The notes below the pieces were generated by a model. The model was not told the origin of the DNA, did no database searches, and worked only from the letters and a program-made list of their open reading frames with translations. 64,000 nucleotides of DNA. Origin: an uncultured Clostridia bacterium. Lineage in GTDB: Bacteria > Bacillota > Clostridia > Tissierellales > Dethiosulfatibacteraceae. Below, piece after piece: positions 1-64,000 of this stretch (position 1 is the stretch's first letter; each line of letters opens with the position of its first letter). A program made the translations under genes and the position numbers. The DNA is taken from positions 2,079 through 66,078 of the forward strand of contig CAKMKB010000144.1 in the NCBI GenBank assembly GCA_927435965.1, written 5' to 3'.

Positions 1-2931
1 TATTTAATTGCAATTTTTTTAGTTGTTATAGTGTTAACAGCAAGCTCTTTTTTCTCTATGGATGTTTTATGGAACAATACAGCTGACTTATACAATCATC
101 CCTTAACTGTTCGGAGAGCAGTAGGGGATATTAAAGTAGATGTTCTTTTAATTCACAGGGATATGCGGCAGTTGACTTTTGAACAGAGTGAACAGGAAAT
201 CACGAGGCTCATCAGCAATATTGATACTTATGAAGCAAATATCGAACGGCATTTAGATATTCTATACAGCAGATACCTGGGTCCGCAAAGTGATATTGAT
301 GAAACTGTAAATGCATTAAATCAATGGAAAACCATCAGAACTGAAACAATCAGATTATTGCGTGCCGGACAGGTTGAAGAAGCTGAAAATAGAGTTAAAG
401 CAAGTGGCGTAGGCGGTATGCAGGCGGACAATATTTTGGATAATCTAACCCAAATCAGTGATTTCGCATCAACCAAAGGTGATGATTTATTTGAAACTGC
501 GCAAAATCAGAGAAATAGAATCATAGGACAAATGATATTTTTATGCTTAGGAATTCTTGCTATATTAATTGTAGTTATTCACTATCTGCGAAAAGGGTTA
601 TTGCCTCCTTTGGCAGCATTAACTGCTGCTACTGAAGCAATTAACCGGGGGAAGCTAGATATACGGATACAAAACGACTCACCAAATGAGCTAGGGGAGC
701 TATCAAGAGCATTTAATGACATGTCCGAAACTATCCAAAATGAAATGGAATATAGAGAGAACACAATCGCTATATCTTCAGTTATGTTTAAACATACTAC
801 CCTACGTCCATATTGTCAGGAGTTGTTGAATAATCTGATTGAGGTTACTTCTTCACAAATAGGTGCAATATATTTCTTAAATGAAGTCAATGATCAATTT
901 GATTGTTACGAGTCTGTTGGGGCAAAGGTTAATACGCTTTGCTCGTTTTCTTCGTCTGCAAAAGAAGGTGAATTTGGCATAGCACTAGCAACAAAAAAAG
1001 TACACTATTTGAAGGATATTCCATCCGATATTCAGGTTGTATTCTCCACAGTTATAGGAGAATATAAAGTAAAAGAAATCATAACGATACCTATTATCAA
1101 TGGAGCTGATGTTATCTCCGTGATTTCTCTGGCAAGCATAAAAGGTTACTCAACAAATGCGATTAGGTTCATTGACGGTGTAGTAAATGAAATCACCGCT
1201 AGCCTTAATGCAGTATTGTCATCACAGAGGATTCTTGAGTTTTCTAAGAAGCTTCAAACTAATAACACTGAGTTGGAACAACAAGCAAAAGAGCTAGAAA
1301 TGCAGGCAAATGAGTTGACAGAGCAGAATGCTAAACTGGAAATGCAAAAAAAGCAATTGGACGAAGCCAGCCGACTCAAAACCAGTTTTTTATCAAATAT
1401 GAGCCATGAATTACGGACTCCTCTCAATTCGGTTATCGCTCTATCAGCAGTGCTTGGTCGAAGACTTGTCAACAAAATTCCTGAAGAGGAATGGAGCTAT
1501 CTAGAAATTATTGAGCGAAATGGGAAAAATCTTCTGACATTGATTAACGATATACTAGACATTTCCCGAATCGAGGCAGGTCACGAAGAAGTTGAAATAA
1601 AAAGGTTTAATGTTGATTATGTAATTTCAGATATGGTAGCAATGTTACAGCCTCAAGCACAACAGCAAGAAATTGAGATGATCTATACTTCAGAAGATGC
1701 TGAGATATTGATTAATAGTGATTATAACAAGTTTAGGCATATTCTACAAAACCTAATCGCAAATGCAATTAAATTTACCGAAAAAGGTACTGTTGAGATT
1801 ATAGCCACTCAACATGAAAATAGCATTGAAATTGCTGTGAACGACACCGGTATAGGCATTCCTGAAGAACATCTGCCACATATTTTTGACGAGTTCAGGC
1901 AAGTTGATGGTAGCACTTCCAGAAAATTCGGAGGAAATGGTCTAGGATTGGCCATTTCAAAAAAATATGCTCATTTATTGGGAGGTATCATTACAGTAAA
2001 TAGTATTCTTGGCTCGGGCTCACAGTTTAAATTGACTCTACCATTGCATTATTGTGATGATAATTTTATAACTGAAGAAACAAATATAATCGATAAAGGG
2101 GCTAATACGATACTATCAGAAGATCAAAATAGTAATGATTTGTCTGAAAAAACAATTCTTTTGGTAGAGGATAATGAATCATCGATCATACAGATCAAAG
2201 ATCTGATAGAGGCAATTGGATGCAACGTTCAAGTTGCACACGATGCAAGCGAGGCATTTGGGATCATTGAACATGGAATACCTGACGCCATGATACTTGA
2301 TTTGATGATGCCCGATGTTGATGGATTCCAAGTGCTAAAAATACTACGCAACGCAGAACCAACAGCTCACATACCAGTATTGATACTGACAGCAAAGCAT
2401 ATTACTAAAGAAGAACTGAGCTTTTTAAAGCGAAACAATGTGCATCAATTAATTCAAAAGGGTGAAATTAAGCGACAAGAACTCAAGCAAGCAATAGTGA
2501 GTATGTTGAGTCTTGATAAAAATCATGTAGAGAAGTTGTTAAAAAAACCTCAAATAATTGAAGGCAAACCAGTAGTGTTGGTGGTTGAAGACAATCCGGA
2601 TAATATGACAACAGTAAAAGCTCTTTTAAAAGACAATCACATTGTAATAGAAGCAGTGAATGCTCACGAAGGTATAGAAAAGACAAAAAAATATTTACCG
2701 GATCTCATTCTGATGGACATTGCTCTACCGGATCTCAATGGGATAGAGGCGTTCAGGAAAATAAGAAGAATGCCACAATCACAACACATACCGGTTATTG
2801 CATTAACTGCCAGTGTTATGCAAAATGATCGCGAAACCATTCTATCACACGGATTTGATGCGTTCATTGGTAAGCCTATTATCGAGAGTGAGTTCTCTAT
2901 AGTATTGAATGAGGTGCTATATGGAAAATAA
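1..2931 (+). CDS. hybrid sensor histidine kinase, 5' end off-window (TM - helical sensor - TM - HAMP - GAF - coiled coil - HisKA - HATPase - REC - REC)
   Basis: Frame 1 is open from nt 1 (YLIAIFLVVIV precedes the GTG at 31), so the true start lies upstream of the window. Second TM IIGQMIFLCLGILAILIVVI, then a HAMP-like segment (ELGELSRAFNDM). H-box SNMSHELRTPLNS; N/G boxes NLIANAIKFT, DTGIGIPEEHLPHIFDEF, GGNGLGLAISK. Two receiver domains (ILLVEDN..LDLMMPDVDG..LTAK; VLVVEDN..LMDIALPDLNG..ALTAS). Confidence 0.9.
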   Translation, partial: YLIAIFLVVIVLTASSFFSMDVLWNNTADLYNHPLTVRRAVGDIKVDVLLIHRDMRQLTFEQSEQEITRLISNIDTYEANIERHLDILYSRYLGPQSDIDETVNALNQWKTIRTETIRLLRAGQVEEAENRVKASGVGGMQADNILDNLTQISDFASTKGDDLFETAQNQRNRIIGQMIFLCLGILAILIVVIHYLRKGLLPPLAALTAATEAINRGKLDIRIQNDSPNELGELSRAFNDMSETIQNEMEYRENTIAISSVMFKHTTLRPYCQELLNNLIEVTSSQIGAIYFLNEVNDQFDCYESVGAKVNTLCSFSSSAKEGEFGIALATKKVHYLKDIPSDIQVVFSTVIGEYKVKEIITIPIINGADVISVISLASIKGYSTNAIRFIDGVVNEITASLNAVLSSQRILEFSKKLQTNNTELEQQAKELEMQANELTEQNAKLEMQKKQLDEASRLKTSFLSNMSHELRTPLNSVIALSAVLGRRLVNKIPEEEWSYLEIIERNGKNLLTLINDILDISRIEAGHEEVEIKRFNVDYVISDMVAMLQPQAQQQEIEMIYTSEDAEILINSDYNKFRHILQNLIANAIKFTEKGTVEIIATQHENSIEIAVNDTGIGIPEEHLPHIFDEFRQVDGSTSRKFGGNGLGLAISKKYAHLLGGIITVNSILGSGSQFKLTLPLHYCDDNFITEETNIIDKGANTILSEDQNSNDLSEKTILLVEDNESSIIQIKDLIEAIGCNVQVAHDASEAFGIIEHGIPDAMILDLMMPDVDGFQVLKILRNAEPTAHIPVLILTAKHITKEELSFLKRNNVHQLIQKGEIKRQELKQAIVSMLSLDKNHVEKLLKKPQIIEGKPVVLVVEDNPDNMTTVKALLKDNHIVIEAVNAHEGIEKTKKYLPDLILMDIALPDLNGIEAFRKIRRMPQSQHIPVIALTASVMQNDRETILSHGFDAFIGKPIIESEFSIVLNEVLYGK

Positions 2932-5230
2932 GAGGTTCAAGATACTAGCAGTCGATGATAATAAGGATAATCTGGTTATTCTAAAAGCCTTAATTATGGA
3001 TGCTTTTAAAGAGGCTGAGGTGTTGTCAGCTGTAAGTGGTCAACAAGGGTTTTATATAGCTGAAGTGGAGGAACCTGACGTAATTCTTCTGGACATAATA
3101 ATGCCGGGGATGGATGGATTCGAGGTGTGCACGAGACTTAAAGCAGATAAAAGACTTCGTGATATACCTGTTGTATTTGTAACGGCCCTGAAAGGTGATA
3201 AAGAGAACCGCATCAAAGCATTGGAATGTGGAGCGGAAGCTTTTTTGTCAAAACCAATCGATGAAATTGAACTGACTGCACAGATTCGAGCTATGATTAA
3301 AATAAGAGCTGCAAATCTCCAGAAGCGTGACGAAAAACAATTGCTTGCTGCATTGGTTGAAGAGAAAACCAGGGAACTGAAGGAATCAAATATAAAAACA
3401 CTGCAATTGTTTGAAGCGTTAAAGAAAGAGCAGAGATTAACCGAGGCAATATTTGATAGCATACAGGGTTATTTATTTGTTTATGATGAGTATGGTAAAC
3501 TTATAAAATGGAATAAGAAGCATGAAACAATAACCGGATTCACAGCTGAGGAATTATCCCATATGACTCTTGAAAAATGGTTTGATAAAGAGGATATATT
3601 GAAAGTTAACGCAGCCGTACATGATGTTTTCGAAAAAGGTTATGGCGAAGTGGAAGCCCAGCTGATCTTAAAGAACGGAGAAAAGTTGATGACCCGCTCA
3701 AGTGGAGCTCCTTTCGTTTGGGATGGACGTAAATATTTTGCCGGTATTGGCGTGGACATTACTGAGCAATTGCATGCAAAAAAAATCCTAAAAGAAAAAG
3801 AGTTAGCTTTAATCAAAAGCGAAGCAAAGTATCGACAAATAACTGAGAGCATTTCGGATGTTGTTTGGACTGCTGATTTGAACCTCAACACAATTTATGT
3901 AAGTCCATCCGTTGAAAAGATGTTGGGAGAGTCAGTTCAAGCACACTTAAATCGTTCTTTCGAGGAAAAGCTTAAATCGGATTCTTTGAAAAGAGTACAT
4001 CAGGTTTTGGCTGAAGAATTGGAAAGAGAAAAAGATCCTAGGTGTGATAAAAAAAGATCCAGGATTATTGAAGTAGAGCACTATCATGCAGATGGAAGTA
4101 CTATTTGGGTTTCTATGCATGTATCTTTTTTGAGAGATGATAATGGCAAAGTAATTGGATTCCAAGGCGTAAGCCGTGATATTACACAGCGTAAAAAAGT
4201 TGAAAATGAACTGCTTTATTTAAGCTATCATGACCATCTTACCGGTTTATACAACCGAAGATTTTTTGAAGAAGAATTGAAAAGGGTGGACACAAATCAA
4301 AACCTTCCATTGTCAATAATTTTATGTGATGTTAACGGATTAAAACTAGTTAATGATTCATTTGGACACGATTCAGGAGATCAACTTCTTATAATGGCTG
4401 CTGATGCTATCAGAAATGCATGCCGAAAGGAAGCTGTTATAGCTAGAATAGGAGGGGATGAGTTTGTTGTTCTACTGCCTAAGGTTTCAGCAATTGAAAC
4501 GGTTCAAATAGCAAACCAGATAAAAGAAATGGCTTCATTAGAAAAAGTAGCCAACATTGAACTGTCTCTTTCATATGGATATGATACCAAGACTAATGTC
4601 AAACAACCAATCAATGAGGTAATTGCAAATGCTGAAAACTATATGTACAGACATAAACTATATGAGCGGTCGAGTATAAGAAGTAAAACGATAGATTTGA
4701 TTATGAATGCATTATATGAAAAAAGCAATCGAGAGGCAATGCATTCGAGCAGGGTTAGTAGTATTTGTCAATCTATTGCAGTTAAAATGAATTTTGACAA
4801 GGATGCAGTCAATCAGATGAAAATTGCAGGACTTATTCATGATATTGGGAAAATAGGAGTAGATGAGAAAATACTTAACAAGCCGGGTAGTCTAACTAAT
4901 AATGAAAGAAAAGACGTGCAAAGGCACCCCGAAATAGGTTGGAGACTATTGAGCTCTACAAACGAATTTACAGAGTTAGCCCAATTTGTACTTAATCATC
5001 ATGAAAAATGGGATGGTAGTGGATATCCGAATGGACTCAAAAAAGATACAATACCACTTGAGGCTAGGATTATTGCTGTTGCTGACGCATATGATGCAAT
5101 GACCAGCAAAAGAAGCTACAAAAGTATTATAGATCAGGAAGAGGCTGTAAATGAATTGATGAGATGTGCCGGGACTCATTTCGACCCTGAGATAGTAGAG
5201 ATTTTCGTGAATCAAGTATTAAAGATATAA
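2921..5230 (+). CDS. response regulator REC-PAS-PAS-GGDEF-HD-GYP (potential bifunctional c-di-GMP cyclase/phosphodiesterase)
   Basis: ATG at 2921 is preceded by GAGGTG and overlaps the upstream stop by 11 nt. REC (ILAVDDN..LLDIIMPGMDG..VTALK), two PAS-like blocks, GGDEF domain (LTGLYNRRFF, RIGGDEFVVLL), HD-GYP domain (HDIGKIGV, HHEKWDGSGYPNGL). Confidence 0.9.
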   Translation: MENKRFKILAVDDNKDNLVILKALIMDAFKEAEVLSAVSGQQGFYIAEVEEPDVILLDIIMPGMDGFEVCTRLKADKRLRDIPVVFVTALKGDKENRIKALECGAEAFLSKPIDEIELTAQIRAMIKIRAANLQKRDEKQLLAALVEEKTRELKESNIKTLQLFEALKKEQRLTEAIFDSIQGYLFVYDEYGKLIKWNKKHETITGFTAEELSHMTLEKWFDKEDILKVNAAVHDVFEKGYGEVEAQLILKNGEKLMTRSSGAPFVWDGRKYFAGIGVDITEQLHAKKILKEKELALIKSEAKYRQITESISDVVWTADLNLNTIYVSPSVEKMLGESVQAHLNRSFEEKLKSDSLKRVHQVLAEELEREKDPRCDKKRSRIIEVEHYHADGSTIWVSMHVSFLRDDNGKVIGFQGVSRDITQRKKVENELLYLSYHDHLTGLYNRRFFEEELKRVDTNQNLPLSIILCDVNGLKLVNDSFGHDSGDQLLIMAADAIRNACRKEAVIARIGGDEFVVLLPKVSAIETVQIANQIKEMASLEKVANIELSLSYGYDTKTNVKQPINEVIANAENYMYRHKLYERSSIRSKTIDLIMNALYEKSNREAMHSSRVSSICQSIAVKMNFDKDAVNQMKIAGLIHDIGKIGVDEKILNKPGSLTNNERKDVQRHPEIGWRLLSSTNEFTELAQFVLNHHEKWDGSGYPNGLKKDTIPLEARIIAVADAYDAMTSKRSYKSIIDQEEAVNELMRCAGTHFDPEIVEIFVNQVLKI

Positions 5231-5242
5231 ATCAATTTTACT

Positions 5243-5271
5243 TCTCCCACACTTCCAAATGGGAGATTTTT
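5243..5271 (+). terminator. rho-independent terminator after the GGDEF/HD-GYP gene
   Basis: Stem tctccca (5243-5249) pairs with tgggaga (5260-5266), 10-nt loop, followed by ttttt. Confidence 0.7.
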
Positions 5272-5318
5272 CTTGGAAAAGAACAACAAGATGCAAAAAT
5301 AAGAAAACAGTAGGAGAT

Positions 5319-6401
5319 ATGATGGCACAACTTGACAAAAGTAAGAAAAAGATTAGAATTTTTGGATTGAGCATAGTAGGTTTCGTTTTGATATTTTCTG
5401 TCATTTCGATGATTGTTGTATCGATTATTTACAATGGACAATTTCCAAGATATGATAGACATGATTCGACGATTACAGCCGGATTGAGATATGAAGATCT
5501 AGAAACGGTGTATCCAAGAAGTCTTGTGAATTTCAAATCAGGCAATAATACCTTGCAAGGATATATCTATGGTCAAAATCAAAACCAAGGTCTTGTTGTC
5601 GTGGCCCATGGTCTTGGCGGAGGCGCGGATAGTTATTTGTCTCAAATCACTTATTTTGTCGATCAGGGATGGCAGGTTTTTGCTTACGATGCAACCGGAA
5701 GCTTTGACAGTGAAGGCAAGACCACAAAAGGATTTCCTCAAGCATTGATTGACTTGGATGCGGCTTTGACATATATTAACACTCAAGAGACATTTGTCGA
5801 TCTGCCAATACTATTGTTTGGGCACAGCTGGGGTGGCTATGCAGTGTCCAATCTATTGCATTATGACTACAAAATTTCGGCTGTTGCTACAGTATCCGCT
5901 GCCAATAGTGCGATGGAAATGATTGTAGAACAAGGACGAAGTATGATGGGGCCCTTTATTAATATTCAATATCCATTTTTGTGGTTATATCAAAGGATCT
6001 TATTTGGCGAAACGGCTTCTCTGAATGCAATCGACGCCATCAACCAATCAAATGTACCTGTTTTGATTATACACGGATCCGAAGATGAGGTTATTGCTTA
6101 TGAGGGCAGCTCCATTATTTCGAAACTTGAAGACATCACCAATCCTAACACAAGAGCCATATCATTAAGTGAGCCTGGAAGAAACGGGCATAACAATCTA
6201 TTTCGTTCCAGAACCAGTATGGAATACATAGATGAAATCAATATTGAATATCGCAAGCTTTATGATTCATATAATCAAAACATTCCATATGAAATCAAAC
6301 AAGACTTTTACTCAAAAATTGATAGAGACTTAGCCCAAGATATAAACAGAGACTTGATGGATGAGATTAATGATTTCTTCTTGGAGAGCATAGGTAAATA
6401 G
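5319..6401 (+). CDS. membrane-anchored alpha/beta hydrolase
   Basis: N-terminal TM IFGLSIVGFVLIFSVISMIVVSII; nucleophile elbow GHSWGG. The ORF-track start 5259 lies inside the upstream terminator hairpin, so ATG 5319/5322 after AGGAG is preferred. Confidence 0.8.
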   Translation: MMAQLDKSKKKIRIFGLSIVGFVLIFSVISMIVVSIIYNGQFPRYDRHDSTITAGLRYEDLETVYPRSLVNFKSGNNTLQGYIYGQNQNQGLVVVAHGLGGGADSYLSQITYFVDQGWQVFAYDATGSFDSEGKTTKGFPQALIDLDAALTYINTQETFVDLPILLFGHSWGGYAVSNLLHYDYKISAVATVSAANSAMEMIVEQGRSMMGPFINIQYPFLWLYQRILFGETASLNAIDAINQSNVPVLIIHGSEDEVIAYEGSSIISKLEDITNPNTRAISLSEPGRNGHNNLFRSRTSMEYIDEINIEYRKLYDSYNQNIPYEIKQDFYSKIDRDLAQDINRDLMDEINDFFLESIGK

Positions 6402-6428
6402 TGACAAATAAACACAAGGATGTAAATC

Positions 6429-7733
6429 ATGGGTATGATTATACTATTGACAGCAATTATTGTGGAGATTTCATTGGCAGTGGTATGCTTTGCTAAAAAG
6501 TCAAATCTTATAAAAGCAAGAAACATAATCAGAATTGTTTCCTTTGCGGGATTTGTGCTACTTGCAGTCCTGCCGGTTATTGACTGGAGCATGCGCTATT
6601 ATGCTCTAGCCACCTTGTTGCTTGTTTTGACAATAATCGGTACAATCAGATTGATATATGGGACAGAAGATAAAAATAGGTATAAAGCAAAAAAAATTGT
6701 TTTAAATGCCATAGGGATGATGGTTCTTTTTTTTGTGGTTACCTTACCAGCTATTGCCTTTCCACAAAACAAGATTATAATAGATGTCACAGGAGATTAT
6801 CAAACTTTGACAAAAACCTACACGTATATTGATGATAGCCGCCTCGAGAGCTATGGTAACACAGAAAAAAACAGAAAGCTTAATGTACAAATGTGGTATC
6901 CTGATGGTACAGGCGAAAAGTATCCTCTAATCGTGTTTTCACATGGTGGATTTGGTATCAAATCTAGCAATGAATCGTTATACAATGAACTTGCAAGTCA
7001 TGGTTATGTTGTGTGTTCGATAGATCATACATATCATAGCTTTTACACAACAGATGATGACGGAAAGACGACACGGGTTGATCTCGGTTATATGAAGGAG
7101 TTGTCCTCGGAAGATCCAAATTCAAATATCGAGCTAAGCTATGAGTATTATCAAAAATGGATGAGTGTGCGGACAAAAGACATTGATTTTGTCATCGACT
7201 CTATAATTTTAGAATCAGAAAACAACAATGCAGATTTTGTGTACACGCTTATAGACACCACTAAAATTGGTGTTATGGGACACTCCCTAGGTGGATCGGC
7301 AGCCCTGGGAATAGCTAGAGTAAGAGATGATGTTAGTGCGGTAATTGCTCTGGAATCGCCCTTTATGTGTGATATTAAGGGTGTTGAGAATGGTCAGTTT
7401 ATTTTCACAGATGTAAATTATCCTGTGCCTGTGCTAAATGTGTATTCGGATAGCGCGTGGAATATCCTATCTGAACGACCGCAATACAAGGCAAACTATG
7501 ACATGCTAACAGATGATAATCCGACTTCGTTTAATGTCCATATCAACGGGGTGGGACATTTAGGACTGACTGATTTTGCATTGACCAGCCCTTTACTGAC
7601 TCGAATGTTGGACGGACAGCAATCAATAAAGGAAGCAGAAGATGTCCTAAAGATAATAAACAGGATGTGCCTGCAGTTTTTTGACAGCTATCTCAAAGGA
7701 ACAGGAGAGTTTAAGTCAAGTAATTCATATTGA
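6429..7733 (+). CDS. membrane-anchored alpha/beta hydrolase (lipase / PAF-acetylhydrolase-like)
   Basis: Three N-terminal hydrophobic helices followed by a hydrolase core with GHSLGGS nucleophile elbow. Confidence 0.75.
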   Translation: MGMIILLTAIIVEISLAVVCFAKKSNLIKARNIIRIVSFAGFVLLAVLPVIDWSMRYYALATLLLVLTIIGTIRLIYGTEDKNRYKAKKIVLNAIGMMVLFFVVTLPAIAFPQNKIIIDVTGDYQTLTKTYTYIDDSRLESYGNTEKNRKLNVQMWYPDGTGEKYPLIVFSHGGFGIKSSNESLYNELASHGYVVCSIDHTYHSFYTTDDDGKTTRVDLGYMKELSSEDPNSNIELSYEYYQKWMSVRTKDIDFVIDSIILESENNNADFVYTLIDTTKIGVMGHSLGGSAALGIARVRDDVSAVIALESPFMCDIKGVENGQFIFTDVNYPVPVLNVYSDSAWNILSERPQYKANYDMLTDDNPTSFNVHINGVGHLGLTDFALTSPLLTRMLDGQQSIKEAEDVLKIINRMCLQFFDSYLKGTGEFKSSNSY

Positions 7734-7757
7734 AAAATATACAAAGGATGTGATTTT

Positions 7758-8651
7758 ATGTCTATAGGTTTTAGAAACTATAATAGAAAGGCTGGAATAA
7801 CAGAGGATTATTTCGAAGTTAGAGATTTTTTGATAGAATTAGGCTATAGTGAGTTTGTTTATGCCAGATGGGACTGGATGATAACGCACAGTTATCTGGA
7901 TAAGGAGGCCATCGGGAAAATAGGACTATGGGAAGACGATGGAAAACTTGTTGGAGTATCAACGTTTGATACAATACTATGCAACGCTTATTGCCTCACC
8001 AAGCCTGAGTATTCATTTCTTAAAAGAGAGATGCTAATCTATTCAAAAGAGCATTTAGTAGGTGACAGTGAATTTGGCATAGTTATTTCATCAAAGGATG
8101 TGGAATTTCAAAATATTGCTTTAGAATTAGGATTCACTGCAACCGAGGACACTGAGGACGATGCGGTCTTTTACGTGGATAAATCACCAACTGAGTATCA
8201 ATTGCCAGAGGGATATCATATAACAACAATGAAAGAAAATTACAATCCTTATGAGTATTTGAGAGTCCTTTGGAGAGGCTTTAATCATGAACTAAAAGGA
8301 GAAGGTGAATTTTCATTTTCGGAAGAAAAAAATAGAGGTGTGGATAGTGAAATGTTGCGTCCTAATGTCGATCTGGATCTTAAGTTAGCAGTTGTCGGAC
8401 CTAATGGACATTTTGTATCTTATTGTGGGATGTGGTACGACGAAAAGGCTGGATTTGCAATTATAGAACCAGTTGCAACAGATCCTGATTACAGGAAGAT
8501 GGGATTAGGTAAGGCAGCTGTTTTGGAAGGAATAAGTAGTGTTGGGAAACTAGGTGCTAAGATCGTGTTTGTAGGATCTTCACAACAATTCTATTACAGC
8601 ATCGGGATGGCGCCATATGCGACTTCTACTGTTTGGAAGCAACTCAAATAA
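7758..8651 (+). CDS. GNAT family N-acetyltransferase
   Basis: C-terminal GNAT core with acetyl-CoA loop IEPVATDPDYRKMGLGKAAVLEGI. Confidence 0.7.
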   Translation: MSIGFRNYNRKAGITEDYFEVRDFLIELGYSEFVYARWDWMITHSYLDKEAIGKIGLWEDDGKLVGVSTFDTILCNAYCLTKPEYSFLKREMLIYSKEHLVGDSEFGIVISSKDVEFQNIALELGFTATEDTEDDAVFYVDKSPTEYQLPEGYHITTMKENYNPYEYLRVLWRGFNHELKGEGEFSFSEEKNRGVDSEMLRPNVDLDLKLAVVGPNGHFVSYCGMWYDEKAGFAIIEPVATDPDYRKMGLGKAAVLEGISSVGKLGAKIVFVGSSQQFYYSIGMAPYATSTVWKQLK

Positions 8652-8671
8652 AATGATTAGGAGTACAATTC

Positions 8672-9796
8672 ATGAAAATTTCAAAAAAAGACGCATTGGC
8701 ATGGTTTGAGTTTTTCTCAATCCTGCCAGAAGATGAGGAAGTTATGACTAAGCAACAGGAAATCATTTACGCTACATTTGCACAAATTGAAGCATCGATT
8801 GATGCTAGAAATGATATGTTGATGTCGGAAATTACAAATCTGAAAACCTTAGACAACAGAACATTTTTTGTGGGGAATGAAAGCAAATTTCCACGAGGAT
8901 GTCGTTCATGTTTGTTGGGAACCGGACTGAGCGCTATCAGGAAAACCAACGTATGCAACCTGGAGTGTAAGTTCTGCTACAATTATGGGGAACTGGAGGA
9001 TATTTCACCTGTAGGAGAAGGCATGTGGGAAATTGGTGGCACCAAGTTCTATGATAAGGATATAGATCTGCTGCTATCCATCCATCAGAAACCAACCGGC
9101 ATTTCCTATGTTTTTCTAGAACCATTCATGGAAATTGAAAAGTATTATCCAATTATAAAGAAATTCAGTGATGCTCAGATTCATCAGCATTTATACACAA
9201 ATGGTACTTTAGCGACGGAAGAGACCTTAAAAGCATTGGGAGAAGCTGGACTTGATGAGATACGTTTCAATCTGGGGGCTTCCAATTGCTCGGACATAGT
9301 TATTGAAAACATTGGGATTGCAAAAAAATATATTAATAATATAGGTATTGAAACACCAATGACCCCAGAGTTCTTTGAAACCTTTTTTAAGAAAAAGCAA
9401 GCTATTTTAGAGACAAAACTAGACTTTATAAATTGTGCTGAGCTGCATCTAAATGCGAATAACATCGACAATTACGATGGAGAAAACATGTATATATCCC
9501 GACATGGTTACATATCACCGATTTGGAGTAGGGAATTGACATTGAAGTTCATGAAAACAGCTGTTGAAGAAAACTGGGATTTGGTGGTCCACGATTGCTC
9601 CAACTACACTAAATTTACAAGAGGTTTGAATCTAGCCAGCAAAGAAGGCAAGTGGTTCGGGTCCAGTAATTATGTATCTGAATTCTCAAAGATACCTTAT
9701 AAAGTGTTTTTGCCAATACTACGAGATGAGAGTTTTAAATTTTTAACTGAAGAAGAGCTGCCTGATGCCTATAAGCCAGGCGAAATGTTTTTTTAA
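8672..9796 (+). CDS. radical SAM protein (unassigned subfamily)
   Basis: CX3CX2C motif CNLECKFC, preceded by a CRSC pair; downstream TIM-barrel-like region (LYTNGTLA, DEIRFNLGAS). Confidence 0.75.
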   Translation: MKISKKDALAWFEFFSILPEDEEVMTKQQEIIYATFAQIEASIDARNDMLMSEITNLKTLDNRTFFVGNESKFPRGCRSCLLGTGLSAIRKTNVCNLECKFCYNYGELEDISPVGEGMWEIGGTKFYDKDIDLLLSIHQKPTGISYVFLEPFMEIEKYYPIIKKFSDAQIHQHLYTNGTLATEETLKALGEAGLDEIRFNLGASNCSDIVIENIGIAKKYINNIGIETPMTPEFFETFFKKKQAILETKLDFINCAELHLNANNIDNYDGENMYISRHGYISPIWSRELTLKFMKTAVEENWDLVVHDCSNYTKFTRGLNLASKEGKWFGSSNYVSEFSKIPYKVFLPILRDESFKFLTEEELPDAYKPGEMFF

Positions 9797-9806
9797 GGGG
9801 GATTTT

Positions 9807-10331
9807 ATGCATCAGATTAAATTAATAAAACCTACTATGGCTTATGCCAATGATATTATGGATTACAGACAGGAGTTTTTAGATTTAGGTGATAGTTTAG
9901 ACGGTTGCGGAAGCTTGCGAGCTTGTTCTACAGCTGAAGAATGGATTCGTGATTTGGTAATGCTTGAGAGTTTGGATACTTGTCCGAAAGATAAGGTTTG
10001 TTCAGATACCTACTTAGCAATAAGACTCAGTGATGATTCAATTGTTGGTATAATTGACTTCAGGCATCACATCAATCATCCAATTCTTGGCGTTTGGGGA
10101 GGACATATTGGTTATTCTGTTCGACCGAAAGAAAGAAGGAAGGGTTACGCAACAGAAATGCTTAAGCAGATTCTAGTCAAATGCAGATTACATGGCTTAG
10201 AAAAAGTCTTGGTAACCTGTAATAATGATAATGTTGCAAGTAAGAAAACAATCATCGCCAACGGTGGTATATATGAAAACACTGTATTGGTAGAGGGTGA
10301 TAAAAAAGAACGTTACTGGATTAATTTATAG
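9807..10331 (+). CDS. GNAT family N-acetyltransferase
   Basis: GNAT core GYSVRPKERRKGYATEMLKQIL. The ATG at 9807 is preferred over the ORF-track start 9765, which overlaps the radical SAM gene. Confidence 0.75.
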   Translation: MHQIKLIKPTMAYANDIMDYRQEFLDLGDSLDGCGSLRACSTAEEWIRDLVMLESLDTCPKDKVCSDTYLAIRLSDDSIVGIIDFRHHINHPILGVWGGHIGYSVRPKERRKGYATEMLKQILVKCRLHGLEKVLVTCNNDNVASKKTIIANGGIYENTVLVEGDKKERYWINL

Positions 10332-10346
10332 TCCCAAAGGTGTCCT

Positions 10347-11129
10347 CTATTTCAGAAAGGATTGAATGAGTCTTTTGGCATAAGGATTCTGAGGATTGGA
10401 GAGTATTTTTTCGGTACTGCCAATCTCAACAATTTCGCCTTGATACATAACAGCGATTCTATTGCACATATGTTTCACCACATTTAAATCATGGGTAATA
10501 AAAACATAAGTCAAGTCTAGCTCTTCTTTAAGCTTAAGAAGCAGATTCAATATCTGTCCCTGCACTGATACGTCCAGAGCAGAAACCGGTTCATCGCAGA
10601 CAATCACTTTTGCTCTTGTGGCAATTGCCCTTGCAATCAGGATTCTTTGATTTTGACCACCACTCAATTGTGATGGGAACTTGATTTTTTCTGATTTTGA
10701 CAACCCCACCATTTCCAGCAACCGATCTACCTCATCATCTATCTGATTCTTTGCAACCACCTGATGTATTTCAAGGGGTTCTCTTAGAAGCTCTTCAATT
10801 GTCATTTTTGGATCAAGTACTGCATGGGTGTATTGAAAAATGATTTGGATGTCTCTTCTGTTTAATCGCATGGATTCTTCACTCAAGTGCGTTATGTCTT
10901 TACCCAACAGCTCAATTCTTCCTTCACTCGGTTCGATCAGTTTAAGCAACAAATTGGCAATAGTCGTTTTTCCCGAACCGCTTTCTCCAATCAGACCCAG
11001 TGATTCTCCGGATTTTACTTCGAAGCTTACTTTTTTTACCGCTTCAATGGTTTTCTTTTTTGAAAAAACGTTGTTTCTGATAATAAAGTGTTTTGAAAGG
11101 TCTTGTACCTTTAAAGCAATATCAGACAT
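10347..11129 (-). CDS. ABC transporter ATP-binding protein, OppF/DppF-like
   Basis: Walker A GESGSGKT, signature LSGGQNQR, Walker B VIVCDEPVSALD. Confidence 0.9.
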   Translation of the reverse strand: MSDIALKVQDLSKHFIIRNNVFSKKKTIEAVKKVSFEVKSGESLGLIGESGSGKTTIANLLLKLIEPSEGRIELLGKDITHLSEESMRLNRRDIQIIFQYTHAVLDPKMTIEELLREPLEIHQVVAKNQIDDEVDRLLEMVGLSKSEKIKFPSQLSGGQNQRILIARAIATRAKVIVCDEPVSALDVSVQGQILNLLLKLKEELDLTYVFITHDLNVVKHMCNRIAVMYQGEIVEIGSTEKILSNPQNPYAKRLIQSFLK

Positions 11130-11133
11130 TTGC

Positions 11134-12093
11134 TCACCTCTTTTTAAACTTGATGCATCTAACTTTGCGGTTGTCCACTTCTACCATCTTTGGAATATCT
11201 ACAATGCATTCTGGCAATCTTTGTTTACATCTTGAAAAAAACGGACATTCGTTTGTAAACTGTAAAGGAGTAGGGGCAGTACCTTCAAGGGTATAAACAG
11301 GACTGTCTCCACGATTCAATGAACTGGCACATTTGATGAGCTCGCCAGTATACGGATGAAGTGGTTTTTCAAATATGTCACTCACAGACCCTTCTTCCAT
11401 TACCAGCCCTCCATACATGATAATTAGTCGGTCACACAGATACTTTGCCACATCAAAATCATGAGTAATGAGTATAATAGCCATACCTGATTTTTGATTT
11501 ATATTCTTTAATAAATCAAGCACAGTTTTCCTTAGAGAAGCATCAATGGAACTTGAGGGTTCATCGGCAATTAACAAGTCCGGTTTGCTGATTATTCCTT
11601 GAGCGATCATAATTCTCTGATTTTGGCCACCGCTTAATTGAAATGGGTACATGTCATAAATAGTATCAGCCTCTTCAAGCCCAACTTCCTTTAGAACATC
11701 CAATACAACGGTTCTGGAAAAAGGCAGTTTGTGATTTTTCAAGACCTCTGTCAACTGTAGTCCAATCTTCTTATAAGGATTCAAAGCACTGGAAGCATTT
11801 TGAAACACATAAGAAATTCGATTGCCTCTTATCTTTCTGTATTCCTTCTCTGAAAGTGATAGAAGATTTGTGCCCTTAAAAATTACGGTACCGGAGTCGA
11901 TAGATCCCGCTTCATCTTCTAATCTAAGAATGGAGGTTGCAGAAACAGTTTTCCCGCTGCCGGATTCTCCGAGAATTCCCAAAATCTCTCCACTAACCAT
12001 ACTCAGATCAAATCCTCTAACCACTTGAATGTTTTCGTTTTCTTGATAAAAAGAAACTATTAAATTTTTGACTGCAATGAGTTTATCATCCAT
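11134..12093 (-). CDS. ABC transporter ATP-binding protein, OppD/DppD-like
   Basis: Walker A GESGSGKT, LSGGQNQR, LLIADEPSSSID; C-terminal Opp-type extension with Cys cluster CPFFSRCKQRLPEC. Confidence 0.9.
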   Translation of the reverse strand: MDDKLIAVKNLIVSFYQENENIQVVRGFDLSMVSGEILGILGESGSGKTVSATSILRLEDEAGSIDSGTVIFKGTNLLSLSEKEYRKIRGNRISYVFQNASSALNPYKKIGLQLTEVLKNHKLPFSRTVVLDVLKEVGLEEADTIYDMYPFQLSGGQNQRIMIAQGIISKPDLLIADEPSSSIDASLRKTVLDLLKNINQKSGMAIILITHDFDVAKYLCDRLIIMYGGLVMEEGSVSDIFEKPLHPYTGELIKCASSLNRGDSPVYTLEGTAPTPLQFTNECPFFSRCKQRLPECIVDIPKMVEVDNRKVRCIKFKKR

Positions 12094-12118
12094 TTGAATA
12101 CTCCTTATGGAATAGTTA

Positions 12119-14380
12119 TCAATAATTATTATTATTGATAACTTCTAAAACAATGCTTCCTAAACTCTCCAACTCCCAAGAATTGTTGTCTGCTTTCAAT
12201 GTTCCCAATACGACTGTGGGTATTCCTCTGTTCCAGAAAAGTGCATTGTCTGAATCACGTTGAGTGAAATAATATGAACCGTCTATGTACTTAGTCTCCA
12301 ACAGTTGGATTGGATATCCCTTTTGATTAAGCTTTGATTCAAATTGATGACCGAGGCTCCATGCAAATTGTCTTGTTAAAGGGGCTTGCGCTGTGCTAAA
12401 TTCAATTGCCCCAAAGCGTTCATGATTAATTGACGTTAAATCCACATAAACTTGAATCTTTTGAGGACTATATGGAAAGTCCTTTGAAATATAATTAATC
12501 CCATGCTGTTTTTCATTGATCGTTCCATCAAGGAACAAGAATATGAAAGATCTTTTTTGGTCAGACATTTCACATAGCCGTTCCATAAGTTTCATATTGA
12601 ATTTCAATACTTCTCTACCTTCTTGATTTAAGTAATTGAAACTCATACCAACAACTATCGCCTCATCGCTAATATGAGGGTCAGTGCCATGGTGGATTCC
12701 TACCACATTATAACCAGTTGAAGTCAATGGCTTGACGACCGTCGTAATAGAAATCATTATGCCTGGATTTTCTTTTAGTGTTTGTGAAATCTCTTGAGAT
12801 ACAACAATTACAACATTGTCTTCATCAGCATCAACAATCATGTTTTGAATAATCTGACCCGATCGAGCAACAAGTATAACACCCTTTACACTAACATTAT
12901 CAGTAATTGTTTTTATGATGTGTTGAATAGCTGTATCACTATAATATAATTGATCAATCAACAAGAACTTGTTCTCAAATTGATTGTAACTTCCGATTTT
13001 GTATAAGTCATCCTTGGTGGCGTCATACACGACTCCAGATTCAGCGATGTTCCCGGAAGTCAAAATAGCATAATCCGTTCCTGGGTTTAAAATGTGTTCT
13101 CCACTTTCCAGGCGCAATGACATCATCTGTTCTTCAATCAAAAAAGATGCGCCGATATCATATGGCATTAACAGACTGTCCTTGTTCAATGGCTCAATAC
13201 CCAATCCAGACATATAATCTGCGATAAAATTAGCAGTATTAGCTGCCGCTTCTGTTCCAATTATAGTTGTCTCTGGCAGTTTGTTTTCTATAGAGGCGTA
13301 TCCGACGCTGTAATCCTCATAGTTGATTAACGAGAAGAATCCAATCGACAAGGTCAACATTGTTATCCATAATGCAATTTTGACTTTAGATTTCTTGTCA
13401 ATATTGGTCCGTAAATATTTAAAGTCCAGGGTTATTATTTTTCTAAATGCAAGAACGGATCGGGAATCTTTTTTTTGCATCATTGTCCTGAGTCCTTCCC
13501 CAAACAGATTAAAACCAAGTACACTTATAAAAAAGGCGAGAGCGGGATAGATTACTGTCCAAGGAGCGATACTGATTAATGTCCGTGATGTACTCAACAT
13601 GCTTGCCCACTCTGGCTCAAAGCTGATATCAGTATTAATCTGTATTCCTGAGGACGGGTCGTTAATCAATCCTAAATTTCCAATAAAAACTGAAAAAATT
13701 CCAAGTTGCATCAGTGTGGAAAGATTTCTTGCGATTTCCATAAAAAACAAAACAATAAGTTCTGGTGCAAGATGGGGCAACACATTTTCAATAGCAATTC
13801 TAAAATGCTTCTTTCCTATAGCTACTTCACCTTTAATAAAAGGCTGTGTCAATATTGTTTCTACTCTCTCCATGATAAGATTGCCTAGTCTAGCCCAACT
13901 GACAGCAGTTAACACCAAAATGAATGACAAGATAGACTGTTGTTTTTCAAGTCCAACGAAGTAATCCAACTTTAATATGATAATGGCAATCAATAAAGCC
14001 GGAATTGCAGAAAATATAACGTTGAACTGTTGGATGATAGACTTAGCGATTCTACTACCAAAGCCTGCATATAAGGCTATAGGCACTGCAATTAGAAATT
14101 GTCCAAGTGCGATAAAAACGCCTAATGATATAGTCAGTCTAGTGCCATAAATAATATAGCTATATATATCTCTACCTAAATGGTCACTACCGAAAATAAA
14201 ACCATCATCTGGAGAAAAAGGAGCGCGCTCTACTGATAGGCTTCCCTCATCATGAAGGAACCTTAAGTGCTGAATCGTGTAGGGGCTTTGACTGGCAAAC
14301 ATATCCGGAAAGAGCATTACTAATAGAATCAACATTAGAATAGTAACACCTAAAATCAGAGGTAAATTTCTTCTGCTCAT
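12119..14380 (-). CDS. OppC/DppC-like ABC permease fused to an extra TM helix and a ~430-aa C-terminal extracytoplasmic M28/PA-like domain
   Basis: N-terminal third carries the OppC signature PFSPDDGFIFGSDHLGRDIYSYIIYG and multiple TMs. After VKIALWITMLTLSIGFFSLI comes a soluble domain with a PA-like insert (KFLLIDQLYYSDTAIQHII..VKGVILVAR) and a degenerate peptidase core (YNVVGIHHGTDPHISDEAIVVGMSFNY; FIFLFLDG). Confidence 0.75.
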   Translation of the reverse strand: MSRRNLPLILGVTILMLILLVMLFPDMFASQSPYTIQHLRFLHDEGSLSVERAPFSPDDGFIFGSDHLGRDIYSYIIYGTRLTISLGVFIALGQFLIAVPIALYAGFGSRIAKSIIQQFNVIFSAIPALLIAIIILKLDYFVGLEKQQSILSFILVLTAVSWARLGNLIMERVETILTQPFIKGEVAIGKKHFRIAIENVLPHLAPELIVLFFMEIARNLSTLMQLGIFSVFIGNLGLINDPSSGIQINTDISFEPEWASMLSTSRTLISIAPWTVIYPALAFFISVLGFNLFGEGLRTMMQKKDSRSVLAFRKIITLDFKYLRTNIDKKSKVKIALWITMLTLSIGFFSLINYEDYSVGYASIENKLPETTIIGTEAAANTANFIADYMSGLGIEPLNKDSLLMPYDIGASFLIEEQMMSLRLESGEHILNPGTDYAILTSGNIAESGVVYDATKDDLYKIGSYNQFENKFLLIDQLYYSDTAIQHIIKTITDNVSVKGVILVARSGQIIQNMIVDADEDNVVIVVSQEISQTLKENPGIMISITTVVKPLTSTGYNVVGIHHGTDPHISDEAIVVGMSFNYLNQEGREVLKFNMKLMERLCEMSDQKRSFIFLFLDGTINEKQHGINYISKDFPYSPQKIQVYVDLTSINHERFGAIEFSTAQAPLTRQFAWSLGHQFESKLNQKGYPIQLLETKYIDGSYYFTQRDSDNALFWNRGIPTVVLGTLKADNNSWELESLGSIVLEVINNNNY

Positions 14381-14382
14381 TT

Positions 14383-16772
14383 CTATACCTCCTTTCTCTT
14401 CATAGGATTTATGATTTTTGCCAGCAGTTGGAAGCTTTTTGTAAGTATTATAAAGATGAGTCCCAATGTCAAAGCAAGCGGTACGAACCGATATACATCC
14501 TGACGATTATAAAGGTAAATTAGGAAGTAAAGGATCCCATGGTAATTGAATAAATACTCGACAACAATCATATTGGATAGTAACATTGTGACAATGGTCG
14601 GCATAGCATCGACAATTCTAAAAATTACAGCTGGCAGCAATTCAATAAATATGATTTTTTTCCTGGAAAAGCCTTTGGCTTTTTCGTTTTTAATGTAATC
14701 TTTCGTCAACTCTTCTTGAATGGCAATGAATGCAATCCTTGATATATAAATTGTTGGTATAATGGATAATGTAAATAGTGGAAGGATAAAGTTTTTAAGC
14801 GGTAGCATATCCTTCAAGGCAGGAAACTGTCGAGCAAAACCTGTATACATCAATAGAACAAACAATACAATAAGAACATCTGGGATAGAAAAAAACACAA
14901 GAGTGCCAAGAGATCCCAATCTTGATTTTCTTGAACGATATGCTTCATACATTCCCCGGAGAACACCTAATATCGTGGATAAAAATAATGATACGGTTAC
15001 TAGAGCAACGCTCAGCTTGCTAGAATTATATATAACTTTAAAAATATTACCTACTGAATCAGAACCATATATCCCGGCATCCAACATGTTTCGAAAAAAT
15101 AGAATACTTCTTTTCAATGACAGATAAAGAGAGACATTTGTTACGTTTTCTCCGTTGATTATTTTCATATCTGCATCAGTGTCAATATTTGCAAGCACAG
15201 CCAACATGAATATTGCTAATAAATAGGGGAATACATTAGCGTAGAATTTCCTTAGTAGCATATTTGGAGTTGAAAAGTATAGGGCTTCCCATGATTGACC
15301 AGGAATTTTTAACTTTGAGTTTTCAGTATAACCCTTGCTGATAGTATAACTGATCAAACCTCCTAAAATAAGAAATAAGAATAGATTTTTTTCAAAAGAT
15401 CCAAGATAATCTAGACTTACGTCTTTAAAAACATCTCTTTTTATGAAGGTTGCCAATATTTTTGCTGCATTATCAATAACAATTACATCTACATTATCAA
15501 ACTGATCTTCATAAGCATCAATCACACGGCTATTATCAGTTAGTAAAACAGATGGCACTTTTTTATCTGAAAATTGTGTAATCACGCCATATGCACTTGA
15601 CCTCATCTCAAGAGTTAGATTGTCATCCATGGCGTATTTCATAATCCTATCTCGTATGACAGAGCCGTTAATTGGATCAGAAGCAATAACCAAACCCATT
15701 ACTGTTTTTTTTCCAATGGATTCAATCTGGATAACAGTTGTCTTATCAAGCGGATGTAGAGCATTATTTGTGTAGTATTCCGATCCAGAAAGTTGTTGTT
15801 TTTGTCCATTCCACCCAGCAAATATTACTGTTTCGAAAGGCAAAGATTCCTGGTTGGACATAACTCTAGCTATTTCAAGCATTATTGCCAATCCCGAAGT
15901 ATTGTTGACAGCACCTGGAAAATGATTACCATTTGTACCTACCCCCAGTCCATCAATATCTGTTGAAATAATTAATATATTATTATTGGTAGATTTTCCT
16001 TCAATCTTACCAAAAAATTTGCAGTGTCTACAATAGGGTAGTCAATATCCACCTTGATGTTCATGATCTTCTCGGGTGCTGACTTCATGTATTTGTATGT
16101 ATCTGTTGAGACATACCCAACTAGAATAGAATCACCGGTTTTCCCAGCAACATTGAGAGATTTTGTTTTTTCAAATTCTTTAAAAAGACCAAACGAGCTC
16201 GAATCAGCACTACAGAGAACGCCCTTTCCTCCTGATTCTATAATGTGAGTCACAATCCTTGGTGTTATCTGGTTGTATTCGATTACTGCAATCCGATTTT
16301 TGATTTCAGAAGGATCAACCCTTAAGAAATCAGATCCAAGAACAATATATTCTCCTTGAAATAAAGTACTTCCGCCATTTGGAGACATAACGACGCTGTA
16401 ATCTCTATACATCTCAAAACTCTTATCAATTGTTCCATCGTTATTCATTATCGTAAAGACTGGTTCTGAATCAACTTGGGGAATAAGTACCGAAAAAGGT
16501 TGAAAGTAAGTTTCATCCACACCAGCTGGCTGAACTCCAATCTCTTGAAAATATGTTTGTATATAATTAAGTGCCTTATCATTCCCCGCACTTCCAGCTA
16601 AACGTCCACCATATTCTGAGGATGTCAACTCTCTTATATGGTTCATTATGTTGTCGGTGTTGAGTTGTGCTTCATCAAAAACATTTCTGGAATAACGCCA
16701 ATATAGAGATGTAACAAAAATTGCAATCAATACTATTGTGACCAAAAATTTGATTTGTTTAGTTGATTTCAC
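14383..16772 (-). pseudogene. frameshifted gene: TM anchor + M28/PA aminopeptidase-like ectodomain + OppB/DppB-like ABC permease (ORFs 15972-16772 and 14383-15891 joined)
   Basis: The two ORFs are consecutive parts of one M28-like domain. Reading the region between them in the downstream frame gives ..FFGKIEGKSTNNNILIISTDIDGLGVGTNGNHFPGAVNNTSGLAIMLEIARVM. One extra T in the minus-strand T6 run (plus-strand A6 at 16012-16017) restores ..DYPIVDTANFFGKIEGK... The C-terminal half has the permease EAA region DYIKNEKAKGFSRKKIIFIELLP. GTG start at 16772 after AAAGGTGG. Confidence 0.75.
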
Positions 16773-16825
16773 AAATCCGTACCACCTTTATGTAAATTAT
16801 GTTGAATCCATATCCACTCTTCCTG

Positions 16826-16854
16826 ATTTTACATAATAATCACCTTAACTTCAA
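16826..16854 (-). promoter_or_regulatory. candidate sigma-A promoter of the Opp-like operon
   Basis: Minus strand reads TTGAAG - 17 nt - TAAAAT, about 55 nt upstream of the GTG start. Confidence 0.45.
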
Positions 16855-16988
16855 GTCTATTTGACAAGAAACCCTCATTGATATGAAACGATATTTATTT
16901 TTAAATACACTTATTAGATGACAATACTCCGAAATCGGTTTAAAATGTTTATAATACAAAATCAATATCAGAAGCTCAGGAGGTTAAG

Positions 16989-17768
16989 ATGCACATTGAA
17001 CAAACAACTTATGAAAGAATTGAAGCAATGATTGAAAATTATGTGTTGAGAAATATGATTACAGTGGATTCTTTCTGGGAAAAACATATACTAGAAAGTA
17101 ACCATTATGCAGTTATTGATAAAGGAAGTATTATTGGATATTTTTCAATATTCAAGAAACACACCATTACATCGTTCTATTTAGATGATGAATACATACA
17201 ACATGGAAAATCAATATTTGAAAAAATCAAGCAATATGAACAAGTGACCAATGCATTGGTTTCAACCGGAGATGAATTCTTTATCAGCCATTGTGTAGAT
17301 AATTTTGAAAAACTTGAAAAGCAGGCATATTTCTCTATATATGGTAAAAACACATCTGAAACTTTCCAGAGAAAAACCCTCGAACTTGTACAACTACGAA
17401 CTAATGAAGATCTTGAATTATTAAGTCTTGCCGGTGATTTTTTTGCTGAAGATCCTATTGAGGATAGCATAAAAGAAGCAACATATTATAGAATCTACAA
17501 AGTATTGGAGAATGATCATCTGATTGGATTTGGGATTGTTGAGACAGGCCGAGTAATCAAGTCCATCGCCAGTATCGGTATGTATGTTATGGAAGAAAAA
17601 AGACAACAGGGCTATGCAAAAAACATTCTAAAAAATCTTCAAGAGTTGGTAGAATCAGAAGGATTCGAATGCAGATCTGGCTGTTGGTATTACAATCATA
17701 ATTCATTAAAAAGCATGGAAAGTGCTGGAGCGTATTCCAAAACAAGGCTACTAAGGTTTTTCTTTTAA
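16989..17768 (+). CDS. GNAT-like acetyltransferase (two-lobed)
   Basis: C-terminal lobe has a GNAT acetyl-CoA loop-like segment, MYVMEEKRQQGYAKNILKNL; RBS AGGAGG upstream. Confidence 0.6.
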   Translation: MHIEQTTYERIEAMIENYVLRNMITVDSFWEKHILESNHYAVIDKGSIIGYFSIFKKHTITSFYLDDEYIQHGKSIFEKIKQYEQVTNALVSTGDEFFISHCVDNFEKLEKQAYFSIYGKNTSETFQRKTLELVQLRTNEDLELLSLAGDFFAEDPIEDSIKEATYYRIYKVLENDHLIGFGIVETGRVIKSIASIGMYVMEEKRQQGYAKNILKNLQELVESEGFECRSGCWYYNHNSLKSMESAGAYSKTRLLRFFF

Positions 17769-17841
17769 TTATCTAGATTTAGCAATTCAAGTCAAGAAAA
17801 TATTATCATATGCTGATATCCTAGGGAAAGGAGGTGAGAAC

Positions 17842-18750
17842 ATGGAACGGTGGGAAGTAATAAATGCAGTTCAACGCATGCAAAACTATATTCATGAGCA
17901 CATCAATTCTCAAATAACACTTAGTGACCTTGCAAAAGCAGCGGGTTATTCGCAATGGCATGCGGCTAGAATATTTAAAGAACATTTAAGCAAAACACCA
18001 TTTGAGTATTTGAGAGCACTTAGATTGAGTCAAGCCGCATTGCAATTAAGGGATAAACAAACAAAAATTATTGATGTCGCTTTTGACTTTGTGTTTGATT
18101 CCCACGAAGGCTTCACAAGGGCGTTCTATAAGCAATTTGGGATTTGTCCAAAAAAGTATAGTGATAATCCCAAGCCCATTCAACTATTTATGCCCCATCG
18201 TATTCGTGAATATTACCTCACAATTTTAAAAGGAGAGATAGATATGACTGAGAAAAAAACCACAAATACTGTTTTTGTTCAAGTTGTAGAAAGACCAGCA
18301 AGAAAACTGATTTTAAAACGAGGAATTAAGGCAACCCACTATTTTGAATATTGTGAAGAGGTTGGTTGTGATGTTTGGGGAATGCTATCTAGCATCAAAG
18401 AAGCAATGTACGAACCCGCAGGTATGTGGCTCCCGAGTAATCTTATTAAGCCTGGAACATCGAAATACGTTCAAGGAGTAGAAGTTTCAGAACATTACTC
18501 AGGAGAAATTCCAGACGGTTTTGAAATGATTGATTTACCAGCCTGTAAAATGATGGTGTTTCAAGGTGAACCATATGATGATGAGATTTTTGGAGAAGCA
18601 ATCGAGGAATTATGGGCTGTGATGAAGAAGTATAATCCCCAGACTTATGGTTTTGAGTGGGCGGACAATGATGCGCCTAGATTCCAACTTGAGCCACAAG
18701 GATACAGAGGGTATATCGAGGCTAGACCAGTCAAGTTATTGAACCAATAA
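17842..18750 (+). CDS. AraC family transcriptional regulator with GyrI-like effector-binding C-terminal domain
   Basis: Two HTH units (LSDLAKAAGYSQWHAARIFKEH; DVAFDFVFDSHEGFTRAFYKQFG); C-terminal ~150 aa is typical of the GyrI/SOUL-like fold. Confidence 0.8.
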   Translation: MERWEVINAVQRMQNYIHEHINSQITLSDLAKAAGYSQWHAARIFKEHLSKTPFEYLRALRLSQAALQLRDKQTKIIDVAFDFVFDSHEGFTRAFYKQFGICPKKYSDNPKPIQLFMPHRIREYYLTILKGEIDMTEKKTTNTVFVQVVERPARKLILKRGIKATHYFEYCEEVGCDVWGMLSSIKEAMYEPAGMWLPSNLIKPGTSKYVQGVEVSEHYSGEIPDGFEMIDLPACKMMVFQGEPYDDEIFGEAIEELWAVMKKYNPQTYGFEWADNDAPRFQLEPQGYRGYIEARPVKLLNQ

Positions 18751-18762
18751 TTAGTAAAAAAT

Positions 18763-18804
18763 GCCAAAGGAAAGCAGTATAATGCTTTCCTTTGGCGTTT
18801 TTTT
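18763..18804. terminator. bidirectional rho-independent terminator
   Basis: 13-bp perfect stem gccaaaggaaagc / gctttcctttggc, 8-nt loop, with an A-run before it and gttttttt after it. Confidence 0.85.
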
Positions 18805-18835
18805 GATATTCAATATAGAGCAGTGTTTGGAAGCA

Positions 18836-19513
18836 CTAGTTCAGTCTATCTACTTGTTTTTGAAAAGCTAATAAATGACTTTCAGAGCCTTTCTTCAAAG
18901 CAGTGAAAACCTCAAAGACGTTTTCAGGCAAATCATAGGTCAAAAATATTTCATACATTGCAATGTTATCTATCTCTGCTTGTACACCAGTCTGTGCCGC
19001 TTCAAGCAAATTATCAGGCACTACAATATGGTCAATGGAGCTGTCTTCTGGAAAATCAAGTTCATATGATATATAAACTTCTTCTAAAAACGCAAGATGA
19101 CTCTCTTCGGACTTGATGATGTTCGTGTATGGTCTCTGCTTGCCGAATTTGTCAATGATGGACAAATACTCTCCACGTGCCAGGTATTCATCCTGAACCG
19201 CATACATTAACATATCAGTAATGCTTAACGATTGATCCGCCAAAGCACCTGCAGCACCATATCCCTCAAGAGATAATGCTTGATCATCGATAGTAAGTGG
19301 AGTTGGATTCATATCGACATTATGATTGACAGTATCCTGGACTACAGCCATTTGTTCTGTAGTTTCCTGAACTGACGTTGTTGTTTCATTAAATGTTTCT
19401 GATGTATTGCTACAACCTGATAGAATCACTATGCCACTGATCGTAAGTGATATGATTATAAGAACAGCAACAAATTTTTGTTTGGAAATAGATAAAGATT
19501 CATTTACAGACAT
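18836..19513 (-). CDS. lipoprotein with ferritin-like (DUF2202-type) domain
   Basis: Start at MSVNES after AAGGAGG; lipobox ILSGC; ferritin-like repeats DEYLARGEYLSIIDKFG and SEESHLAFLE .. GSESHLLAFQ. Confidence 0.65.
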   Translation of the reverse strand: MSVNESLSISKQKFVAVLIIISLTISGIVILSGCSNTSETFNETTTSVQETTEQMAVVQDTVNHNVDMNPTPLTIDDQALSLEGYGAAGALADQSLSITDMLMYAVQDEYLARGEYLSIIDKFGKQRPYTNIIKSEESHLAFLEEVYISYELDFPEDSSIDHIVVPDNLLEAAQTGVQAEIDNIAMYEIFLTYDLPENVFEVFTALKKGSESHLLAFQKQVDRLN

Positions 19514-19819
19514 TTTGAGTTCCTCCTTAAAGTATTCTGATATGATTATAGAATGAATATGTGTCAAAAATATGGCTCATTGATGACAAAGATAATTGAT
19601 TATACAGATTAATTAGTTGAATTGTTTTTTGATGCTTAAAATGATAAAATGTAGGTCAAACGTGGTTATGAGAACGTATACGATATTCTGACCTGATAGA
19701 GATCGCTACATAACTTACACCAATATGATTCAGTCAGAGTAGATATTAGGTAAGTTGCATGATTAGAAAACGCACTCATACTATAGGAGATGCTATTCTA
19801 TAAGAGAAAGGAGATGAAG

Positions 19820-20782
19820 ATGAGGATTTTGAAAGTATTAGGTATTGTTTTAATAATTGTTTTGTTTATGGTCATATTGTTTTTGATCGCTTCTATGATT
19901 AATCACAGGATTCAATTAAAAAAGGAGACTAGTGCTTACCCACCACCAGGCAGTATAGTTAATGTTAATGACAAAAAGCTTCATATATTTATAGCAGGAG
20001 AAGGTGATATTACTTTGGTTTTTATGGCGGGACATGGCACCAGTAGTCCTATATTGGATTTTAAACCCTTATGGATGAGGATGACAGATGATTACAGGAT
20101 TGCTGTGGTAGAAAAATCAGGCTATGGTTGGAGTGAGCCTTCAAACAGTCCACGAGATATCGATACTATTCTTGAGGAAACCAGAGAAGCGTTAAATCTC
20201 TCAGGAGAAAAAGGACCGTATATACTATTACCCCATTCCATGTCAGGACTGGAGGCGATTTATTGGGCACAGAAATACCCTGATGAAGTTACAGCAATCA
20301 TTGGGCTGGATCCCACTACACCAGAAGCTGTTGAAATACTTCCAATACCTCCAGGCATTCAATTGAATCTCATTTATTTAATAACCAGAATCGGTTTATC
20401 AAGATTAATGCCTGAAGCTGATTTGAGTGAAAATTTACCCTTGATGAAATCAAACGACTTGACTGAGGAAGATAAAAATCAGTATTTGGCTTCTTTTTTT
20501 AGAAGCTCTTTAACTAAAGATATGTTGAGAGAAATCACCAATCTGAACAACAACGCTCAGTTGGTGGCGACAAATGGAATTCCAGCCAATACTCCAATGT
20601 ACTTTTTTATTTCGGAAGAACAGGAAAAGCAAGTCAGCGGATGGGATAAGGCATTGACTGAATATCTTTCTAAGCTTGTTGTAAGTCGATTTATGCGCCT
20701 TGACACTGGTCATTATGTCCATCATGAAAAAGCTGACATTATTTCCGAGGCCATAAAAGCGTTTTTAAAAGAGATAAGGTGA
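19820..20782 (+). CDS. alpha/beta hydrolase, N-terminal TM anchor
   Basis: MRILKVLGIVLIIVLFMVILFLIA anchor; HSMSG nucleophile elbow; GHYVHHE near the C-terminus. ATG 19820 sits 6 nt after AGGAG. Confidence 0.8.
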   Translation: MRILKVLGIVLIIVLFMVILFLIASMINHRIQLKKETSAYPPPGSIVNVNDKKLHIFIAGEGDITLVFMAGHGTSSPILDFKPLWMRMTDDYRIAVVEKSGYGWSEPSNSPRDIDTILEETREALNLSGEKGPYILLPHSMSGLEAIYWAQKYPDEVTAIIGLDPTTPEAVEILPIPPGIQLNLIYLITRIGLSRLMPEADLSENLPLMKSNDLTEEDKNQYLASFFRSSLTKDMLREITNLNNNAQLVATNGIPANTPMYFFISEEQEKQVSGWDKALTEYLSKLVVSRFMRLDTGHYVHHEKADIISEAIKAFLKEIR

Positions 20783-20822
20783 AAAACAAATTCGTCATAA
20801 GAGAAATGGAGGATTTTTAGTG

Positions 20823-21584
20823 ATGAAACAATGGTATGAAAAATTATTTGACAATTATGGGGAGAATTACGACAAAGAAATATTCACTCAAGGAACAATA
20901 GGTGAGTGTGACTTTATAGAGAAGGAGCTTAATTACAATAAATCACTAAAAATAATAGATGTTGGTTGTGGAACAGGCAGGCATGCAATAGAGCTTTCAA
21001 AAAGAGGATACTCTGTAACAGGTATAGATTTATCAGTGTCCCAGTTACAAAAGGCTAGGGAAAAAGCCGAAAAGGAAAACCTGAAGATCGAGTTTTTAAT
21101 GCATGATGCAAGAAATCTACCATTTAAAAACCGATTTGATGTCGCCATCATGCTTTGTGAAGGCGGATTTCCGTTAATGGAAACAGATGAGATGAATTTT
21201 GAAATATTGAAGAATGTAACTAAAACACTGAAAAGTACGTCTAAACTAATTTTTACAACTCTAAATGGTTTGTTTCCATTGTTTCATTCTATTGATGAAT
21301 TTCATGAAGGCAATCATGAGGGAAAGGAAGCTCAGTATAAAAGTACTCATTTCAATCTTATGACAATGCGAGATAATAACATAACTACTTTTACTGATGA
21401 CGATGGACATGAACACCAGATTGAATGCAATGAAAGATACTATATCCCGAGCGAAATCACATGGTTGTTGAAATCACTAGGATATAGAAAGGTTGAAATA
21501 TTTGGCGCGAAGCTAGGTGCTTATTCTAGAGAAGATGAGCTTGCAACTGAGGATTATGAAATGCTGGTTGTTGCTGAAAAATAA
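20823..21584 (+). CDS. class I SAM-dependent methyltransferase
   Basis: Motif I IIDVGCGTGRHAIEL; acidic post-I residue (GIDLS). Confidence 0.85.
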   Translation: MKQWYEKLFDNYGENYDKEIFTQGTIGECDFIEKELNYNKSLKIIDVGCGTGRHAIELSKRGYSVTGIDLSVSQLQKAREKAEKENLKIEFLMHDARNLPFKNRFDVAIMLCEGGFPLMETDEMNFEILKNVTKTLKSTSKLIFTTLNGLFPLFHSIDEFHEGNHEGKEAQYKSTHFNLMTMRDNNITTFTDDDGHEHQIECNERYYIPSEITWLLKSLGYRKVEIFGAKLGAYSREDELATEDYEMLVVAEK

Positions 21585-21626
21585 AAAGCTTATTGAAACT
21601 ATTACTTTTTGAGGAAGTGATGTGCA

Positions 21627-22448
21627 ATGTATCAAGGTGATATTGATAAACTACTATTATCCCGCAATGACAATGGATCGGATTTTTGGGCGACACCAGA
21701 TGGAAGAATAGGCATAGAAAAACCAATCAGTACACTGACTGCTTTGCTTGTAATGAGTGAGTTGAAAGTGGAAAAATCTCATGAAGCACTTAAAGGTGCA
21801 GCTGATTTGGTTCTAGGTGTGATAAGAGATGACGGAAGAGCGCGAATATCGCCTAAAGGTTCGATTTATCCCTGTCATACAGCTCTTGCAGCAACAGCAC
21901 TTTGTAGAAATGGCTATGAGGGTGAAAAGCGTGTTAGAATGGCTTTGGAATATTTACTTAGGAGCAGATTCGAGGATGGCGGATGGCGATGCAACAAGTT
22001 TTTATACGGCAGAGGTCCTGAAACCAATTTTTCAAATCCAGGTGTTACGTTAATGGCATTAGACGCATTTCGATGTGCTGGACTTCATCACGAGACTAAA
22101 GAACTTGATCGCGCTGTTGAAACGCTTCTGAATCATTGGACAGTCCGTGTACCAATCGGACCTTGCCACTATGGGATGGGAACCCTGTTTATGCAAGTGG
22201 AGTATCCATTTTTGAGATACAACCTGTTTTATTACGTATTTGTACTCTCGTTTTATGCAAAAGCACGTAAGGATAATCGTTTCAAAGAAGCTTTTGACAG
22301 CTTGGGTAAGAAACTGGACAACGAAGGTAGATTGATTATTGAACGACCAAATCGGAAACTTGAAAAACTGGATATCTGTAGGAAGGGTGAACCATCCGAA
22401 GCAGCTACTGATAGGTATCTCGAAATTAAAAATAATATGGAACAATAA
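21627..22448 (+). CDS. prenyltransferase / squalene-cyclase-repeat-like (alpha/alpha toroid) protein
   Basis: Repeated aromatic/Gly-rich motifs, e.g. RFEDGGWRCNKF and IRDDGRARISP. Assignment is by pattern only. Confidence 0.5.
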   Translation: MYQGDIDKLLLSRNDNGSDFWATPDGRIGIEKPISTLTALLVMSELKVEKSHEALKGAADLVLGVIRDDGRARISPKGSIYPCHTALAATALCRNGYEGEKRVRMALEYLLRSRFEDGGWRCNKFLYGRGPETNFSNPGVTLMALDAFRCAGLHHETKELDRAVETLLNHWTVRVPIGPCHYGMGTLFMQVEYPFLRYNLFYYVFVLSFYAKARKDNRFKEAFDSLGKKLDNEGRLIIERPNRKLEKLDICRKGEPSEAATDRYLEIKNNMEQ

Positions 22449-22471
22449 TTGTAATAACAATGGAGGCCAAA

Positions 22472-23128
22472 ATGTCAGATAAATTGGATTATAAAAAAGA
22501 ATATAAGAATCTATATCTCCCGAAAACAGTTCCAGTGATAATTGACGTACCAAAAATAAAATTCATTATGATTGATGGCAAAGGTGATCCCAATGATGAA
22601 TCGGGAGAATACACTAAGTCGGTAGAATTGCTTTATGGATTATCCTACACCATTAAAATGAGCAATAAAAGCGGTAATGCATCCCCAAATTTTTTTGAGT
22701 ATGTCGTTCCACCGTTGGAAGGCTTATGGTGGACAAAGGAAGACCGAAAACTAGACATATATCAAAAAGATCAATTGATCTGGACTTCTATGATAAGACA
22801 ACCGGAATTTGTCACCGATGAAGTATTTACATGGGCTATCAATGAAATGAATAAAAAGAAACCGCATCTTGATACGTCAAAAGCTAGGCTAGAGGAATTC
22901 ACAGAAGGGCTTTGTGTCCAGATGATGCATATAGGACCATATGACACGGAAGCGATTACTGTCAAGGCTATCGATGATTTTGCAGTAAGCAATGGCTACT
23001 TAAATGCCATTTCGGGAAAAAGCATAGAGGGTACTATCCTCAGACACCATGAAATATACTTGAGCGATCCAAGAAAAGTCGCTCCGGAAAAGATGAAGAC
23101 AGTTGTCAGACACCCTGTAAAAAAATGA
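22472..23128 (+). CDS. GyrI-like small-molecule-binding domain protein
   Basis: MIDGKGDPN, PPLEGLWW and HHEIYLSDPRK are typical of this family; ATG 22472 is 5 nt after GGAGG. Confidence 0.75.
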   Translation: MSDKLDYKKEYKNLYLPKTVPVIIDVPKIKFIMIDGKGDPNDESGEYTKSVELLYGLSYTIKMSNKSGNASPNFFEYVVPPLEGLWWTKEDRKLDIYQKDQLIWTSMIRQPEFVTDEVFTWAINEMNKKKPHLDTSKARLEEFTEGLCVQMMHIGPYDTEAITVKAIDDFAVSNGYLNAISGKSIEGTILRHHEIYLSDPRKVAPEKMKTVVRHPVKK

Positions 23129-23261
23129 TATCTCAATTAAGTGGTCTGAATAATCTGTTTATAAAGCGCTAGCAAAAGGATGATTACATATATGATAATA
23201 GAGTTAAAAACGGTTGGTGTAAAAAGCATAACAATAAGAAGTATAAAGGGGGTTCATCCAT

Positions 23262-23825
23262 ATGAGTAGTAACAAGACTTTAGCAACAGACCAGCAGGCA
23301 GAGCTGCTTGAAATACTCAAAGGGCGATTTGAAAAGAATATGAATCGTCATCAAGGTATAGAATGGGGGAAAATACAACAGAAGCTTGAAACAAACTCCG
23401 AAAAACTGTGGACGTTAAATGAAATGGAAAGCACAGGTGGAGAACCGGACGTGATTGGTTTTGATAAAAAGACTGATGAATACATCTTTTGCGATTGCTC
23501 TCAGGAAAGTCCAAAAGGTCGAAGAAGCATTTGTTATGATCATGACGCTCTTGAATCAAGGAAAAGTAACAAACCGATGAACAGCGCTATTGGCATGGCA
23601 AATGAAATGGGGGTTGAAATTTTAACAGAAGAACAATATAGGGAGTTACAAAAGCTCGGACATTTTGATATCAAAACATCAAGTTGGATATTGACACCTC
23701 CTGAAATTAGAAAACTAGGAGGAGCTATCTTTGTAGATTTTCGTTATAACACTGTTTTTGTATATCACAATGGTGCAGAATCCTATTATTCTGTCAGGGG
23801 TTTCCGTGGTTCATTGCGAGTATAG
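23262..23825 (+). CDS. DUF4256-like protein
   Basis: Family recognised from memory of conserved strings (NEMESTGGEPDVIGFD, ESPKGRRSICYD, VFVYHNGAESYY..RGFRGSLRV). Confidence 0.55.
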   Translation: MSSNKTLATDQQAELLEILKGRFEKNMNRHQGIEWGKIQQKLETNSEKLWTLNEMESTGGEPDVIGFDKKTDEYIFCDCSQESPKGRRSICYDHDALESRKSNKPMNSAIGMANEMGVEILTEEQYRELQKLGHFDIKTSSWILTPPEIRKLGGAIFVDFRYNTVFVYHNGAESYYSVRGFRGSLRV

Positions 23826-23854
23826 GTTTACCAATTAAGGGGGCTGTTTTAAAG

Positions 23855-24301
23855 ATGAAAGAAAAGCTTATTGCACCATGTGGTATGAATTGCGCTTTAT
23901 GTATTGCTTATCAGTTTAGAGAAAAGGATTTGAATAAAAAGGGATTTAAGAGAATGTATTGCCCGGGCTGCATACCTAGAGGAAAACACTGCACACATAT
24001 GGCGGATAAATGCGAGTTATTGGGAAAAGGACACTTGAGATTTTGTTACGAGTGTGAGTCTTTTCCATGCAAGAGATTGAAATCACTGGATAAGCGATAC
24101 CGCACCAAATACCACATGAGCATGATAGAGAATCTTAAGTTCATTCAAGAAAACGGAATGGATGCATTCTTGGCAAAAGAGGAGACAACATGGCGCTGCC
24201 CTGAATGCAACGGTGAGATATGCTGTCATAATGGACTTTGTTTGAATTGTAATATGGATAAGCTGCGCTTAAACAGAAAATACCGTTGGAATGAGGAGTA
24301 A
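23855..24301 (+). CDS. Cys-rich DUF3795-like protein
   Basis: Multiple CxxC-type pairs (CGMNCALC, CPGC, CYECESFPC, CPECNGEICC). Confidence 0.5.
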   Translation: MKEKLIAPCGMNCALCIAYQFREKDLNKKGFKRMYCPGCIPRGKHCTHMADKCELLGKGHLRFCYECESFPCKRLKSLDKRYRTKYHMSMIENLKFIQENGMDAFLAKEETTWRCPECNGEICCHNGLCLNCNMDKLRLNRKYRWNEE

Positions 24302-24310
24302 ACAAATTAT

Positions 24311-24335
24311 TCCCCCCAGTTTAGGGGGATTTTTT
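24311..24335 (+). terminator. short GC hairpin terminator
   Basis: cccccc - agttta - ggggg followed by attttttat. Confidence 0.55.
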
Positions 24336-24362
24336 ATGAGCTTAATCAAGAAATGTTTTTAG

Positions 24363-24391
24363 TTGACATACATAGAAGTGCTAGGTATAAT
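24363..24391 (+). promoter_or_regulatory. consensus sigma-A promoter for the PadR operon
   Basis: TTGACA (24363-24368), exactly 17 nt spacer, TATAAT (24386-24391). Confidence 0.75.
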
Positions 24392-24421
24392 ATGCTGAAT
24401 GAGTGAACAATGGGGGCATTT

Positions 24422-24760
24422 ATGGATATATCTAAAGATCTGATAGCTGCATCTTCAACTCCTCTGATATTAGCTATTTTAAGAAGACAGGATAACTATG
24501 GATATGCAATTATAAAAGCAATAAAAGAGATTTCCAATAATGAGATTGTCTGGACTGAAGGCATGTTGTATCCGGTGCTGCATCGATTGGAGAAAGATAG
24601 CTTGATTGAATCCTATTGGCAGAAATCTGATAACGGTCGTAAACGAAAGTATTACCGATTGAAATCAGATGGCTTATTAGAATTGGAAAATCAGAAAAAA
24701 CAATGGGATATTGTTCATTCAGCATTATCTAAAGAAATCACTCGCGAGATTGAAGGATAG
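24422..24760 (+). CDS. PadR family transcriptional regulator
   Basis: Winged-helix core YGYAIIKAIKEISNNEIVWTEGMLYPVLHRLEKDSLIESYW. Confidence 0.9.
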   Translation: MDISKDLIAASSTPLILAILRRQDNYGYAIIKAIKEISNNEIVWTEGMLYPVLHRLEKDSLIESYWQKSDNGRKRKYYRLKSDGLLELENQKKQWDIVHSALSKEITREIEG

Positions 24761-24766
24761 GAGGGT

Positions 24767-26113
24767 ATGATGTTTGATTTGGAATCAAATGTGACCGCAT
24801 GGAGCGACCAATTGCGTTCAAATGGTAAATTATCAGAAGAAGATGTAATGGAGTTGGAGGGGCATTTACGTGAACAGGTTGATGAGTTGATAGAAAAAGG
24901 ATTGATGGAGGATGAGGCTTTTTTAATTAGCATTAAGCGATTAGGAAATCTCAATATCCTATCAAAGGAATATTCCAAGGTTAATATCGATGACTTCTGG
25001 AAGCAATTGCTGCTGGATTCTGATGATCCGATTGCAAGTAAGAAGAGTCGTCGTAATGTTTTATTGATTGTTCTATTTTCCTTATTGGCTGGAACATCAA
25101 TTAGATTAACTACCTTATTGGGCGTTGACATTGAGAGCTTAACTTTTTTTAAAAACCTTAGTTTTTTCATCCTGCCCTTGATTGTTTTATTCTTTGGAAT
25201 AATGCGTGGTGTAAGCAAGAAGCTTATCAGTTATGTTTTAGGTATATTTCTTGTCACAGCTGTGATAATCAATCTGTATCCATCATATAGCCCTAATCAT
25301 ACTGAGATGTTGACGGGCATTCATCTGCCGATCATGCTGTGGATGGTGACTGGCGTTGCTTATATGGGTCAAAAGTGGCGGCTTGGTCAGGAGCGCATGA
25401 ATTTTATACGTTTTACTGGCGAAAGCATAATATATGGCAGTCTGATAGTGCTTGGATCGATAGTCTTAATGCTGTTTATAGTCGTTATTTTTGAAACTAT
25501 TGCAATAGATATTAGTGATGTGGTACTAAATTACATCATAATCTATGGCGGGTGTGCTGTCGTGATGGTAACAGTCTACTTAGCTGAGACTAAAAAAAGT
25601 GTTGTTGAAAATTTTGCCCCTATTCTTGCTAAATTATTCAGTCCGTTGTTTTTAGTGGTGATGTTAGCCTTCCTGTCAGTCATGGTGATTACAGGCAAGA
25701 GTCCGTTTGTTGATAGGGATTTTTTGATTGGTTTTGATTTGATGCTTGTATTGGTTTTAGGAATGGTTTTGTATACTATTTCTGCAAGAAATATTTATCA
25801 TAAATCCAATATCTTTGATTACTTAAACGTAGCTTTGATCGTGACGGCGATTGTTGTTGATACGATTGCCTTGACTGCTATTATCTCAAGATTGTCAGTT
25901 TATGGTGTTAGTCCAAATAAACTTGCCGCTTTAGGCGAAAATATTCTATTGTTCATTAATCTTGCCGGACTGCTATGGTTATACATAAAATATTTTAAGA
26001 GCAAGATAGAGTTCAGTAAAATTGAAAGCTGGCAAACTACATATCTCAGTGTATATGCCATATGGATGGCTGTCGTTGTGTTTGTGTTTCCAATTATCTT
26101 TAAGTTTCAATAA
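24767..26113 (+). CDS. polytopic membrane protein with cytoplasmic N-terminal helical prefix (PadR-associated, DUF4153-like)
   Basis: N-terminal ~90 aa soluble segment (EEDVMELEGHLREQVDELIEKG) followed by about 10 hydrophobic helices; 6-nt gap to padR. Confidence 0.65.
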   Translation: MMFDLESNVTAWSDQLRSNGKLSEEDVMELEGHLREQVDELIEKGLMEDEAFLISIKRLGNLNILSKEYSKVNIDDFWKQLLLDSDDPIASKKSRRNVLLIVLFSLLAGTSIRLTTLLGVDIESLTFFKNLSFFILPLIVLFFGIMRGVSKKLISYVLGIFLVTAVIINLYPSYSPNHTEMLTGIHLPIMLWMVTGVAYMGQKWRLGQERMNFIRFTGESIIYGSLIVLGSIVLMLFIVVIFETIAIDISDVVLNYIIIYGGCAVVMVTVYLAETKKSVVENFAPILAKLFSPLFLVVMLAFLSVMVITGKSPFVDRDFLIGFDLMLVLVLGMVLYTISARNIYHKSNIFDYLNVALIVTAIVVDTIALTAIISRLSVYGVSPNKLAALGENILLFINLAGLLWLYIKYFKSKIEFSKIESWQTTYLSVYAIWMAVVVFVFPIIFKFQ

Positions 26114-26153
26114 AAAAAATGGATTATAAATAAAAAAGAGGTGATCTGAAGAA

Positions 26154-26855
26154 ATGTATTTATGCTATGGCGATAGTATCACAAAGGGAGTCCCAGGTGT
26201 TTCGTATTTGAGATATCTAGACAATAAACAACATTTCAAAAATTATGGTCTTGGAGGAGACACTCTAATCGGACTAAGTGATAGAATACAACGGCATGTA
26301 AAAAACACCGATAACACAGACTATATAATCCAGATTGGCACGAATGATATTCTGTTGCCTTTTCTCTCTGGGTATTCCACCAAATGGGCAGTACGAATTG
26401 ATGGTATTATTAGATCAGGAAGAGTGCCTTGTGTCAATGTGCATCAATTTGTAGAAAAATACAGACAACTGCTGTCGCTATTGTTTGATTACAATAAGCG
26501 AGTGATTGTAATCAACATACCCTGCATCGGGGAGGACATATTCAGTGAATTAAACAATGAAGTAGATATTTATAACGAAGCTATGCAAGGTGTGGCACAA
26601 GAGTACAATGTAGAGTTAATTGATTTCAACGGTTGGCAAAAGTCTATATTCAAGCAATATAATATTGATCAACCTTATTTTATGACAAAAGAGCCTTTGA
26701 ATATGGTTTTCGACGCATTGGCTACACAGAACTCATTATTGCGAAGTAGAATAAGCAACAAAAGAAACCTTTATCTCACTGTAGATGGTTGCCATCTGAA
26801 TGATACAGGTGCAGAAGGTATGGCTAAGTTGGTGTTTGACCATTGTATAATATAA
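26154..26855 (+). CDS. SGNH/GDSL hydrolase
   Basis: Block I YGDSITKG, block III GTND, block V DGCHLN. Confidence 0.8.
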   Translation: MYLCYGDSITKGVPGVSYLRYLDNKQHFKNYGLGGDTLIGLSDRIQRHVKNTDNTDYIIQIGTNDILLPFLSGYSTKWAVRIDGIIRSGRVPCVNVHQFVEKYRQLLSLLFDYNKRVIVINIPCIGEDIFSELNNEVDIYNEAMQGVAQEYNVELIDFNGWQKSIFKQYNIDQPYFMTKEPLNMVFDALATQNSLLRSRISNKRNLYLTVDGCHLNDTGAEGMAKLVFDHCII

Positions 26856-26897
26856 CATTCATAACAATCCCTGTTAAAAATATCCATTAACTAATAC

Positions 26898-26926
26898 TTG
26901 ACTAAGGAGATACTTTAATATATTAT
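26898..26926 (+). promoter_or_regulatory. candidate sigma-A promoter of the second PadR operon
   Basis: TTGACT - 17 nt - TATTAT, followed by an imperfect inverted repeat ATGCCACGCGATA / TAACGTGTCACAT. Confidence 0.5.
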
Positions 26927-26980
26927 TATGCCACGCGATATAACGTGTCACATAATAAAAAACAATAGGAAGGTTGGAAT

Positions 26981-27301
26981 ATGGGATATGATGGCGGTCC
27001 AATGACCGAAGCCATGTACTACGTATTATTAGCACTAATGAATCCAAATCATGGATATCAGTTAATGCAGGCTATATCTGATGTATCAAAGGGTAGATTG
27101 CATATGGGTCCAGGGACTCTATATGGCGTGCTTTCACGCATGCAAAAAGAAGGTTTGATTGTATTGTCAAAAGATGATGGCAGAAGGAAAACCTATAAAA
27201 TAACCACTGAAGGAGAACAGGCTCTTCAAATAGAATATAGTCGTCTGAGAGCTTTGGTGCTAGACGGAATAGTCTTAAAGGAAGGTGACATAAATGAGTA
27301 A
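26981..27301 (+). CDS. PadR family transcriptional regulator
   Basis: HGYQLMQAISDVSKGRLHMGPGTLYGVLSRMQKEGLI. Confidence 0.9.
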   Translation: MGYDGGPMTEAMYYVLLALMNPNHGYQLMQAISDVSKGRLHMGPGTLYGVLSRMQKEGLIVLSKDDGRRKTYKITTEGEQALQIEYSRLRALVLDGIVLKEGDINE

Positions 27302-28502
27302 AGTTGTATGGAAGTTTCGACCTGGTGATTATTATAGGATAGGAGAGCACGAAAGTTGGTTTTCCGACATGGCTCGTGAGGGCTTACATTTAATAAAAAT
27401 GGGTCATGTTTTTGCAAGATTTATCATAGGTGAACCAAAAAACATACATTATAGAATAGACGTATCAAAGAATAAAGATATCAGTTTGGAGCAAAAATAT
27501 TTATATGCTGAAGGTGGATGGGATTTTGTAGCAAGCTACGGTGACTTTAACGTATATTCCTCCTCAGATGAGATAATGGCACCTGAATTGCACACTGATC
27601 CCGCAGAGCAGGCTTACTCCCTCCAGGAATTGCACAAAAAACTTATAAAAAATGTTTGGATAGTTGTAGTCTATACAGTCTTGATGCTTGTCATATTATC
27701 CACACCGCTTTGGTTGCCCAATGGGACTTTCACATTATCTTTGATAGAGGGTTCTAGCATACTTTTGCCATTGGTTATCTCAATACTATATCTATTGTAT
27801 GAGTCAATTAGTGGGCTTATATCTTTAAGACGCTTGCGCCAAGAGCTAATCGAAGGAAAGCCCATTAATCATCATGCACCATGGAAAAGGCAACAGCGAA
27901 TCAAAACTACAATTGCAATAGTCTATATTCTGTTAGTTGGCTATGTTATTGTGATGCCCTTCATACAAATCGCAATAAGCAAAACTCACATTTTGCCTGA
28001 GGGCAAGACTGACTTGCCAATTATCAGATTAGCCGATGTTGAGAATAATCCTGAACTGAAAAGAAAAGATTCAGAAGAAACAGATTGGGAGATTAATATT
28101 TATACCAAAAAACACAGCTTTCTGGCACCTATACAATACCAATCCCATGAATATGGCGTTGTGTCTGATAAGATGTGGAGCGATGGAAGCGGAACATATT
28201 CGCCAAGTATCCATACATGGATTTTTCAAACGCGTTCACCTGTTTTGAGCAAGAGTCTTGTAGCAGATCTTGTCAAGAGGTATGGATTGGTGTACAAAGG
28301 CGGTGAATTTATTGAAATCTATCATCCTGATTTTGATATTTTGATTATACATGATATTGATGATGTCATTGAAATTTTTACCGCCAAAGGCAAAGCAGTG
28401 ATACACATAAAGTATTATGGTGATGCGAGTATAGAAACATTAATAAAAGTAACTTCTGATTATGTATCTGATTTGACAACTACCTATGAGTTCATTTTTT
28501 AA
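27294..28502 (+). CDS. DUF2812-like membrane protein (PadR partner)
   Basis: Overlaps the padR stop by 8 nt; N-terminus FRPGDYYRIGEHESWFSDMAREGLHL, then several TM helices. Confidence 0.65.
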   Translation: MSKVVWKFRPGDYYRIGEHESWFSDMAREGLHLIKMGHVFARFIIGEPKNIHYRIDVSKNKDISLEQKYLYAEGGWDFVASYGDFNVYSSSDEIMAPELHTDPAEQAYSLQELHKKLIKNVWIVVVYTVLMLVILSTPLWLPNGTFTLSLIEGSSILLPLVISILYLLYESISGLISLRRLRQELIEGKPINHHAPWKRQQRIKTTIAIVYILLVGYVIVMPFIQIAISKTHILPEGKTDLPIIRLADVENNPELKRKDSEETDWEINIYTKKHSFLAPIQYQSHEYGVVSDKMWSDGSGTYSPSIHTWIFQTRSPVLSKSLVADLVKRYGLVYKGGEFIEIYHPDFDILIIHDIDDVIEIFTAKGKAVIHIKYYGDASIETLIKVTSDYVSDLTTTYEFIF

Positions 28503-28608
28503 AAAAGAATTCAAAAATATGTGTTGGCATGATAAAATACTCTTGCTACTTCAAAAAACTAAAAATTTAATCTCACTGCATTTAAGTTATCAATAATAGA
28601 GGCGTTTA

Positions 28609-29091
28609 ATGAAAAATAGAGATAAAACAAATGCTATGCGTTTGCTGGATCAAATCAAAATACCCTATAAAGTTCACTTCTACGAAAACGATGGGTTTAT
28701 GGATGGGGTGAGCGTGGCTAGCAAGCTTGGTATTCCTGAGGAACAAGTCTATAAAACATTAGTTGTTCAAGGGAAATCCAAGGAGTATTTTGTCTGTGTG
28801 ATTCCTGTTATGGATGAATTGGATTTAAAAAAGACCGCTAAAGTACTCGCAGAGAAGTCAGTTGAGATGATACCAGCCAAAGATATCAATAAAATAACGG
28901 GTTATGTCCGTGGTGGATGCAGTCCCATTGGCATGAAAAAGAAATATGTAACAGTTATAGATCAGACAGCGTTAGAAAAAAAAGACATTTATGTTAGTGG
29001 TGGTAGGTTAGGGGCACAGATATTTATAAATTCAAGCATTCTTGTGAATTTAACTAAAGCTATTGTTCAAGATGTTACTGTTTCTTGTTAG
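28609..29091 (+). CDS. ybaK: Cys-tRNA(Pro)/Cys-tRNA(Cys) deacylase YbaK
   Basis: TNAMRLLDQIKIPYKVHFY N-terminus, KTLVVQGKS, GYVRGGCSPIGMKK; typical length of about 160 aa. Confidence 0.85.
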   Translation: MKNRDKTNAMRLLDQIKIPYKVHFYENDGFMDGVSVASKLGIPEEQVYKTLVVQGKSKEYFVCVIPVMDELDLKKTAKVLAEKSVEMIPAKDINKITGYVRGGCSPIGMKKKYVTVIDQTALEKKDIYVSGGRLGAQIFINSSILVNLTKAIVQDVTVSC

Positions 29092-29138
29092 AAAATAATT
29101 GAGGCGTATTTAAGAACAATGCTTAAAGGGTGGATTTG

Positions 29139-29792
29139 ATGAAGTTAATTACGGAACACGGTGACATAGAATATCATATACAATATGGAAAGCAAAAAAA
29201 AATCATATTTCAGATTGACAGCGTTGGGATTGTAACTGTGAAAGCACCAAATGGCACAAAAATTGAGGATCTGGAAAAAGCCATAAGATTAAAAAGCAAG
29301 TGGATTAATGATAAACTCAGTGAGCTTTCTAATTTAAAAGACAAGCCTGATATGAAATTATACCAGGAAAATGGAAAATTTTTTTATTTAGGAAAAGAAA
29401 TGGAATTAAGTGAGTTAATTAAGACTGAAGGTTTGAGTGAGGATACACTCAAAGTCAATCTTGAGAAATTCTATATTACCAGCTGTAGAAGAGTCGTAGC
29501 TGAGAGAATAAAGATATATCAAAAAAAACTGGGAGTGAATCCGAAATCTGTTGAAGTGATAAAATCTCATACGAAATGGGGTACTTGTGATGGAGATAAA
29601 AAAATAACCTTCAATCTCAGGTTGGTGATGGCCCCTATTGAAATTGTAGACTATGTAGTTGTTCATGAACTCTGTCATCTGATTCACATGAATCATGATA
29701 GATCCTTTTGGAGGCTACTGGGAAGTGTCTTACCCGACTACAAACAAAGACAAGATTATTTATTGCGATTTGGACACAACATGACATTATAA
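29139..29792 (+). CDS. YgjP-like (DUF45/M48-type) metal-dependent hydrolase
   Basis: WGTCDGDKKITFNLRLVMAPIEIVDYVVVHELCHLIHMNHDRSFW, containing the HExxH motif. Confidence 0.8.
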   Translation: MKLITEHGDIEYHIQYGKQKKIIFQIDSVGIVTVKAPNGTKIEDLEKAIRLKSKWINDKLSELSNLKDKPDMKLYQENGKFFYLGKEMELSELIKTEGLSEDTLKVNLEKFYITSCRRVVAERIKIYQKKLGVNPKSVEVIKSHTKWGTCDGDKKITFNLRLVMAPIEIVDYVVVHELCHLIHMNHDRSFWRLLGSVLPDYKQRQDYLLRFGHNMTL

Positions 29793-29798
29793 ACTATC

Positions 29799-29822
29799 AC
29801 ACAAGAGAAAGCTCTCTTGTGT
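29799..29822 (+). terminator. hairpin after ygjP-like gene (no U-tract)
   Basis: Perfect 10-bp stem acacaagaga / tctcttgtgt with loop aagc. No T-run follows, so terminator function is uncertain. Confidence 0.35.
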
Positions 29823-29847
29823 AGTCTAAAAAGAGAAAGGATGAAAA

Positions 29848-30312
29848 ATGAAACGACTAATTGTATTAGCATTAATACTATCTATTTTTTTCATACAAGG
29901 ATGTACTACAAGTGAGATTGAGATATTAAAGGCTGATTACCGAGCAGAGTATAATGACATGTATATTTTGGGTGAGCCTTTGATGATTGACAGCTTTGAA
30001 CAATGGGAATTGTTTCTGGAAAGTCATCCGGAACAGTTCCAAAATGAAGATAATCTTGAATGGGATTTTGATGAATTATTCTTTGAAGATAGAATAATCT
30101 ATGCTTATATTTCTAATGAAAGTAGTGGTTCCAATCGATTTGAAGCAGAGAAAGCAGAGGTGTCAAATAATATTTTAAGGCTTTTTATGACGAGAACTAT
30201 TCCTCAAACAGGGACAGATGATTTAGCTACAAGAGTTTGCCTTTTTGGAATCGATCGAGTAAGTATCCAGAATATAAGAACAGTTGAAGCCATTATAAAT
30301 GTAAATAGATAG
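29848..30312 (+). CDS. hypothetical lipoprotein
   Basis: Signal peptide MKRLIVLALILSIFFIQGC with a lipobox Cys. Confidence 0.6.
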   Translation: MKRLIVLALILSIFFIQGCTTSEIEILKADYRAEYNDMYILGEPLMIDSFEQWELFLESHPEQFQNEDNLEWDFDELFFEDRIIYAYISNESSGSNRFEAEKAEVSNNILRLFMTRTIPQTGTDDLATRVCLFGIDRVSIQNIRTVEAIINVNR

Positions 30313-30441
30313 AATATACTTATTGACTTTGAAAGCTATAAATTGTAATGTAGAAATAGCAATTAAAACAATACTACTTGGTATTGTTTTAATTTACAAA
30401 AAATTAGATACTAATCTAGTAGTCTCTTTAGGAGGAGCATT

Positions 30442-31680
30442 ATGCAAGAGAAACTCTATAATCGTTGGCTTGTTGTAGTTGGAGGGCTTATCGTACAATT
30501 TTGCTTAGGTGCGTTATATACCTGGAGCGTGTTTCAAAAGCCTATTCAAGAGATATTCGGTTGGTCTACAACACAAGTATCATTGGCATTTTCAATTAAT
30601 CTGGCTTTTATACCTGTTTTAATGATTTTCGCAGGTCGATTACTACCCAAATACGGACCCACAAAAATGGTTATCGCAGGAGCGACTGTATTATCATGCG
30701 GGCTTTTGATAGCCAGTAGAACGTCTTCTCTCGCTATGCTATACTTAGGGTATGGTGTTTTGGGCGGAGCTGGCATCGGCATCACTTACGGTATCCCAAT
30801 TGCTACTTGTGTCAAATGGTTTCCTGATAAGAGGGGTATGATTACAGGATTGATTGTTGCGGGATTTGGTCTTGGCTCGGTGTTTTATGCGCCTGTTGCT
30901 ACAATTTTGGTTACCAATTATGGACCTTTGAACACGTTTTTCATACAGGCCATATATACAATTGTAGGAGTTATTATAGGTGGAAGACTGATGCGTGCCG
31001 CACCTGATGGTTATATTCCTGAAGGTTGGAGTCCACCACCGGTGAAAGCAGGACATGTTGGACCAAGCAAGTATGACTTCACCCCTAAAGAAATGCTCAG
31101 AACTCCTCAATACTACTTTTTATTGATCACCTACACTTTTGCAAATGTAGCTGGGTTGATGATTATCGCCCATGCTTCACCTATCGGACAACAAGTGGCA
31201 AACCTATCAGCCTTGGAAGCAGGCTCCGTTGTAGGCATTCTTGGCATTGTCAACACATTCGGAAGACTGTTCTGGGGTACAGTGTCAGATAAGATAGGCA
31301 GGATGCGGGTTGTATTTATCATGTATGTTATCAGCGCTATAACTATGTTCAGCTTGAATTCATTAGGAACTTTCTGGCTATATGCTCTTGGCGTAGCTTT
31401 GGTTGCCTTCTGTTTTGGCGGTGCAATGGGAACATTCCCTTCTATCGCTGCAGATTTTTATGGTCCCAAATATGTCAGCATGAATTACGGATTTATTTTC
31501 TTGGCTTATAGCGTTGGTGGAATTGTAGGTCCACGTTTGGCGGCTGTGATAGTCGAGTCATCCAACGGAAGTTATCAGATGGCTTTTGTAATAACAGGAG
31601 TGCTGTGTTCCATTGGTGCCGTTATGGCGCTACTTGCCAAAGCCCCAAAATCGCCAATAGAAATACAAAAAGTCAGTTGA
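30442..31680 (+). CDS. MFS transporter (oxalate/formate antiporter-like family)
   Basis: 12 predicted TMs, N-terminus WLVVVGGLIVQFCLGALYTWSVF, loop motif GRLLPKYGP. Confidence 0.8.
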   Translation: MQEKLYNRWLVVVGGLIVQFCLGALYTWSVFQKPIQEIFGWSTTQVSLAFSINLAFIPVLMIFAGRLLPKYGPTKMVIAGATVLSCGLLIASRTSSLAMLYLGYGVLGGAGIGITYGIPIATCVKWFPDKRGMITGLIVAGFGLGSVFYAPVATILVTNYGPLNTFFIQAIYTIVGVIIGGRLMRAAPDGYIPEGWSPPPVKAGHVGPSKYDFTPKEMLRTPQYYFLLITYTFANVAGLMIIAHASPIGQQVANLSALEAGSVVGILGIVNTFGRLFWGTVSDKIGRMRVVFIMYVISAITMFSLNSLGTFWLYALGVALVAFCFGGAMGTFPSIAADFYGPKYVSMNYGFIFLAYSVGGIVGPRLAAVIVESSNGSYQMAFVITGVLCSIGAVMALLAKAPKSPIEIQKVS

Positions 31681-31723
31681 TTCTCGAAAATGCATTAAAT
31701 TGATTAGCTATACTAAAATTGCA

Positions 31724-31755
31724 ATAGTTCCAGACATTGTCCGGAACTATTTTTG
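31724..31755 (+). terminator. rho-independent terminator after the MFS gene
   Basis: atagttcc / ggaactat stem followed by tttt. Confidence 0.6.
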
Positions 31756-31956
31756 TCTATCAATGCCTTGAAGAAATCTAATGCTAGCTATAGTTAAACT
31801 GTCTGATATTAAATCGAAATGAATAATTGATTGACATATTTATAATGAAGAGTATAATTAACATTAAAGAGACATATGTCAATAACTATTCATGAGTTTC
31901 CGTTTTTATATAATTGATAATGTTTGTTATTTTAATGTAAATGAGGTGTTTGAAAC

Positions 31957-32316
31957 GTGCCAAGACCAAGAAAGTGGAGAAAAGTATGTAGTTTACCTGA
32001 TTCAGATAGATTTGGACCACTCAATGCCAAGAGTGAACAAAACGATTTTGTTATAATGTCGGTTGATGAGTATGAGACCATTAGACTGATTGATCTAGAA
32101 GGATTCACACAGGAAGAATGTGCAAAACAAATGAATATTGCTCGTACGACAGTTCAAGGTATGTATACTGATGCTAGGTTAAAGCTAGCAGAATCTCTTG
32201 TAAATAGTAAAGTGTTAAGAATTCAAGGTGGCGATTATAAACTATGTGACAGTTCAGATAAGGCCTGTTACGGAAAAGGTTGTCGCAGACACCAACATGG
32301 AAAGGTTGTAACATAA
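31957..32316 (+). CDS. DUF134 (UPF0251) putative DNA-binding protein
   Basis: GTG start; MPRPRKWRKVC N-terminus, sigma-70 region-4-like HTH (FTQEECAKQMNIARTTVQGMY), C-terminal Cys/His-rich tail. Confidence 0.75.
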   Translation: MPRPRKWRKVCSLPDSDRFGPLNAKSEQNDFVIMSVDEYETIRLIDLEGFTQEECAKQMNIARTTVQGMYTDARLKLAESLVNSKVLRIQGGDYKLCDSSDKACYGKGCRRHQHGKVVT

Positions 32317-32344
32317 TATAATTTTTATAAGGAGATATGATTAT

Positions 32345-33169
32345 ATGCTAGTTAAAACACTTGTGGAAAACACTACAAAAACCGAAGGTCTTGAAGTCGA
32401 GCATGGACTGAGCCTTTATATTGAAACCCAAAAACACAAAATTCTTTTTGATTTGGGAGCAAGTGGTATTTTTGCAAATAATGCAATGAAAATGGATGTT
32501 GACTTAACTAATGTAGATATGGTCGTTATTTCACACGGACATTATGATCACGGTGGTGGACTTAAAACATTTTTGGAATTGAACTCGAAGGCTAAAATAT
32601 ATGTAAATCAAAAGACATTTGAGAAACACTATGCCAATAGACCTAATGATGTCAAGAAATACATAGGATTAGACGAAGCACTATTAGAAAATGACCGCTT
32701 TATTTTCGCGGGGACTAATATGGTTATAGATGATGAGATTGAGTTGTTTTCAGGTGTAAAAGCTGTGAGGTTGAATCCATCCGGAAACCAGGATCTTTTG
32801 ATGATGAATGGCGATGAGTTTAAAGCCGATGATTTTCGACATGAACAAAACATGATAATAAAACAGGAAGATAAAGCAATTTTGGTTGCTGGTTGCGCTC
32901 ATAATGGGATAGTAAATATTATGGATCATTATCATAACATGAAAGATGAGTTTCCAAATTACGTGATTGGTGGTTTTCATTTGTACAATCTTTCCAGAAA
33001 CACGAATGAAGATCCGATGCTTGTTGGAGAGATTGGTGAAAACTTATTAAAAACCGGTTCTAAATTCTATACAGGTCATTGCACCGGTATCGAATCATAT
33101 AATCATTTAAAGAAAATATTGGGAGATAATATTGATTATTTGGCAACCGGTAGTCAGATAATTATCTGA
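32345..33169 (+). CDS. MBL-fold metallo-hydrolase
   Basis: HGHYDHGGG metal motif; N-terminus LVENTT..GLEVEHGLSLYIET is typical of the COG1237-type group. Confidence 0.8.
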   Translation: MLVKTLVENTTKTEGLEVEHGLSLYIETQKHKILFDLGASGIFANNAMKMDVDLTNVDMVVISHGHYDHGGGLKTFLELNSKAKIYVNQKTFEKHYANRPNDVKKYIGLDEALLENDRFIFAGTNMVIDDEIELFSGVKAVRLNPSGNQDLLMMNGDEFKADDFRHEQNMIIKQEDKAILVAGCAHNGIVNIMDHYHNMKDEFPNYVIGGFHLYNLSRNTNEDPMLVGEIGENLLKTGSKFYTGHCTGIESYNHLKKILGDNIDYLATGSQIII

Positions 33170-33272
33170 TCAACCCGTTTTCTAATCATTCATAGGTATA
33201 GGTCCTAGGTAGTTCATTTGGATAGAATATTATAATAGTGTAACAAGAATCTTGTTGGATAGGGGTGCTTAA

Positions 33273-33782
33273 ATGTTTAAATATGAAACACCGGAATATG
33301 AAGTCATTGCAACAGAGGATCCTTTTGAGTTGCGTCAATATGAAAGTTTTTATATTGTCGAGTATGATAATGTAAATGATCCTGAAATAAATAATGGATT
33401 TGGCACGCTCTTTCGTTATATAAGCAGCGACAATACCGAAAAAAAGAAAATCAATATGACAGTTCCAGTTATTGAAGAAATGACTAGCAATGGACTGAAA
33501 ATGGCCTTTGTAGTTCCAAAAGAGCATTGGGATGATACTCCAAAACCAAACAATCCAAATTTAAGTGTGAAGGAATTTGGTCATGGTCAGTTTGCTGTGA
33601 TTAGGTATAGTGGTTTTTCAAATACTAGCAAAGAAAAAATAAAACTTGAGATGCTGGAATCCTGGATTGAAAAGAATGGCTACAAAAAATATTCGAATGC
33701 TATGCTGGCGTTTTATAATGCGCCATTCACCCCACCTATGTTCAGAAGAAATGAAATAATGATACGTGTGGAAGCTAATTGA
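33273..33782 (+). CDS. SOUL heme-binding family protein
   Basis: YETPEYEVIATEDPFELRQYES, INMTVPV, FAVIRYSGF. Confidence 0.75.
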   Translation: MFKYETPEYEVIATEDPFELRQYESFYIVEYDNVNDPEINNGFGTLFRYISSDNTEKKKINMTVPVIEEMTSNGLKMAFVVPKEHWDDTPKPNNPNLSVKEFGHGQFAVIRYSGFSNTSKEKIKLEMLESWIEKNGYKKYSNAMLAFYNAPFTPPMFRRNEIMIRVEAN

Positions 33783-33796
33783 CCTATTCAAGCAAT

Positions 33797-33845
33797 AAAA
33801 AACCATAATAGATTTTCTAATTCAAATCTATTATGGTTTTATTGT
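33797..33845. terminator. bidirectional terminator
   Basis: 16-bp perfect stem aaaaccataatagatt (33799-33814) / aatctattatggtttt (33825-33840), A-run before it and T-rich tract after it. Confidence 0.8.
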
Positions 33846-33848
33846 GTT

Positions 33849-34424
33849 TTATTTTTTTTTGAAAAATCCACCTAGCATTTTGCCTACATCATCCACTATG
33901 CTGCCATCTTTATCAGCGTCCAGAAATTGTTCAGCAAGATCCATCATACCGCCTTTACCACTTTTTTTCAGTGCACCATTCATCATTGATGACAAGCTGT
34001 TCACATCTATGTTTTGTTGTTTTTGTTGATTTCCCAACACACCGATCAGAAGCGGAGCAAGTTGCTGCAACATGGAGGAGACTTGATTTGTCTCCAATCC
34101 GGTTTGTTGTGCCAGATTGTTCTGAACGGTTTGATTTTTGTTAGAAAAGATGTGATTCAGCATTTTTGCACCGTCATTTTTATCAACATTATTTAAGAAC
34201 TTATCAAGGTCTTCAACATCATCATCTTCATGCTGCTTCAAAGCCTTCATTAAAGACTCAGCACCACCACTTGCTTTTGCGTTTCTATCCATGGCCTTCA
34301 TAATCGTAGGAAGACCAAGTCCAATTAGTTTTTCAACCTTGTCTGCTTCTATACCAGCTGATTTACCTAATTTATTGACAGTATCCTTGTTATTTAGCAT
34401 TTCCATTAAATCATTAATATTCAT
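33849..34424 (-). CDS. DUF937-like protein
   Basis: ATG 34424 is 5 nt after GGAGG. Repeated helical modules (LIGLGLPTIMKAM; LAPLLIGVLG) and C-terminal DADKDGSIVDDVGKMLGGFF. Confidence 0.6.
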   Translation of the reverse strand: MNINDLMEMLNNKDTVNKLGKSAGIEADKVEKLIGLGLPTIMKAMDRNAKASGGAESLMKALKQHEDDDVEDLDKFLNNVDKNDGAKMLNHIFSNKNQTVQNNLAQQTGLETNQVSSMLQQLAPLLIGVLGNQQKQQNIDVNSLSSMMNGALKKSGKGGMMDLAEQFLDADKDGSIVDDVGKMLGGFFKKK

Positions 34425-34513
34425 GATTACCTCCATAGTGAATCGGATTTTACTACAGTATCATTATCTCACAGAAAAACTTATTAATCAATTCAATCAA
34501 TTTTTGTATTTAG

Positions 34514-37105
34514 TCATTTTCGCACCTTAAAAAGCTTACTAATCTCACCAAACAGTAGAGGGATCAAAGAAAAGCCAAATGCTATCATCAAATGATTAAT
34601 TGATAAAGAGTGAATTGCAAAGATGCTCCTAAAAGCTGGTGTCATCAGAATAATAAATGTCAACACATAAGAACCTGCAACGGCTATGTTTAGATATCTG
34701 TTGCCAAACAATCCGATTTTAAACAATGACTTGGTTTCTGATCTGCCTGAAAAAGCACGTAGTAGCTCTCCACTAATCAAGGTAAGAAAAGCGAAAGTAT
34801 TGGCGTAATCAGGATTGATACTAAAGCCAAATCTGAATGACAGCAGAGTTGCCAATGCTAATCCAGTTGCTTGAAAAAGAACACTCAGGGTCATCTTTTT
34901 GTCAACAATGGGAGCATCAGGATTACGAGGTTTTTGCTTCATCACATCATCTTCTTGCGGCTCCATACCGAGTGCAAAAGCTGGAAATGAATCAGTAATC
35001 AAATTGACCCACAAGAGTTGTATAGGTCTCAAAGGAGATCCCCATCCAAGAAGCATGGCAATGAAAATTAAAGCGATTTCTCCGATGTTGCATGAAATCA
35101 GAAAACTGACAAATTTACGGATGTTGCTGAATATGACTCTGCCTTCCTCAACAGCAACTACAATCGAAACAAAGTTATCGTCTGTCAGAATCATATCAGC
35201 TGCTTCCTTGGCTACATCTGTTCCGGTTATACCCATAGCAATACCTATATCCGCCTTTTTCAAAGAAGGCGCATCGTTAACACCGTCTCCTGTCATGGCT
35301 ACTATGTGACCGGATTGCTTCAAAGCGGACACAATTCTGACTTTGTTGTCGGGGGATACTCTGCTGAAGGCATTTGTATAAGCTAATTTTTCCAGGAATG
35401 TAGCATCATCCATCTGATCAATTTCACGACCTGTTATGGCGGTATCCGAACCTTCTAGAAGGCCAATTTCCCTACCTATTGCAGATGCTGTAACAGCGTG
35501 GTCGCCTGTAATCATAATTGTTCTGATGCCTGCAGTATGACATTTTTCGATAGCATGAAATACCTCAGGTCGTGAAGGGTCTATCATACCCGACATCCCA
35601 CAAAAAATCATATTTTCCTCTTCGCCTAGAGAGATATCCTCTGAAATCACTTCTTTGTAAGCATAACAAAGCACTCTAAGGGCATTGGATGCCCATTTCA
35701 AATAAATGGTATTGATTTGATCTCTATAACTGTCAATATCCAGAATATCATCCATAATCTGTACTCTGTCGCATATCTCTAAAATTGAATCTGGGGACCC
35801 TTTCGTAAACATCACATGTTGTCCTTCTAGGTTATGCAAAGTAGACATCATTTTCCTGTCCGAGTCAAAGGGAATTTCGCCTAATCTCGGGTATCTATTA
35901 CGTATATCAGCCTGATTGTATTCTGATTTAGCAGCCATTACAATCAAAGCCCCCTCGGTAGGATCTCCTATTATGCCCACTTGCTCAGAGTCTATTGCAG
36001 CATCGTTGTTTAGTATAGCAGCCTTCATCATATAATCCAGGCTAATCGATGGAGTGATGTCTTTAATCAATCCCTCAAGACCATAACCCGTTCCGGTTAC
36101 TTCATACTCTTTCATATCAACCATTACATTTGTAACGGTCATCTTATTCTGTGTAAGAGTCCCAGTTTTATCAGAACAAATGACAGTGGTGCTGCCAAGA
36201 GTCTCAACTGAGGAGAGGTTTTTAGCCAACACATTGCGTTTAACCATCCTCTTCATACCCAATGCCAGTATGACAGTCACAATAGCAGGTAAACCTTCTG
36301 GCACTGCTGCAACTGCAAGGCTTACAGAAATCATGAAAATCTCCATCAGAGGCATGTTTCTCAACAACCCGAGTATAAAAATTAGAATGCATACAACAAT
36401 ACATGTTATACCTAGTTTATTTCCAAGAGAGTTCAATTTTTGCTGTAAAGGTGTTTCTTCATCCTTTTCTTCTAAAACACCAGCAATCTTACCGATTTCT
36501 GTGTTCATTCCTGTGTCTGTGATTATACCTTGAGATCTACCATAGGTTACAGTAGTCCCCATATAAGCCATATTAATCCTTTCCGCTAGGGGAGCACCAT
36601 CCTCAACTACTGCATTACTATCTTTTTCCACCGGAACCGATTCACCTGTCAGAGAGGACTCTTCGATTTTCAAATTTATGGAATTGAGTAGCTTTAAGTC
36701 AGCAGGAACAAGACTGCCAGCATCTAGCTGCACAGTATCTCCTGGCACAAGACCCTCTGATGGGATTTCTTTTATCACACCATCTCGGATAACTTTAGCG
36801 TATGGAGTAGTCATGTTTTTTAGTGCTTGCACCGCATCACCGGCACTTTTTTCCTGCTTTGCACCAACTAAAGCGTTTAAAAAAACAATTATCATAATTG
36901 CTATGGATTCTGTAAATTCACCTACAAAAGCTGAAATGATAGCGGCTGTAATTAAAATCAATATTAGGATACTTTTAAACTGATTGAAAAAAAGCCCCCA
37001 AAAAGTTATCCTTTTGGCCTCTCTTAATCGGTTTTCTCCGTATTCTTCTAATAGTTTATTTGCTTGCTCGGTAGTAAGTCCTTGTTTTAAAGGGTCCTTT
37101 TGCAA
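34514..37105 (-). CDS. P-type (type II) Ca2+-transporting ATPase
   Basis: DKTGTLT phosphorylation site, TGES, MITGDH, TGDGVNDAPSLKKADIGIAMG, PEGLP in TM4. Likely TTG start at 37105, 8 nt after GGAGG; the ORF track extends to 37174. Confidence 0.9.
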   Translation of the reverse strand: MQKDPLKQGLTTEQANKLLEEYGENRLREAKRITFWGLFFNQFKSILILILITAAIISAFVGEFTESIAIMIIVFLNALVGAKQEKSAGDAVQALKNMTTPYAKVIRDGVIKEIPSEGLVPGDTVQLDAGSLVPADLKLLNSINLKIEESSLTGESVPVEKDSNAVVEDGAPLAERINMAYMGTTVTYGRSQGIITDTGMNTEIGKIAGVLEEKDEETPLQQKLNSLGNKLGITCIVVCILIFILGLLRNMPLMEIFMISVSLAVAAVPEGLPAIVTVILALGMKRMVKRNVLAKNLSSVETLGSTTVICSDKTGTLTQNKMTVTNVMVDMKEYEVTGTGYGLEGLIKDITPSISLDYMMKAAILNNDAAIDSEQVGIIGDPTEGALIVMAAKSEYNQADIRNRYPRLGEIPFDSDRKMMSTLHNLEGQHVMFTKGSPDSILEICDRVQIMDDILDIDSYRDQINTIYLKWASNALRVLCYAYKEVISEDISLGEEENMIFCGMSGMIDPSRPEVFHAIEKCHTAGIRTIMITGDHAVTASAIGREIGLLEGSDTAITGREIDQMDDATFLEKLAYTNAFSRVSPDNKVRIVSALKQSGHIVAMTGDGVNDAPSLKKADIGIAMGITGTDVAKEAADMILTDDNFVSIVVAVEEGRVIFSNIRKFVSFLISCNIGEIALIFIAMLLGWGSPLRPIQLLWVNLITDSFPAFALGMEPQEDDVMKQKPRNPDAPIVDKKMTLSVLFQATGLALATLLSFRFGFSINPDYANTFAFLTLISGELLRAFSGRSETKSLFKIGLFGNRYLNIAVAGSYVLTFIILMTPAFRSIFAIHSLSINHLMIAFGFSLIPLLFGEISKLFKVRK

Positions 37106-37186
37106 AATGTTGGCCTCCAATTTATAAATAATTTGATAATTATTATATATATTAATACTATCATTATAACACAAATAATAAAAAAG

Positions 37187-37211
37187 TCTCCTTGATTAAA
37201 GGAGATTTTTT
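37187..37211 (-). terminator. terminator hairpin downstream of the GtrA-YfhO gene
   Basis: tctcctt / aaggaga stem with T-runs on both strands. Confidence 0.6.
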
Positions 37212-37232
37212 AGAGTTATATAGTATAGCGCT

Positions 37233-40136
37233 TTATGTTATTACTATTTTCCTTTTTTTCCTATCTATCAGTATTATTGAAATGAAAATGACAAGGGATG
37301 CTATAGTGATAATCATTCCAGAGACAAAACCTTCGGGCTCATAGTATAACTCGACATAATGTTGACCTTCAGGTATTGGAATAGATATAAAGGCATCCTT
37401 AAAAGATCGAACTGTAACTTTATCACCGTTGACATAGGCTTTCCAACCATTATCAAAGGGAATGGAAGTGTACATAATGCCATCAATATCTGAATCTATC
37501 GTACCTCGGATAAACGTATCACCATATTCCTCAACTTCAAATGAATTCTCTGATAGATGATTGTAGATATCTATAAACACATCCTCATTGAAGCTATATG
37601 CTGTCAGAAACAGCGATGTAATATCTTCGGATTCAGCTGAAACAGTAATGTCTGAGTCGGGGATTCCTTTTCCGATATTGAGAATATGCTTGTGTCTCAG
37701 ATTGGTAAATGTCATCGGCGGGTTGTCATCCATATCGTATGTTGGTGATTTATTGATACTTACATTTTTTAAAGTTGCTGAATTTGATATATACACATAA
37801 ATATTTCTGTTATCCTCAATCTTCAGAGTTACTGATTTTCCTGAATTTTTGGTTTCTACTGATTCGAACAAGCTTTTATTGATAAGTGTTTCTGAAAAAC
37901 TGTTTTGAACTCTGAATGGATTGGAACTATCTGTCCTCCAGCTCTTTTCGAATTCATATTCCAGCATAAAACCAAGCGGTAATGTATAAATGTTTTCATA
38001 AAGGTAAATACCATCCACGGTCTCAACCAATCGGGTTAGATTACTGGAATCAGTTATTTGATTATGGAGCATATATTTAACGTTTAATATTGATGCGGTT
38101 AATGGTGTATAGCCATCAAAGGAGTAGCTGTTCATAGAGCTTCTGAAACCGAGACTATTTAGATGATTGTTTAAGCCTGCAAAGGCAGTGGATGAAAATG
38201 TCGAAAAGCCTTTATAATGATGCCAAGCTGAATCGTTATTGGTTCTTCTGATCTCTTTTTCAACTCTGTAAAAGCCAGTATCTTGCACACTGATGGTATC
38301 CAAAACCTCACTGATTGCCTGATTGTCAGAAACGTAGACAGTCCTGCTTGCAACACCCAAACCTGTCGCAGCTGTATTGATGCCGGACTCTGACATAACA
38401 ACCAACAAGAGAAGAAATACCATCAATTTTGGTCTAAATGATTCTTTCCTATAATACACTATCAGCAATAGGTAAAAAGTCAAGTAGGTCATATTGAGAT
38501 ATACGATGCCAAAATGATAATCATCACCAGCGATGAACTGTTCAATCATCAAAAAGAAAACGATAGCACCTGTAAAAACACTAAATATTTGGCCCTTCGA
38601 CAATTGTTTTAGTCCGAGAAATCCCTCAAAAGACATGGTTAAAACCATAAAAATAAAAATGAAGGATTGTCTAGCGGGGAGGCTGTTGGGGAAATGCAAA
38701 CCATGCCAAATAAAATTGAAAACATTCATATTGAATCCAACCAGTAAAATCACTAAAAGTATTGTTTTCCCTGTCTTTTCCTTGAAATCGGCTTTTGGAT
38801 TCATCCAATAGAATGGCAACATTAAGAATACAGCCACTGTGCTATAAATGTTAGGATAGCGACCGGATAGTACAGCAGGTTCGACTATCATCAATCCTCT
38901 GCTCAGCATATCAAAAATCGAGAAATAGCTAGTAAAGGTTTTTGGAAAATTAAAGCTACTTGATGCGCTTGCCTGAATGGCATAATACTCGGGAAACAAT
39001 AAAATAGCAGCGAATCCACCAGCTAAAAGTGAAAATATTGCAAACCTTCTGAATCTGTCAATATAATATCTCAGGTTCTTGGTTTGATTGTCAGCAACTA
39101 TCAGCATCAGAAAATAGAAAATACAGAAAAAGCATATCATGATTGATATGTAGTAATTAGAAAGAATCGACAAGCCCAGAGTAATTGTGTAGAGTTTATA
39201 ATCGCCATTTTTCACCAATCTTTCAAGGCCTAAAAGGATTAGCGGGAGCAACAATAGGCAGTCGAGCCACATGATATTCCAACTGAAGGCTGAGAAATAT
39301 GATGACAAAGCATAGAACAAAGAAAATGCTACTATGGCGATGTGTTTTGTGTTGAATCGTTGACTTAAATAATAAGCTACAGTCAATCCTGACAAACCGG
39401 TTTTAACAATAATCAAGATACTCATTGTTTCAACAATATTACCCTCTGGACTGAGAAAAAGAAGCCAGTTAACAGGGCTGCTCAGGTAGTAAGCGTATAA
39501 GCCAATGAAATTTACGCCCATTCCGGTGTGCCATGAATAATAGAAGCTGCTCATGTTCATAATTTTATTATACATTTCCATATAAAAGGGAGCATATTGA
39601 TGATACATATCACTGGTCAGGTAGCAATTATCACCAAAAGGATATATCCCTCTGAATATATATATGATGATTAGAATTAACACTGGTATTAAGAATGAAA
39701 GAAGGAAGATAGGTGACTTTTCTTTTCTTTTTTCCTTTTTAAAAACGAAATATTTGCTTGCAATATAGTTAAGAATCACCACAAAGAAATTAACCAACAG
39801 CTTGGCTAAAAAATCATCTACTGAAAAGATCTCAACCGCAGCGATCATAAAGGACAAGTCGAAAATACCGGATAGAACACGGCTCAAAACAAAGGCTGGA
39901 AATTCACTCCTGATTATTTTAAAATCAAAGCTATTACTGTTGAAAACATAGATTTTATTGGTGAAATATGCAAAGGTTACCGCTAAAACCCAAGCGATAA
40001 CAGTCGCTGTTCGATAATCTAACCCGATAAGTGTGCATATCTTATAAGAAACAAGGTTGACTAGTGTTGTCAGTACACCGAATATGAGATAATTGATAGT
40101 TTCCTTATTGTATATCTTTTCTTTCAGTCTGTTCAT
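37233..40136 (-). CDS. GtrA-like flippase-type domain fused to YfhO family membrane glycosyltransferase
   Basis: First ~135 aa are a four-TM GtrA-like module (YLIFGVLTTLVNLVSY..FTNKIYVF..NYIASKYFVFKKE). The rest is a large polytopic YfhO-like protein with an extracytoplasmic C-terminal domain and a terminal TM. Confidence 0.75.
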   Translation of the reverse strand: MNRLKEKIYNKETINYLIFGVLTTLVNLVSYKICTLIGLDYRTATVIAWVLAVTFAYFTNKIYVFNSNSFDFKIIRSEFPAFVLSRVLSGIFDLSFMIAAVEIFSVDDFLAKLLVNFFVVILNYIASKYFVFKKEKRKEKSPIFLLSFLIPVLILIIIYIFRGIYPFGDNCYLTSDMYHQYAPFYMEMYNKIMNMSSFYYSWHTGMGVNFIGLYAYYLSSPVNWLLFLSPEGNIVETMSILIIVKTGLSGLTVAYYLSQRFNTKHIAIVAFSLFYALSSYFSAFSWNIMWLDCLLLLPLILLGLERLVKNGDYKLYTITLGLSILSNYYISIMICFFCIFYFLMLIVADNQTKNLRYYIDRFRRFAIFSLLAGGFAAILLFPEYYAIQASASSSFNFPKTFTSYFSIFDMLSRGLMIVEPAVLSGRYPNIYSTVAVFLMLPFYWMNPKADFKEKTGKTILLVILLVGFNMNVFNFIWHGLHFPNSLPARQSFIFIFMVLTMSFEGFLGLKQLSKGQIFSVFTGAIVFFLMIEQFIAGDDYHFGIVYLNMTYLTFYLLLIVYYRKESFRPKLMVFLLLLVVMSESGINTAATGLGVASRTVYVSDNQAISEVLDTISVQDTGFYRVEKEIRRTNNDSAWHHYKGFSTFSSTAFAGLNNHLNSLGFRSSMNSYSFDGYTPLTASILNVKYMLHNQITDSSNLTRLVETVDGIYLYENIYTLPLGFMLEYEFEKSWRTDSSNPFRVQNSFSETLINKSLFESVETKNSGKSVTLKIEDNRNIYVYISNSATLKNVSINKSPTYDMDDNPPMTFTNLRHKHILNIGKGIPDSDITVSAESEDITSLFLTAYSFNEDVFIDIYNHLSENSFEVEEYGDTFIRGTIDSDIDGIMYTSIPFDNGWKAYVNGDKVTVRSFKDAFISIPIPEGQHYVELYYEPEGFVSGMIITIASLVIFISIILIDRKKRKIVIT

Positions 40137-41097
40137 TCTCTGTACCTCTATAGTTTTGTGAATTCAAGTTTGTTTGTTTCAAGATATAGATGGGTCTGTT
40201 TTTTGATTCCATAAAGATATGACCTATGTATTCTCCCAGAATGCCTATAGAGATTACAACAATTCCACCCAGAAAAAGAACAGCGGATAAGGTTGTAACA
40301 TATCCAGGGACATCTATACCTGTGATAAAGGTCTTGACCAATGTAATGATGATATAAACAAAGGCAAACATGGAAATTAAAAACCCCATACCTGTTACAA
40401 GTTGCAGAGGAGCAGTTGAAAAAGCTGTTATACCATGGATTGCGTATTTGACAAGGCTATTAAAGCTCCATTTTGTGACACCAACTGATCGCTCGATATT
40501 TTCATATGGCAACCATTTGGTATCAAAACCAATCCAGGAAAAAATCCCCTTGGAGAATCGTTGGACTTCGCATAATTCTAGTACTGCATCAACTACTTGC
40601 CTAGTCATAATTCTGAAATCAACTGCACCACTTACTAATTCCACATCTGAAAGTTTATTGTTTAGCTTATAAAAAAGCCTGGAAAAGACACTGCGTACTT
40701 TAGACTCACCTGTTCTACTAATTCGTCTTGCGGCGCAAGAGTCATAGCCGTTTTCCAACTCTTTTAGCATGTCCGGAATCATGGATGGAGGATGCTGAAG
40801 GTCCGCATCTATTATAGCGACCAGATCACCAGAGGAAAACTTCAAGCCTGCATACATAGCGGATTCTTTGCCAAAATTTCTTGAAAAAGACAAATATTTC
40901 ACATTATCAGAGTTGTTAGCTAAGGTTTTCATTATATCAAGTGTTCGATCCTTGCTGCCGTCATCTACAAAAATATAACGGAAGTCATATCCAACGATTG
41001 TTTCAAGTACTTTCTGCGTCTCATTATGGAAGAGCTCAAGTACGTCCTCTTCATTATAACAGGGTACAATAATATCCACTTTTTTTATATCTAACAT
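40105..41097 (-). CDS. family 2 glycosyltransferase (polyprenyl-phosphate sugar synthase, GtrB/CsbB-like)
   Basis: VDIIVPCYNEE, VDDGSKDRT, IIDADLQHPP (DxD region), two C-terminal TMs; overlaps the downstream YfhO start by 32 nt. Confidence 0.85.
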   Translation of the reverse strand: MLDIKKVDIIVPCYNEEDVLELFHNETQKVLETIVGYDFRYIFVDDGSKDRTLDIMKTLANNSDNVKYLSFSRNFGKESAMYAGLKFSSGDLVAIIDADLQHPPSMIPDMLKELENGYDSCAARRISRTGESKVRSVFSRLFYKLNNKLSDVELVSGAVDFRIMTRQVVDAVLELCEVQRFSKGIFSWIGFDTKWLPYENIERSVGVTKWSFNSLVKYAIHGITAFSTAPLQLVTGMGFLISMFAFVYIIITLVKTFITGIDVPGYVTTLSAVLFLGGIVVISIGILGEYIGHIFMESKNRPIYILKQTNLNSQNYRGTENEQTERKDIQ

Positions 41098-41259
41098 GAT
41101 TTGAATCCCCAGTCTTTAAGATATTTTAAATTAAATAACGAACACTACTTATTGTACTATACATTAAAAGAAAAGTGAAGAATGTCTATTTCATAATGAA
41201 CAATTCGAGAGGATAAAAGAAAAAATATTATTACTTGACAAATTTATCGATATAATATA

Positions 41260-41281
41260 ACATACGTTATATAACGTATGT
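41260..41281. promoter_or_regulatory. 22-bp perfect palindrome, probable TetR operator
   Basis: ACATACGTTAT|ATAACGTATGT lies 18 nt upstream of the tetR ATG, immediately downstream of TTGACA (41235-41240). Confidence 0.65.
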
Positions 41282-41298
41282 AATTCAAGGAGGATAGT

Positions 41299-41877
41299 AT
41301 GACACCAAAAACAAAATTCAGCAAGGAAGAAATTATACAAGCAGCATTCTTGATTGCCAAATCAGAAGGCTTTTCAGGAATAACAGCCAGAAGTGTTGCT
41401 AAAAGACTGGGTTGCTCAGTCGCACCTATATATGTCAATTTTACAAATATAGATGAGTTGGTAGTATCAGTAGTTAAACGTGTTTTTGACATATCCCAAG
41501 AGCTGATAGGCAAACAATCTGGGAACGATGTGATGGAAAGCATAGGAAAAGCCAGTATTGAATTCGCAAAATCATACCCGATTTTTTTTCGGGAACTGAT
41601 TATGACGCCCAATCCATACATGGATTCTTATGATGCTGTTGAAGAATCAATTCTAAATGCTATGGCAGAAGATAAAGACATGAAAAATTGGACTTATATT
41701 GAGAGAAGAAAGTTGCTATTGAAGTTGAGAATATTTCAAACAGGTCTTTCAGTTATGATTGCAAATGGAAATATGCCGTCTTGGATTGAAGAGGAAAAAT
41801 TTGAAGAATTATTGATGGAAACAGGAGAAGAATTGTTTCAAATACAAAAATCAAAAAGGAGTGTAACAAATGACTAA
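41299..41877 (+). CDS. TetR/AcrR family transcriptional regulator
   Basis: N-terminal HTH FSKEEIIQAAFLIAKSEGFSGITARSVAKRLGCSVAPIYVNF; RBS AAGGAGG. Confidence 0.85.
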   Translation: MTPKTKFSKEEIIQAAFLIAKSEGFSGITARSVAKRLGCSVAPIYVNFTNIDELVVSVVKRVFDISQELIGKQSGNDVMESIGKASIEFAKSYPIFFRELIMTPNPYMDSYDAVEESILNAMAEDKDMKNWTYIERRKLLLKLRIFQTGLSVMIANGNMPSWIEEEKFEELLMETGEELFQIQKSKRSVTND

Positions 41878-43363
41878 GAAATTAGTAATTATTGGTGGTG
41901 GAATAGCTGGATTAAGTGCAGGAATATTTGCTCAAATAAATGGATTTGACAGCGTAATTCTGGAGAAAAACCCTATTCTAGGGGGAGAATGCACCGGTTG
42001 GGATTGCAGAGGATATCATATAGATGGTTGTATTCATTGGTTAGTGGGAACAAAGGAAAACACCCCCATGAACAAATTGTGGAAAACACTGGGAGCGCTT
42101 GATGGAGTGGACGTTTATCATCCGGAAACTTTTTTGACATTTGAACACGAACAAGGAACTGTTCATCTTTATAAAGATCTAGAAAGACTGAAAGAGAGTT
42201 GGATAGAGATGTCACGTGATGACAAAGAAGTGATTGAAGAATTCTGTTCTGATATCAAAAAATTGCATTCCTTTGATATACCGACTGGAAAGCCCATGGA
42301 TCTAATGACGATTGTTGAAAAGATAAAAGCTATGATTTCAATGAAAGAAGCGGGTATGATTGTCAATAAATACGGAAAAATAACACTGAATGAATTTGCA
42401 AACAGGTTTAAACATCCTGCGTTGAGAGATGCATTGGGTACATTTTTACCAGAAGGTTACAATGCCATGCCGATTTTTTTTGCTCTAGCAACCTACACAA
42501 AAGGAGACGCATCTATTCCTGTTGGTGGTTCAAGAACTATGTCAATGAATATGGAAAAGCGTTATGTAGAGTTGGGAGGTGTTGTTGAGACCTTGTGTGA
42601 AGTAAGTGACTTAAAAATAGACGGGAAGATTGTTGGACAGATTGAAACTAAAGACGGACGAAGGTTTTCAGGTGACTATTATTTAGCAGCATGCGATGCC
42701 AGATTTGTATATGAGAATTTATTGAAGGGTAGGTACAATGATACTAAGTATGAGACAAGATTTAATGACCCGGTCAATTATCCACTTGCTTCCAATATCT
42801 ATGTTTCCCTAGGTTATGAAGGCAGTACAGAAGGAATCCCAAGGTCAGTTCGCTTTCCTTTGAAGAAACCCATAACAATAAATGATAAGGAATTAACACA
42901 TCTGATGATGACACATTATAACTATGAGCCAACATTTGCACCTGAAGGAAATACCGTAATTACATGTGCCATCAATCAATTTCATTCTGATGTTGATGCA
43001 TGGATAAAACTTGCAAACAGTACAGATCAGTACAAAAGGGAAAAAGAAAGGATTGGAGATGAAGTCAGACAATCCATAGAATTAAGATATCCTGAAATGG
43101 CAGGGAAAATAGAAGTCCTTGATGTAGCAACACCAATTACATATGAAAAATACTGCAATGCCTATCGAGGTTCTTTTATGGGGTTCCTGCCTACAGTTAA
43201 AGGCAAGTCTCTAAATCACACTGGAGGGATTAAGGGATTAGATAATTTGTATCTTACAGGTCAGTGGCTTCAACCACCTGGAGGATTACCCACCGCAGCG
43301 ATAACTGGCAAAGACACTATTATGAGAATCTGTTGGAAAGAAAAACAGAACTTCAGATATTAA
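41870..43363 (+). CDS. FAD/NAD(P)-dependent oxidoreductase (phytoene desaturase/CrtI-like)
   Basis: Rossmann motif VIIGGGIAGLSAG, EKNPILGG; overlaps the tetR stop by 8 nt. Confidence 0.8.
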   Translation: MTKKLVIIGGGIAGLSAGIFAQINGFDSVILEKNPILGGECTGWDCRGYHIDGCIHWLVGTKENTPMNKLWKTLGALDGVDVYHPETFLTFEHEQGTVHLYKDLERLKESWIEMSRDDKEVIEEFCSDIKKLHSFDIPTGKPMDLMTIVEKIKAMISMKEAGMIVNKYGKITLNEFANRFKHPALRDALGTFLPEGYNAMPIFFALATYTKGDASIPVGGSRTMSMNMEKRYVELGGVVETLCEVSDLKIDGKIVGQIETKDGRRFSGDYYLAACDARFVYENLLKGRYNDTKYETRFNDPVNYPLASNIYVSLGYEGSTEGIPRSVRFPLKKPITINDKELTHLMMTHYNYEPTFAPEGNTVITCAINQFHSDVDAWIKLANSTDQYKREKERIGDEVRQSIELRYPEMAGKIEVLDVATPITYEKYCNAYRGSFMGFLPTVKGKSLNHTGGIKGLDNLYLTGQWLQPPGGLPTAAITGKDTIMRICWKEKQNFRY

Positions 43364-43371
43364 TCAATTCT

Positions 43372-43426
43372 AAAAATACAAAAAACGAAACTGGCCCTCT
43401 TAGATTTATCTATGAGAACCAGTTTC
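43372..43426 (-). terminator. rho-independent terminator oriented for the minus strand
   Basis: Minus strand reads gaaactgg-tt-ctcatag ataaat ctaagag-gg-ccagtttc, followed by gttttttgtattttt. On the plus strand the hairpin has no U-tract. Confidence 0.7.
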
Positions 43427-43539
43427 TATGTTACTGTGTTCATGCTTTCTCCTTTTTTTTCAGGACCTTGTCCCAAAGAGAAATTTTCGTAATACTCTGT
43501 TTCCAGAATATATACTTCAACAACTATCCTACCAATCAT
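43426..43539 (-). CDS. candidate 37-aa small ORF (MIGRIVVEVYILETEYYENFSLGQGPEKKGESMNTVT)
   Basis: Hand-translated minus-strand ORF below the track cutoff. Its stop codon abuts the terminator stem. The SD is weak (ttgaaag), and an internal AAGGAG-N5-ATG lies 5 codons before the stop. Confidence 0.25.
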   Translation of the reverse strand: MIGRIVVEVYILETEYYENFSLGQGPEKKGESMNTVT

Positions 43540-43591
43540 CTTTCAATAATACAACTAAGGTTTTATTAATTTTACTTCTTTCTTGGAACGT

Positions 43592-43883
43592 GTTCAACAA
43601 ACTAAAATCTTTTTTCTAAAAACCGTTTAACAAACTAAAATCTTTTTTCTAAAAACCGTTCGACAAACTAAAATCTTTTTCTTAAAACCGTTCAACAAAC
43701 TAAAATCTTTCTTCTTGAAACTTGTTCAATAAATCAAACTTTCTTTCATAAAACTTGTTCTAAAAACTAAACTTCTTTTCGTAAAACCTAATCTAAAAAA
43801 TAAACTTCTTTTCGTAAAACTTTTTATAAAAACTAAACTTCTTTATAAAACTTGTTCTGGAACTAAAACCTCTTACTACCCTC
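43592..43883. repeat. about nine head-to-tail copies of a 31-34 bp AT-rich unit (consensus GTTCAACAAACTAAAATCTTTTTTCTAAAAACC), with no spacers
   Basis: Units start at 43592, 43625, 43658, 43690, 43724, 43757, 43790, 43823 and 43854. The first four are near-identical and later ones are progressively degenerate. A weaker unit-like stretch precedes at about 43546-43591. Confidence 0.9.
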
Positions 43884-43927
43884 AGTGTATTAATCTGATA
43901 TTTCGATAGAGTATTTGTTGTATTCCT

Positions 43928-43955
43928 ATTATATCACATTTTTTTTCCCGTGCAA
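43928..43955 (-). promoter_or_regulatory. candidate extended -10 sigma-A promoter firing leftward into the repeat array
   Basis: Minus strand reads TTGCAC - 16 nt - TATAAT, with TGa immediately upstream of the -10 (TGnTATAAT). Confidence 0.5.
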
Positions 43956-43988
43956 GCGTTTTCAAAAAAACATACTTATTTTTTTTAT

Positions 43989-44027
43989 ACACAAGAAATG
44001 ATAATGGGTTTATCTTGTGTTTTTTTT
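43989..44027 (+). terminator. terminator-like hairpin upstream of the cbiM promoter
   Basis: acacaaga (43989-43996) / tcttgtgt (44013-44020) plus T7. A TATAAT at 44039-44044 follows. Confidence 0.4.
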
Positions 44028-44089
44028 GGGTTATGATATATAATGTAAACACATTTCAAAATAAATCAAACAGTTAACAGGAGGTTGGC

Positions 44090-44821
44090 ATGAGTCATAT
44101 TCACATACCAGATGGTATTATCCCTTTTTATTTGTGGTTGCCAGGGTACATACTGACTTTTATAATTATATACTTAGTTATCAAAAGAAGCAGTAATGAA
44201 CAAGTCAAGAGGGTTCTGCCCTTTACTGGAATCGCGGCAGCTCTTATGCTGATAGCTATGTCGGTTCCCCTTATTATCATTCCCGTGCATATAAGTCTTG
44301 CTGTACTGACTGGAATTCTTATAGGACCTAAAATGGCTTTTTTGGTCGTGTTTGTCGTATCTATGATATTAGCCATGTTCGGTCATGGAGGGATAACCAT
44401 TGTTGGACTTAATACACTTGTTATTGGTTCAGAAGTTTTCATAGGTGCAATGCTCTTTAAGAGATTAGCAAAAAATAATCTTGTTATCGGAACAAGTGTA
44501 GCAACAGTGATGGCCTTGATAGTCTCTATGAGTATGATGGTGGCTATTATCGGCACCTATGCTGGATTTGCAGAGGTATTGCCTCATGATGCTGTAGAAC
44601 ATGCAGGTGAAGAGCATCTGGATGAAGGAAATCACGACGACTCTGACTTGTCTGAGGTTGTCAGTGAGATTAACTACCTTGCATTTTCAGGCTGGATAGC
44701 ACTAATCATGATAGTAGTTGCAGGTATTGGATTAGAAACCTTGATTACAGTCTTGATTATTCGGTATTTTTATAAGGTTAGACCGGATTTGATTGAAACT
44801 GTACATGGGTTTACTATGTAA
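44090..44821 (+). CDS. cbiM: ECF transporter substrate-specific component, CbiM/NikM family
   Basis: HIPDG N-terminal motif, 7 TM helices, followed by cbiQ and cbiO. Contains a His/Asp/Glu-rich loop HDAVEHAGEEHLDEGNHDDSD. Confidence 0.8.
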   Translation: MSHIHIPDGIIPFYLWLPGYILTFIIIYLVIKRSSNEQVKRVLPFTGIAAALMLIAMSVPLIIIPVHISLAVLTGILIGPKMAFLVVFVVSMILAMFGHGGITIVGLNTLVIGSEVFIGAMLFKRLAKNNLVIGTSVATVMALIVSMSMMVAIIGTYAGFAEVLPHDAVEHAGEEHLDEGNHDDSDLSEVVSEINYLAFSGWIALIMIVVAGIGLETLITVLIIRYFYKVRPDLIETVHGFTM

Positions 44822-44835
44822 TGGAAAGGTAGAAT

Positions 44836-45549
44836 ATGCATATAGCGGAGATTGATAATTTATCACTGAACGGAAACAGCATATTACATAAATCAGGTAC
44901 GATATCAAAGGTTATCTTGACCTTATTGATTTTGATTAGCATCATCATTAGCAAAGATTTGTACCGACTATCGGGCCTCATTTCAATCGTGCTTGTTCTG
45001 TTTGTTGTGGGGAAAATACCCATAGTTCAGATAGGTCATTTAGCATTATACCCTGCATTATTTAGTGTTTTTTTTGCGGTACTATCTGCACAGCAGGGAT
45101 GGGTCGCTGGACTAGTTATCATATTTAAAGCTGTAGGAGCAGCGCTTACAATGCTTTTGTTGATTACAACAACACCCTATGTAGATGTTTTCTCAGTATT
45201 TTCATTGTTTATGCCAAGCCTTATTGTTGATATTTTTTTGATGACTTACAGATCTTTTTTTATTATCGCTGATAGATTAAACAATCTTTTGACAAGCATA
45301 AGACTTAAAGGGGGTTATAAACCCTGGCAAATAGTACTGAATTTCAAAACGATTGCGTCTATGCTGGGAACTCTTATTATTCAATCTTTTGAAATGAGTG
45401 AAAGAATGTATAAAATATATGAACTTAGAGGATATTCGGGAAGGATTCCTATTCGAACGGATCTTAAGCCAGTGTCAAAGATTGATTTCTTATTATGCCT
45501 GGCGGGAATGATTATACTTACAGGGACGGTGATACCATGGAAAATCTGA
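44836..45549 (+). CDS. cbiQ: ECF transporter transmembrane (T) component, CbiQ family
   Basis: Polytopic, with a conserved Arg-containing coupling-helix region (SIRLKGGY..; MSERMYKIYELRGY); genomic context. Confidence 0.75.
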   Translation: MHIAEIDNLSLNGNSILHKSGTISKVILTLLILISIIISKDLYRLSGLISIVLVLFVVGKIPIVQIGHLALYPALFSVFFAVLSAQQGWVAGLVIIFKAVGAALTMLLLITTTPYVDVFSVFSLFMPSLIVDIFLMTYRSFFIIADRLNNLLTSIRLKGGYKPWQIVLNFKTIASMLGTLIIQSFEMSERMYKIYELRGYSGRIPIRTDLKPVSKIDFLLCLAGMIILTGTVIPWKI

Positions 45550-46370
45550 TAGAAGTGGAATGCTTAAAACATATTTACCCGGATAAAACGGAGGTTTCAG
45601 TTTGTGGACTTCACTTCACAGCTAAGAAAGGTGAAAGGGTTACAATCTTAGGACCTAACGGTGCAGGCAAAACAACATTGTTGTATCATATACTTGGTCT
45701 ATTGAAACCGGTTGAAGGAAAAGTTAGTGTCATGGGACTAGAACCCTTTAAGCAATTCAACGAGTTGAGAAAGAATATCGGTGTGGTTTTTCAGAATGTT
45801 GATGAGCAGATTATAGGACCCAGAGTATATGACGATATTGCCTTTACTCCTAGAAGTGATGGGTATTCTAAAGAACGAGTCGACGAAATGATAAGAGACA
45901 TTTCACAAAGACTTGGGATAGAAGAATTGTTAAACAAAATTCCTCATTATCTTAGCAGTGGACAAAAGAAGAAAGTTGCATTAGCTGGAGCTTTGGTTAT
46001 GACGCCAAAACTTTTAATATTGGATGAACCTTTTGATGCACTTGATTCAAAGTCAAAAAGGGAAATGATTGATATATTGAATGGTGTTAACAAAGAACAC
46101 GGCACAACAATTATCACAACGACTCATGATATCAATATTGTGCCATACATAGCTGATACAATATACATTTTGAATAGTGGCAGCATTGTAGCCAAGGGTA
46201 ATACGCAGGAAGTTTTTTCACAGTCAGAATTGATAAAGGATGCCAATCTTGAAACGCCAATTCTGTCTGAATTATTCACAAGGCTTAGAGACAGGGGATT
46301 TGAAGTCAGTATCCCATACACATTAGATGATGCTGAAAGAAATATATTAAAAATAATTCAGAAACCATAA
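45537..46370 (+). CDS. cbiO: ECF transporter ATPase (CbiO/EcfA-like)
   Basis: Walker A GPNGAGKTT, signature LSSGQKKK, Walker B LLILDEPFDALD. ATG 45537 overlaps the cbiQ stop. Confidence 0.85.
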   Translation: MENLIEVECLKHIYPDKTEVSVCGLHFTAKKGERVTILGPNGAGKTTLLYHILGLLKPVEGKVSVMGLEPFKQFNELRKNIGVVFQNVDEQIIGPRVYDDIAFTPRSDGYSKERVDEMIRDISQRLGIEELLNKIPHYLSSGQKKKVALAGALVMTPKLLILDEPFDALDSKSKREMIDILNGVNKEHGTTIITTTHDINIVPYIADTIYILNSGSIVAKGNTQEVFSQSELIKDANLETPILSELFTRLRDRGFEVSIPYTLDDAERNILKIIQKP

Positions 46371-46395
46371 TTAGAGAACTGAGGGAGGATTAATA

Positions 46396-46995
46396 ATGAA
46401 AGTTATTGCTTTTAATGGAAGTCCGAGAGTGGAGGGCAACACGCAGATTGCATTGGGACTTGTGCTTGCTGAGCTTGAGAAGAAGGGAATCGAGACGGAA
46501 ATCATCAATGTTGGCAGTCATAAGATTAGGGGGTGCACTGCTTGCCGTAAATGCGACGAGAATCGCGATGAGAAATGTATTATTGGCGGCGACGATGTTA
46601 ATCTCTGGATTCAGAAGATTAAGGATGCAGATGGGATTTTGTTAGGATCACCAGTGTATTTTTCAGGTATGACCGGTGCGATGAAATCATTTTTGGAAAG
46701 GGCATTTTTTGTTGCTAAATTCAATGATAATTTATTTAGACACAAAATTGGATCCTGTATTGTGACTGTCAGAAGGGCAGGAGGATTGCCAGCGCTGCAA
46801 CAACTCAACGTTTTTCTGTCTTATGCAGAGATGATGATAGCAACTTCCAATTACTGGGGAGTCATATATGGAAGGGATCCTGGTGAGGTCCTACAAGACA
46901 AAGAGGGTGTGCAGACAATGGAGATTCTAGGAAAGAATATGGCATATATGCTTCAACTAAAGGACGCTGGCAAGCATATCGCAATTGAAAGTTGA
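46396..46995 (+). CDS. iron-sulfur flavoprotein / NADPH-dependent FMN reductase-like
   Basis: MKVIAFNGSPRVEGNT flavodoxin-like N-terminus and compact Cys motif CTACRKCDENRDEKC. Confidence 0.75.
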   Translation: MKVIAFNGSPRVEGNTQIALGLVLAELEKKGIETEIINVGSHKIRGCTACRKCDENRDEKCIIGGDDVNLWIQKIKDADGILLGSPVYFSGMTGAMKSFLERAFFVAKFNDNLFRHKIGSCIVTVRRAGGLPALQQLNVFLSYAEMMIATSNYWGVIYGRDPGEVLQDKEGVQTMEILGKNMAYMLQLKDAGKHIAIES

Positions 46996-47028
46996 TGAAT
47001 TTGATTTAATAGGACTTTAGGTGATAAT

Positions 47029-47964
47029 ATGACCATTTATTTAGCATTGTTGGTTGTGATATTTTTGGTATTATCTATTATATCGTGGAGATTTTCAGGA
47101 TATGTCATCACGCCTGAGAGTAGAGATATTGATACCATGTTCTCAGATGAAGAGGCAAAAGGTAACATTTCAATTGAATATTTTGATACAATATCTAAAA
47201 CCGATTTCAATATTAAGACTGATGACGGTCTAAATCTATCAGGGCAATGGTTGTATCCTGAGAATCCAACTAATAAAGTGGTTATACTTTGTCATGGATT
47301 TGGGGTTAATAGAGTTGGCTCGATAAAATATATAACTCCTTACTTAAATAGAGGCTATCAGGTCATTATATATGACAATAGAAACGCAGGAAATAGTGAT
47401 AAGAGATATACAACCATGGGCTTTGCTGAAAAAAATGACCTGAAAAATGTATTGGATTATGTGTGCGGAATAATAGGGCCGCAGTGCTTTGCAGGAACTC
47501 ATGGGGAATCGATGGGTGGGGCTACTGTATTATTGCATGCCTGTATGGATAGCAGAGTCAGATTTGTAGTAGCGGATTGTCCCTATGCTGATTTGTCTCA
47601 GCAGCTAAAGTATCGACTTAAGGTTGAACAACACTTGCCTCCCTTTCCGCTTATTTATCTCACAAGTCTGGTGACGAAAATAAGAGCAGGCTTCTTTTTT
47701 GAAGATGTTTCACCTGAGAAGGAAATCATCAAACAGAGTGGACTCTCAAGCATACCGATAATGTTTGCTCATGGAAAGGAAGACAGGTATATACTGCCTG
47801 AGTCATCAATTAAGTTGTTTGATATAAAGAAAGGATATAAACTGTTGTATATTGCAGATCATGCCAAGCATGCTGAAAGCATCTGGGTGGATCCGGAACA
47901 ATATAACAGACAGGTTAACATTCTGCTTGATGTAGCCGAATCACATACAGAACCTAATAGGTGA
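47029..47964 (+). CDS. alpha/beta hydrolase, N-terminal TM anchor
   Basis: GESMGG nucleophile elbow, HGFG oxyanion region, C-terminal DHAKH. Confidence 0.8.
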   Translation: MTIYLALLVVIFLVLSIISWRFSGYVITPESRDIDTMFSDEEAKGNISIEYFDTISKTDFNIKTDDGLNLSGQWLYPENPTNKVVILCHGFGVNRVGSIKYITPYLNRGYQVIIYDNRNAGNSDKRYTTMGFAEKNDLKNVLDYVCGIIGPQCFAGTHGESMGGATVLLHACMDSRVRFVVADCPYADLSQQLKYRLKVEQHLPPFPLIYLTSLVTKIRAGFFFEDVSPEKEIIKQSGLSSIPIMFAHGKEDRYILPESSIKLFDIKKGYKLLYIADHAKHAESIWVDPEQYNRQVNILLDVAESHTEPNR

Positions 47965-48796
47965 AACCCTCCCCTTCCACTTCAGTTACATATGAAATGG
48001 AAACGAAAGCTCTTTCATCTATTTTTTTTACATAATCCCTTATTTTGATATACTCTCTTCTTGAAACAATAGTGTTGATTACTTTTTTGTCCTCTTTGGA
48101 ATATCCACCGATAGCATGGTAAATTGTGGTACCCCTTTCAAGGTCATTCAGAATGTAGGAGTTGATAGTATCAGCTTCATTGGAGATAATCATCATATTG
48201 ATTTTTATGTTGAAGCCAGCAATCATTTTATCAATTATTATGGAGTTGATAACAATTCCAAGAAGCGCATACATTCCTAATCGTGCACCAAAAACAAAGG
48301 CTGCGAACAGAGTCACTAAAAAGTCAGCTAGTAGCAATGATTTTCCAATTTCAATATGAGTGAAGCGATTGATAATCTTGGCAACGATATCGGTACCACC
48401 GGTTGAAGCATTTTGGTTAAAAACAATGCCCATACCTACACCACATATCACTATTCCAAAAATGAGATTGATAAACAGATCATCTGTAAATGGCTCAGCC
48501 ATCGGGAGGATAAGTTCGAAAGCTGCCAACATTACAGACAAAGCCAAACTTGAATATACGGTATAACCTCCGAATTCCTTTCCAAAAATAATAAAAGCCA
48601 AAATCAGCAAAATAGTATTGATTATAGCTAAAAAGACGCCGATTGGAATAGCGGGTATAAGATAGCCGATAACCATAGCGATACCGGTTGTGCCTCCAAC
48701 TGCTAGATTTGACGGAATAAGAAAGAAATACATGCCGCAATTTAAAATAAAAAGACCGATATTAATAATAATAAATTGTTTAATTTTAGCCTTCAT
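47954..48796 (-). CDS. YitT family membrane protein (DUF2179 C-terminal domain)
   Basis: Five to six TMs with GGTTG / GGTD motifs, and a soluble C-terminal domain (TIYHAIGGYS..VSISYVTEVEGEGF). Confidence 0.75.
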   Translation of the reverse strand: MKAKIKQFIIINIGLFILNCGMYFFLIPSNLAVGGTTGIAMVIGYLIPAIPIGVFLAIINTILLILAFIIFGKEFGGYTVYSSLALSVMLAAFELILPMAEPFTDDLFINLIFGIVICGVGMGIVFNQNASTGGTDIVAKIINRFTHIEIGKSLLLADFLVTLFAAFVFGARLGMYALLGIVINSIIIDKMIAGFNIKINMMIISNEADTINSYILNDLERGTTIYHAIGGYSKEDKKVINTIVSRREYIKIRDYVKKIDERAFVSISYVTEVEGEGFTY

Positions 48797-48891
48797 GAGA
48801 CCTCCTTTATGAAAATATTGCTGTATCCATTATAATGGGAATAAGTGCAATAGACAAGGAATTGAAGGTAATTCACAGGAGGATTTGAAAG

Positions 48892-49491
48892 ATGAAAATT
48901 GTTTGCATAGGCGACAGCTTGACTTATGGATACGGAGTGGAACAGTTTGACTCTTGGATCTATCTTATTCGAAAGCGCACAGGACTTGATATAATCAACA
49001 AGGGAATAAATGGAGATACTACTGATGGCATGTTATACAGATTTGATGAGGATGTCGCATCCATGAGACCGGATGTAGTTTTTGTGATGGGAGGTTCAAA
49101 TGACTTGATTATGAATGTTGAACCATTGGTAGTAGAATCGAATATTACAAGCTTGTGTCGACTGGCTTTTAAAAAATCAATAAAACCAATTATTGGCATT
49201 CCACCTAATGTTGATGTGGGTAATGTCAGAGAGGACTGGGCGGATTTCTCGGATTTTTTAAAAGTAGCAGAACAATTGGCAAAATATAGGGAGAGGCTAC
49301 TTCATTATTCGCAAATTTCCTGCGTTGAATATGTGGATTTCTATTCGGAAATTGAAAAGCATGCAATCAACGGAATTGGTGAATTGTATTTTGATGGCTT
49401 GCATATGAACGAAATGGGTCACAGGATTATGGCAGATATTTTTTACGAGTTTTTAATGAATAACACACCAGATTGTAGTAAAATAAAATAA
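48892..49491 (+). CDS. SGNH/GDSL hydrolase
   Basis: Block I IGDSLTYG, block III GGSND, block V DGLHMN. Confidence 0.85.
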   Translation: MKIVCIGDSLTYGYGVEQFDSWIYLIRKRTGLDIINKGINGDTTDGMLYRFDEDVASMRPDVVFVMGGSNDLIMNVEPLVVESNITSLCRLAFKKSIKPIIGIPPNVDVGNVREDWADFSDFLKVAEQLAKYRERLLHYSQISCVEYVDFYSEIEKHAINGIGELYFDGLHMNEMGHRIMADIFYEFLMNNTPDCSKIK

Positions 49492-49506
49492 AAAGGTTGG
49501 GTTTTA

Positions 49507-50631
49507 ATGAAAGGCTCATTTGTTATCGGAAGAATAAAAGGAATCGAAATAGAAATCAATTTAAGTTGGCTGATTATATTTGGTTTAATAACCTCTATGA
49601 TGGCAACCAATTTTTTTCCTCAGAATTATCCTGAACTAAATCCTGTTACAGGATGGATTTTGGGAAGTATAATGGCCATTCTAATGTTGCTATCAATTCT
49701 TCTGCACGAGTTATCCCACTCCATTGTTTCAATCAAACAAGGAATAGGGGTCAAAAAAATTACACTGTTCATATTTGGTGGGATTGCTCAGATGGATAAA
49801 GAACCTGATAATCCTATTCAGGAGCTCAAGATTGCACTGGCTGGACCAGCAATGAGTCTGATTTTGTTCATAATGTTCACTTTTTTTTATACTTTTTTGA
49901 GTTACATGGGAGTGGAGAGTTATTTAATTGCACCTCTGATATATGTCAGTAGTGTCAATCTCATCATTGTGTTGTTTAATATGGTGCCTGCCTTTCCGTT
50001 AGATGGCGGACGAGTTCTAAGAGCATTGATCTGGCATTTTCAGGGAAGTCTTCAAAAGGCAACTAAAATAACTTCTTCATTGGGGAATATATTTGGTTAT
50101 TTTTTAGTTTTTCTAGGTTTATATATAGTGTTTAGAGGGAATGTCTTGAATGGCATCTGGTTTGTTTTTATCGGATGGTTTATCAAACAACTATCTGAAT
50201 CCAGTTATCAAAACACAGTCATGACAGACTTGTTCACAAAGATTAAAGTCAGCACGTTTATGTCAAAAGATGTCATCTCTGTTGGAAGTCATATTTCAAT
50301 TGAAGCATTGGTGGAGAATTATTTTTATAAATATAAATTTACCAGCTTCCCAGTGATTGACTCTGAAAGGGTTATCGGTATTGTAACTGTAGAAAATATC
50401 AAGACACTTAATAGAGAAGAATGGAATCGTACTATCATCAGAAATATAATTACACCTATTAGCGATGATTTGATAGTTCACCCAGAAAACAATGTCAGTG
50501 CTGCTATAAAAAAGATTTTTCAAAATGGTATTGGGAGGGTCTTGGTTATGGATGGAGAGGCTCTAATTGGGATAGTGTCTAGGACAGATATCCTCAATTA
50601 TATTCGAATTCACAGCCAACTGGAAGAATAG
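49507..50631 (+). CDS. site-2 protease family (M50) metalloprotease with CBS pair
   Basis: HELSHS zinc motif in a TM, NMVPAFPLDGG second motif, C-terminal tandem CBS-like segments. Confidence 0.85.
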   Translation: MKGSFVIGRIKGIEIEINLSWLIIFGLITSMMATNFFPQNYPELNPVTGWILGSIMAILMLLSILLHELSHSIVSIKQGIGVKKITLFIFGGIAQMDKEPDNPIQELKIALAGPAMSLILFIMFTFFYTFLSYMGVESYLIAPLIYVSSVNLIIVLFNMVPAFPLDGGRVLRALIWHFQGSLQKATKITSSLGNIFGYFLVFLGLYIVFRGNVLNGIWFVFIGWFIKQLSESSYQNTVMTDLFTKIKVSTFMSKDVISVGSHISIEALVENYFYKYKFTSFPVIDSERVIGIVTVENIKTLNREEWNRTIIRNIITPISDDLIVHPENNVSAAIKKIFQNGIGRVLVMDGEALIGIVSRTDILNYIRIHSQLEE

Positions 50632-50661
50632 GGGATAGGAAAAAGGAGGGAGAATCTGAGT

Positions 50662-51630
50662 ATGCTAAAAATAGCGGAATCGGCCAGGGTTTTTGGAGAG
50701 ATAAAGATTGGAAATGGCTCTTACATAGCACAAGGAACGGTTGTTAGGTCCCTTGATGGGAATGTTAGAATCGGGAATGACAGCATGGTTTTGGAAAATA
50801 GTGTAATCATAGGTGGCGTGAATTCACCGGTTGAGATAGGCAGCAAGACCGTATTCGGGCATAAGAGCATAGTGCTTGGATCTCAAATTGGTGATTTGTG
50901 TGAGATTGGGAATCGCACGATTTTTATGCCAGGTTCAAGAATGGGAAACATGTGTATAACAGGAGAGGGAACGCTTATATCACCAGGAATGATAATTCCT
51001 GATGAATCAGTTGTGATTGGAAGACCTGCAAAGGTCATTCGAAGACTAACTGAAGACGATAAAGCAATGATTATGAGAATGAGAGGAAATGATATTTCTC
51101 TATCAGAATTTATGGAAAACATTATTGATGGGGCAAGGAGAGGTGAGAGTATGGGAGCATTATATCATTATAAGGACAAATATCCTGAAATTGGTGACAA
51201 TACATATCTATATGATTCGTCAGAGATTACTGGAGATGTGCAGATAGGAAATGACTCAATAATAGGAGCGGGTGTGAAAATCATCGGTGATGGTCACGGT
51301 CCAGTCATCATTGGAAACAATGTTCAAATACTGGAAAACTGCGTCTTGCATCTACTGCCCGGCAATCAATTAATCATCCATGACAATGTTGTAATCGGAC
51401 CTGGATCCATTGTACATGGCACCATAGTTGGACAGGGAACTGTAATCGAATCCGGTTCACTAATTTGCGACTATAGTGAGATTGGCTCAAACTGTCTGGT
51501 TAAAGCAGGTAGTCTAGTAAAGCAGAGAAGTCATTTTGGTGACAACTCATTAATTGAAGGCTATCCCGCCAAAGAGGTTGGAAAAATTGAAGGTAAGGTT
51601 GAAAGACCTGCCTGGGCTATAAGAACGTAA
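50662..51630 (+). CDS. tandem left-handed beta-helix (hexapeptide repeat, gamma-carbonic-anhydrase/PaaY-like) protein
   Basis: Two consecutive LbH modules, each ending with an (I/V)IGxPAK(V/E) type segment (VIGRPAKVIRRL; IEGYPAKEVGKI). Confidence 0.7.
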   Translation: MLKIAESARVFGEIKIGNGSYIAQGTVVRSLDGNVRIGNDSMVLENSVIIGGVNSPVEIGSKTVFGHKSIVLGSQIGDLCEIGNRTIFMPGSRMGNMCITGEGTLISPGMIIPDESVVIGRPAKVIRRLTEDDKAMIMRMRGNDISLSEFMENIIDGARRGESMGALYHYKDKYPEIGDNTYLYDSSEITGDVQIGNDSIIGAGVKIIGDGHGPVIIGNNVQILENCVLHLLPGNQLIIHDNVVIGPGSIVHGTIVGQGTVIESGSLICDYSEIGSNCLVKAGSLVKQRSHFGDNSLIEGYPAKEVGKIEGKVERPAWAIRT

Positions 51631-51666
51631 TAAAGGAGTGCCTCTAAGCACTCCTTTCATTTTGTG
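51631..51666. terminator. bidirectional terminator
   Basis: aaggagtgc (51633-51641) / gcactcctt (51648-51656), 6-nt loop, T-rich tail. Confidence 0.65.
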
Positions 51667-51681
51667 TGATTTGATTGATTA

Positions 51682-52575
51682 TTATCTTCTTTTTAGTAAA
51701 CCTACTAGAGAGATTAAAGCACCTGCTCCGTAAAACAATGGTGTTGCTACGCCGGTTGATGGAATGTCTAAAGGGGTTTCTTCATCTTCTAAATCAAGTG
51801 TTTTTGTCTCGATCTCAGTTTCAACAGGTGTTTCTTCAGTTGTAGAGATTTCTTGTGGTTCTACTATTCCTAGAGGTGTTTCTTCTGTTGTAACTGTTAT
51901 AGTATTGTCTGTGTTAACTATGCTTTCTGTACTATCAGGTGTGTCACTATTAGGAGTGGAACCTTCTGTTATGTTTTCTACGAATGGGTTTTCATCTGAA
52001 TCGTTATCTGAGTCATCATCTAAGTCGCCATTAAATTCGTCAGCTTCTTCTTGTTCACCTTCTTCTACACTTTCTTGTTCTTCTGAACCTTCTTGTCCAC
52101 CTGCGTCTGAGTTTTCTGAATCGTCATCTGACTCGTCAACGACTGTATCATCTCCGTCTGATTCGCCTTCCAAATCATCATTCGACTCTGTGACAGTTAT
52201 CCTGTAATTAATAGATCCCTGTCCTTCTTGTCCTTGTTGTGATTCTTTAGCATCGTAGGTAATGGTGGTTTCTTCTCCATCTGAAGTTTTTATAATTATT
52301 TCAGACAGCCTGCCGTCGGAAGCTGGATTCACACTTTTAGGAGCGGTATAGTTGCCGCTGTTTCCATTAGGTGTCACCTTAATCTGTTCGTCATCGATGA
52401 CCACAAATACTTCTTCGATATCATCTCTATTACCTTCAATATGCACATGAATCTTTCTGTTACCTGGTTTATCTTTCTTATCTTTATTCTCTTCATTGTT
52501 ATTAGCAAAAGCTAATGTGAAACTACTTAGTATTAGTGCTATTACCATTATTATTGCGAATATTTTCTTGTTCAT
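51682..52575 (-). CDS. secreted, highly acidic low-complexity protein with sortase-type C-terminal anchor
   Basis: Signal peptide MNKKIFAIIMVIALILSSFTLAFA; long D/E/S-rich tract. C-terminus is IPSTG + hydrophobic VATPLFYGAGALISLVGLL + KRR. Confidence 0.7.
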   Translation of the reverse strand: MNKKIFAIIMVIALILSSFTLAFANNNEENKDKKDKPGNRKIHVHIEGNRDDIEEVFVVIDDEQIKVTPNGNSGNYTAPKSVNPASDGRLSEIIIKTSDGEETTITYDAKESQQGQEGQGSINYRITVTESNDDLEGESDGDDTVVDESDDDSENSDAGGQEGSEEQESVEEGEQEEADEFNGDLDDDSDNDSDENPFVENITEGSTPNSDTPDSTESIVNTDNTITVTTEETPLGIVEPQEISTTEETPVETEIETKTLDLEDEETPLDIPSTGVATPLFYGAGALISLVGLLKRR

Positions 52576-52613
52576 TTTTTTATCCTCCTGTGGATTTGAG
52601 TTTGATTGTCTGA

Positions 52614-53030
52614 TTATACAGATTTTGCAATCAGTTCTTCTTTTGTTGTATTATCACCTTGAGTAGGGATTTGTCCATTCTTCAGCTTTGTTATATCTGA
52701 GTAGAACAGTATCATCTCACTCCCGCTATCACCGAAAATGTTAACCAGATACCATCTCCTTAGTTCCGACACGTATTTTTCGAACTTTCTTCTGCTGTTG
52801 GGTATCATGTGATATTGCAATTCGTGAAAGTCTAAAATATTGTTGTCTTTGTCAAAAACCAGATTGGAGAACTTCATACCGATGATTAGTTCGGGTTTGA
52901 CATTAACTGCTCCGAAAAAATTGTTGCTGACTTCGATTAGTATATAATCTAGAAATTTGTTGTTGCTGCTTGTTATGGCCTTGAACTTTAAGTAAAAATC
53001 ATTTTTTGTAGGGTATTCCATTAACCTCAC
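52614..53030 (-). CDS. stand-alone PAS-like domain protein
   Basis: Pattern DYILIEVSNNFFGAVNVKPELIIGMKFSNLV ... WYLVNIFGDSGSEMILFYSDITKLK resembles a PAS fold. Motif-level call only. Confidence 0.45.
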   Translation of the reverse strand: MRLMEYPTKNDFYLKFKAITSSNNKFLDYILIEVSNNFFGAVNVKPELIIGMKFSNLVFDKDNNILDFHELQYHMIPNSRRKFEKYVSELRRWYLVNIFGDSGSEMILFYSDITKLKNGQIPTQGDNTTKEELIAKSV

Positions 53031-53140
53031 CCTTTCTTATAGCGTTCTTTATATTGTTAAATATAACATGGTATAATTTTATGCAGTGCTCATACCAATT
53101 TTATTTCAATTTCATTTCGATTTTATTTTAGTTTGATGGC

Positions 53141-53161
53141 AAAAAAAAAGCCCCGAAGGGC
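53141..53161 (-). terminator. rho-independent terminator after the SARP-like gene
   Basis: Minus strand reads gccc-ttcg-gggc followed by T9, starting 2 nt after the stop codon. Confidence 0.75.
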
Positions 53162-53162
53162 A

Positions 53163-54380
53163 TTAAGTGAGTGAAAAACTGGATTCGATAGGAACAAATC
53201 TGATTTTCAAATCATATGGGTTGCTCTGATTTAAATCTTTTAGGTTAGAATATATTCTCTGCTCTATGCTATTTGTGCCATTATCCTTAACATCAGGCAG
53301 TAGGGCTAAAATCTGTGTATCATTCCAAAAGCTGAAAACATCACCTTTTCTCAAGGTTTTTATCAGAACTTTTGTCATATCATCAGACCATAATTTGATC
53401 AAATCTCGATTAGCGGAAGGTGTTTTTTTTGTGGGGTTTAGTGTGATCAAACTGATAAAATCCGATGAGTCCATAGGGTTTCTCTTTCGGTTATGCAGAT
53501 TATATAGGAATTTGAAATACTCTGCATCGCATAGAAATGGTCCATCATTAATGGTCAGTTCCAGCTTATCCTTAACATTGATAACATCCATATTGCTTTT
53601 TTCATTGTAGTTATGCTGAATTTTTCTTTCTATTTCTTTTAGCCCAGGGGTTAGTCTTATGCCGTTTTCCTTTTCTAGCACTCCGGTAATATAGTCGAAA
53701 TGACTCATGGCATTCTTGATTTTACCAAGCTTAAGCATGCTTTCTATCAGATAGATGTGTATTGATTCTTCAAATGGTTCTATTGTTATTGCTTTTTCGC
53801 ATAGGATCATAATTTCTTCGTGTTTTCCTTGTTCTTTAAGCAATTCTGCCATATTGAAAATCACTTTGAGAAAGAGTCTACTATAGTAATTGCGAACTGG
53901 AACAAGCCACATTTCATATTGACTATCACCTAGATAACCACCCTTATACATATCAATGGCACGCGAATAAGCGGCATATGCAGCATCAGTATCACTTAAT
54001 ATCAATTGATCACCCTTAAGAATCAGCTTCTCAAATTCTTCTTTGTCAACGATTACCTTATCGCCGACTTCCAGACAATAGTAACCACTCTTAAATGTAA
54101 TATTGAGGTAGTCTGACTCTATAGCACCTTCGGGCATCAGCTTTTTGATAACCTGACGTAATCTGAATATCTGACCTCTTATCATATTTTTAGGATCCGG
54201 GGAATCATTGTCTTGGTACAGATTATCAATTATAGTCTCAGGTAAAAGGTTCTTATTCTTAAAAGTAATAAAATATTGCAAAAGCTTGATCAATCTGTAT
54301 GAACGATTAGATTCTTCAACTAATGTTTTATCTCGTATGCTTACATCGAATCCGCCTAACGTATTAATATACAATATCAC
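53163..54380 (-). CDS. SARP/BTAD-type transcriptional activator with C-terminal degenerate GGDEF-like domain
   Basis: Probable GTG start at 54380 (GGGGTGA upstream) giving MILYINTLGGFDV. Winged-helix region, then BTAD/TPR-like helices (AYAAYSRAIDMYKGGYLGD..WLVPVRNYY). The C-terminal segment LRKGDVFSFWNDTQILALLP aligns to RxxDxxxRxGGDEFxxLLP. Confidence 0.65.
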   Translation of the reverse strand: MILYINTLGGFDVSIRDKTLVEESNRSYRLIKLLQYFITFKNKNLLPETIIDNLYQDNDSPDPKNMIRGQIFRLRQVIKKLMPEGAIESDYLNITFKSGYYCLEVGDKVIVDKEEFEKLILKGDQLILSDTDAAYAAYSRAIDMYKGGYLGDSQYEMWLVPVRNYYSRLFLKVIFNMAELLKEQGKHEEIMILCEKAITIEPFEESIHIYLIESMLKLGKIKNAMSHFDYITGVLEKENGIRLTPGLKEIERKIQHNYNEKSNMDVINVKDKLELTINDGPFLCDAEYFKFLYNLHNRKRNPMDSSDFISLITLNPTKKTPSANRDLIKLWSDDMTKVLIKTLRKGDVFSFWNDTQILALLPDVKDNGTNSIEQRIYSNLKDLNQSNPYDLKIRFVPIESSFSLT

Positions 54381-54532
54381 GTAATCACCCCATTTGTTGA
54401 AACAAATTAATAACAACATTTTATTTGTTTTTAAACCATTAGTCAATGTTTAATAAGAGTGCGAGTTTACTATTATAAAAAAATGGCATGCAGTGGCATT
54501 TGATTAAATTGTGATTAAAATATTTAATAAGC

Positions 54533-54561
54533 TTGAATTACTTGTGAAATAAAATTATAAT
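54533..54561 (+). promoter_or_regulatory. candidate sigma-A promoter for ddl-murF
   Basis: TTGAAT - 17 nt - TATAAT, about 45 nt upstream of the ddl ATG. Confidence 0.6.
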
Positions 54562-54604
54562 TAAACCTTAAGTAATATTACTGAGTATCTACAGGAGGCA
54601 ACAA

Positions 54605-55678
54605 ATGGCAATAAACGTTTTTGTATTATGTGGGGGAAAGTCTGTTGAGCATGACGTATCATTAATCAGTGCTATGGGCATCATCAACTCATTGGATCGA
54701 AAGAAATATATAGTGACACCAATATATATAGACAAAATGGGAAGTTGGATAAGCTTGGGAGTGATAGAAAGGGAATTAACTTCAAAGGATGAATTGATTG
54801 CAAGTGAAGATAAAAATCACACATCCGCTCTCAATATATTACTAGACATAGAAAGAACTAAAGATAAAACTGTTGTTTTTCCGGCTTTACATGGTACATT
54901 TGGTGAAGATGGAACCGTCCAAGGGTTACTGGAAATGCTTAACATACCATATGTCGGTAACGGGGTCATGTCTTCAGCTATAGCGATGGATAAAGCAATA
55001 GCGAAAGACTTGTTTACATTTAATAACATTCCTCAATGTGATTATATTGTGTTCAATAAAAGGGATTGGAATGAGAAGCAAAATGATGTTATTGATAGGA
55101 TTGAAGAGTATCTCAGATATCCATGTTTTGTGAAACCAGCTAGACTGGGCTCAAGTGTAGGTATTAACAGGGCAGCTGATCCTAAAGAGCTTGTGAGTGC
55201 AGTAGCAGAGGCCTTTTTGTTTGATGATAAAATCGTTGTAGAGAAAGAAGTAATCGGTCGAGAAATGCAAATATCTGTCATTGGTAATGATTATCCCAAA
55301 TCATCAGTGGTAGGCGAGTTTATACAAGAGCGACAATTCATGGATTACAAAGCCAAATATCTGGATGGTAAACTAATACAGGTGATAGAAGCCAATATAA
55401 CAAGTTCTACAAGTGAAAAAATGAGAGAGACAGCTTTGAGAGCATACGAAGTACTGAATTGCAATGGTTTGGCGAGGATAGATTTTTTTGTATGTGAGGA
55501 AGAGGAATTTCTAGTCAATGAAGTCAATACTATGCCTGGATTCACTAAGCTCAGTATGACACCTGCTCTTTGGAAGAAGACAGATGGCACTACCTACAGC
55601 GAACTGGTGGACGAGTTGATTGATTATGCCTTTGAACGATTTGATAAAAAGAATACTTTAAAATACGACAGGAGTTAG
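54605..55678 (+). CDS. ddl: D-alanine--D-alanine ligase
   Basis: VLCGGKSVEHDVSLISA, HGTFGEDGTVQGLLE, FVKPARLGSSVGI, EVNTMPGFT. Confidence 0.95.
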   Translation: MAINVFVLCGGKSVEHDVSLISAMGIINSLDRKKYIVTPIYIDKMGSWISLGVIERELTSKDELIASEDKNHTSALNILLDIERTKDKTVVFPALHGTFGEDGTVQGLLEMLNIPYVGNGVMSSAIAMDKAIAKDLFTFNNIPQCDYIVFNKRDWNEKQNDVIDRIEEYLRYPCFVKPARLGSSVGINRAADPKELVSAVAEAFLFDDKIVVEKEVIGREMQISVIGNDYPKSSVVGEFIQERQFMDYKAKYLDGKLIQVIEANITSSTSEKMRETALRAYEVLNCNGLARIDFFVCEEEEFLVNEVNTMPGFTKLSMTPALWKKTDGTTYSELVDELIDYAFERFDKKNTLKYDRS

Positions 55679-55682
55679 AATA

Positions 55683-57071
55683 ATGATTCGCAGAAACTTA
55701 ATTGAAATACAAAAAATGGTACAAGGGAAAGGACTCGCTGAAAATTTCCAGAATGAAATAATAGTGGGTATCTCTACAGATTCGAGAGAAATCCTACCAG
55801 ATCAGCTGTTCATTCCAATTAAAGGCGAGACATTTGATGGACATGATTTCATCAATGATGCCATAAAGAATGGTGCAAAGGCTGTGCTATGGAATGAAAG
55901 CAAGTTAAAACCTAAGATTGATATTCCTGTTATAATGGTAACTGATACCTTGCAGGCTTTACAAAATCTTGCAAAAGAATACGCGAATCAACTACAAGTA
56001 AAAATAGTAGGCATCACCGGTAGCAATGGCAAAACATCCACAAAAGATATTCTGCATGGCATTTTGAAAACGAAGTACAAAACACATAAAACACTTGGTA
56101 ATTTCAACAACGAACTGGGTGTGCCGCTGACATTGTTATCAATGGATGAGGATACAGAAATTGCCGTGATAGAAATGGGGATGTCCGCTTTGGGGGATAT
56201 AGCACTATTGTGTTCTATTGCAAGGCCTGATATTGCCATTATTACAAATTCTACAGATGTTCACATAAATGATTTGGGAAGTGTTGAGAATATTCTGAGA
56301 GCAAAGCTGGAAATCGCAGAAGGATTGAAGGAAAATGGGTTGCTTGTTCATTACGGTGACAGTGAACATTTAAAAAAAGGAGTAGAAGGGTTGGAAAGAA
56401 AAATCATTAAGCAATCATTCGGAGAGAATGAAGATAACTATTTTGTTATCAAGCTGATTTCTTCAGGGGATGATGGAGTTTATTTCAGTGTTGTGGAAGA
56501 CGAGAGCAATGTATACCACCTGCCAATGCTAGGAAAGCACCAAATGTTTAATGGCACAGCAGCAATTGCTGTTAGCAGATATCTGCAGATTTCTACCAAC
56601 GAAATCCAGAAAGCGATGTTCGAGTTAAGCATGACCGGGATGAGAAATGAAATTGTTCATGCTGATGGGTTTGATATTTTAAACGATTCATACAAATCAA
56701 ATCCGACTAGTGTTAGAGCCGCCCTTGAAACCCTATATTCGCTTAAAAACTATTCGCAAAAAATTCTTGTCTTGGGAGATATGTTTGGTACCGGAGAAAA
56801 TGAAATTGAGAATCACCTCAGGATAGGTGAGGAGATTAATCCTTATCAGGTGAATTATATATTTACATTAGGATCTCTAGGGGAATACTTTGGAAAAGGG
56901 GCTGCAAATCATTTCAGTAAAGAAGCAATAATAGCCTGCCACACCAAGGACGAGCTATTTGACGGTTTGAAAAAAGTCATACAAAAGGGCGGTATTATTC
57001 TTGTTAAGGGGTCTAGAATAGTTAGGCTAGAGGAAGTGGTTGAAAAACTCCTGACTCTAAACATCGAATGA
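55683..57071 (+). CDS. murF: UDP-N-acetylmuramoyl-tripeptide--D-alanyl-D-alanine ligase
   Basis: GITGSNGKTSTKD P-loop, NNELGVPLTL, DSYKSNPTS, GDMFGTGE. Confidence 0.95.
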   Translation: MIRRNLIEIQKMVQGKGLAENFQNEIIVGISTDSREILPDQLFIPIKGETFDGHDFINDAIKNGAKAVLWNESKLKPKIDIPVIMVTDTLQALQNLAKEYANQLQVKIVGITGSNGKTSTKDILHGILKTKYKTHKTLGNFNNELGVPLTLLSMDEDTEIAVIEMGMSALGDIALLCSIARPDIAIITNSTDVHINDLGSVENILRAKLEIAEGLKENGLLVHYGDSEHLKKGVEGLERKIIKQSFGENEDNYFVIKLISSGDDGVYFSVVEDESNVYHLPMLGKHQMFNGTAAIAVSRYLQISTNEIQKAMFELSMTGMRNEIVHADGFDILNDSYKSNPTSVRAALETLYSLKNYSQKILVLGDMFGTGENEIENHLRIGEEINPYQVNYIFTLGSLGEYFGKGAANHFSKEAIIACHTKDELFDGLKKVIQKGGIILVKGSRIVRLEEVVEKLLTLNIE

Positions 57072-57083
57072 ATTATTATGATG

Positions 57084-57122
57084 GGTTGTGTTCCATATTA
57101 TGTGGAACACAACCTATTAATT
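57084..57122 (+). terminator. rho-independent terminator after murF
   Basis: 12-bp stem ggttgtgttcca / tggaacacaacc, followed by tattaattt. Confidence 0.7.
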
Positions 57123-57236
57123 TGGGAACCTTTTGCTAATGGATTACGACTAACTATTTATAAGGTTTACTAAAGGTAATAAAAATCCATATCTGATATA
57201 ATGTGAGAAGATAATGAATTGAGGGAGGAAAGAATA

Positions 57237-59333
57237 TTGAGAAAGATAAAAATAATCGTTTTTGCTAGTGCCTTATTATTCATAATGGCATTATCATCAG
57301 GCAATATTGGTATGGATGCAGAGGCTACAACTATTAAACTTTTGGTTGATGGCAACGACATAACATCTTTATCCAGTCCTTTGATAGTCAATGACAGAAC
57401 ACTGGTCCCAATTAGATTCGTTACTGAAGAAATTGGTGCTGAGGTTATGTGGGATGGCATTAATAGAACAGTTAGTGTTGTTAAAGGAAATAAAAGTGTA
57501 TTTTTGAGAATTGACAGCTATCTGGTGGAATATAACAATGGCGAACTGCATCAACTCAGTGACGTTGCGCCATTAATCATCAATGATAGAACCTATGTGC
57601 CATTGAGGCTTATAAGTAATGCATTTGGTATTGGGATAGAGTGGGATGAAGCTTCAAGGACTGTTATGGTTGATTCGAGAAAGACATCTGTTATGGAAAG
57701 CTTTCATGATGTCAATATAACCTCATTGACCTCTAATCAGATAATTGATGGTAAGACTACTATAACCGTCAGTATTGGAGATAAGTACAAGGGGATTGCA
57801 AAGGAAGTCAAATTGCTTCTTCTAGATAAAGAATCAGCTACCGGTTTTGTCGTGTCTGGCGAAAAACAATTGACCAGTTCACTTGTTTACATTCCTTCTA
57901 TAGAAGAAAATGGCGCAAAGATAATGGCTGTTGCCCTATATGACGAAAACGGAAGATTTGTTGCAGGTGACACTCGTGCGGTAAGGATAGATGTTAAACC
58001 ACAATTGACGATTAGTGGAATTAGTGATTATGGTATTTATAATGACTCCGTCACATTTTCACCTGAAGTCGATTTTGTACCAACATATGTTGACTATGAA
58101 CTGACAAAGCTTGACAACAATCGTGTGACAAGCATAAGAGAGAGAGATCCCTTTGGATCATATACTTGGACGCCGGGTAAGGAGTCGGAAGGAAACTACA
58201 ATCTCAGGATGATAGCATATGATAAATCTGGCAAAGCTTATGAAAGCAAAACATACACATTTACCATTTTGGTGGAGCGATATCTTTCTTTAAGAGGTGT
58301 CACTAAGGATATGGTGATTGATAGGCCTGTTACACTGATAGGATCCAGAAATTTTGATGTGACAGAGACACAATACATCATCAAGGATTTGAACACAGAA
58401 GTGGAGAGCGTGTTGACCACAATTCCATATGGTGGATATACATGGTTTCCAGGGGAGGAGTACTCAGGCAATAAAGCCTTGATGGTCCGAGTTAAGGATA
58501 TTTATGGTGTAACACGAGACAGCAGTTTTATTCCTGTAAATATTGATGGGTCTCCAAGAGTTCAACTCAGAGGAGTAGGACCTAATCAGGTTTTGACAGG
58601 CGAAGCCAAACTTAGCATCAATGCCAACGCAGATTTTGAAAGTGTTAATTATATTTTGACCAACAATAGTACAGGGACAAAAAGAATTATCTCGCAGGGA
58701 GCAAATCCCAAAGATGAGATTATCTACAAACCAATGACAACCGACGGGCAAAATGTATCAATCATTGCGGAAGCTCTATACAACGGTAATAAAATTTATT
58801 CAGAAAGCATTTCATTCAGAGTATTTATGGGCGAACTGTATGGACCAAAAGCGATAATTGAAAAGGATAAGTTCCTTGATTTCGCATCGGACATGGCAAA
58901 AAAATCATTTGAGAAAACAGGAATGTCTGCCGCATTGCAAACGGCACAGGCTATATTGGAAACAGGTTGGGGACAGAGCTTACCTGTTGATAAATACACT
59001 GGCAAATTCTCATACAATTTGTTTGGAATAAAGGGTTCATCAACCAATGGATCCGTGACATCCAATACTTGGGAAGTATACAATGGCATAACCTATAGAG
59101 TTGATGCAGGTTTTAGAGCATACAACAATGTACAGGAAAGCTGGGACGACCATAAAGGTATACTGTTGAATCTTGACAGATATAAACCTTTCAGGGATGT
59201 CATGTACCATAGTAGCCTCGGTGCTTGGGCAGTAAGACGAGCCGGTTATGCGACAGATCCTCAATATCCATTGAAGCTGATGAGGATTATAGAGCTGTAT
59301 GATTTAAAAGAACTAGATAGAATAAAAATATAA
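57237..59333 (+). CDS. secreted cell-wall hydrolase: two copper-amine-oxidase-N-like domains, Ig-like repeats, C-terminal GH73 N-acetylglucosaminidase
   Basis: TTG 57237 is 8 nt after GGGAGG; signal peptide follows. Stalk repeats (PLIVNDRTLVPIRFVTEEIGAEVMWD; PLIINDRTYVPLRLISNAFGIGIEWD). GH73 motif AQAILETGWGQS .. YNLFGIKG .. YATDPQYP. Confidence 0.85.
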   Translation: MRKIKIIVFASALLFIMALSSGNIGMDAEATTIKLLVDGNDITSLSSPLIVNDRTLVPIRFVTEEIGAEVMWDGINRTVSVVKGNKSVFLRIDSYLVEYNNGELHQLSDVAPLIINDRTYVPLRLISNAFGIGIEWDEASRTVMVDSRKTSVMESFHDVNITSLTSNQIIDGKTTITVSIGDKYKGIAKEVKLLLLDKESATGFVVSGEKQLTSSLVYIPSIEENGAKIMAVALYDENGRFVAGDTRAVRIDVKPQLTISGISDYGIYNDSVTFSPEVDFVPTYVDYELTKLDNNRVTSIRERDPFGSYTWTPGKESEGNYNLRMIAYDKSGKAYESKTYTFTILVERYLSLRGVTKDMVIDRPVTLIGSRNFDVTETQYIIKDLNTEVESVLTTIPYGGYTWFPGEEYSGNKALMVRVKDIYGVTRDSSFIPVNIDGSPRVQLRGVGPNQVLTGEAKLSINANADFESVNYILTNNSTGTKRIISQGANPKDEIIYKPMTTDGQNVSIIAEALYNGNKIYSESISFRVFMGELYGPKAIIEKDKFLDFASDMAKKSFEKTGMSAALQTAQAILETGWGQSLPVDKYTGKFSYNLFGIKGSSTNGSVTSNTWEVYNGITYRVDAGFRAYNNVQESWDDHKGILLNLDRYKPFRDVMYHSSLGAWAVRRAGYATDPQYPLKLMRIIELYDLKELDRIKI

Positions 59334-59356
59334 TTATTGAACTTAATTTTTGAATA

Positions 59357-59396
59357 GAAAAACGAGCTGTGGGAATATATCACAGCTCGTTTTGGT
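59357..59396. terminator. bidirectional terminator
   Basis: aaaacgagctgtg / cacagctcgtttt, 13-bp stem with a 9-nt loop. Confidence 0.8.
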
Positions 59397-59404
59397 TTAA
59401 TATC

Positions 59405-60784
59405 TTATTTATTCTTATAAATCATTCTCAGATAGGATTTTTCAAAACCCATCTTTTCATATAATTTAATGGCACGATTATTATTTCTTTCCACATGGAG
59501 TGAAATCTTACCATTTGAAGTTTCAATTGCTTTAGTCAGTAGCTGTGTAGCAATGCCTCTCCCTTTGATAGATCTTTTGGTTGCGATATAACCCAGGTGG
59601 TAAGTGGGAATAAACACTTCAAATCCTGTGTGAATGACTACAGTAATCCCAGCAAGCTCATTGTTGAAGAATGCCATGATAACAAATCCATCTTGGAAAG
59701 CTGATTGAATAGCTTCTTTAATTTCGTAACGGGGATCTGTGTATTCCATCATCCACTCATCTAAAGTATCTATCAACTCATCTATAGACATATCTAGTTC
59801 GTTTATGTCGACTTTACGTACATTTAGGTCTACCCGGCCATCATTTAAGATTATGACATGATTTCCGTTGGTTATATTACCTTTTTCAACTTCTTTCATG
59901 AAACCTGCTATGGCGTATCCTTGCTCCGTGCTGAACTTCACTTTTTCAAGTTCTTTAAACTTAGCTGTGTATCTGATTAGTTCTTCTTCACTAATTCCTG
60001 TTATAGTACCATTAGCATCATAAATCGATTCCAGAGCGTCTTGAGCGATTGTACTGTCAAAATTAAGAAGATGTTTATTATTTTTATTGAGTTTTATTGT
60101 TGACTCTTTTAATGGTATGATTTTAGAGCTTTTTCTTTTGAAGGATTCGTAGATAACATTACCATCGTTGATTGTACAGCTATATAATTTGGGGAGCTTA
60201 TCGATTATATCGTTGTTCCATAAAGATCTGAAACCTAAACTAATTCCTGATGTGCTAAATCCATAGCTCATTAGTGAAAAAACAGAGTCTATATCATCTG
60301 TTATCTGATTGTTGAGTTCGGTTGAGATAGCAGACAATGCAGTCATATTCAAAATATTGTTGTCAATACCTAAAGTAGCATTGTACCAACCTTTTTCATT
60401 ACAAATCTTTTCACTATATTTAATTCCTTCGGCCTGATTCTTACCATAGTGAATAATTTCTATGTTGTCAGGCTCATATTTAGCGCTTCTTCTTGATCTC
60501 GTCTTAACGGGATAAATCAGAACAACCTTTAAATCCTTATAATATTGACTCAGTACAGCTAGCGATCTTGAAAGACTTCCGTATCCAGCTACACAAATTG
60601 TTCTTTTGTTGATTGCGAGGGCATCCTTTATCAATAAGTGAGCAACCCTGTCTATTCTATTACCTGATGGATTATTTCCCTCAAGTTTAAGATAAATTTT
60701 CGAAACACCTAAATATTTTTCTAGCTTTTCAGCCCTAAGAATGGGCGTTTTTCCTACCATGTTAATAATTGTGTTTTTATTCAT
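59405..60784 (-). CDS. PLP-dependent-enzyme-fold (PALP, CysK/threonine-synthase-like) domain fused to C-terminal GNAT acetyltransferase
   Basis: N-terminus VGKTPILRAEKL..IYLKLEGNNPSGNRIDRVAHLLIKDA aligns with IGNTPL..KLExxNPxGSxKDR. C-terminal GNAT core YIATKRSIKGRGIATQLLTKAIE. Confidence 0.7.
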   Translation of the reverse strand: MNKNTIINMVGKTPILRAEKLEKYLGVSKIYLKLEGNNPSGNRIDRVAHLLIKDALAINKRTICVAGYGSLSRSLAVLSQYYKDLKVVLIYPVKTRSRRSAKYEPDNIEIIHYGKNQAEGIKYSEKICNEKGWYNATLGIDNNILNMTALSAISTELNNQITDDIDSVFSLMSYGFSTSGISLGFRSLWNNDIIDKLPKLYSCTINDGNVIYESFKRKSSKIIPLKESTIKLNKNNKHLLNFDSTIAQDALESIYDANGTITGISEEELIRYTAKFKELEKVKFSTEQGYAIAGFMKEVEKGNITNGNHVIILNDGRVDLNVRKVDINELDMSIDELIDTLDEWMMEYTDPRYEIKEAIQSAFQDGFVIMAFFNNELAGITVVIHTGFEVFIPTYHLGYIATKRSIKGRGIATQLLTKAIETSNGKISLHVERNNNRAIKLYEKMGFEKSYLRMIYKNK

Positions 60785-60943
60785 AGACTCCTCCTTTATT
60801 TGGTTCTAACCTTAATAATATCGCATTTTTGAGCATTTGTAAAATTTCTGTCCTTGAACAAAAGAATTTATACTGATTTTTGTGGGAAATGCGCTATAAT
60901 AAAACTGAACAAAAAATGGAGATCAATCTAGAGGTGAATAGAG

Positions 60944-61969
60944 ATGAAGACAAAAGGCAAGTTGTTGATATTATTGATTCTGTTAGTCCTCATTATAATT
61001 TTTTCGGCTGGATGCATGAGTAAGGAAGAGAAAGAGGAAATCAATAGGATGATTGCAGAAATTGATAACATAGGCATGGTTACTCTTGAAAGCGATAATA
61101 AGATCATTGGCATAGAAACTGATTATGAGAATTTAAGCGAGAAACAGAAAAGAGAAATAACTAATCACAGCAACTTGGTCAGTGCCAGAAATGAACTGGA
61201 GAGATTAAAAGAACTGGAAAACCAGCGTTTAGAAGCAGAAAGGTTACGCCTCGAAGAAGAAAGACTTAGATTGGAAGCGGCAATAAATGCATGCGTTCGT
61301 GTTGCGGAGTTGATTTCAGAAGGCGATTTCGAATCAGCAATAAGTCAATTTAGTGCCTTAGATGATGAAACCCTAAAGGCTGGCAAAGATAGAATTGACG
61401 AAGCATTTAATATAGTAGTCGATATGAATAAGATAAATAGCAGTTTTGATAAGGTATTGGGAACATTGGATGTATTTCATGAGTTGGAATATTTGGGACA
61501 AGCCTTATCGATCGATGAAAGTAGCGTGCACTATAAATCGTTACAGTATGTTAAAGATGTGCTGGATTTTGAAGAAAAATATAGCCCTTATAAAGCGGCT
61601 ATTGATTTGTACTTGTCGGATGACGTTAGTATTCTGACAGGAAGCATACTTAACGCATCTAGGTATTTGGAACCCGATAAGTGGGGAGAAGCGTTGCCTT
61701 TTCTTGAGCAAACTATTGCTATAATGAACAAAATAGATTTTGCAAAATACGGACTTGAAAACTACGGAATCCAAGAAGCCGAAGATGTGAAGAAAGAGTA
61801 CACAGAAGCCTTGAGTCATATACTGTCATCAGTCCAAGCAATGGACCTTGCAGGTGTGGAAACTGGCATCAACCTTTTTCATGAGGTTTCTGTAAAAGTC
61901 ATGGCATTTAATGATGAATTAATTGCCATCATAGATGACATGAAATATGATTTAAAACTAATGCAATGA
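60944..61969 (+). CDS. hypothetical lipoprotein with coiled-coil segment
   Basis: Signal peptide plus lipobox FSAGC; RLEAERLRLEEERLRLEAA heptad-like stretch. Confidence 0.6.
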   Translation: MKTKGKLLILLILLVLIIIFSAGCMSKEEKEEINRMIAEIDNIGMVTLESDNKIIGIETDYENLSEKQKREITNHSNLVSARNELERLKELENQRLEAERLRLEEERLRLEAAINACVRVAELISEGDFESAISQFSALDDETLKAGKDRIDEAFNIVVDMNKINSSFDKVLGTLDVFHELEYLGQALSIDESSVHYKSLQYVKDVLDFEEKYSPYKAAIDLYLSDDVSILTGSILNASRYLEPDKWGEALPFLEQTIAIMNKIDFAKYGLENYGIQEAEDVKKEYTEALSHILSSVQAMDLAGVETGINLFHEVSVKVMAFNDELIAIIDDMKYDLKLMQ

Positions 61970-64000
61970 AATGTTGTTGCGGCCTGTTTTTTTAGCCTTA
62001 TATAAGGACAGGTCGCTTTTTTCAATCAACTGTTCAGGTGTGGAACCAACCTCAGGAATCATAGTTGCACAACCGATGGAGGTAGTCAGGTGTCGTGATA
62101 AACTTGATCCTTCGTGTTCAATCGCTGCATCCCTTATTGCTGACAGTAAAGAATCTGCAACTTGCATGGCACCAAGACGATCAGTATTACTAAGCAATAC
62201 TAAAAATTCATCTCCTCCAAAACGAACCACTAAGTCACAGCTTCGTTTGACATTCTTTTCTAATAGGTTAGCGATTGTTTTTAACGCCTCATCCCCGGCA
62301 AGGTGACCGTATAAATCATTATATTCCTTAAAGTAATCGATATCGACCATCAGAACCGACAAAGGCTCCTGGTTTCTCATTGCATAATACCAAAGGTTGG
62401 AAATGGTTTCGTTAAAATGTCTTTTATTGTAAATGCCTGTCAAGCCGTCTTTTTTTGACAGTGAAGAGAGTTCTCTGTTTAGTGATTGCATATCCTCAGC
62501 ATTTTTTGCGTTGCTAATGGCAATGGATAAATAGGAAGCCACAGTACCTAATGTAGTCAAGGTATTGTCATTATATACATTCTCTATTTTACTTTGGACA
62601 GTTAAAACACCAATGGTATTTCCGCTGAGGATTAGAGGTTGAAACATAAAAGCAGGCATAGCCTTGCCAAAACTTGAGCTTCTCCCATCAGTATATTTTG
62701 AGGTGTCCTCATTCATTGAGTTGATGATAAATGCATCTGTATTTTTAAAGCAATAGACAGCAAAACTAGTTTTTTGGTCTAATGGTAAAGAAGTTGATTC
62801 TAGTAAAGTATCATCCTCCACCAAATACTGATATTCAATGGTATTGTTAGCTTTGTTAAAAAGAGCAATGCCAAAAACATCACAAGGCATCAAGTTTTTG
62901 ATTTGCTGATTGATTGATCTGTAAATCGTAGGTAAGTCTAGCGTTGATGTCAATTGTTTGCCAATATCACTAACAGCTTCCATGGTAGTGTAAGCTTCCC
63001 GAAGATGTTTGGTTTGCAGTTCAAGCTCTGCGTTCAAAATACGATAAGATTCCTTTTCCATTTCTGTTAAAGCGGCTTCTTTTCGAAATTTGATATTTCT
63101 AAGTTTCTGTTGTTTTTCTTCATCATCTATTATTTTTTTTGTCGTTAAGGCCTTATGTGAAAAATGCAATGTCTGTTCGATATCTCCTATAGCCCGATTC
63201 ACTTCAGACAATTGATGAAAAACAATGTATTGAAGGGATTTGGCATCCATGGTTTCTGCCATAGCTAAAGACTTTTGGAGATACTCTTTGGCGGTGATGT
63301 ATTGTTTTTTTTCAAAATAGACCTTGCTAAACTCTACATAGATTTCAGCAATATGGAATTTTTCCTTTGTTTCCTCATAGATTACCAGGCTATCATTGAG
63401 GTAAGCAAGAGCCTTATCATATTGACCTCTCTTCTTTTCTATGAGCCCTAAATAACTCTTACATATGGATTGTATCATCTTGTCATTATCTTTTTGAGCA
63501 ATTATCAAAGATTTATTGGCATAAAGTGTCGCCTTGTCTAAATCATCCAATTCCAAGTATGTCGCACATAGATTGGACATAGGAATAGATAAAAACCTGA
63601 AATCTTCAATATTTTGCTGCGTCTCTAAGGCTCGTTGATAATAAGATAATGCTGAATCAAAATCACCCAGTGTCCTAAAAACCTCGCCAATATTGTTCAA
63701 AACTCTTGATTCGACGGTTCTATTATTTGTCTTTATTGCATGATTAAGGCTTCTCTGATAAAAATCAAAGGACTTATCAAATATTTCAAGATACAGATAT
63801 ACACTACCCAAAGCATTGAAAATTTCCGATTCCAAATCAAGATCGGACTTGTTTTCTTCCATTGCGTTCAGTAATAGCTTTTCAGAATCCTGGATATTTC
63901 CGAGTCGAAGAAGAGCTCGACCTTGTAGAAAAAGGCTTTTAGCGATGCCTTTTTGATAATTAAGCGAGAGAGCCAGTTCATATGCTTCTTTAGCAATATA
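61958..64000 (-). CDS. TPR-GAF-GGDEF diguanylate cyclase, 5' end off-window
   Basis: The frame stays open from 63862 to nt 64000 (..AKEAYELALSLNYQKGIAKSLFLQGRALLRLGNIQDSEKLLLNAMEEN..), so the start lies beyond the window. TPR-like repeats, a GAF-like middle region, GGDEF domain (LTGIYNKRHF, RFGGDEFLVLL) with an RSCD I-site-like motif. Confidence 0.85.
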   Translation of the reverse strand, partial: YIAKEAYELALSLNYQKGIAKSLFLQGRALLRLGNIQDSEKLLLNAMEENKSDLDLESEIFNALGSVYLYLEIFDKSFDFYQRSLNHAIKTNNRTVESRVLNNIGEVFRTLGDFDSALSYYQRALETQQNIEDFRFLSIPMSNLCATYLELDDLDKATLYANKSLIIAQKDNDKMIQSICKSYLGLIEKKRGQYDKALAYLNDSLVIYEETKEKFHIAEIYVEFSKVYFEKKQYITAKEYLQKSLAMAETMDAKSLQYIVFHQLSEVNRAIGDIEQTLHFSHKALTTKKIIDDEEKQQKLRNIKFRKEAALTEMEKESYRILNAELELQTKHLREAYTTMEAVSDIGKQLTSTLDLPTIYRSINQQIKNLMPCDVFGIALFNKANNTIEYQYLVEDDTLLESTSLPLDQKTSFAVYCFKNTDAFIINSMNEDTSKYTDGRSSSFGKAMPAFMFQPLILSGNTIGVLTVQSKIENVYNDNTLTTLGTVASYLSIAISNAKNAEDMQSLNRELSSLSKKDGLTGIYNKRHFNETISNLWYYAMRNQEPLSVLMVDIDYFKEYNDLYGHLAGDEALKTIANLLEKNVKRSCDLVVRFGGDEFLVLLSNTDRLGAMQVADSLLSAIRDAAIEHEGSSLSRHLTTSIGCATMIPEVGSTPEQLIEKSDLSLYKAKKTGRNNISLH

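Follow-up and report, generated by a model that had tools for sequence, protein, structure and literature searches.

The window, i.e. the whole stretch of 64,000 nucleotides analysed here, carries on its minus strand a cassette of four co-directional genes (10347–16772) separated by only 2, 25 and 4 nt. Gene B (14383–16772), once repaired for a frameshift discussed below, codes for a protein of 796 aa made of a TM anchor, an M28/PA ectodomain or "head", and an OppB-type permease with six TMs, preceded by one extra TM (Pfam PF04389 and PF00528). It is followed by C, made of an OppC core, one TM and a pseudo-M28/PA head, then by the genes of an OppD-type and an OppF-type ATPase. The first-pass annotation had described four closely packed genes, with the positions and gaps that we find, and all the motif strings that it cited are present: PFSPDDGFIFGSDHLGRDIYSYIIYG in C, DYIKNEKAKGFSRKKIIFIELLP in B, VVGMSFNY and FLFLDGTINEKQHG, as well as GESGSGKT and LSGGQNQR, found in both ATPases. 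A divergent intergenic region (16773–16988) separates gene B from a GNAT gene. Promoter-like hexamers occur in it, but neither riboswitch nor T-box: no Rfam match was obtained in the window from 9000 to 20000 (E <= 1), nor in front of the cassette at seven loci. GNAT genes recur near the cassette, though inconsistently.

The membrane and ATPase components are those of the Opp/Dpp/Nik transporters (PepT, TC 3.A.1.5; OppABCDF and DppABCDF of E. coli): two OppB/OppC-type permeases with their EAA loops, two OppD/OppF-type ATPases with an oligo_HPY region, and the same B-C-D-F order. The membrane part of B (14386–15417, minus strand) consists of the extra TM (residues ~459–484), then of the core with the EAA loop already mentioned, as judged from Pfam (BPD_transp_1 at 603–793), NCBIfam, AF2 and hydropathy; the OppC/NikC-type core of C (13466–14380, minus strand) spans residues 1–305, with BPD_transp_1 at 98–302. 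PF00528 is matched at E 5e-14 in B and 1.5e-8 in C. The best NCBIfam matches are Opp2B/DppB-like for B, all far below the family (equivalog) cutoffs, and Opp2C, Opp4C and NikC for C, all below cutoffs as well, which sets the cassette apart from these transporters. The OppD-type ATPase (11134–12093, minus strand; 319 aa) shows ABC_tran and a complete oligo_HPY C-terminal domain (1–65/65) including its Cys cluster, while the OppF-type one (10347–11129, minus strand; 260 aa) has ABC_tran but a truncated C-terminal domain matching just the first 25 positions of oligo_HPY; the unfused F ORFs of the family measure 252–299 aa. Both ATPases have intact motifs. The permease and ATPase identities proposed earlier thus agree with Pfam.

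What distinguishes these permeases from those of Opp/Dpp/Nik is the presence of extra TMs—two in B, one in C—and of a 400–425-aa M28/PA ectodomain on each. The AF2 model of P0001, an intact orthologue of B, has 8 TM helices, which settled the extra TM of this protein. In C, a hydropathy scan detects a K/R-rich cytoplasmic linker (40 aa, 12 K+R), then a seventh TM helix (13322–13378, minus strand; residues 335–353) that returns the chain to the outside; TM5 of C is inferred from its sequence and from the canonical OppC topology only. Topology parity, the hydropathy scan and the AF2 model together predict the two heads to point outward and place the EAA loops, like the K/R-rich linkers, inside.

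The B head (15418–16691, minus strand; residues 28–452 of the repaired protein) has an M28 fold with a PA-type insertion, recognized by Pfam (PF04389, full profile, residues 252–443, E 5e-14), by alignment to PaAP 8ac9 and by Foldseek with the orthologue model, which returned BSAP 6hc6 (TMt 0.78), 2ek8 and PaAP. The positions equivalent to the zinc site are D272, D274, N290, Q324, K325, E351 and D419. The five zinc ligands, which are H, D, E, D and H in canonical controls, read here D272, N290, K325, E351 and D419, and the catalytic general base, the first Glu of the EE pair, is replaced by Q324; a Q is found there in 35/39 close relatives. The replacement of the zinc ligands and of the catalytic Glu, announced by the first-pass annotation, is therefore confirmed by the ligand-column alignment, in the window as in the whole clade. 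One detail had to be corrected: the fifth ligand had been placed at K404 of an "SDK" motif, where the canonical M28 controls also have K, R or N; the actual column of the last His belongs to the motif "yHxPxD" and corresponds to D419. Among degenerate members the columns of the vestigial B site are just averagely conserved, which speaks against a tightly selected ligand pocket in B.

The C head (12122–13324, minus strand; residues 353–753) matches neither M28 nor any other domain in a Pfam scan. Nevertheless its AF2 model (pLDDT 90.6) retrieves by Foldseek 2ek8 (E 4e-19), then PaAP, BSAP, GCPII and the transferrin receptor, and hhalign against a canonical M28 profile gives a probability of 99.45% (E 4e-22). 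Both heads thus have the M28 alpha/beta fold, and the M28/PA likeness first proposed for the two ectodomains holds—by Pfam and Foldseek for B, by hhalign and Foldseek for C. At the five zinc-ligand positions C shows S, a loop deletion, I, T (D295 stands two residues upstream of it) and a gap; the catalytic Glu column is T268, a T in 39/48 relatives, and the site is degenerate in 48/48. This ancient pseudo-M28/PA domain has family-invariant motifs at its vestigial active site (YNY, F(L/W)DGT, D295-L-T and QAPxTRxFAWS), and its most conserved positions (N230, D266, G267, D295, R258, F264, P315 and R318) lie at or near them. The vestigial site is where the C head is most conserved, but it is only averagely conserved in B, which makes C the stronger candidate for a module with a conserved role in binding or docking.

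The C head is also rare: only 61 relatives were found among 1.84 billion representative proteins, and in all but one full-length match (about 700–820 aa) it forms the C-terminal half. Two large protein searches for relatives of the C head outside the fusion gave almost only the same architecture. At the 50 genome loci, from 50 species, recovered through the C head, the B-C-D-F architecture and order are identical (50/50), as they are at L001–L005 and L009–L011. The cassette is almost confined to anaerobic Clostridia, with Clostridium intestinale DSM 6191, Maledivibacter halophilus, Wukongibacter, Anaerosolibacter carboniphilus and Gudongella as cultured carriers; the host taxa recovered are peptide- and amino-acid-fermenting anaerobes. 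No paper on an M28-permease fusion was found in a full-text literature search of incomplete coverage. The cassette is thus a rare Opp/Dpp-type ABC transporter, uncharacterised in the literature found.

A cognate SBP_bac_5 gene, usual in PepT operons, is missing from this one. We used an HMM built from six E. coli paralogues, whose matches to the Firmicute and archaeal controls had E <= 1e-62. With it, no family-5 SBP was found in the window nor within ±10 kb of the 50 loci (best E 3.7); in the window itself, where every ORF of 80 aa or longer was scanned, the best E was 4.8, and Pfam recognized none among the 20 largest other ORFs. Similarly, PF00496 does not appear among the precomputed Pfam annotations of the neighbours at five loci. 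The first-pass annotation had reported no OppA-type gene in the window, which is verified; it had also considered that such a gene might always adjoin the cassette in homologues, and had proposed a search for M28-permease architectures lacking an SBP. The same cassette was found at 50/50 loci, and an OppA-type gene was adjacent at none, an outcome that favours its reading. No conserved neighbour family emerged either: when the flanking ORFs of the 50 loci are clustered, they show clade-level synteny only, with at most 7 loci per cluster.

In six distant relatives the H-D-E-E-D-H site of B is complete (L039, L040, L042, L048 and L061, plus the second copy of L038). Because of these, the sequences place the M28-OppB fusion before the catalytic loss, which came later and several times. 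The order initially suggested—loss of catalysis, then recruitment to the transporter—has to be reversed, as distant members of the same fusion family have the complete site.

How would such a transporter work? Our preferred reading, to which the sequences lead us to give a little less than an even chance, is that of an Opp/Dpp-type importer whose two peptidase-fold heads stand in for OppA. Its substrates would be peptides or the N-terminal residues of peptides. Over the mouth of the permease, where they are assumed to sit, the two tethered heads would take the job of OppA: they would capture the substrate, pass it on to the translocation pathway and license ATP hydrolysis. In members of the ancestral type the B head might also trim peptides on site, so as to cleave and import, and in the clade of the window it would bind at most, without cutting. 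We infer that a receptor role of the heads in place of OppA is plausible. More tentatively, and with rather more doubt than confidence, the cassette might define a binding-protein-independent type-I importer, whose receptor would be a heterodimer of permease-built peptidase-fold heads, one an ancient pseudo-enzyme and the other ancestrally a working aminopeptidase.

The transporter could instead be a conventional binding-protein-dependent Opp/Dpp importer served by an OppA-type lipoprotein encoded elsewhere. The heads would then be accessories: tethered aminopeptidases or former ones that trim or concentrate peptides, or spacers in the Gram-positive wall. OppA paralogues encoded in trans (orphans) are common in Firmicutes, and the canonical external loops are kept, with a TM1-TM2 loop of 58–59 aa and the OppC motif "GSDxLGRD"; besides, the aminopeptidase site is intact in some members, an indication of an enzymatic role as accessory. 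However, with 0/50 loci having an SBP within ±10 kb, the cassette is also without a conserved partner gene, and a mere accessory peptidase would not explain why every member strongly conserves the vestigial site of a C head that is never catalytic. On balance we regard this alternative as unlikely. An activity other than nutrient import is more improbable still. The ATPase cycle would drive work in the external heads, in the manner of the mechanotransmission by FtsEX, LolCDE or MacB, or else export, as claimed for SapBCDF and putrescine, and could for example control a surface peptidase or receptor. The absence of an SBP in cis, the large ectodomains on both TMDs and the exporter annotation of E. 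coli SapBCDF in RefSeq go in this direction, but the TMDs, with their EAA loops, have the BPD_transp_1 core of type-I importers and are combined with OppD/F-type ATPases with oligo_HPY, and the known mechanotransmitters have a different TMD fold. Moreover, the repeated loss of catalysis in B means that what is conserved cannot be the regulation of a peptidase.

For the window itself, the receptor reading meets a particular difficulty: gene B is frameshifted, and no recoding signal was found. The first-pass annotation had read the gene as a single ORF. It is in fact split into two pieces in different frames, an ORF at 15972–16772 (266 aa, then a stop) and another at 14383–15891 (~500 aa), by a 1-nt deletion at a T6 run (16012–16017; minus strand GCA AAT TTT TT- GGT AAG), so that the string "NFFGKIEGK" cited earlier spans a missing base in the run GCAAATTTTTTGG. 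The orthologues of B are single ORFs of 796–840 aa that read AAT GTT TTA GGT at the lesion site, and repaired B is 90% identical to the intact 796-aa P0001 over 100% of the length. An identical 31-mer with the lesion occurs in L006, L007 and L008 (ENA assembly ERZ22146367 and the Logan assemblies of runs ERR7625741 and ERR7625742), which are three more assemblies of the same strain. L006 was considered as an independent lineage for selection after the frameshift, and rejected: its operon is identical to that of the window, the only differences being in the GNAT and AraC genes that flank it. The split B gene of L027 was rejected as a second frameshift, being an N-masked gap instead.

Because of the frameshift, gene B as sequenced in the window may be a dead copy; most likely it is a very recent pseudogene or relies on rare -1 slippage, unless the assemblies share a homopolymer error. 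That full-length B is made, the frameshift being a homopolymer artefact of sequencing or assembly or being bypassed by -1 slippage on U_UUU_UUG, seems rather unlikely to us. A -1 slip on T_TTT_TTG would certainly give back ANFLGKIEGK, exactly the orthologous sequence and length, and gene B has no further lesion. The dN/dS, calculated against the 90%-identical orthologue, is 0.08–0.27 for every part of all four genes, and purifying selection on the rest of B equals that on its neighbours (0.08–0.12 downstream of the lesion). On the other hand, the same deletion is present in assemblies from at least two runs, and the intact gene of a sister strain is undamaged in the one ENA assembly holding both. 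The RNA 3' of the slip site has no significant structure, the 113 nt downstream folding no better than shuffles (z = -0.68). Without such a stimulatory structure, and with all frameshifted contigs coming from one strain, a programmed frameshift finds no support; the single strain also means that there is no evolutionary evidence of the lesion being tolerated.

Returning to heads that stand in for OppA, several known systems offer partial parallels. In the importers of the OpuA and GlnPQ type, substrate-binding domains are covalently fused to the TMD. The cassette likewise has TMD-fused extracytoplasmic domains, so that each complex bears two tethered heads, and there is no gene for a separate receptor. 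These importers belong to other ABC families, and their fused domains have the periplasmic-binding-protein fold, whereas the heads of the cassette have a peptidase fold and a putative binding function; the top 50 Foldseek matches listed for each head are M28/PA proteins. The best structural matches of both heads are PA-domain M28 aminopeptidases—BSAP/YwaD of B. subtilis (6hc6), 2ek8 of Aneurinibacillus AM-1 and PaAP of P. aeruginosa (8ac7)—with a TMt reaching 0.78 when the ectodomain is taken whole, PA insertion included, and some members of the cassette family retain H-D-E-E-D-H. By contrast these enzymes are secreted and soluble, while the heads of the window are fused to transporter subunits, with the zinc ligands and catalytic Glu replaced in B, and replaced and partly deleted in C. 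The transferrin receptor (Foldseek E about 1e-15) also combines an M28 protease-like and a PA (apical) domain, a lost metal site and a membrane-anchored ectodomain; it differs in being eukaryotic, in its helical dimerisation domain and in serving endocytosis rather than an ABC transporter. As the heads measure 400–425 aa and match the bacterial enzymes of ~410 aa end to end, no extra helical domain is apparent in them.

Type-I ABC importers are defined by their reliance on an SBP of one structural superfamily. If an Opp-type system has swapped its SBP for tethered peptidase-fold heads, this rule would be broadened, and the cassette would be the first case in this class of an importer that captures its substrate with a fold other than that of SBPs. 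Some lineages would then physically couple exopeptidase action to uptake, and the family would provide a bacterial parallel to the transferrin receptor, likewise a dead M28/PA peptidase turned receptor. As it holds both catalytically intact and dead versions, the family also forms a natural series in which to follow how an enzyme becomes a binding module, and the existence of several cultured carriers makes the question directly testable.

The four-gene cassette (10347-16772, minus strand) is real and conserved; its function as an importer is putative. As the first-pass annotation described, its genes are co-directional and close-packed, with gaps of only 2, 25 and 4 nt, and the peptide strings cited there are all found in the window. 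Gene B (M28/PA head plus OppB permease) is nevertheless not the single ORF that was assumed: its frame changes at a T6 run (16012-16017, minus-strand sequence GCAAATTTTTTGG). The 5' piece (15972-16772, minus strand) is an ORF of 266 aa with a GTG start, terminated by a stop, and the remainder of the protein extends down to 14383 in a different frame; the string "NFFGKIEGK", quoted previously as continuous, crosses the deleted base unmarked. Adding one base at the T6 run gives a 796-aa protein that matches P0001, the intact 796-aa orthologue from a Dethiosulfatibacter sp. MAG, with 90% identity from end to end. At this point orthologues read AAT GTT TTA GGT (N-V-L-G), thus the window has a 1-nt deletion.

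In the repaired B, Pfam recognizes Peptidase_M28 at residues 252-443 (whole profile, E 5e-14) and BPD_transp_1 at 603-793. BPD_transp_1 is also found in C (OppC permease plus M28/PA head) at 98-302, ABC_tran with a full oligo_HPY in the ATPase D, and ABC_tran with an oligo_HPY stub in the ATPase F. The top NCBIfam matches are Opp2B/DppB for B, Opp2C/NikC/Opp4C for C, OppD for D and OppF/DppF for F, all far under the equivalog cutoffs. A hydropathy scan together with the AF2 model of the intact orthologue (pLDDT 83.4) gives B eight TM helices: an N-terminal anchor (residues 2-29), followed after the ectodomain (30-448) by an extra TM (459-484) and the canonical 6-TM OppB core, with EAA helices at 692-711. 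C starts by hydropathy with a 6-TM OppC core—its fifth helix, under the scan threshold, is deduced from the sequence and the canonical OppC topology—and continues with a 40-aa linker containing 12 Lys/Arg, a seventh TM (335-353) and a C-terminal ectodomain of 401 aa. TM parity places both heads on the extracellular side in these predicted topologies. Besides, the last ~40 residues of the window OppD (11134-12093, minus strand) hold a four-Cys cluster (CPFFSRCKQRLPEC…VRC) within the oligo_HPY domain, most of which OppF does not have. This D/F asymmetry is family-wide, with unfused F ORFs of 252-299 aa; in three loci D and F are fused to one ORF of 534-614 aa (L028:11188-12792, L030:11215-12819 and L051:10895-12739).

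Both ectodomains have the M28+PA fold proposed for them, as follows from the Pfam, Foldseek and profile-profile matches. By phmmer against the PDB, the B head aligns with PaAP/KP1, the Aneurinibacillus aminopeptidase 2ek8, GCPII-type proteins and AAP/SGAP. The Foldseek matches of its model are PA-domain M28 aminopeptidases: 2ek8 has the best E-value (1.4e-23, TMt 0.68), PaAP comes next, and the top TM-score is that of BSAP 6hc6 (TMt 0.78, rmsd 3.8). The C head has no Pfam match, and its sequence relatives are restricted to its own family (35 clusters in one search, 61 representatives of 1.84 billion in another), where it occupies the C-terminal half of all but one full-length match (about 700-820 aa). 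Its AF2 model (pLDDT 90.6) retrieves 2ek8 (E 4e-19), PaAP, BSAP, GCPII and the transferrin receptor, and profile-profile comparison relates it to the B-head family (88.9%) and to a profile led by canonical M28 (99.45%, E 4e-22, 360 columns).

The loss of the zinc site, proposed for the window B head, was examined by aligning 44 B heads with six canonical M28 proteins, internal controls that read H-D-D-E-E-D plus H. The loss stands: D272 replaces the His ligand, N290 the bridging Asp, Q324 the catalytic Glu, K325 the Glu ligand, E351 the Asp ligand and D419 the final His ligand, while the second-shell Asp, near-invariant, is retained as D274. The fifth ligand had been misplaced at K404 ("FSDKKVP"), in a column where the canonical controls likewise have K/R/N and which therefore holds no ligand; the true last His position is in a later "yHxPxD" motif. 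Among 39 close relatives of B, none has His at 272 or Asp at 290, and 35 have Gln at 324. The C heads (n = 48) display N/S/G at the His position, N230 at the Asp position in all but one, a deletion of the bridging-Asp loop, T268 at the catalytic-Glu position and an invariant D295. Their conserved motifs include YNY, DGT and a family-specific QAPxTR. By column entropy, about half of their 16 most conserved positions (N230, R258, F264, D266, G267, D295, P315 and R318) sit within QAPxTR or at or beside vestigial motifs 1, 3 and 4; in degenerate B heads, conservation of the vestigial ligand columns is no more than average (30th-60th percentile). The C head, kept in every member, is thus the better candidate for an indispensable binding or docking module.

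A scan with one genome per species yielded 50 loci, all in the order B-C-D-F. Among the carriers are Gudongella, Soehngenia, Maledivibacter halophilus, two complete Wukongibacter genomes, Anaerosolibacter carboniphilus, Clostridium intestinale DSM 6191, C. yunnanense, Fusibacter bizertensis and MAGs of Christensenellaceae and Vallitaleaceae; the cassette also turns up in two Spirochaetales MAGs, a sign of either horizontal transfer or contamination during binning. In one of the latter the C gene is in pieces in different frames (L056:8581-10900). An apparent split of B at L027:7665-7833 was rejected as a mutation, being an N-masked gap.

The complete H-D-D-E-E-D-H signature is present in six B proteins (L039, L040, L042, L048, L061 and the second B copy of L038), and the B heads of L052 and L057 miss the catalytic Glu only. 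On a neighbour-joining tree of C, midpoint-rooted and approximate, the members with an intact site are spread over at least three separate lineages, amid degenerate ones. The window clade (28 sequences, i.e. 27 loci and the window) is uniformly of the N/D-D-N/S-Q type wherever a full-length B head could be scored. This does not fit the scenario of the first-pass annotation, in which catalysis was lost before recruitment. With canonical M28 as outgroup state, and within the approximation of the tree, B was catalytic ancestrally in the fusion and lost catalysis several times, a history that agrees with the column entropies of the B and C heads; the C head was already a pseudo-enzyme. In Wukongibacter baidiensis a second M28-OppB gene with the full H-D-D-E-E-D-H site follows OppF (L038:13029-15524), the in-cassette B being degenerate (NDNRED), and Wukongibacter sp. 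M2B1 has an upstream B paralogue frameshifted near residue 645 (L037:3863-6341). These extra B genes suggest that active and inactive B subunits are interchangeable.

The window deletion is a question apart from the function of the cassette. The same T6-bearing 31-mer occurs in the ENA assembly ERZ22146367 and in the Logan assemblies of runs ERR7625741 and ERR7625742. The loci L007 and L008 are identical to the window, and L006 over the operon, so that they represent the same strain rather than independent lineages. An artefact or a bypass of the frameshift is rather unlikely in our view. The intact sister-strain gene L010, present in the same ENA assembly, indicates that the site is not systematically broken by the pipeline. 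On the other hand B shows no decay (dN/dS against the orthologue 0.126, with 0.115 for C, 0.098 for D and 0.104 for F, and 0.08-0.12 for B 3' of the lesion), so that the lesion is either young, bypassed or an artefact. Slippage by -1 on T_TTT_TTG would recover the B protein exactly; no significant RNA structure was found downstream of the T6 run (z = -0.68). If the deletion is real and unbypassed, the downstream product would begin within the M28 domain, without membrane anchor, and the heterodimeric permease should be non-functional. The copy in the window is probably inactivated.

The operon is flanked in the window by GNAT acetyltransferases, a radical-SAM gene, two alpha/beta hydrolases and an AraC regulator, a context common only to the close relative L009. 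Three GNAT genes lie near the window cassette, at 7758-8651, 9765-10331 and 16989-17768, and a PALP-GNAT fusion farther off (59405-60784); three in a row are found downstream of the cassette in Gudongella (L005/L021) and one near it in L001 and L003. They are recurrent by the cassette, not conserved across the family. Over 8672-18750, divergence from the sister strain L009 is mosaic: dS is 0 for AraC, 0.004 for radical-SAM, 0.09 for the C head and about 0.5 for the permease parts of B and C. With L006 the operon is identical, and the flanking GNAT and AraC genes have a dS of 0.25-0.54. This mosaic suggests either that co-occurring strains have recombined or that the metagenome contigs are chimeric. 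Elsewhere in the window, a 448-aa ORF (24767-26113, plus strand) has no Pfam match at E <= 1e-4, and a 967-aa protein (37233-40136, minus strand) is a fusion of a GtrA/DPMS TM domain with a full YfhO domain; its gene adjoins that of a P-type cation ATPase (34514-37174).

The absence of a family-5 binding protein (SBP), claimed for the window, extends to the homologous loci. An HMM built from E. coli OppA, DppA, NikA, GsiB, YejA and SapA, which found the family-5 SBPs of Enterococcus, Bacillus, Ligilactobacillus and Haloferax at E 1e-62 to 6e-75, detected none in the ORFs of the 50 loci (±10 kb) or in the 64-kb window (best E 3.7, filters off), with or without the control sequences added; thus no OppA adjoins the cassette at these loci. 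Nor is there any SBP family among the precomputed Pfam annotations of neighbouring genes at five diverse loci. When all flanking ORFs were clustered, no partner gene proved to be conserved past clade-level synteny, and no Rfam family, riboswitches and T-boxes included, was found near the operon in the window and seven other loci. A DUF2202 protein encoded two genes upstream (18836-19567, minus strand) carries a lipoprotein-like signal (…ILSGC); it is syntenic in L009 only and is not an SBP by HMM.

An OppA encoded in trans, elsewhere in the genome, with heads that are accessory, would be compatible with this absence in cis; we consider it unlikely. A non-import or mechanotransmission role is very improbable. 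The cassette is built from the parts of PepT-family ABC importers and proposed to work likewise, but encodes no SBP in cis; it has tethered heads like OpuA/GlnPQ-type importers, but without the SBP fold, and these heads share the fold of M28 without its active site. In concept they come closest to the transferrin receptor. The B and C proteins go under the names "M28 family peptidase" or "ABC transporter permease subunit" in public annotation, and a full-text search of an incomplete library found no published study of M28-permease fusion proteins.

The results above document the make-up of the cassette, its predicted topology, its folds, the state of its catalytic sites, its distribution and its lack of an SBP in cis. 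Our tentative reading of its mechanism, to which we give slightly less than an even chance, is that it serves peptide-fermenting anaerobes as a self-sufficient Opp-type importer. Its pair of tethered heads would catch the substrate and hand it over to the permease, standing in for OppA. As the heads are of aminopeptidase ancestry, this substrate would most plausibly be peptide N-termini, which the B head of ancestral-type members may cleave as well.

Follow-up and report, generated by a model that had tools for sequence, protein, structure and literature searches.

New large structured RNAs are rarely found in bacteria and each, as with 6S RNA, CsrB and OLE, has opened new biology. 6S RNA (ssrS) is a stand-alone and very abundant RNA of some 180–200 nt, rod-like and largely double-stranded around one large central bubble, without repeats and transcribed from its own strong promoter. 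In CsrB, RsmZ and RsmY, near-identical modules are carried on one transcript, with module number varying by species and each unit forming a short hairpin with a GGA loop, an arrangement associated with the idea of multivalent titration. Type III antitoxin RNAs such as ToxI comprise a promoter, tandem direct repeats of ~33–45 nt and an intrinsic terminator, with an endoribonuclease toxin gene directly past the terminator (ToxIN, AbiQ, CptIN, TenpIN). naRNA4, a non-coding RNA with several stems from the intergenic REP325 repeat cluster of E. coli, is said to bind HU, its REP units being separate palindromic hairpins. OLE, ROOL, GOLLD and raiA, which are common in anaerobic Firmicutes, are abundant and highly structured RNAs that reach hundreds of nucleotides in length; they have complex multi-stem junction folds and are represented in Rfam. 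We know of no sequestering RNA in Clostridia.

The RNA gene described here lies on the minus strand of the window (the whole stretch of 64,000 nucleotides that was analysed) between a convergent FAD oxidoreductase gene (41870–43363, plus strand) and cbiM (plus strand, starting at 44090). Its product resembles 6S RNA in being a stand-alone, very abundant transcript with a strong promoter of its own, a rod-like and largely double-stranded predicted form and a supposed role in protein binding, but its ~400-nt rod is followed by a 3′ domain, its loops are all small and periodic, and it matched none of the Rfam 6S models even at E up to 10. The use of near-identical modules that vary in number between species is shared with CsrB and the Rsm RNAs, whereas the units here are predicted to pair arm to arm and contain no GGA, the four GGA triplets of the RNA being confined to the 3′ domain. 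Like naRNA4 it is a non-coding RNA from an intergenic repeat cluster, with an unrelated sequence, one two-arm rod rather than separate hairpins and a conservation that is clade-specific and much higher. In size, structure and abundance it is comparable to OLE, ROOL, GOLLD and raiA, although none of these is built from tandem repeats as a single rod and none of their Rfam models matched it. Rfam gave no match at the gathering threshold over 64 kb. A 3.5-kb stretch searched with a cutoff of E = 1 likewise gave nothing, and relaxing the cutoff to E = 10 for 601 nt produced only noise in the form of chance eukaryotic matches with E above 1. No match to the element was found in viral contigs or in phage and plasmid collections, and a literature search yielded no relevant description and no case of a single rod formed from two diverged halves of one tandem array. 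By these comparisons (Rfam, phages, plasmids and literature) the RNA matches no described family.

Leftward transcription would begin at a sigma-A type promoter with an extended −10 element (43928..43955, minus strand), in which TTGCAC (43955–43950) is separated by 16 nt from TGa-TATAAT (43936–43928). The preliminary description had proposed exactly this promoter, and all the elements that it listed were located where it had placed them. Across eight homologues the −35 and −10 boxes and the TG stay unchanged while the spacer varies. It was missing from the scanner output because TTGCAC matches TTGACA at three of six positions only. Upstream of the −35 box an A/T-rich block, TATAAAAAAAATAAGTATGTTTTTTTGAAAACGC (43956..43989, minus strand), is near-invariant in the seven homologues aligned and is a possible UP element. 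Transcription is predicted to start at an A at 43921, 7 nt past TATAAT, where the contig from X6 ends exactly, with the 5′ ends of the other metatranscriptome contigs lying at 43904–43912. Contigs from DNA runs cross the promoter region; those from RNA runs never extend beyond 43921.

The unit ends at an intrinsic terminator (43372..43426, minus strand) composed of a GC-containing 17-bp hairpin (43426–43387) and a U-tract (43386–43372). The hairpin folds on the minus strand with −24.2 kcal/mol (z −4.93, with none of 200 shuffles as good). Past it the minus strand reads GUUUUUUGUAUUUUU and the plus strand UAUGUUACUGUG, and the terminator is therefore one-directional, in keeping with the earlier proposal that it serves leftward transcription only. 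A simple terminator scanner missed this hairpin because its loop rule allows 3–8 nt. Across homologues the stem is conserved and the loop variable, with a G-to-A change opposite U keeping the pairing. The hairpin is missing from every RNA-run contig, its 31-mers being found in DNA runs only. From these signals we infer a primary transcript of ~550 nt, which would run leftward from near 43921 to the terminator at 43426–43387.

Expression was evident in all eight metatranscriptomes, drawn from different studies, that were mapped to the window, in which short contigs covered only ~43425–43921 with a depth of 0 on both flanking genes, contig depth being a poor gauge of expression. Such a discrete, stand-alone and abundant transcript is the pattern known from 6S RNA. 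The RNA recovered in this way is ~497 nt long in the window genome; Logan contigs carry no direction and the minus strand was assigned from the promoter, terminator and fold. These contigs, ending at the predicted start, substantiate the preliminary description of a leftward unit that has a promoter and a terminator of its own and produces a roughly 550-nt RNA with the repeats as its body, the non-coding version of which was the right one. The sequence occurs in ~20 RNA runs, which come from about ten studies. In DNA metagenomes the gap between the flanking genes and the flanks themselves were evenly covered, and the sequence was absent from a DNA run sharing its sample with three RNA-positive runs. 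Single RNA runs contained several haplotypes, up to ~10% apart, as well as several copy-number forms, and the multiple haplotypes argue against a spike-in.

All close relatives that were fetched, a small group of subsurface, Dethiosulfatibacter-like Clostridia with a CbiM protein at least 81% identical, contained a full-length element; they represent roughly five lineages, one of which was recovered in six independent assemblies. The preliminary description had called for a check of conservation in related genomes, and in relatives other than the nearest, L006, the RNA is 89–96% identical as against 78–84% for cbiM, with ~50% of the four-fold sites in cbiM changed in relatives more distant than L006. 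L006 itself is the exception (RNA 91%, cbiM 93%). No homologue was detected in the fetched stretches of more distant relatives (cbiM 58–59%, GT2 75%). DNA metagenomes, no fewer than five of them (X1, X2, X5, X9 and X14), contain the element with its flanks as single-copy chromosomal DNA, and so do 20 contigs assembled from other samples. The convergent oxidoreductase gene was inserted in particular lineages only: it belongs to a 2.1-kb opposite-strand TetR/oxidoreductase cassette that lies exactly between the RNA gene and the GT2 unit in the window and L006, whereas in six other lineages the GT2/YfhO operon comes directly after the terminator on the same strand. No RNA-binding gene adjoins the RNA gene. 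The apparently empty cbiM/GT2 spacer of 700–800 bp is itself a gene.

Contig searches were less informative. A search of genome contigs with the oxidoreductase found no relative, an exact 20-mer search of genome and metagenome contigs returned chance matches or none (the match in L001 being 22 nt, and L002 sharing the 20-mer as expected by chance) and a search with a two-unit repeat pattern found unrelated repeats only (L003, L004). These negatives are weak because L006 and L010–L014 carry the exact 20-mer yet are absent from the results, the collections being incomplete.

Between the promoter and the small open reading frame at its 3′ end, where the preliminary description had placed a 33-bp repeat array, the gene contains 8.3 tandem copies of a 33-bp unit (43587–43858, 76% matches, core 43592–43786), with the repeat families extending over 43559–43874. 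The units are not equivalent, the array consisting of two complementary sub-arrays predicted to come together as a single long rod. In the 5′ arm (43736..43870, minus strand), type-A 33-nt units (GUUUYAYGAAARGAAGUUUAGUUUUUAGAACAA) would pair in register with type-B units (GAUUUUAGUUUGUUGAACGGUUUUWAGAAAAAR) in the 3′ arm (43568..43708, minus strand) giving four or five near-identical 33-nt modules, each equivalent to three A-form turns and with identical small purine-rich internal loops. The apex hairpin UUGAA-CAAGU-UUCAA (43715..43729, minus strand) is the minimum-energy apex in the window and in the five relatives folding as one rod. At its base the rod would be closed by a stem between the unique 5′ end (43880..43920, minus strand, RNA nt 2–42) and a unique 3′ segment (43518..43560, minus strand), comprising 33 bp in two helices with 96–100% of cells paired in eight homologues. 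The rod is predicted to span RNA nt 2–404 as an imperfect helix of ~145 bp in which A-U and G.U pairs abound.

The fold of the whole RNA is predicted at −138 kcal/mol (z −7.0). In seven homologues z ranges from −5.7 to −9.1 on the minus strand and only from −0.5 to −2.6 on the plus strand. The fold rests on G.U pairs and is therefore confined to one strand; as modelled, it is conserved and strand-specific. A transcript of the plus strand, for which there is no promoter and which would fold weakly, was rejected. For the window and four of the five relatives tested, folding to minimum energy gives this single rod, with balanced arms of 129/130, 96/96, 131/129, 129/129, 96/96 and 128/126 nt. L006 has unbalanced arms and forms no single rod, which may be due to misassembly, this genome being a short-read MAG. 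The hairpin between type-A and type-B units is favoured over A.A or B.B pairing by 10–25 kcal/mol in five of six homologues and by 5–12 kcal/mol in L015. Overall, 98.2% of 1354 pair cells are paired compared with 44–59% when the partners are slid. Covariation is weak: the eight sequences show 33 one-sided changes (G.U/A-U type) and one double compensatory pair, and a column-shuffle control did not tell the structure apart from chance, given so small a set of close relatives. A 1-nt deletion on the 3′ side of the closing stem in L010, L012 and L014, which also removes the start of the 37-codon ORF, is accompanied by a G-to-A change on the opposing 5′ strand. As a general property, a tandem repeat that alternates U-runs and purine-runs will fold on itself to some degree automatically.

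Past the rod the RNA would form an 8-bp hairpin with a GAAA tetraloop (43492..43511, minus strand), a stem burying an AAGGAG and an invariant single-stranded tail. The tetraloop hairpin contains the sole double compensatory change (A-U to G-C, in L017) and three one-sided changes that preserve pairing. In the following stem, UUUCUCUUU/AAGGAGAAA (43446..43483, minus strand), which is predicted to sequester the Shine-Dalgarno-like AAGGAG, the outer 9 bp are invariant; the GGAC/GUCC hairpin that it encloses varies in its loop, shows G.U/G-C and C-G/U.G changes and is weakened in L017. Within the tail lies the mini-ORF AUG AAC ACA GUA ACA UAG (MNTVT; 43426..43443, minus strand). Both details noted earlier at this end hold, with AAGGAG-N5-ATG present and followed by four codons and TAG (43454–43426) and with the UAG overlapping the first base of the terminator stem. 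The mini-ORF is invariant at every base in eight homologues and coding and RNA-level constraint are therefore indistinguishable within it.

The boundaries of the gene are established, as are the expression, conservation and non-coding nature of the RNA. With somewhat better than even confidence we regard the locus as a stand-alone gene for a very abundant, repeat-built, rod-like non-coding RNA that probably acts as a multivalent platform for protein. The repeated modules would bind several copies of one RNA-binding protein leading to scaffolding or titration, following the platform logic of CsrB/RsmZ or 6S RNA. The sponge-like role raised in the preliminary description is likewise hypothetical. 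More tentatively, and at rather less than an even chance, the RNA may represent a new class of bacterial ribonucleoprotein RNA in which a rod of ~40 nm is made from two co-evolving complementary arrays, the modules align copies of a protein on one face of the helix, units are gained and lost in matched fashion on each arm, and the transcript is among the most abundant in its clade, the clade being cosmopolitan subsurface and sediment Clostridia. The architecture is one in which the number of modules is variable yet balanced between the arms. If correct, this would provide an example of a minisatellite evolving into a functional RNA, a marker transcript by which Dethiosulfatibacter-like anaerobes could be recognised in data from groundwater, sediment, sludge and oil fields, and a pointer to a protein partner in Clostridia.

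Other explanations of the locus have been weighed against this protein platform. That the RNA acts by base-pairing or after processing, with the rod as a stabilising or precursor body yielding small RNAs through RNase III or with the tail GCAUGAACACAGUAACAUAG serving as an mRNA seed, is unlikely. In its favour, the tail is invariant from AAGGAG to the terminator in eight homologues, is the only single-stranded stretch containing C in the predicted fold and is followed by a terminator hairpin that the 3′ end in the RNA data precedes, suggesting processing. Long imperfect duplexes are classic substrates of RNase III; frequent internal loops, however, typically block its cleavage and the rod has one every 4–10 bp, while the RNA-run contigs are full-length through the whole rod, indicating that the intact form is abundant. 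A cis-acting leader or attenuator of the GT2 and GtrA-YfhO cell-wall glycosylation operon is a less probable reading again, in which a ribosome loading at AAGGAG would halt at the UAG and melt the terminator to allow read-through, with the rod gating access to AAGGAG. The GT2/YfhO genes follow the terminator within ~100–130 nt on the same strand in L008, L010–L015, L017 and L025–L030, the overlap of the mini-ORF stop with the terminator stem is an invariant arrangement and the AAGGAG is predicted to lie in a 9-bp stem, all of which would suit attenuation. Nevertheless, a promoter (TTCACT-17-TACAAT) that is invariant in all relatives and the window stands beyond the terminator ahead of GT2, the inserted cassette has split the two units in the window and L006 with the RNA still intact (91% between them), no RNA-run contig enters or passes the terminator and GT2/YfhO operons of greater divergence (75% identity) lack a leader of this kind. 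Pairing between the tail and the GT2 leader, judged by eye, amounts to ~8 bp and is not significant.

An mRNA for a micro-protein, either of 37 amino acids or the five-residue MNTVT, is very improbable. The 37-codon ORF proposed in the preliminary description (43426..43539, minus strand) does exist but it is not a gene, as it has no Shine-Dalgarno box and is not conserved as coding sequence: 1-nt indels break its frame in four relatives (L006, L008, L015 and L017) and the other three (L010, L012 and L014) have lost its start, such that it fails in seven of seven relatives and was rejected. While MNTVT is invariant and preceded by a near-consensus AAGGAG-N5-AUG, its synonymous positions and the adjacent non-coding tail are equally invariant, which fits constraint on the RNA, and the AAGGAG box is predicted to be paired. 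The small ORF that gene callers place in the cbiM/GT2 spacer, 39 aa long in several relatives, is spurious. Still less credence can be given to an antitoxin RNA of the ToxI type, from which units would be excised to neutralise an endoribonuclease toxin. The order of promoter, 33-nt direct repeats and intrinsic terminator is that of ToxI, but this reading was rejected for lack of an adjacent toxin gene, the next gene past the terminator being GT2 (PF00535) or, in the window and L006, the convergent oxidoreductase; in addition ~170 nt of conserved, unique and structured sequence separate the repeats from the terminator, mutual pairing of the repeats is predicted, and what the RNA runs yield is an intact, full-length molecule. 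Just as hard to credit is a feature of the DNA or an artefact, whether an ordinary intergenic minisatellite or array of protein-binding sites that lies ahead of cbiM and is transcribed incidentally, or else a reagent contaminant or spike-in of the RNA libraries. The AT-rich 33-bp repeats do vary in copy number, the sequence occurs in RNA libraries from very different and often low-biomass habitats and one run labelled as a single organism contains nothing but this stretch. Against this, the RNA is still 89–96% identical where about half of the cbiM four-fold sites have changed, the G.U-dependent fold is found on one strand only, and the natural haplotypes and copy-number forms in RNA runs together with the chromosomal context in DNA metagenomes and assembled contigs rule against a spike-in or contaminant. 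A CRISPR array was also rejected, the units running head-to-tail with a period of 33 and without spacers.

The gap between an FAD-dependent oxidoreductase gene (41870-43363, plus strand, convergent on the gap) and the plus-strand cbiM-cbiQ-cbiO operon (from 44090) spans 43364-44089 and carries a stand-alone, strongly expressed and strongly conserved non-coding RNA gene on the minus strand, with a primary transcript of about 550 nt and a conserved, strand-specific, rod-like predicted fold; this description as a whole is held with high confidence. The preliminary description had placed a 33-bp repeat array, an extended -10 promoter and a hairpin with a minus-strand-only U-tract here, and all are present. 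The promoter reads TTGCAC-16 nt-TGa-TATAAT (43955-43928, minus strand), and the 17-bp terminator hairpin (43426-43387, minus strand; predicted -24.2 kcal/mol, z -4.93, equalled by none of 200 shuffles) is followed by GUUUUUUGUAUUUUU, with no U-tract after it on the plus strand. Neither element was reported by a rule-based scanner demanding at least four of six matches in the -35 box and a hairpin loop of 3-8 nt; since these rules miss both, they were assessed by conservation. Across the aligned homologues the -35 box, TG and -10 box do not vary and the promoter spacer does, with the terminator stem kept, its loop variable and a G-to-A change opposite U preserving the pair. By Tandem Repeats Finder the array extends over 43587-43858 with 8.3 copies and 76% matches, the units being cleaner within a core at 43592-43786; a separate repeat search traced units over 43559-43874. 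On the plus strand, CACAAGA-16 nt-TCTTGTG followed by T8 (43990-44027) lies immediately before the cbiM promoter and resembles a terminator or attenuator; its 3' arm is not kept in the relatives' loci L010, L012 and L014.

By 31-mer index search the stretch is present in about 20 metatranscriptome runs, which come from some ten studies and cover sludge, groundwater, freshwater and marine sediment, microbial mat, soil and ice. In all eight metatranscriptomes aligned, the fitting contigs were confined to 43425-43921 and the oxidoreductase gene and cbiM had a depth of 0, contig depth being a rough measure of expression only. Four RNA runs gave near full-length coverage (43437-43912, 43434-43904, 43436-43911 and 43452-43921), the last consisting of two overlapping contigs in run X6 whose end coincides with the A 7 nt after TATAAT, and library adapter lay directly at both ends of one RNA-run contig. 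No RNA-run contig crossed 43921, whereas DNA runs have such contigs (e.g., 43783-43974 and 43792-44234). DNA metagenomes showed equal depth over gap and flanks, matching the expectation for single-copy chromosomal DNA, and a DNA run sharing its sample with three RNA-positive runs contained no matching sequence at all, so that the RNA can be picked up in samples with too little of the organism's DNA for assembly. The discrete leftward transcription unit first read from the sequence is borne out by the limits of these contigs and their end at the predicted start, with the direction taken from promoter, terminator and fold as assembled contigs carry no strand. A synthetic spike-in is excluded, since single RNA runs contain several haplotypes that diverge by up to about 10% and have different numbers of units.

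No RNA contig entered the terminator hairpin, and hairpin 31-mers (only three words sampled) turned up in nine DNA runs but in none of the RNA runs. This would fit either a mature RNA cleaved immediately before the hairpin or a hairpin so stable that random-primed cDNA synthesis fails to copy it. At 43790, 43791, 43800 and 43826 the window differs from every run aligned, including DNA runs X1 and X2, which otherwise show no difference over 5 kb; these bases may stem from faulty assembly or polishing within the repeat, or may be a variant private to the strain. Run X11, which carries the label of one named organism and was presumed to be DNA, contained only the RNA stretch 43418-43906 in several low-depth variants with no flank sequence, and may really be cDNA or reflect cross-sample carry-over of an abundant RNA. 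In run X20 two contigs match the RNA in part and switch to unrelated sequence at 43444 and 43884; they may be chimeric, or may derive from a more distant homologue whose unique 5' and 3' parts differ.

Protein searches yielded no oxidoreductase relatives above 66% identity, CbiM relatives at 81-93% (named 'Dethiosulfatibacter sp.' and 'Eubacteriales bacterium') and GT2 relatives at 88-97%, including 'Clostridiales bacterium 38_11', and their loci were retrieved by exact-protein look-up. Every locus with CbiM of at least 81% identity that reached far enough upstream has a 690-820-bp gap with a full-length homologue of the 584-nt region, representing roughly five lineages (the window with L006; L008; L010-L014; L015; L017 with L025-L030), the last recovered at an identical length of 539 nt from six independent assemblies. 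Where CbiM is 58-59% or GT2 75% identical, the stretches fetched contain no homologue. Relative to the window the RNA is 89-96% identical, compared with 78-84% for cbiM (93% in L006) and 76-84% for cbiQ (91% in L006), with 41-54% of four-fold degenerate sites changed (20-24% in L006); only in the nearest relative, L006, does the RNA (91%) fail to exceed cbiM in conservation. Conservation of the RNA is far above neutral; the alignment comprises eight distinct, close sequences. Scans of public genome and metagenome contig collections were incomplete: JGI contigs L010-L014 and NCBI MAG contig L006 carry the scanned exact 20-mer yet were missed, so that a negative there does not mean absence.

Folding of the 550-nt RNA predicts -138.2 kcal/mol (z -7.0), and seven homologues give z -5.7 to -9.1 on the minus strand versus -0.5 to -2.6 on the plus strand, the fold being strand-specific because about 30 of roughly 145 rod pairs are G.U. 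In the minimum-energy fold a closing stem of about 33 bp joins the unique 5' end (nt 2-42) to another unique segment (nt 362-404), the 5' and 3' halves of the array pair in register, and the apex is a UUGAA-CAAGU-UUCAA hairpin (43729-43715, minus strand). The two halves are distinct sub-families, with units GUUUYAYGAAARGAAGUUUAGUUUUUAGAACAA (5' arm) and GAUUUUAGUUUGUUGAACGGUUUUWAGAAAAAR (3' arm), and every unit pair has the same make-up of four short helices, with one 1x1 mismatch and two 2x2 purine loops between them. In the window, pairing of 5' arm with 3' arm (-61.4 kcal/mol) is favoured over the self-paired arms (-39.8 and -50.8), and the same order in all six homologues tested suggests that the arms are co-adapted. 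Five-module arms are balanced (129/130, 131/129, 129/129 and 128/126 nt), and L008 and L015 lack one unit from each arm (96/96 nt). L006 has unbalanced arms and a side branch, possibly through repeat misassembly in this short-read MAG. Standard pairs fill 98.2% of 1354 pair cells in the eight-sequence alignment versus 44-59% after shifting the partners by 1-3 columns. Pairing is preserved by 33 one-sided changes and by only one double compensatory change (A-U to G-C, in a GAAA-tetraloop hairpin), the shuffle control being uninformative at the shallow depth of this alignment. Thermodynamics, strand asymmetry, arm balance and arm co-adaptation thus give the predicted rod good support, short of proof by covariation.

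We tentatively propose that the RNA scaffolds or titrates one RNA-binding protein, following the logic of CsrB/RsmZ and 6S RNA: four to five identical 33-nt modules, each of three A-form turns, would show the same face and form a multivalent platform. On the defining features tested, the RNA itself does not qualify as a 6S RNA, CsrB-type RNA, type III antitoxin or CRISPR array. Against Rfam 15 the whole window had no match at the gathering threshold, a 3.5-kb stretch had none at E up to 1, and at E up to 10 only chance eukaryotic matches appeared; searches of phage, plasmid and viral collections found no match and a literature search nothing relevant. A type III antitoxin is very improbable, as is a DNA-level repeat or contaminant. 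A micro-ORF mRNA is just as improbable. The 37-codon ORF (43539-43426) and AAGGAG-N5-AUG-4 codons-UAG (43454-43426) exist as first described, but the former is ruled out as a micro-protein gene by one-base indels just after the AUG (L010, L012, L014), inside the ORF (L006) or in an A-run (L006, L008, L015, L017) that shift the frame or remove the start. Gene callers report a 39-aa minus-strand ORF with a different start in the 3' domain of several relatives (L010 3088-3207, L012 3333-3452 and equivalents), its frame not conserved and probably a false call. No base of the five-codon mini-ORF varies, and since the surrounding tail is equally invariant, coding and RNA-level constraint are inseparable; its AAGGAG box lies inside an invariant 9-bp stem of the predicted fold. 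This invariance would also suit a processed or base-pairing RNA acting through the tail, an unlikely reading. The A-run before AAGGAG (43445-43452) has 5-9 A among relatives and also differs in length inside RNA and DNA runs (+T, +TT, -1), either as a slippage-prone homopolymer or through sequencing noise.

The GT2 and GtrA-YfhO cell-wall glycosylation operon begins on the same strand about 100-130 nt beyond the terminator in six lineages, an arrangement that raised the idea of a leader acting as a translation-coupled attenuator for GT2/YfhO. This is somewhat less likely still than action through the tail, as the stretch before GT2 has an invariant promoter of its own, TTCACT-17-TACAAT, still directly before GT2 in the window (41098-41190), and the RNA is well conserved in the window and L006 despite insertion of a TetR and oxidoreductase pair, which thus lies exactly between the U-tract of the RNA and the GT2 promoter. 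The RNA is taken to be independent of its neighbouring genes. The inserted cassette, of about 2.1 kb, occurs only in the window (41190-43371) and L006 (1242-3306), and is missing from L008, L010-L015, L017 and L025-L030.
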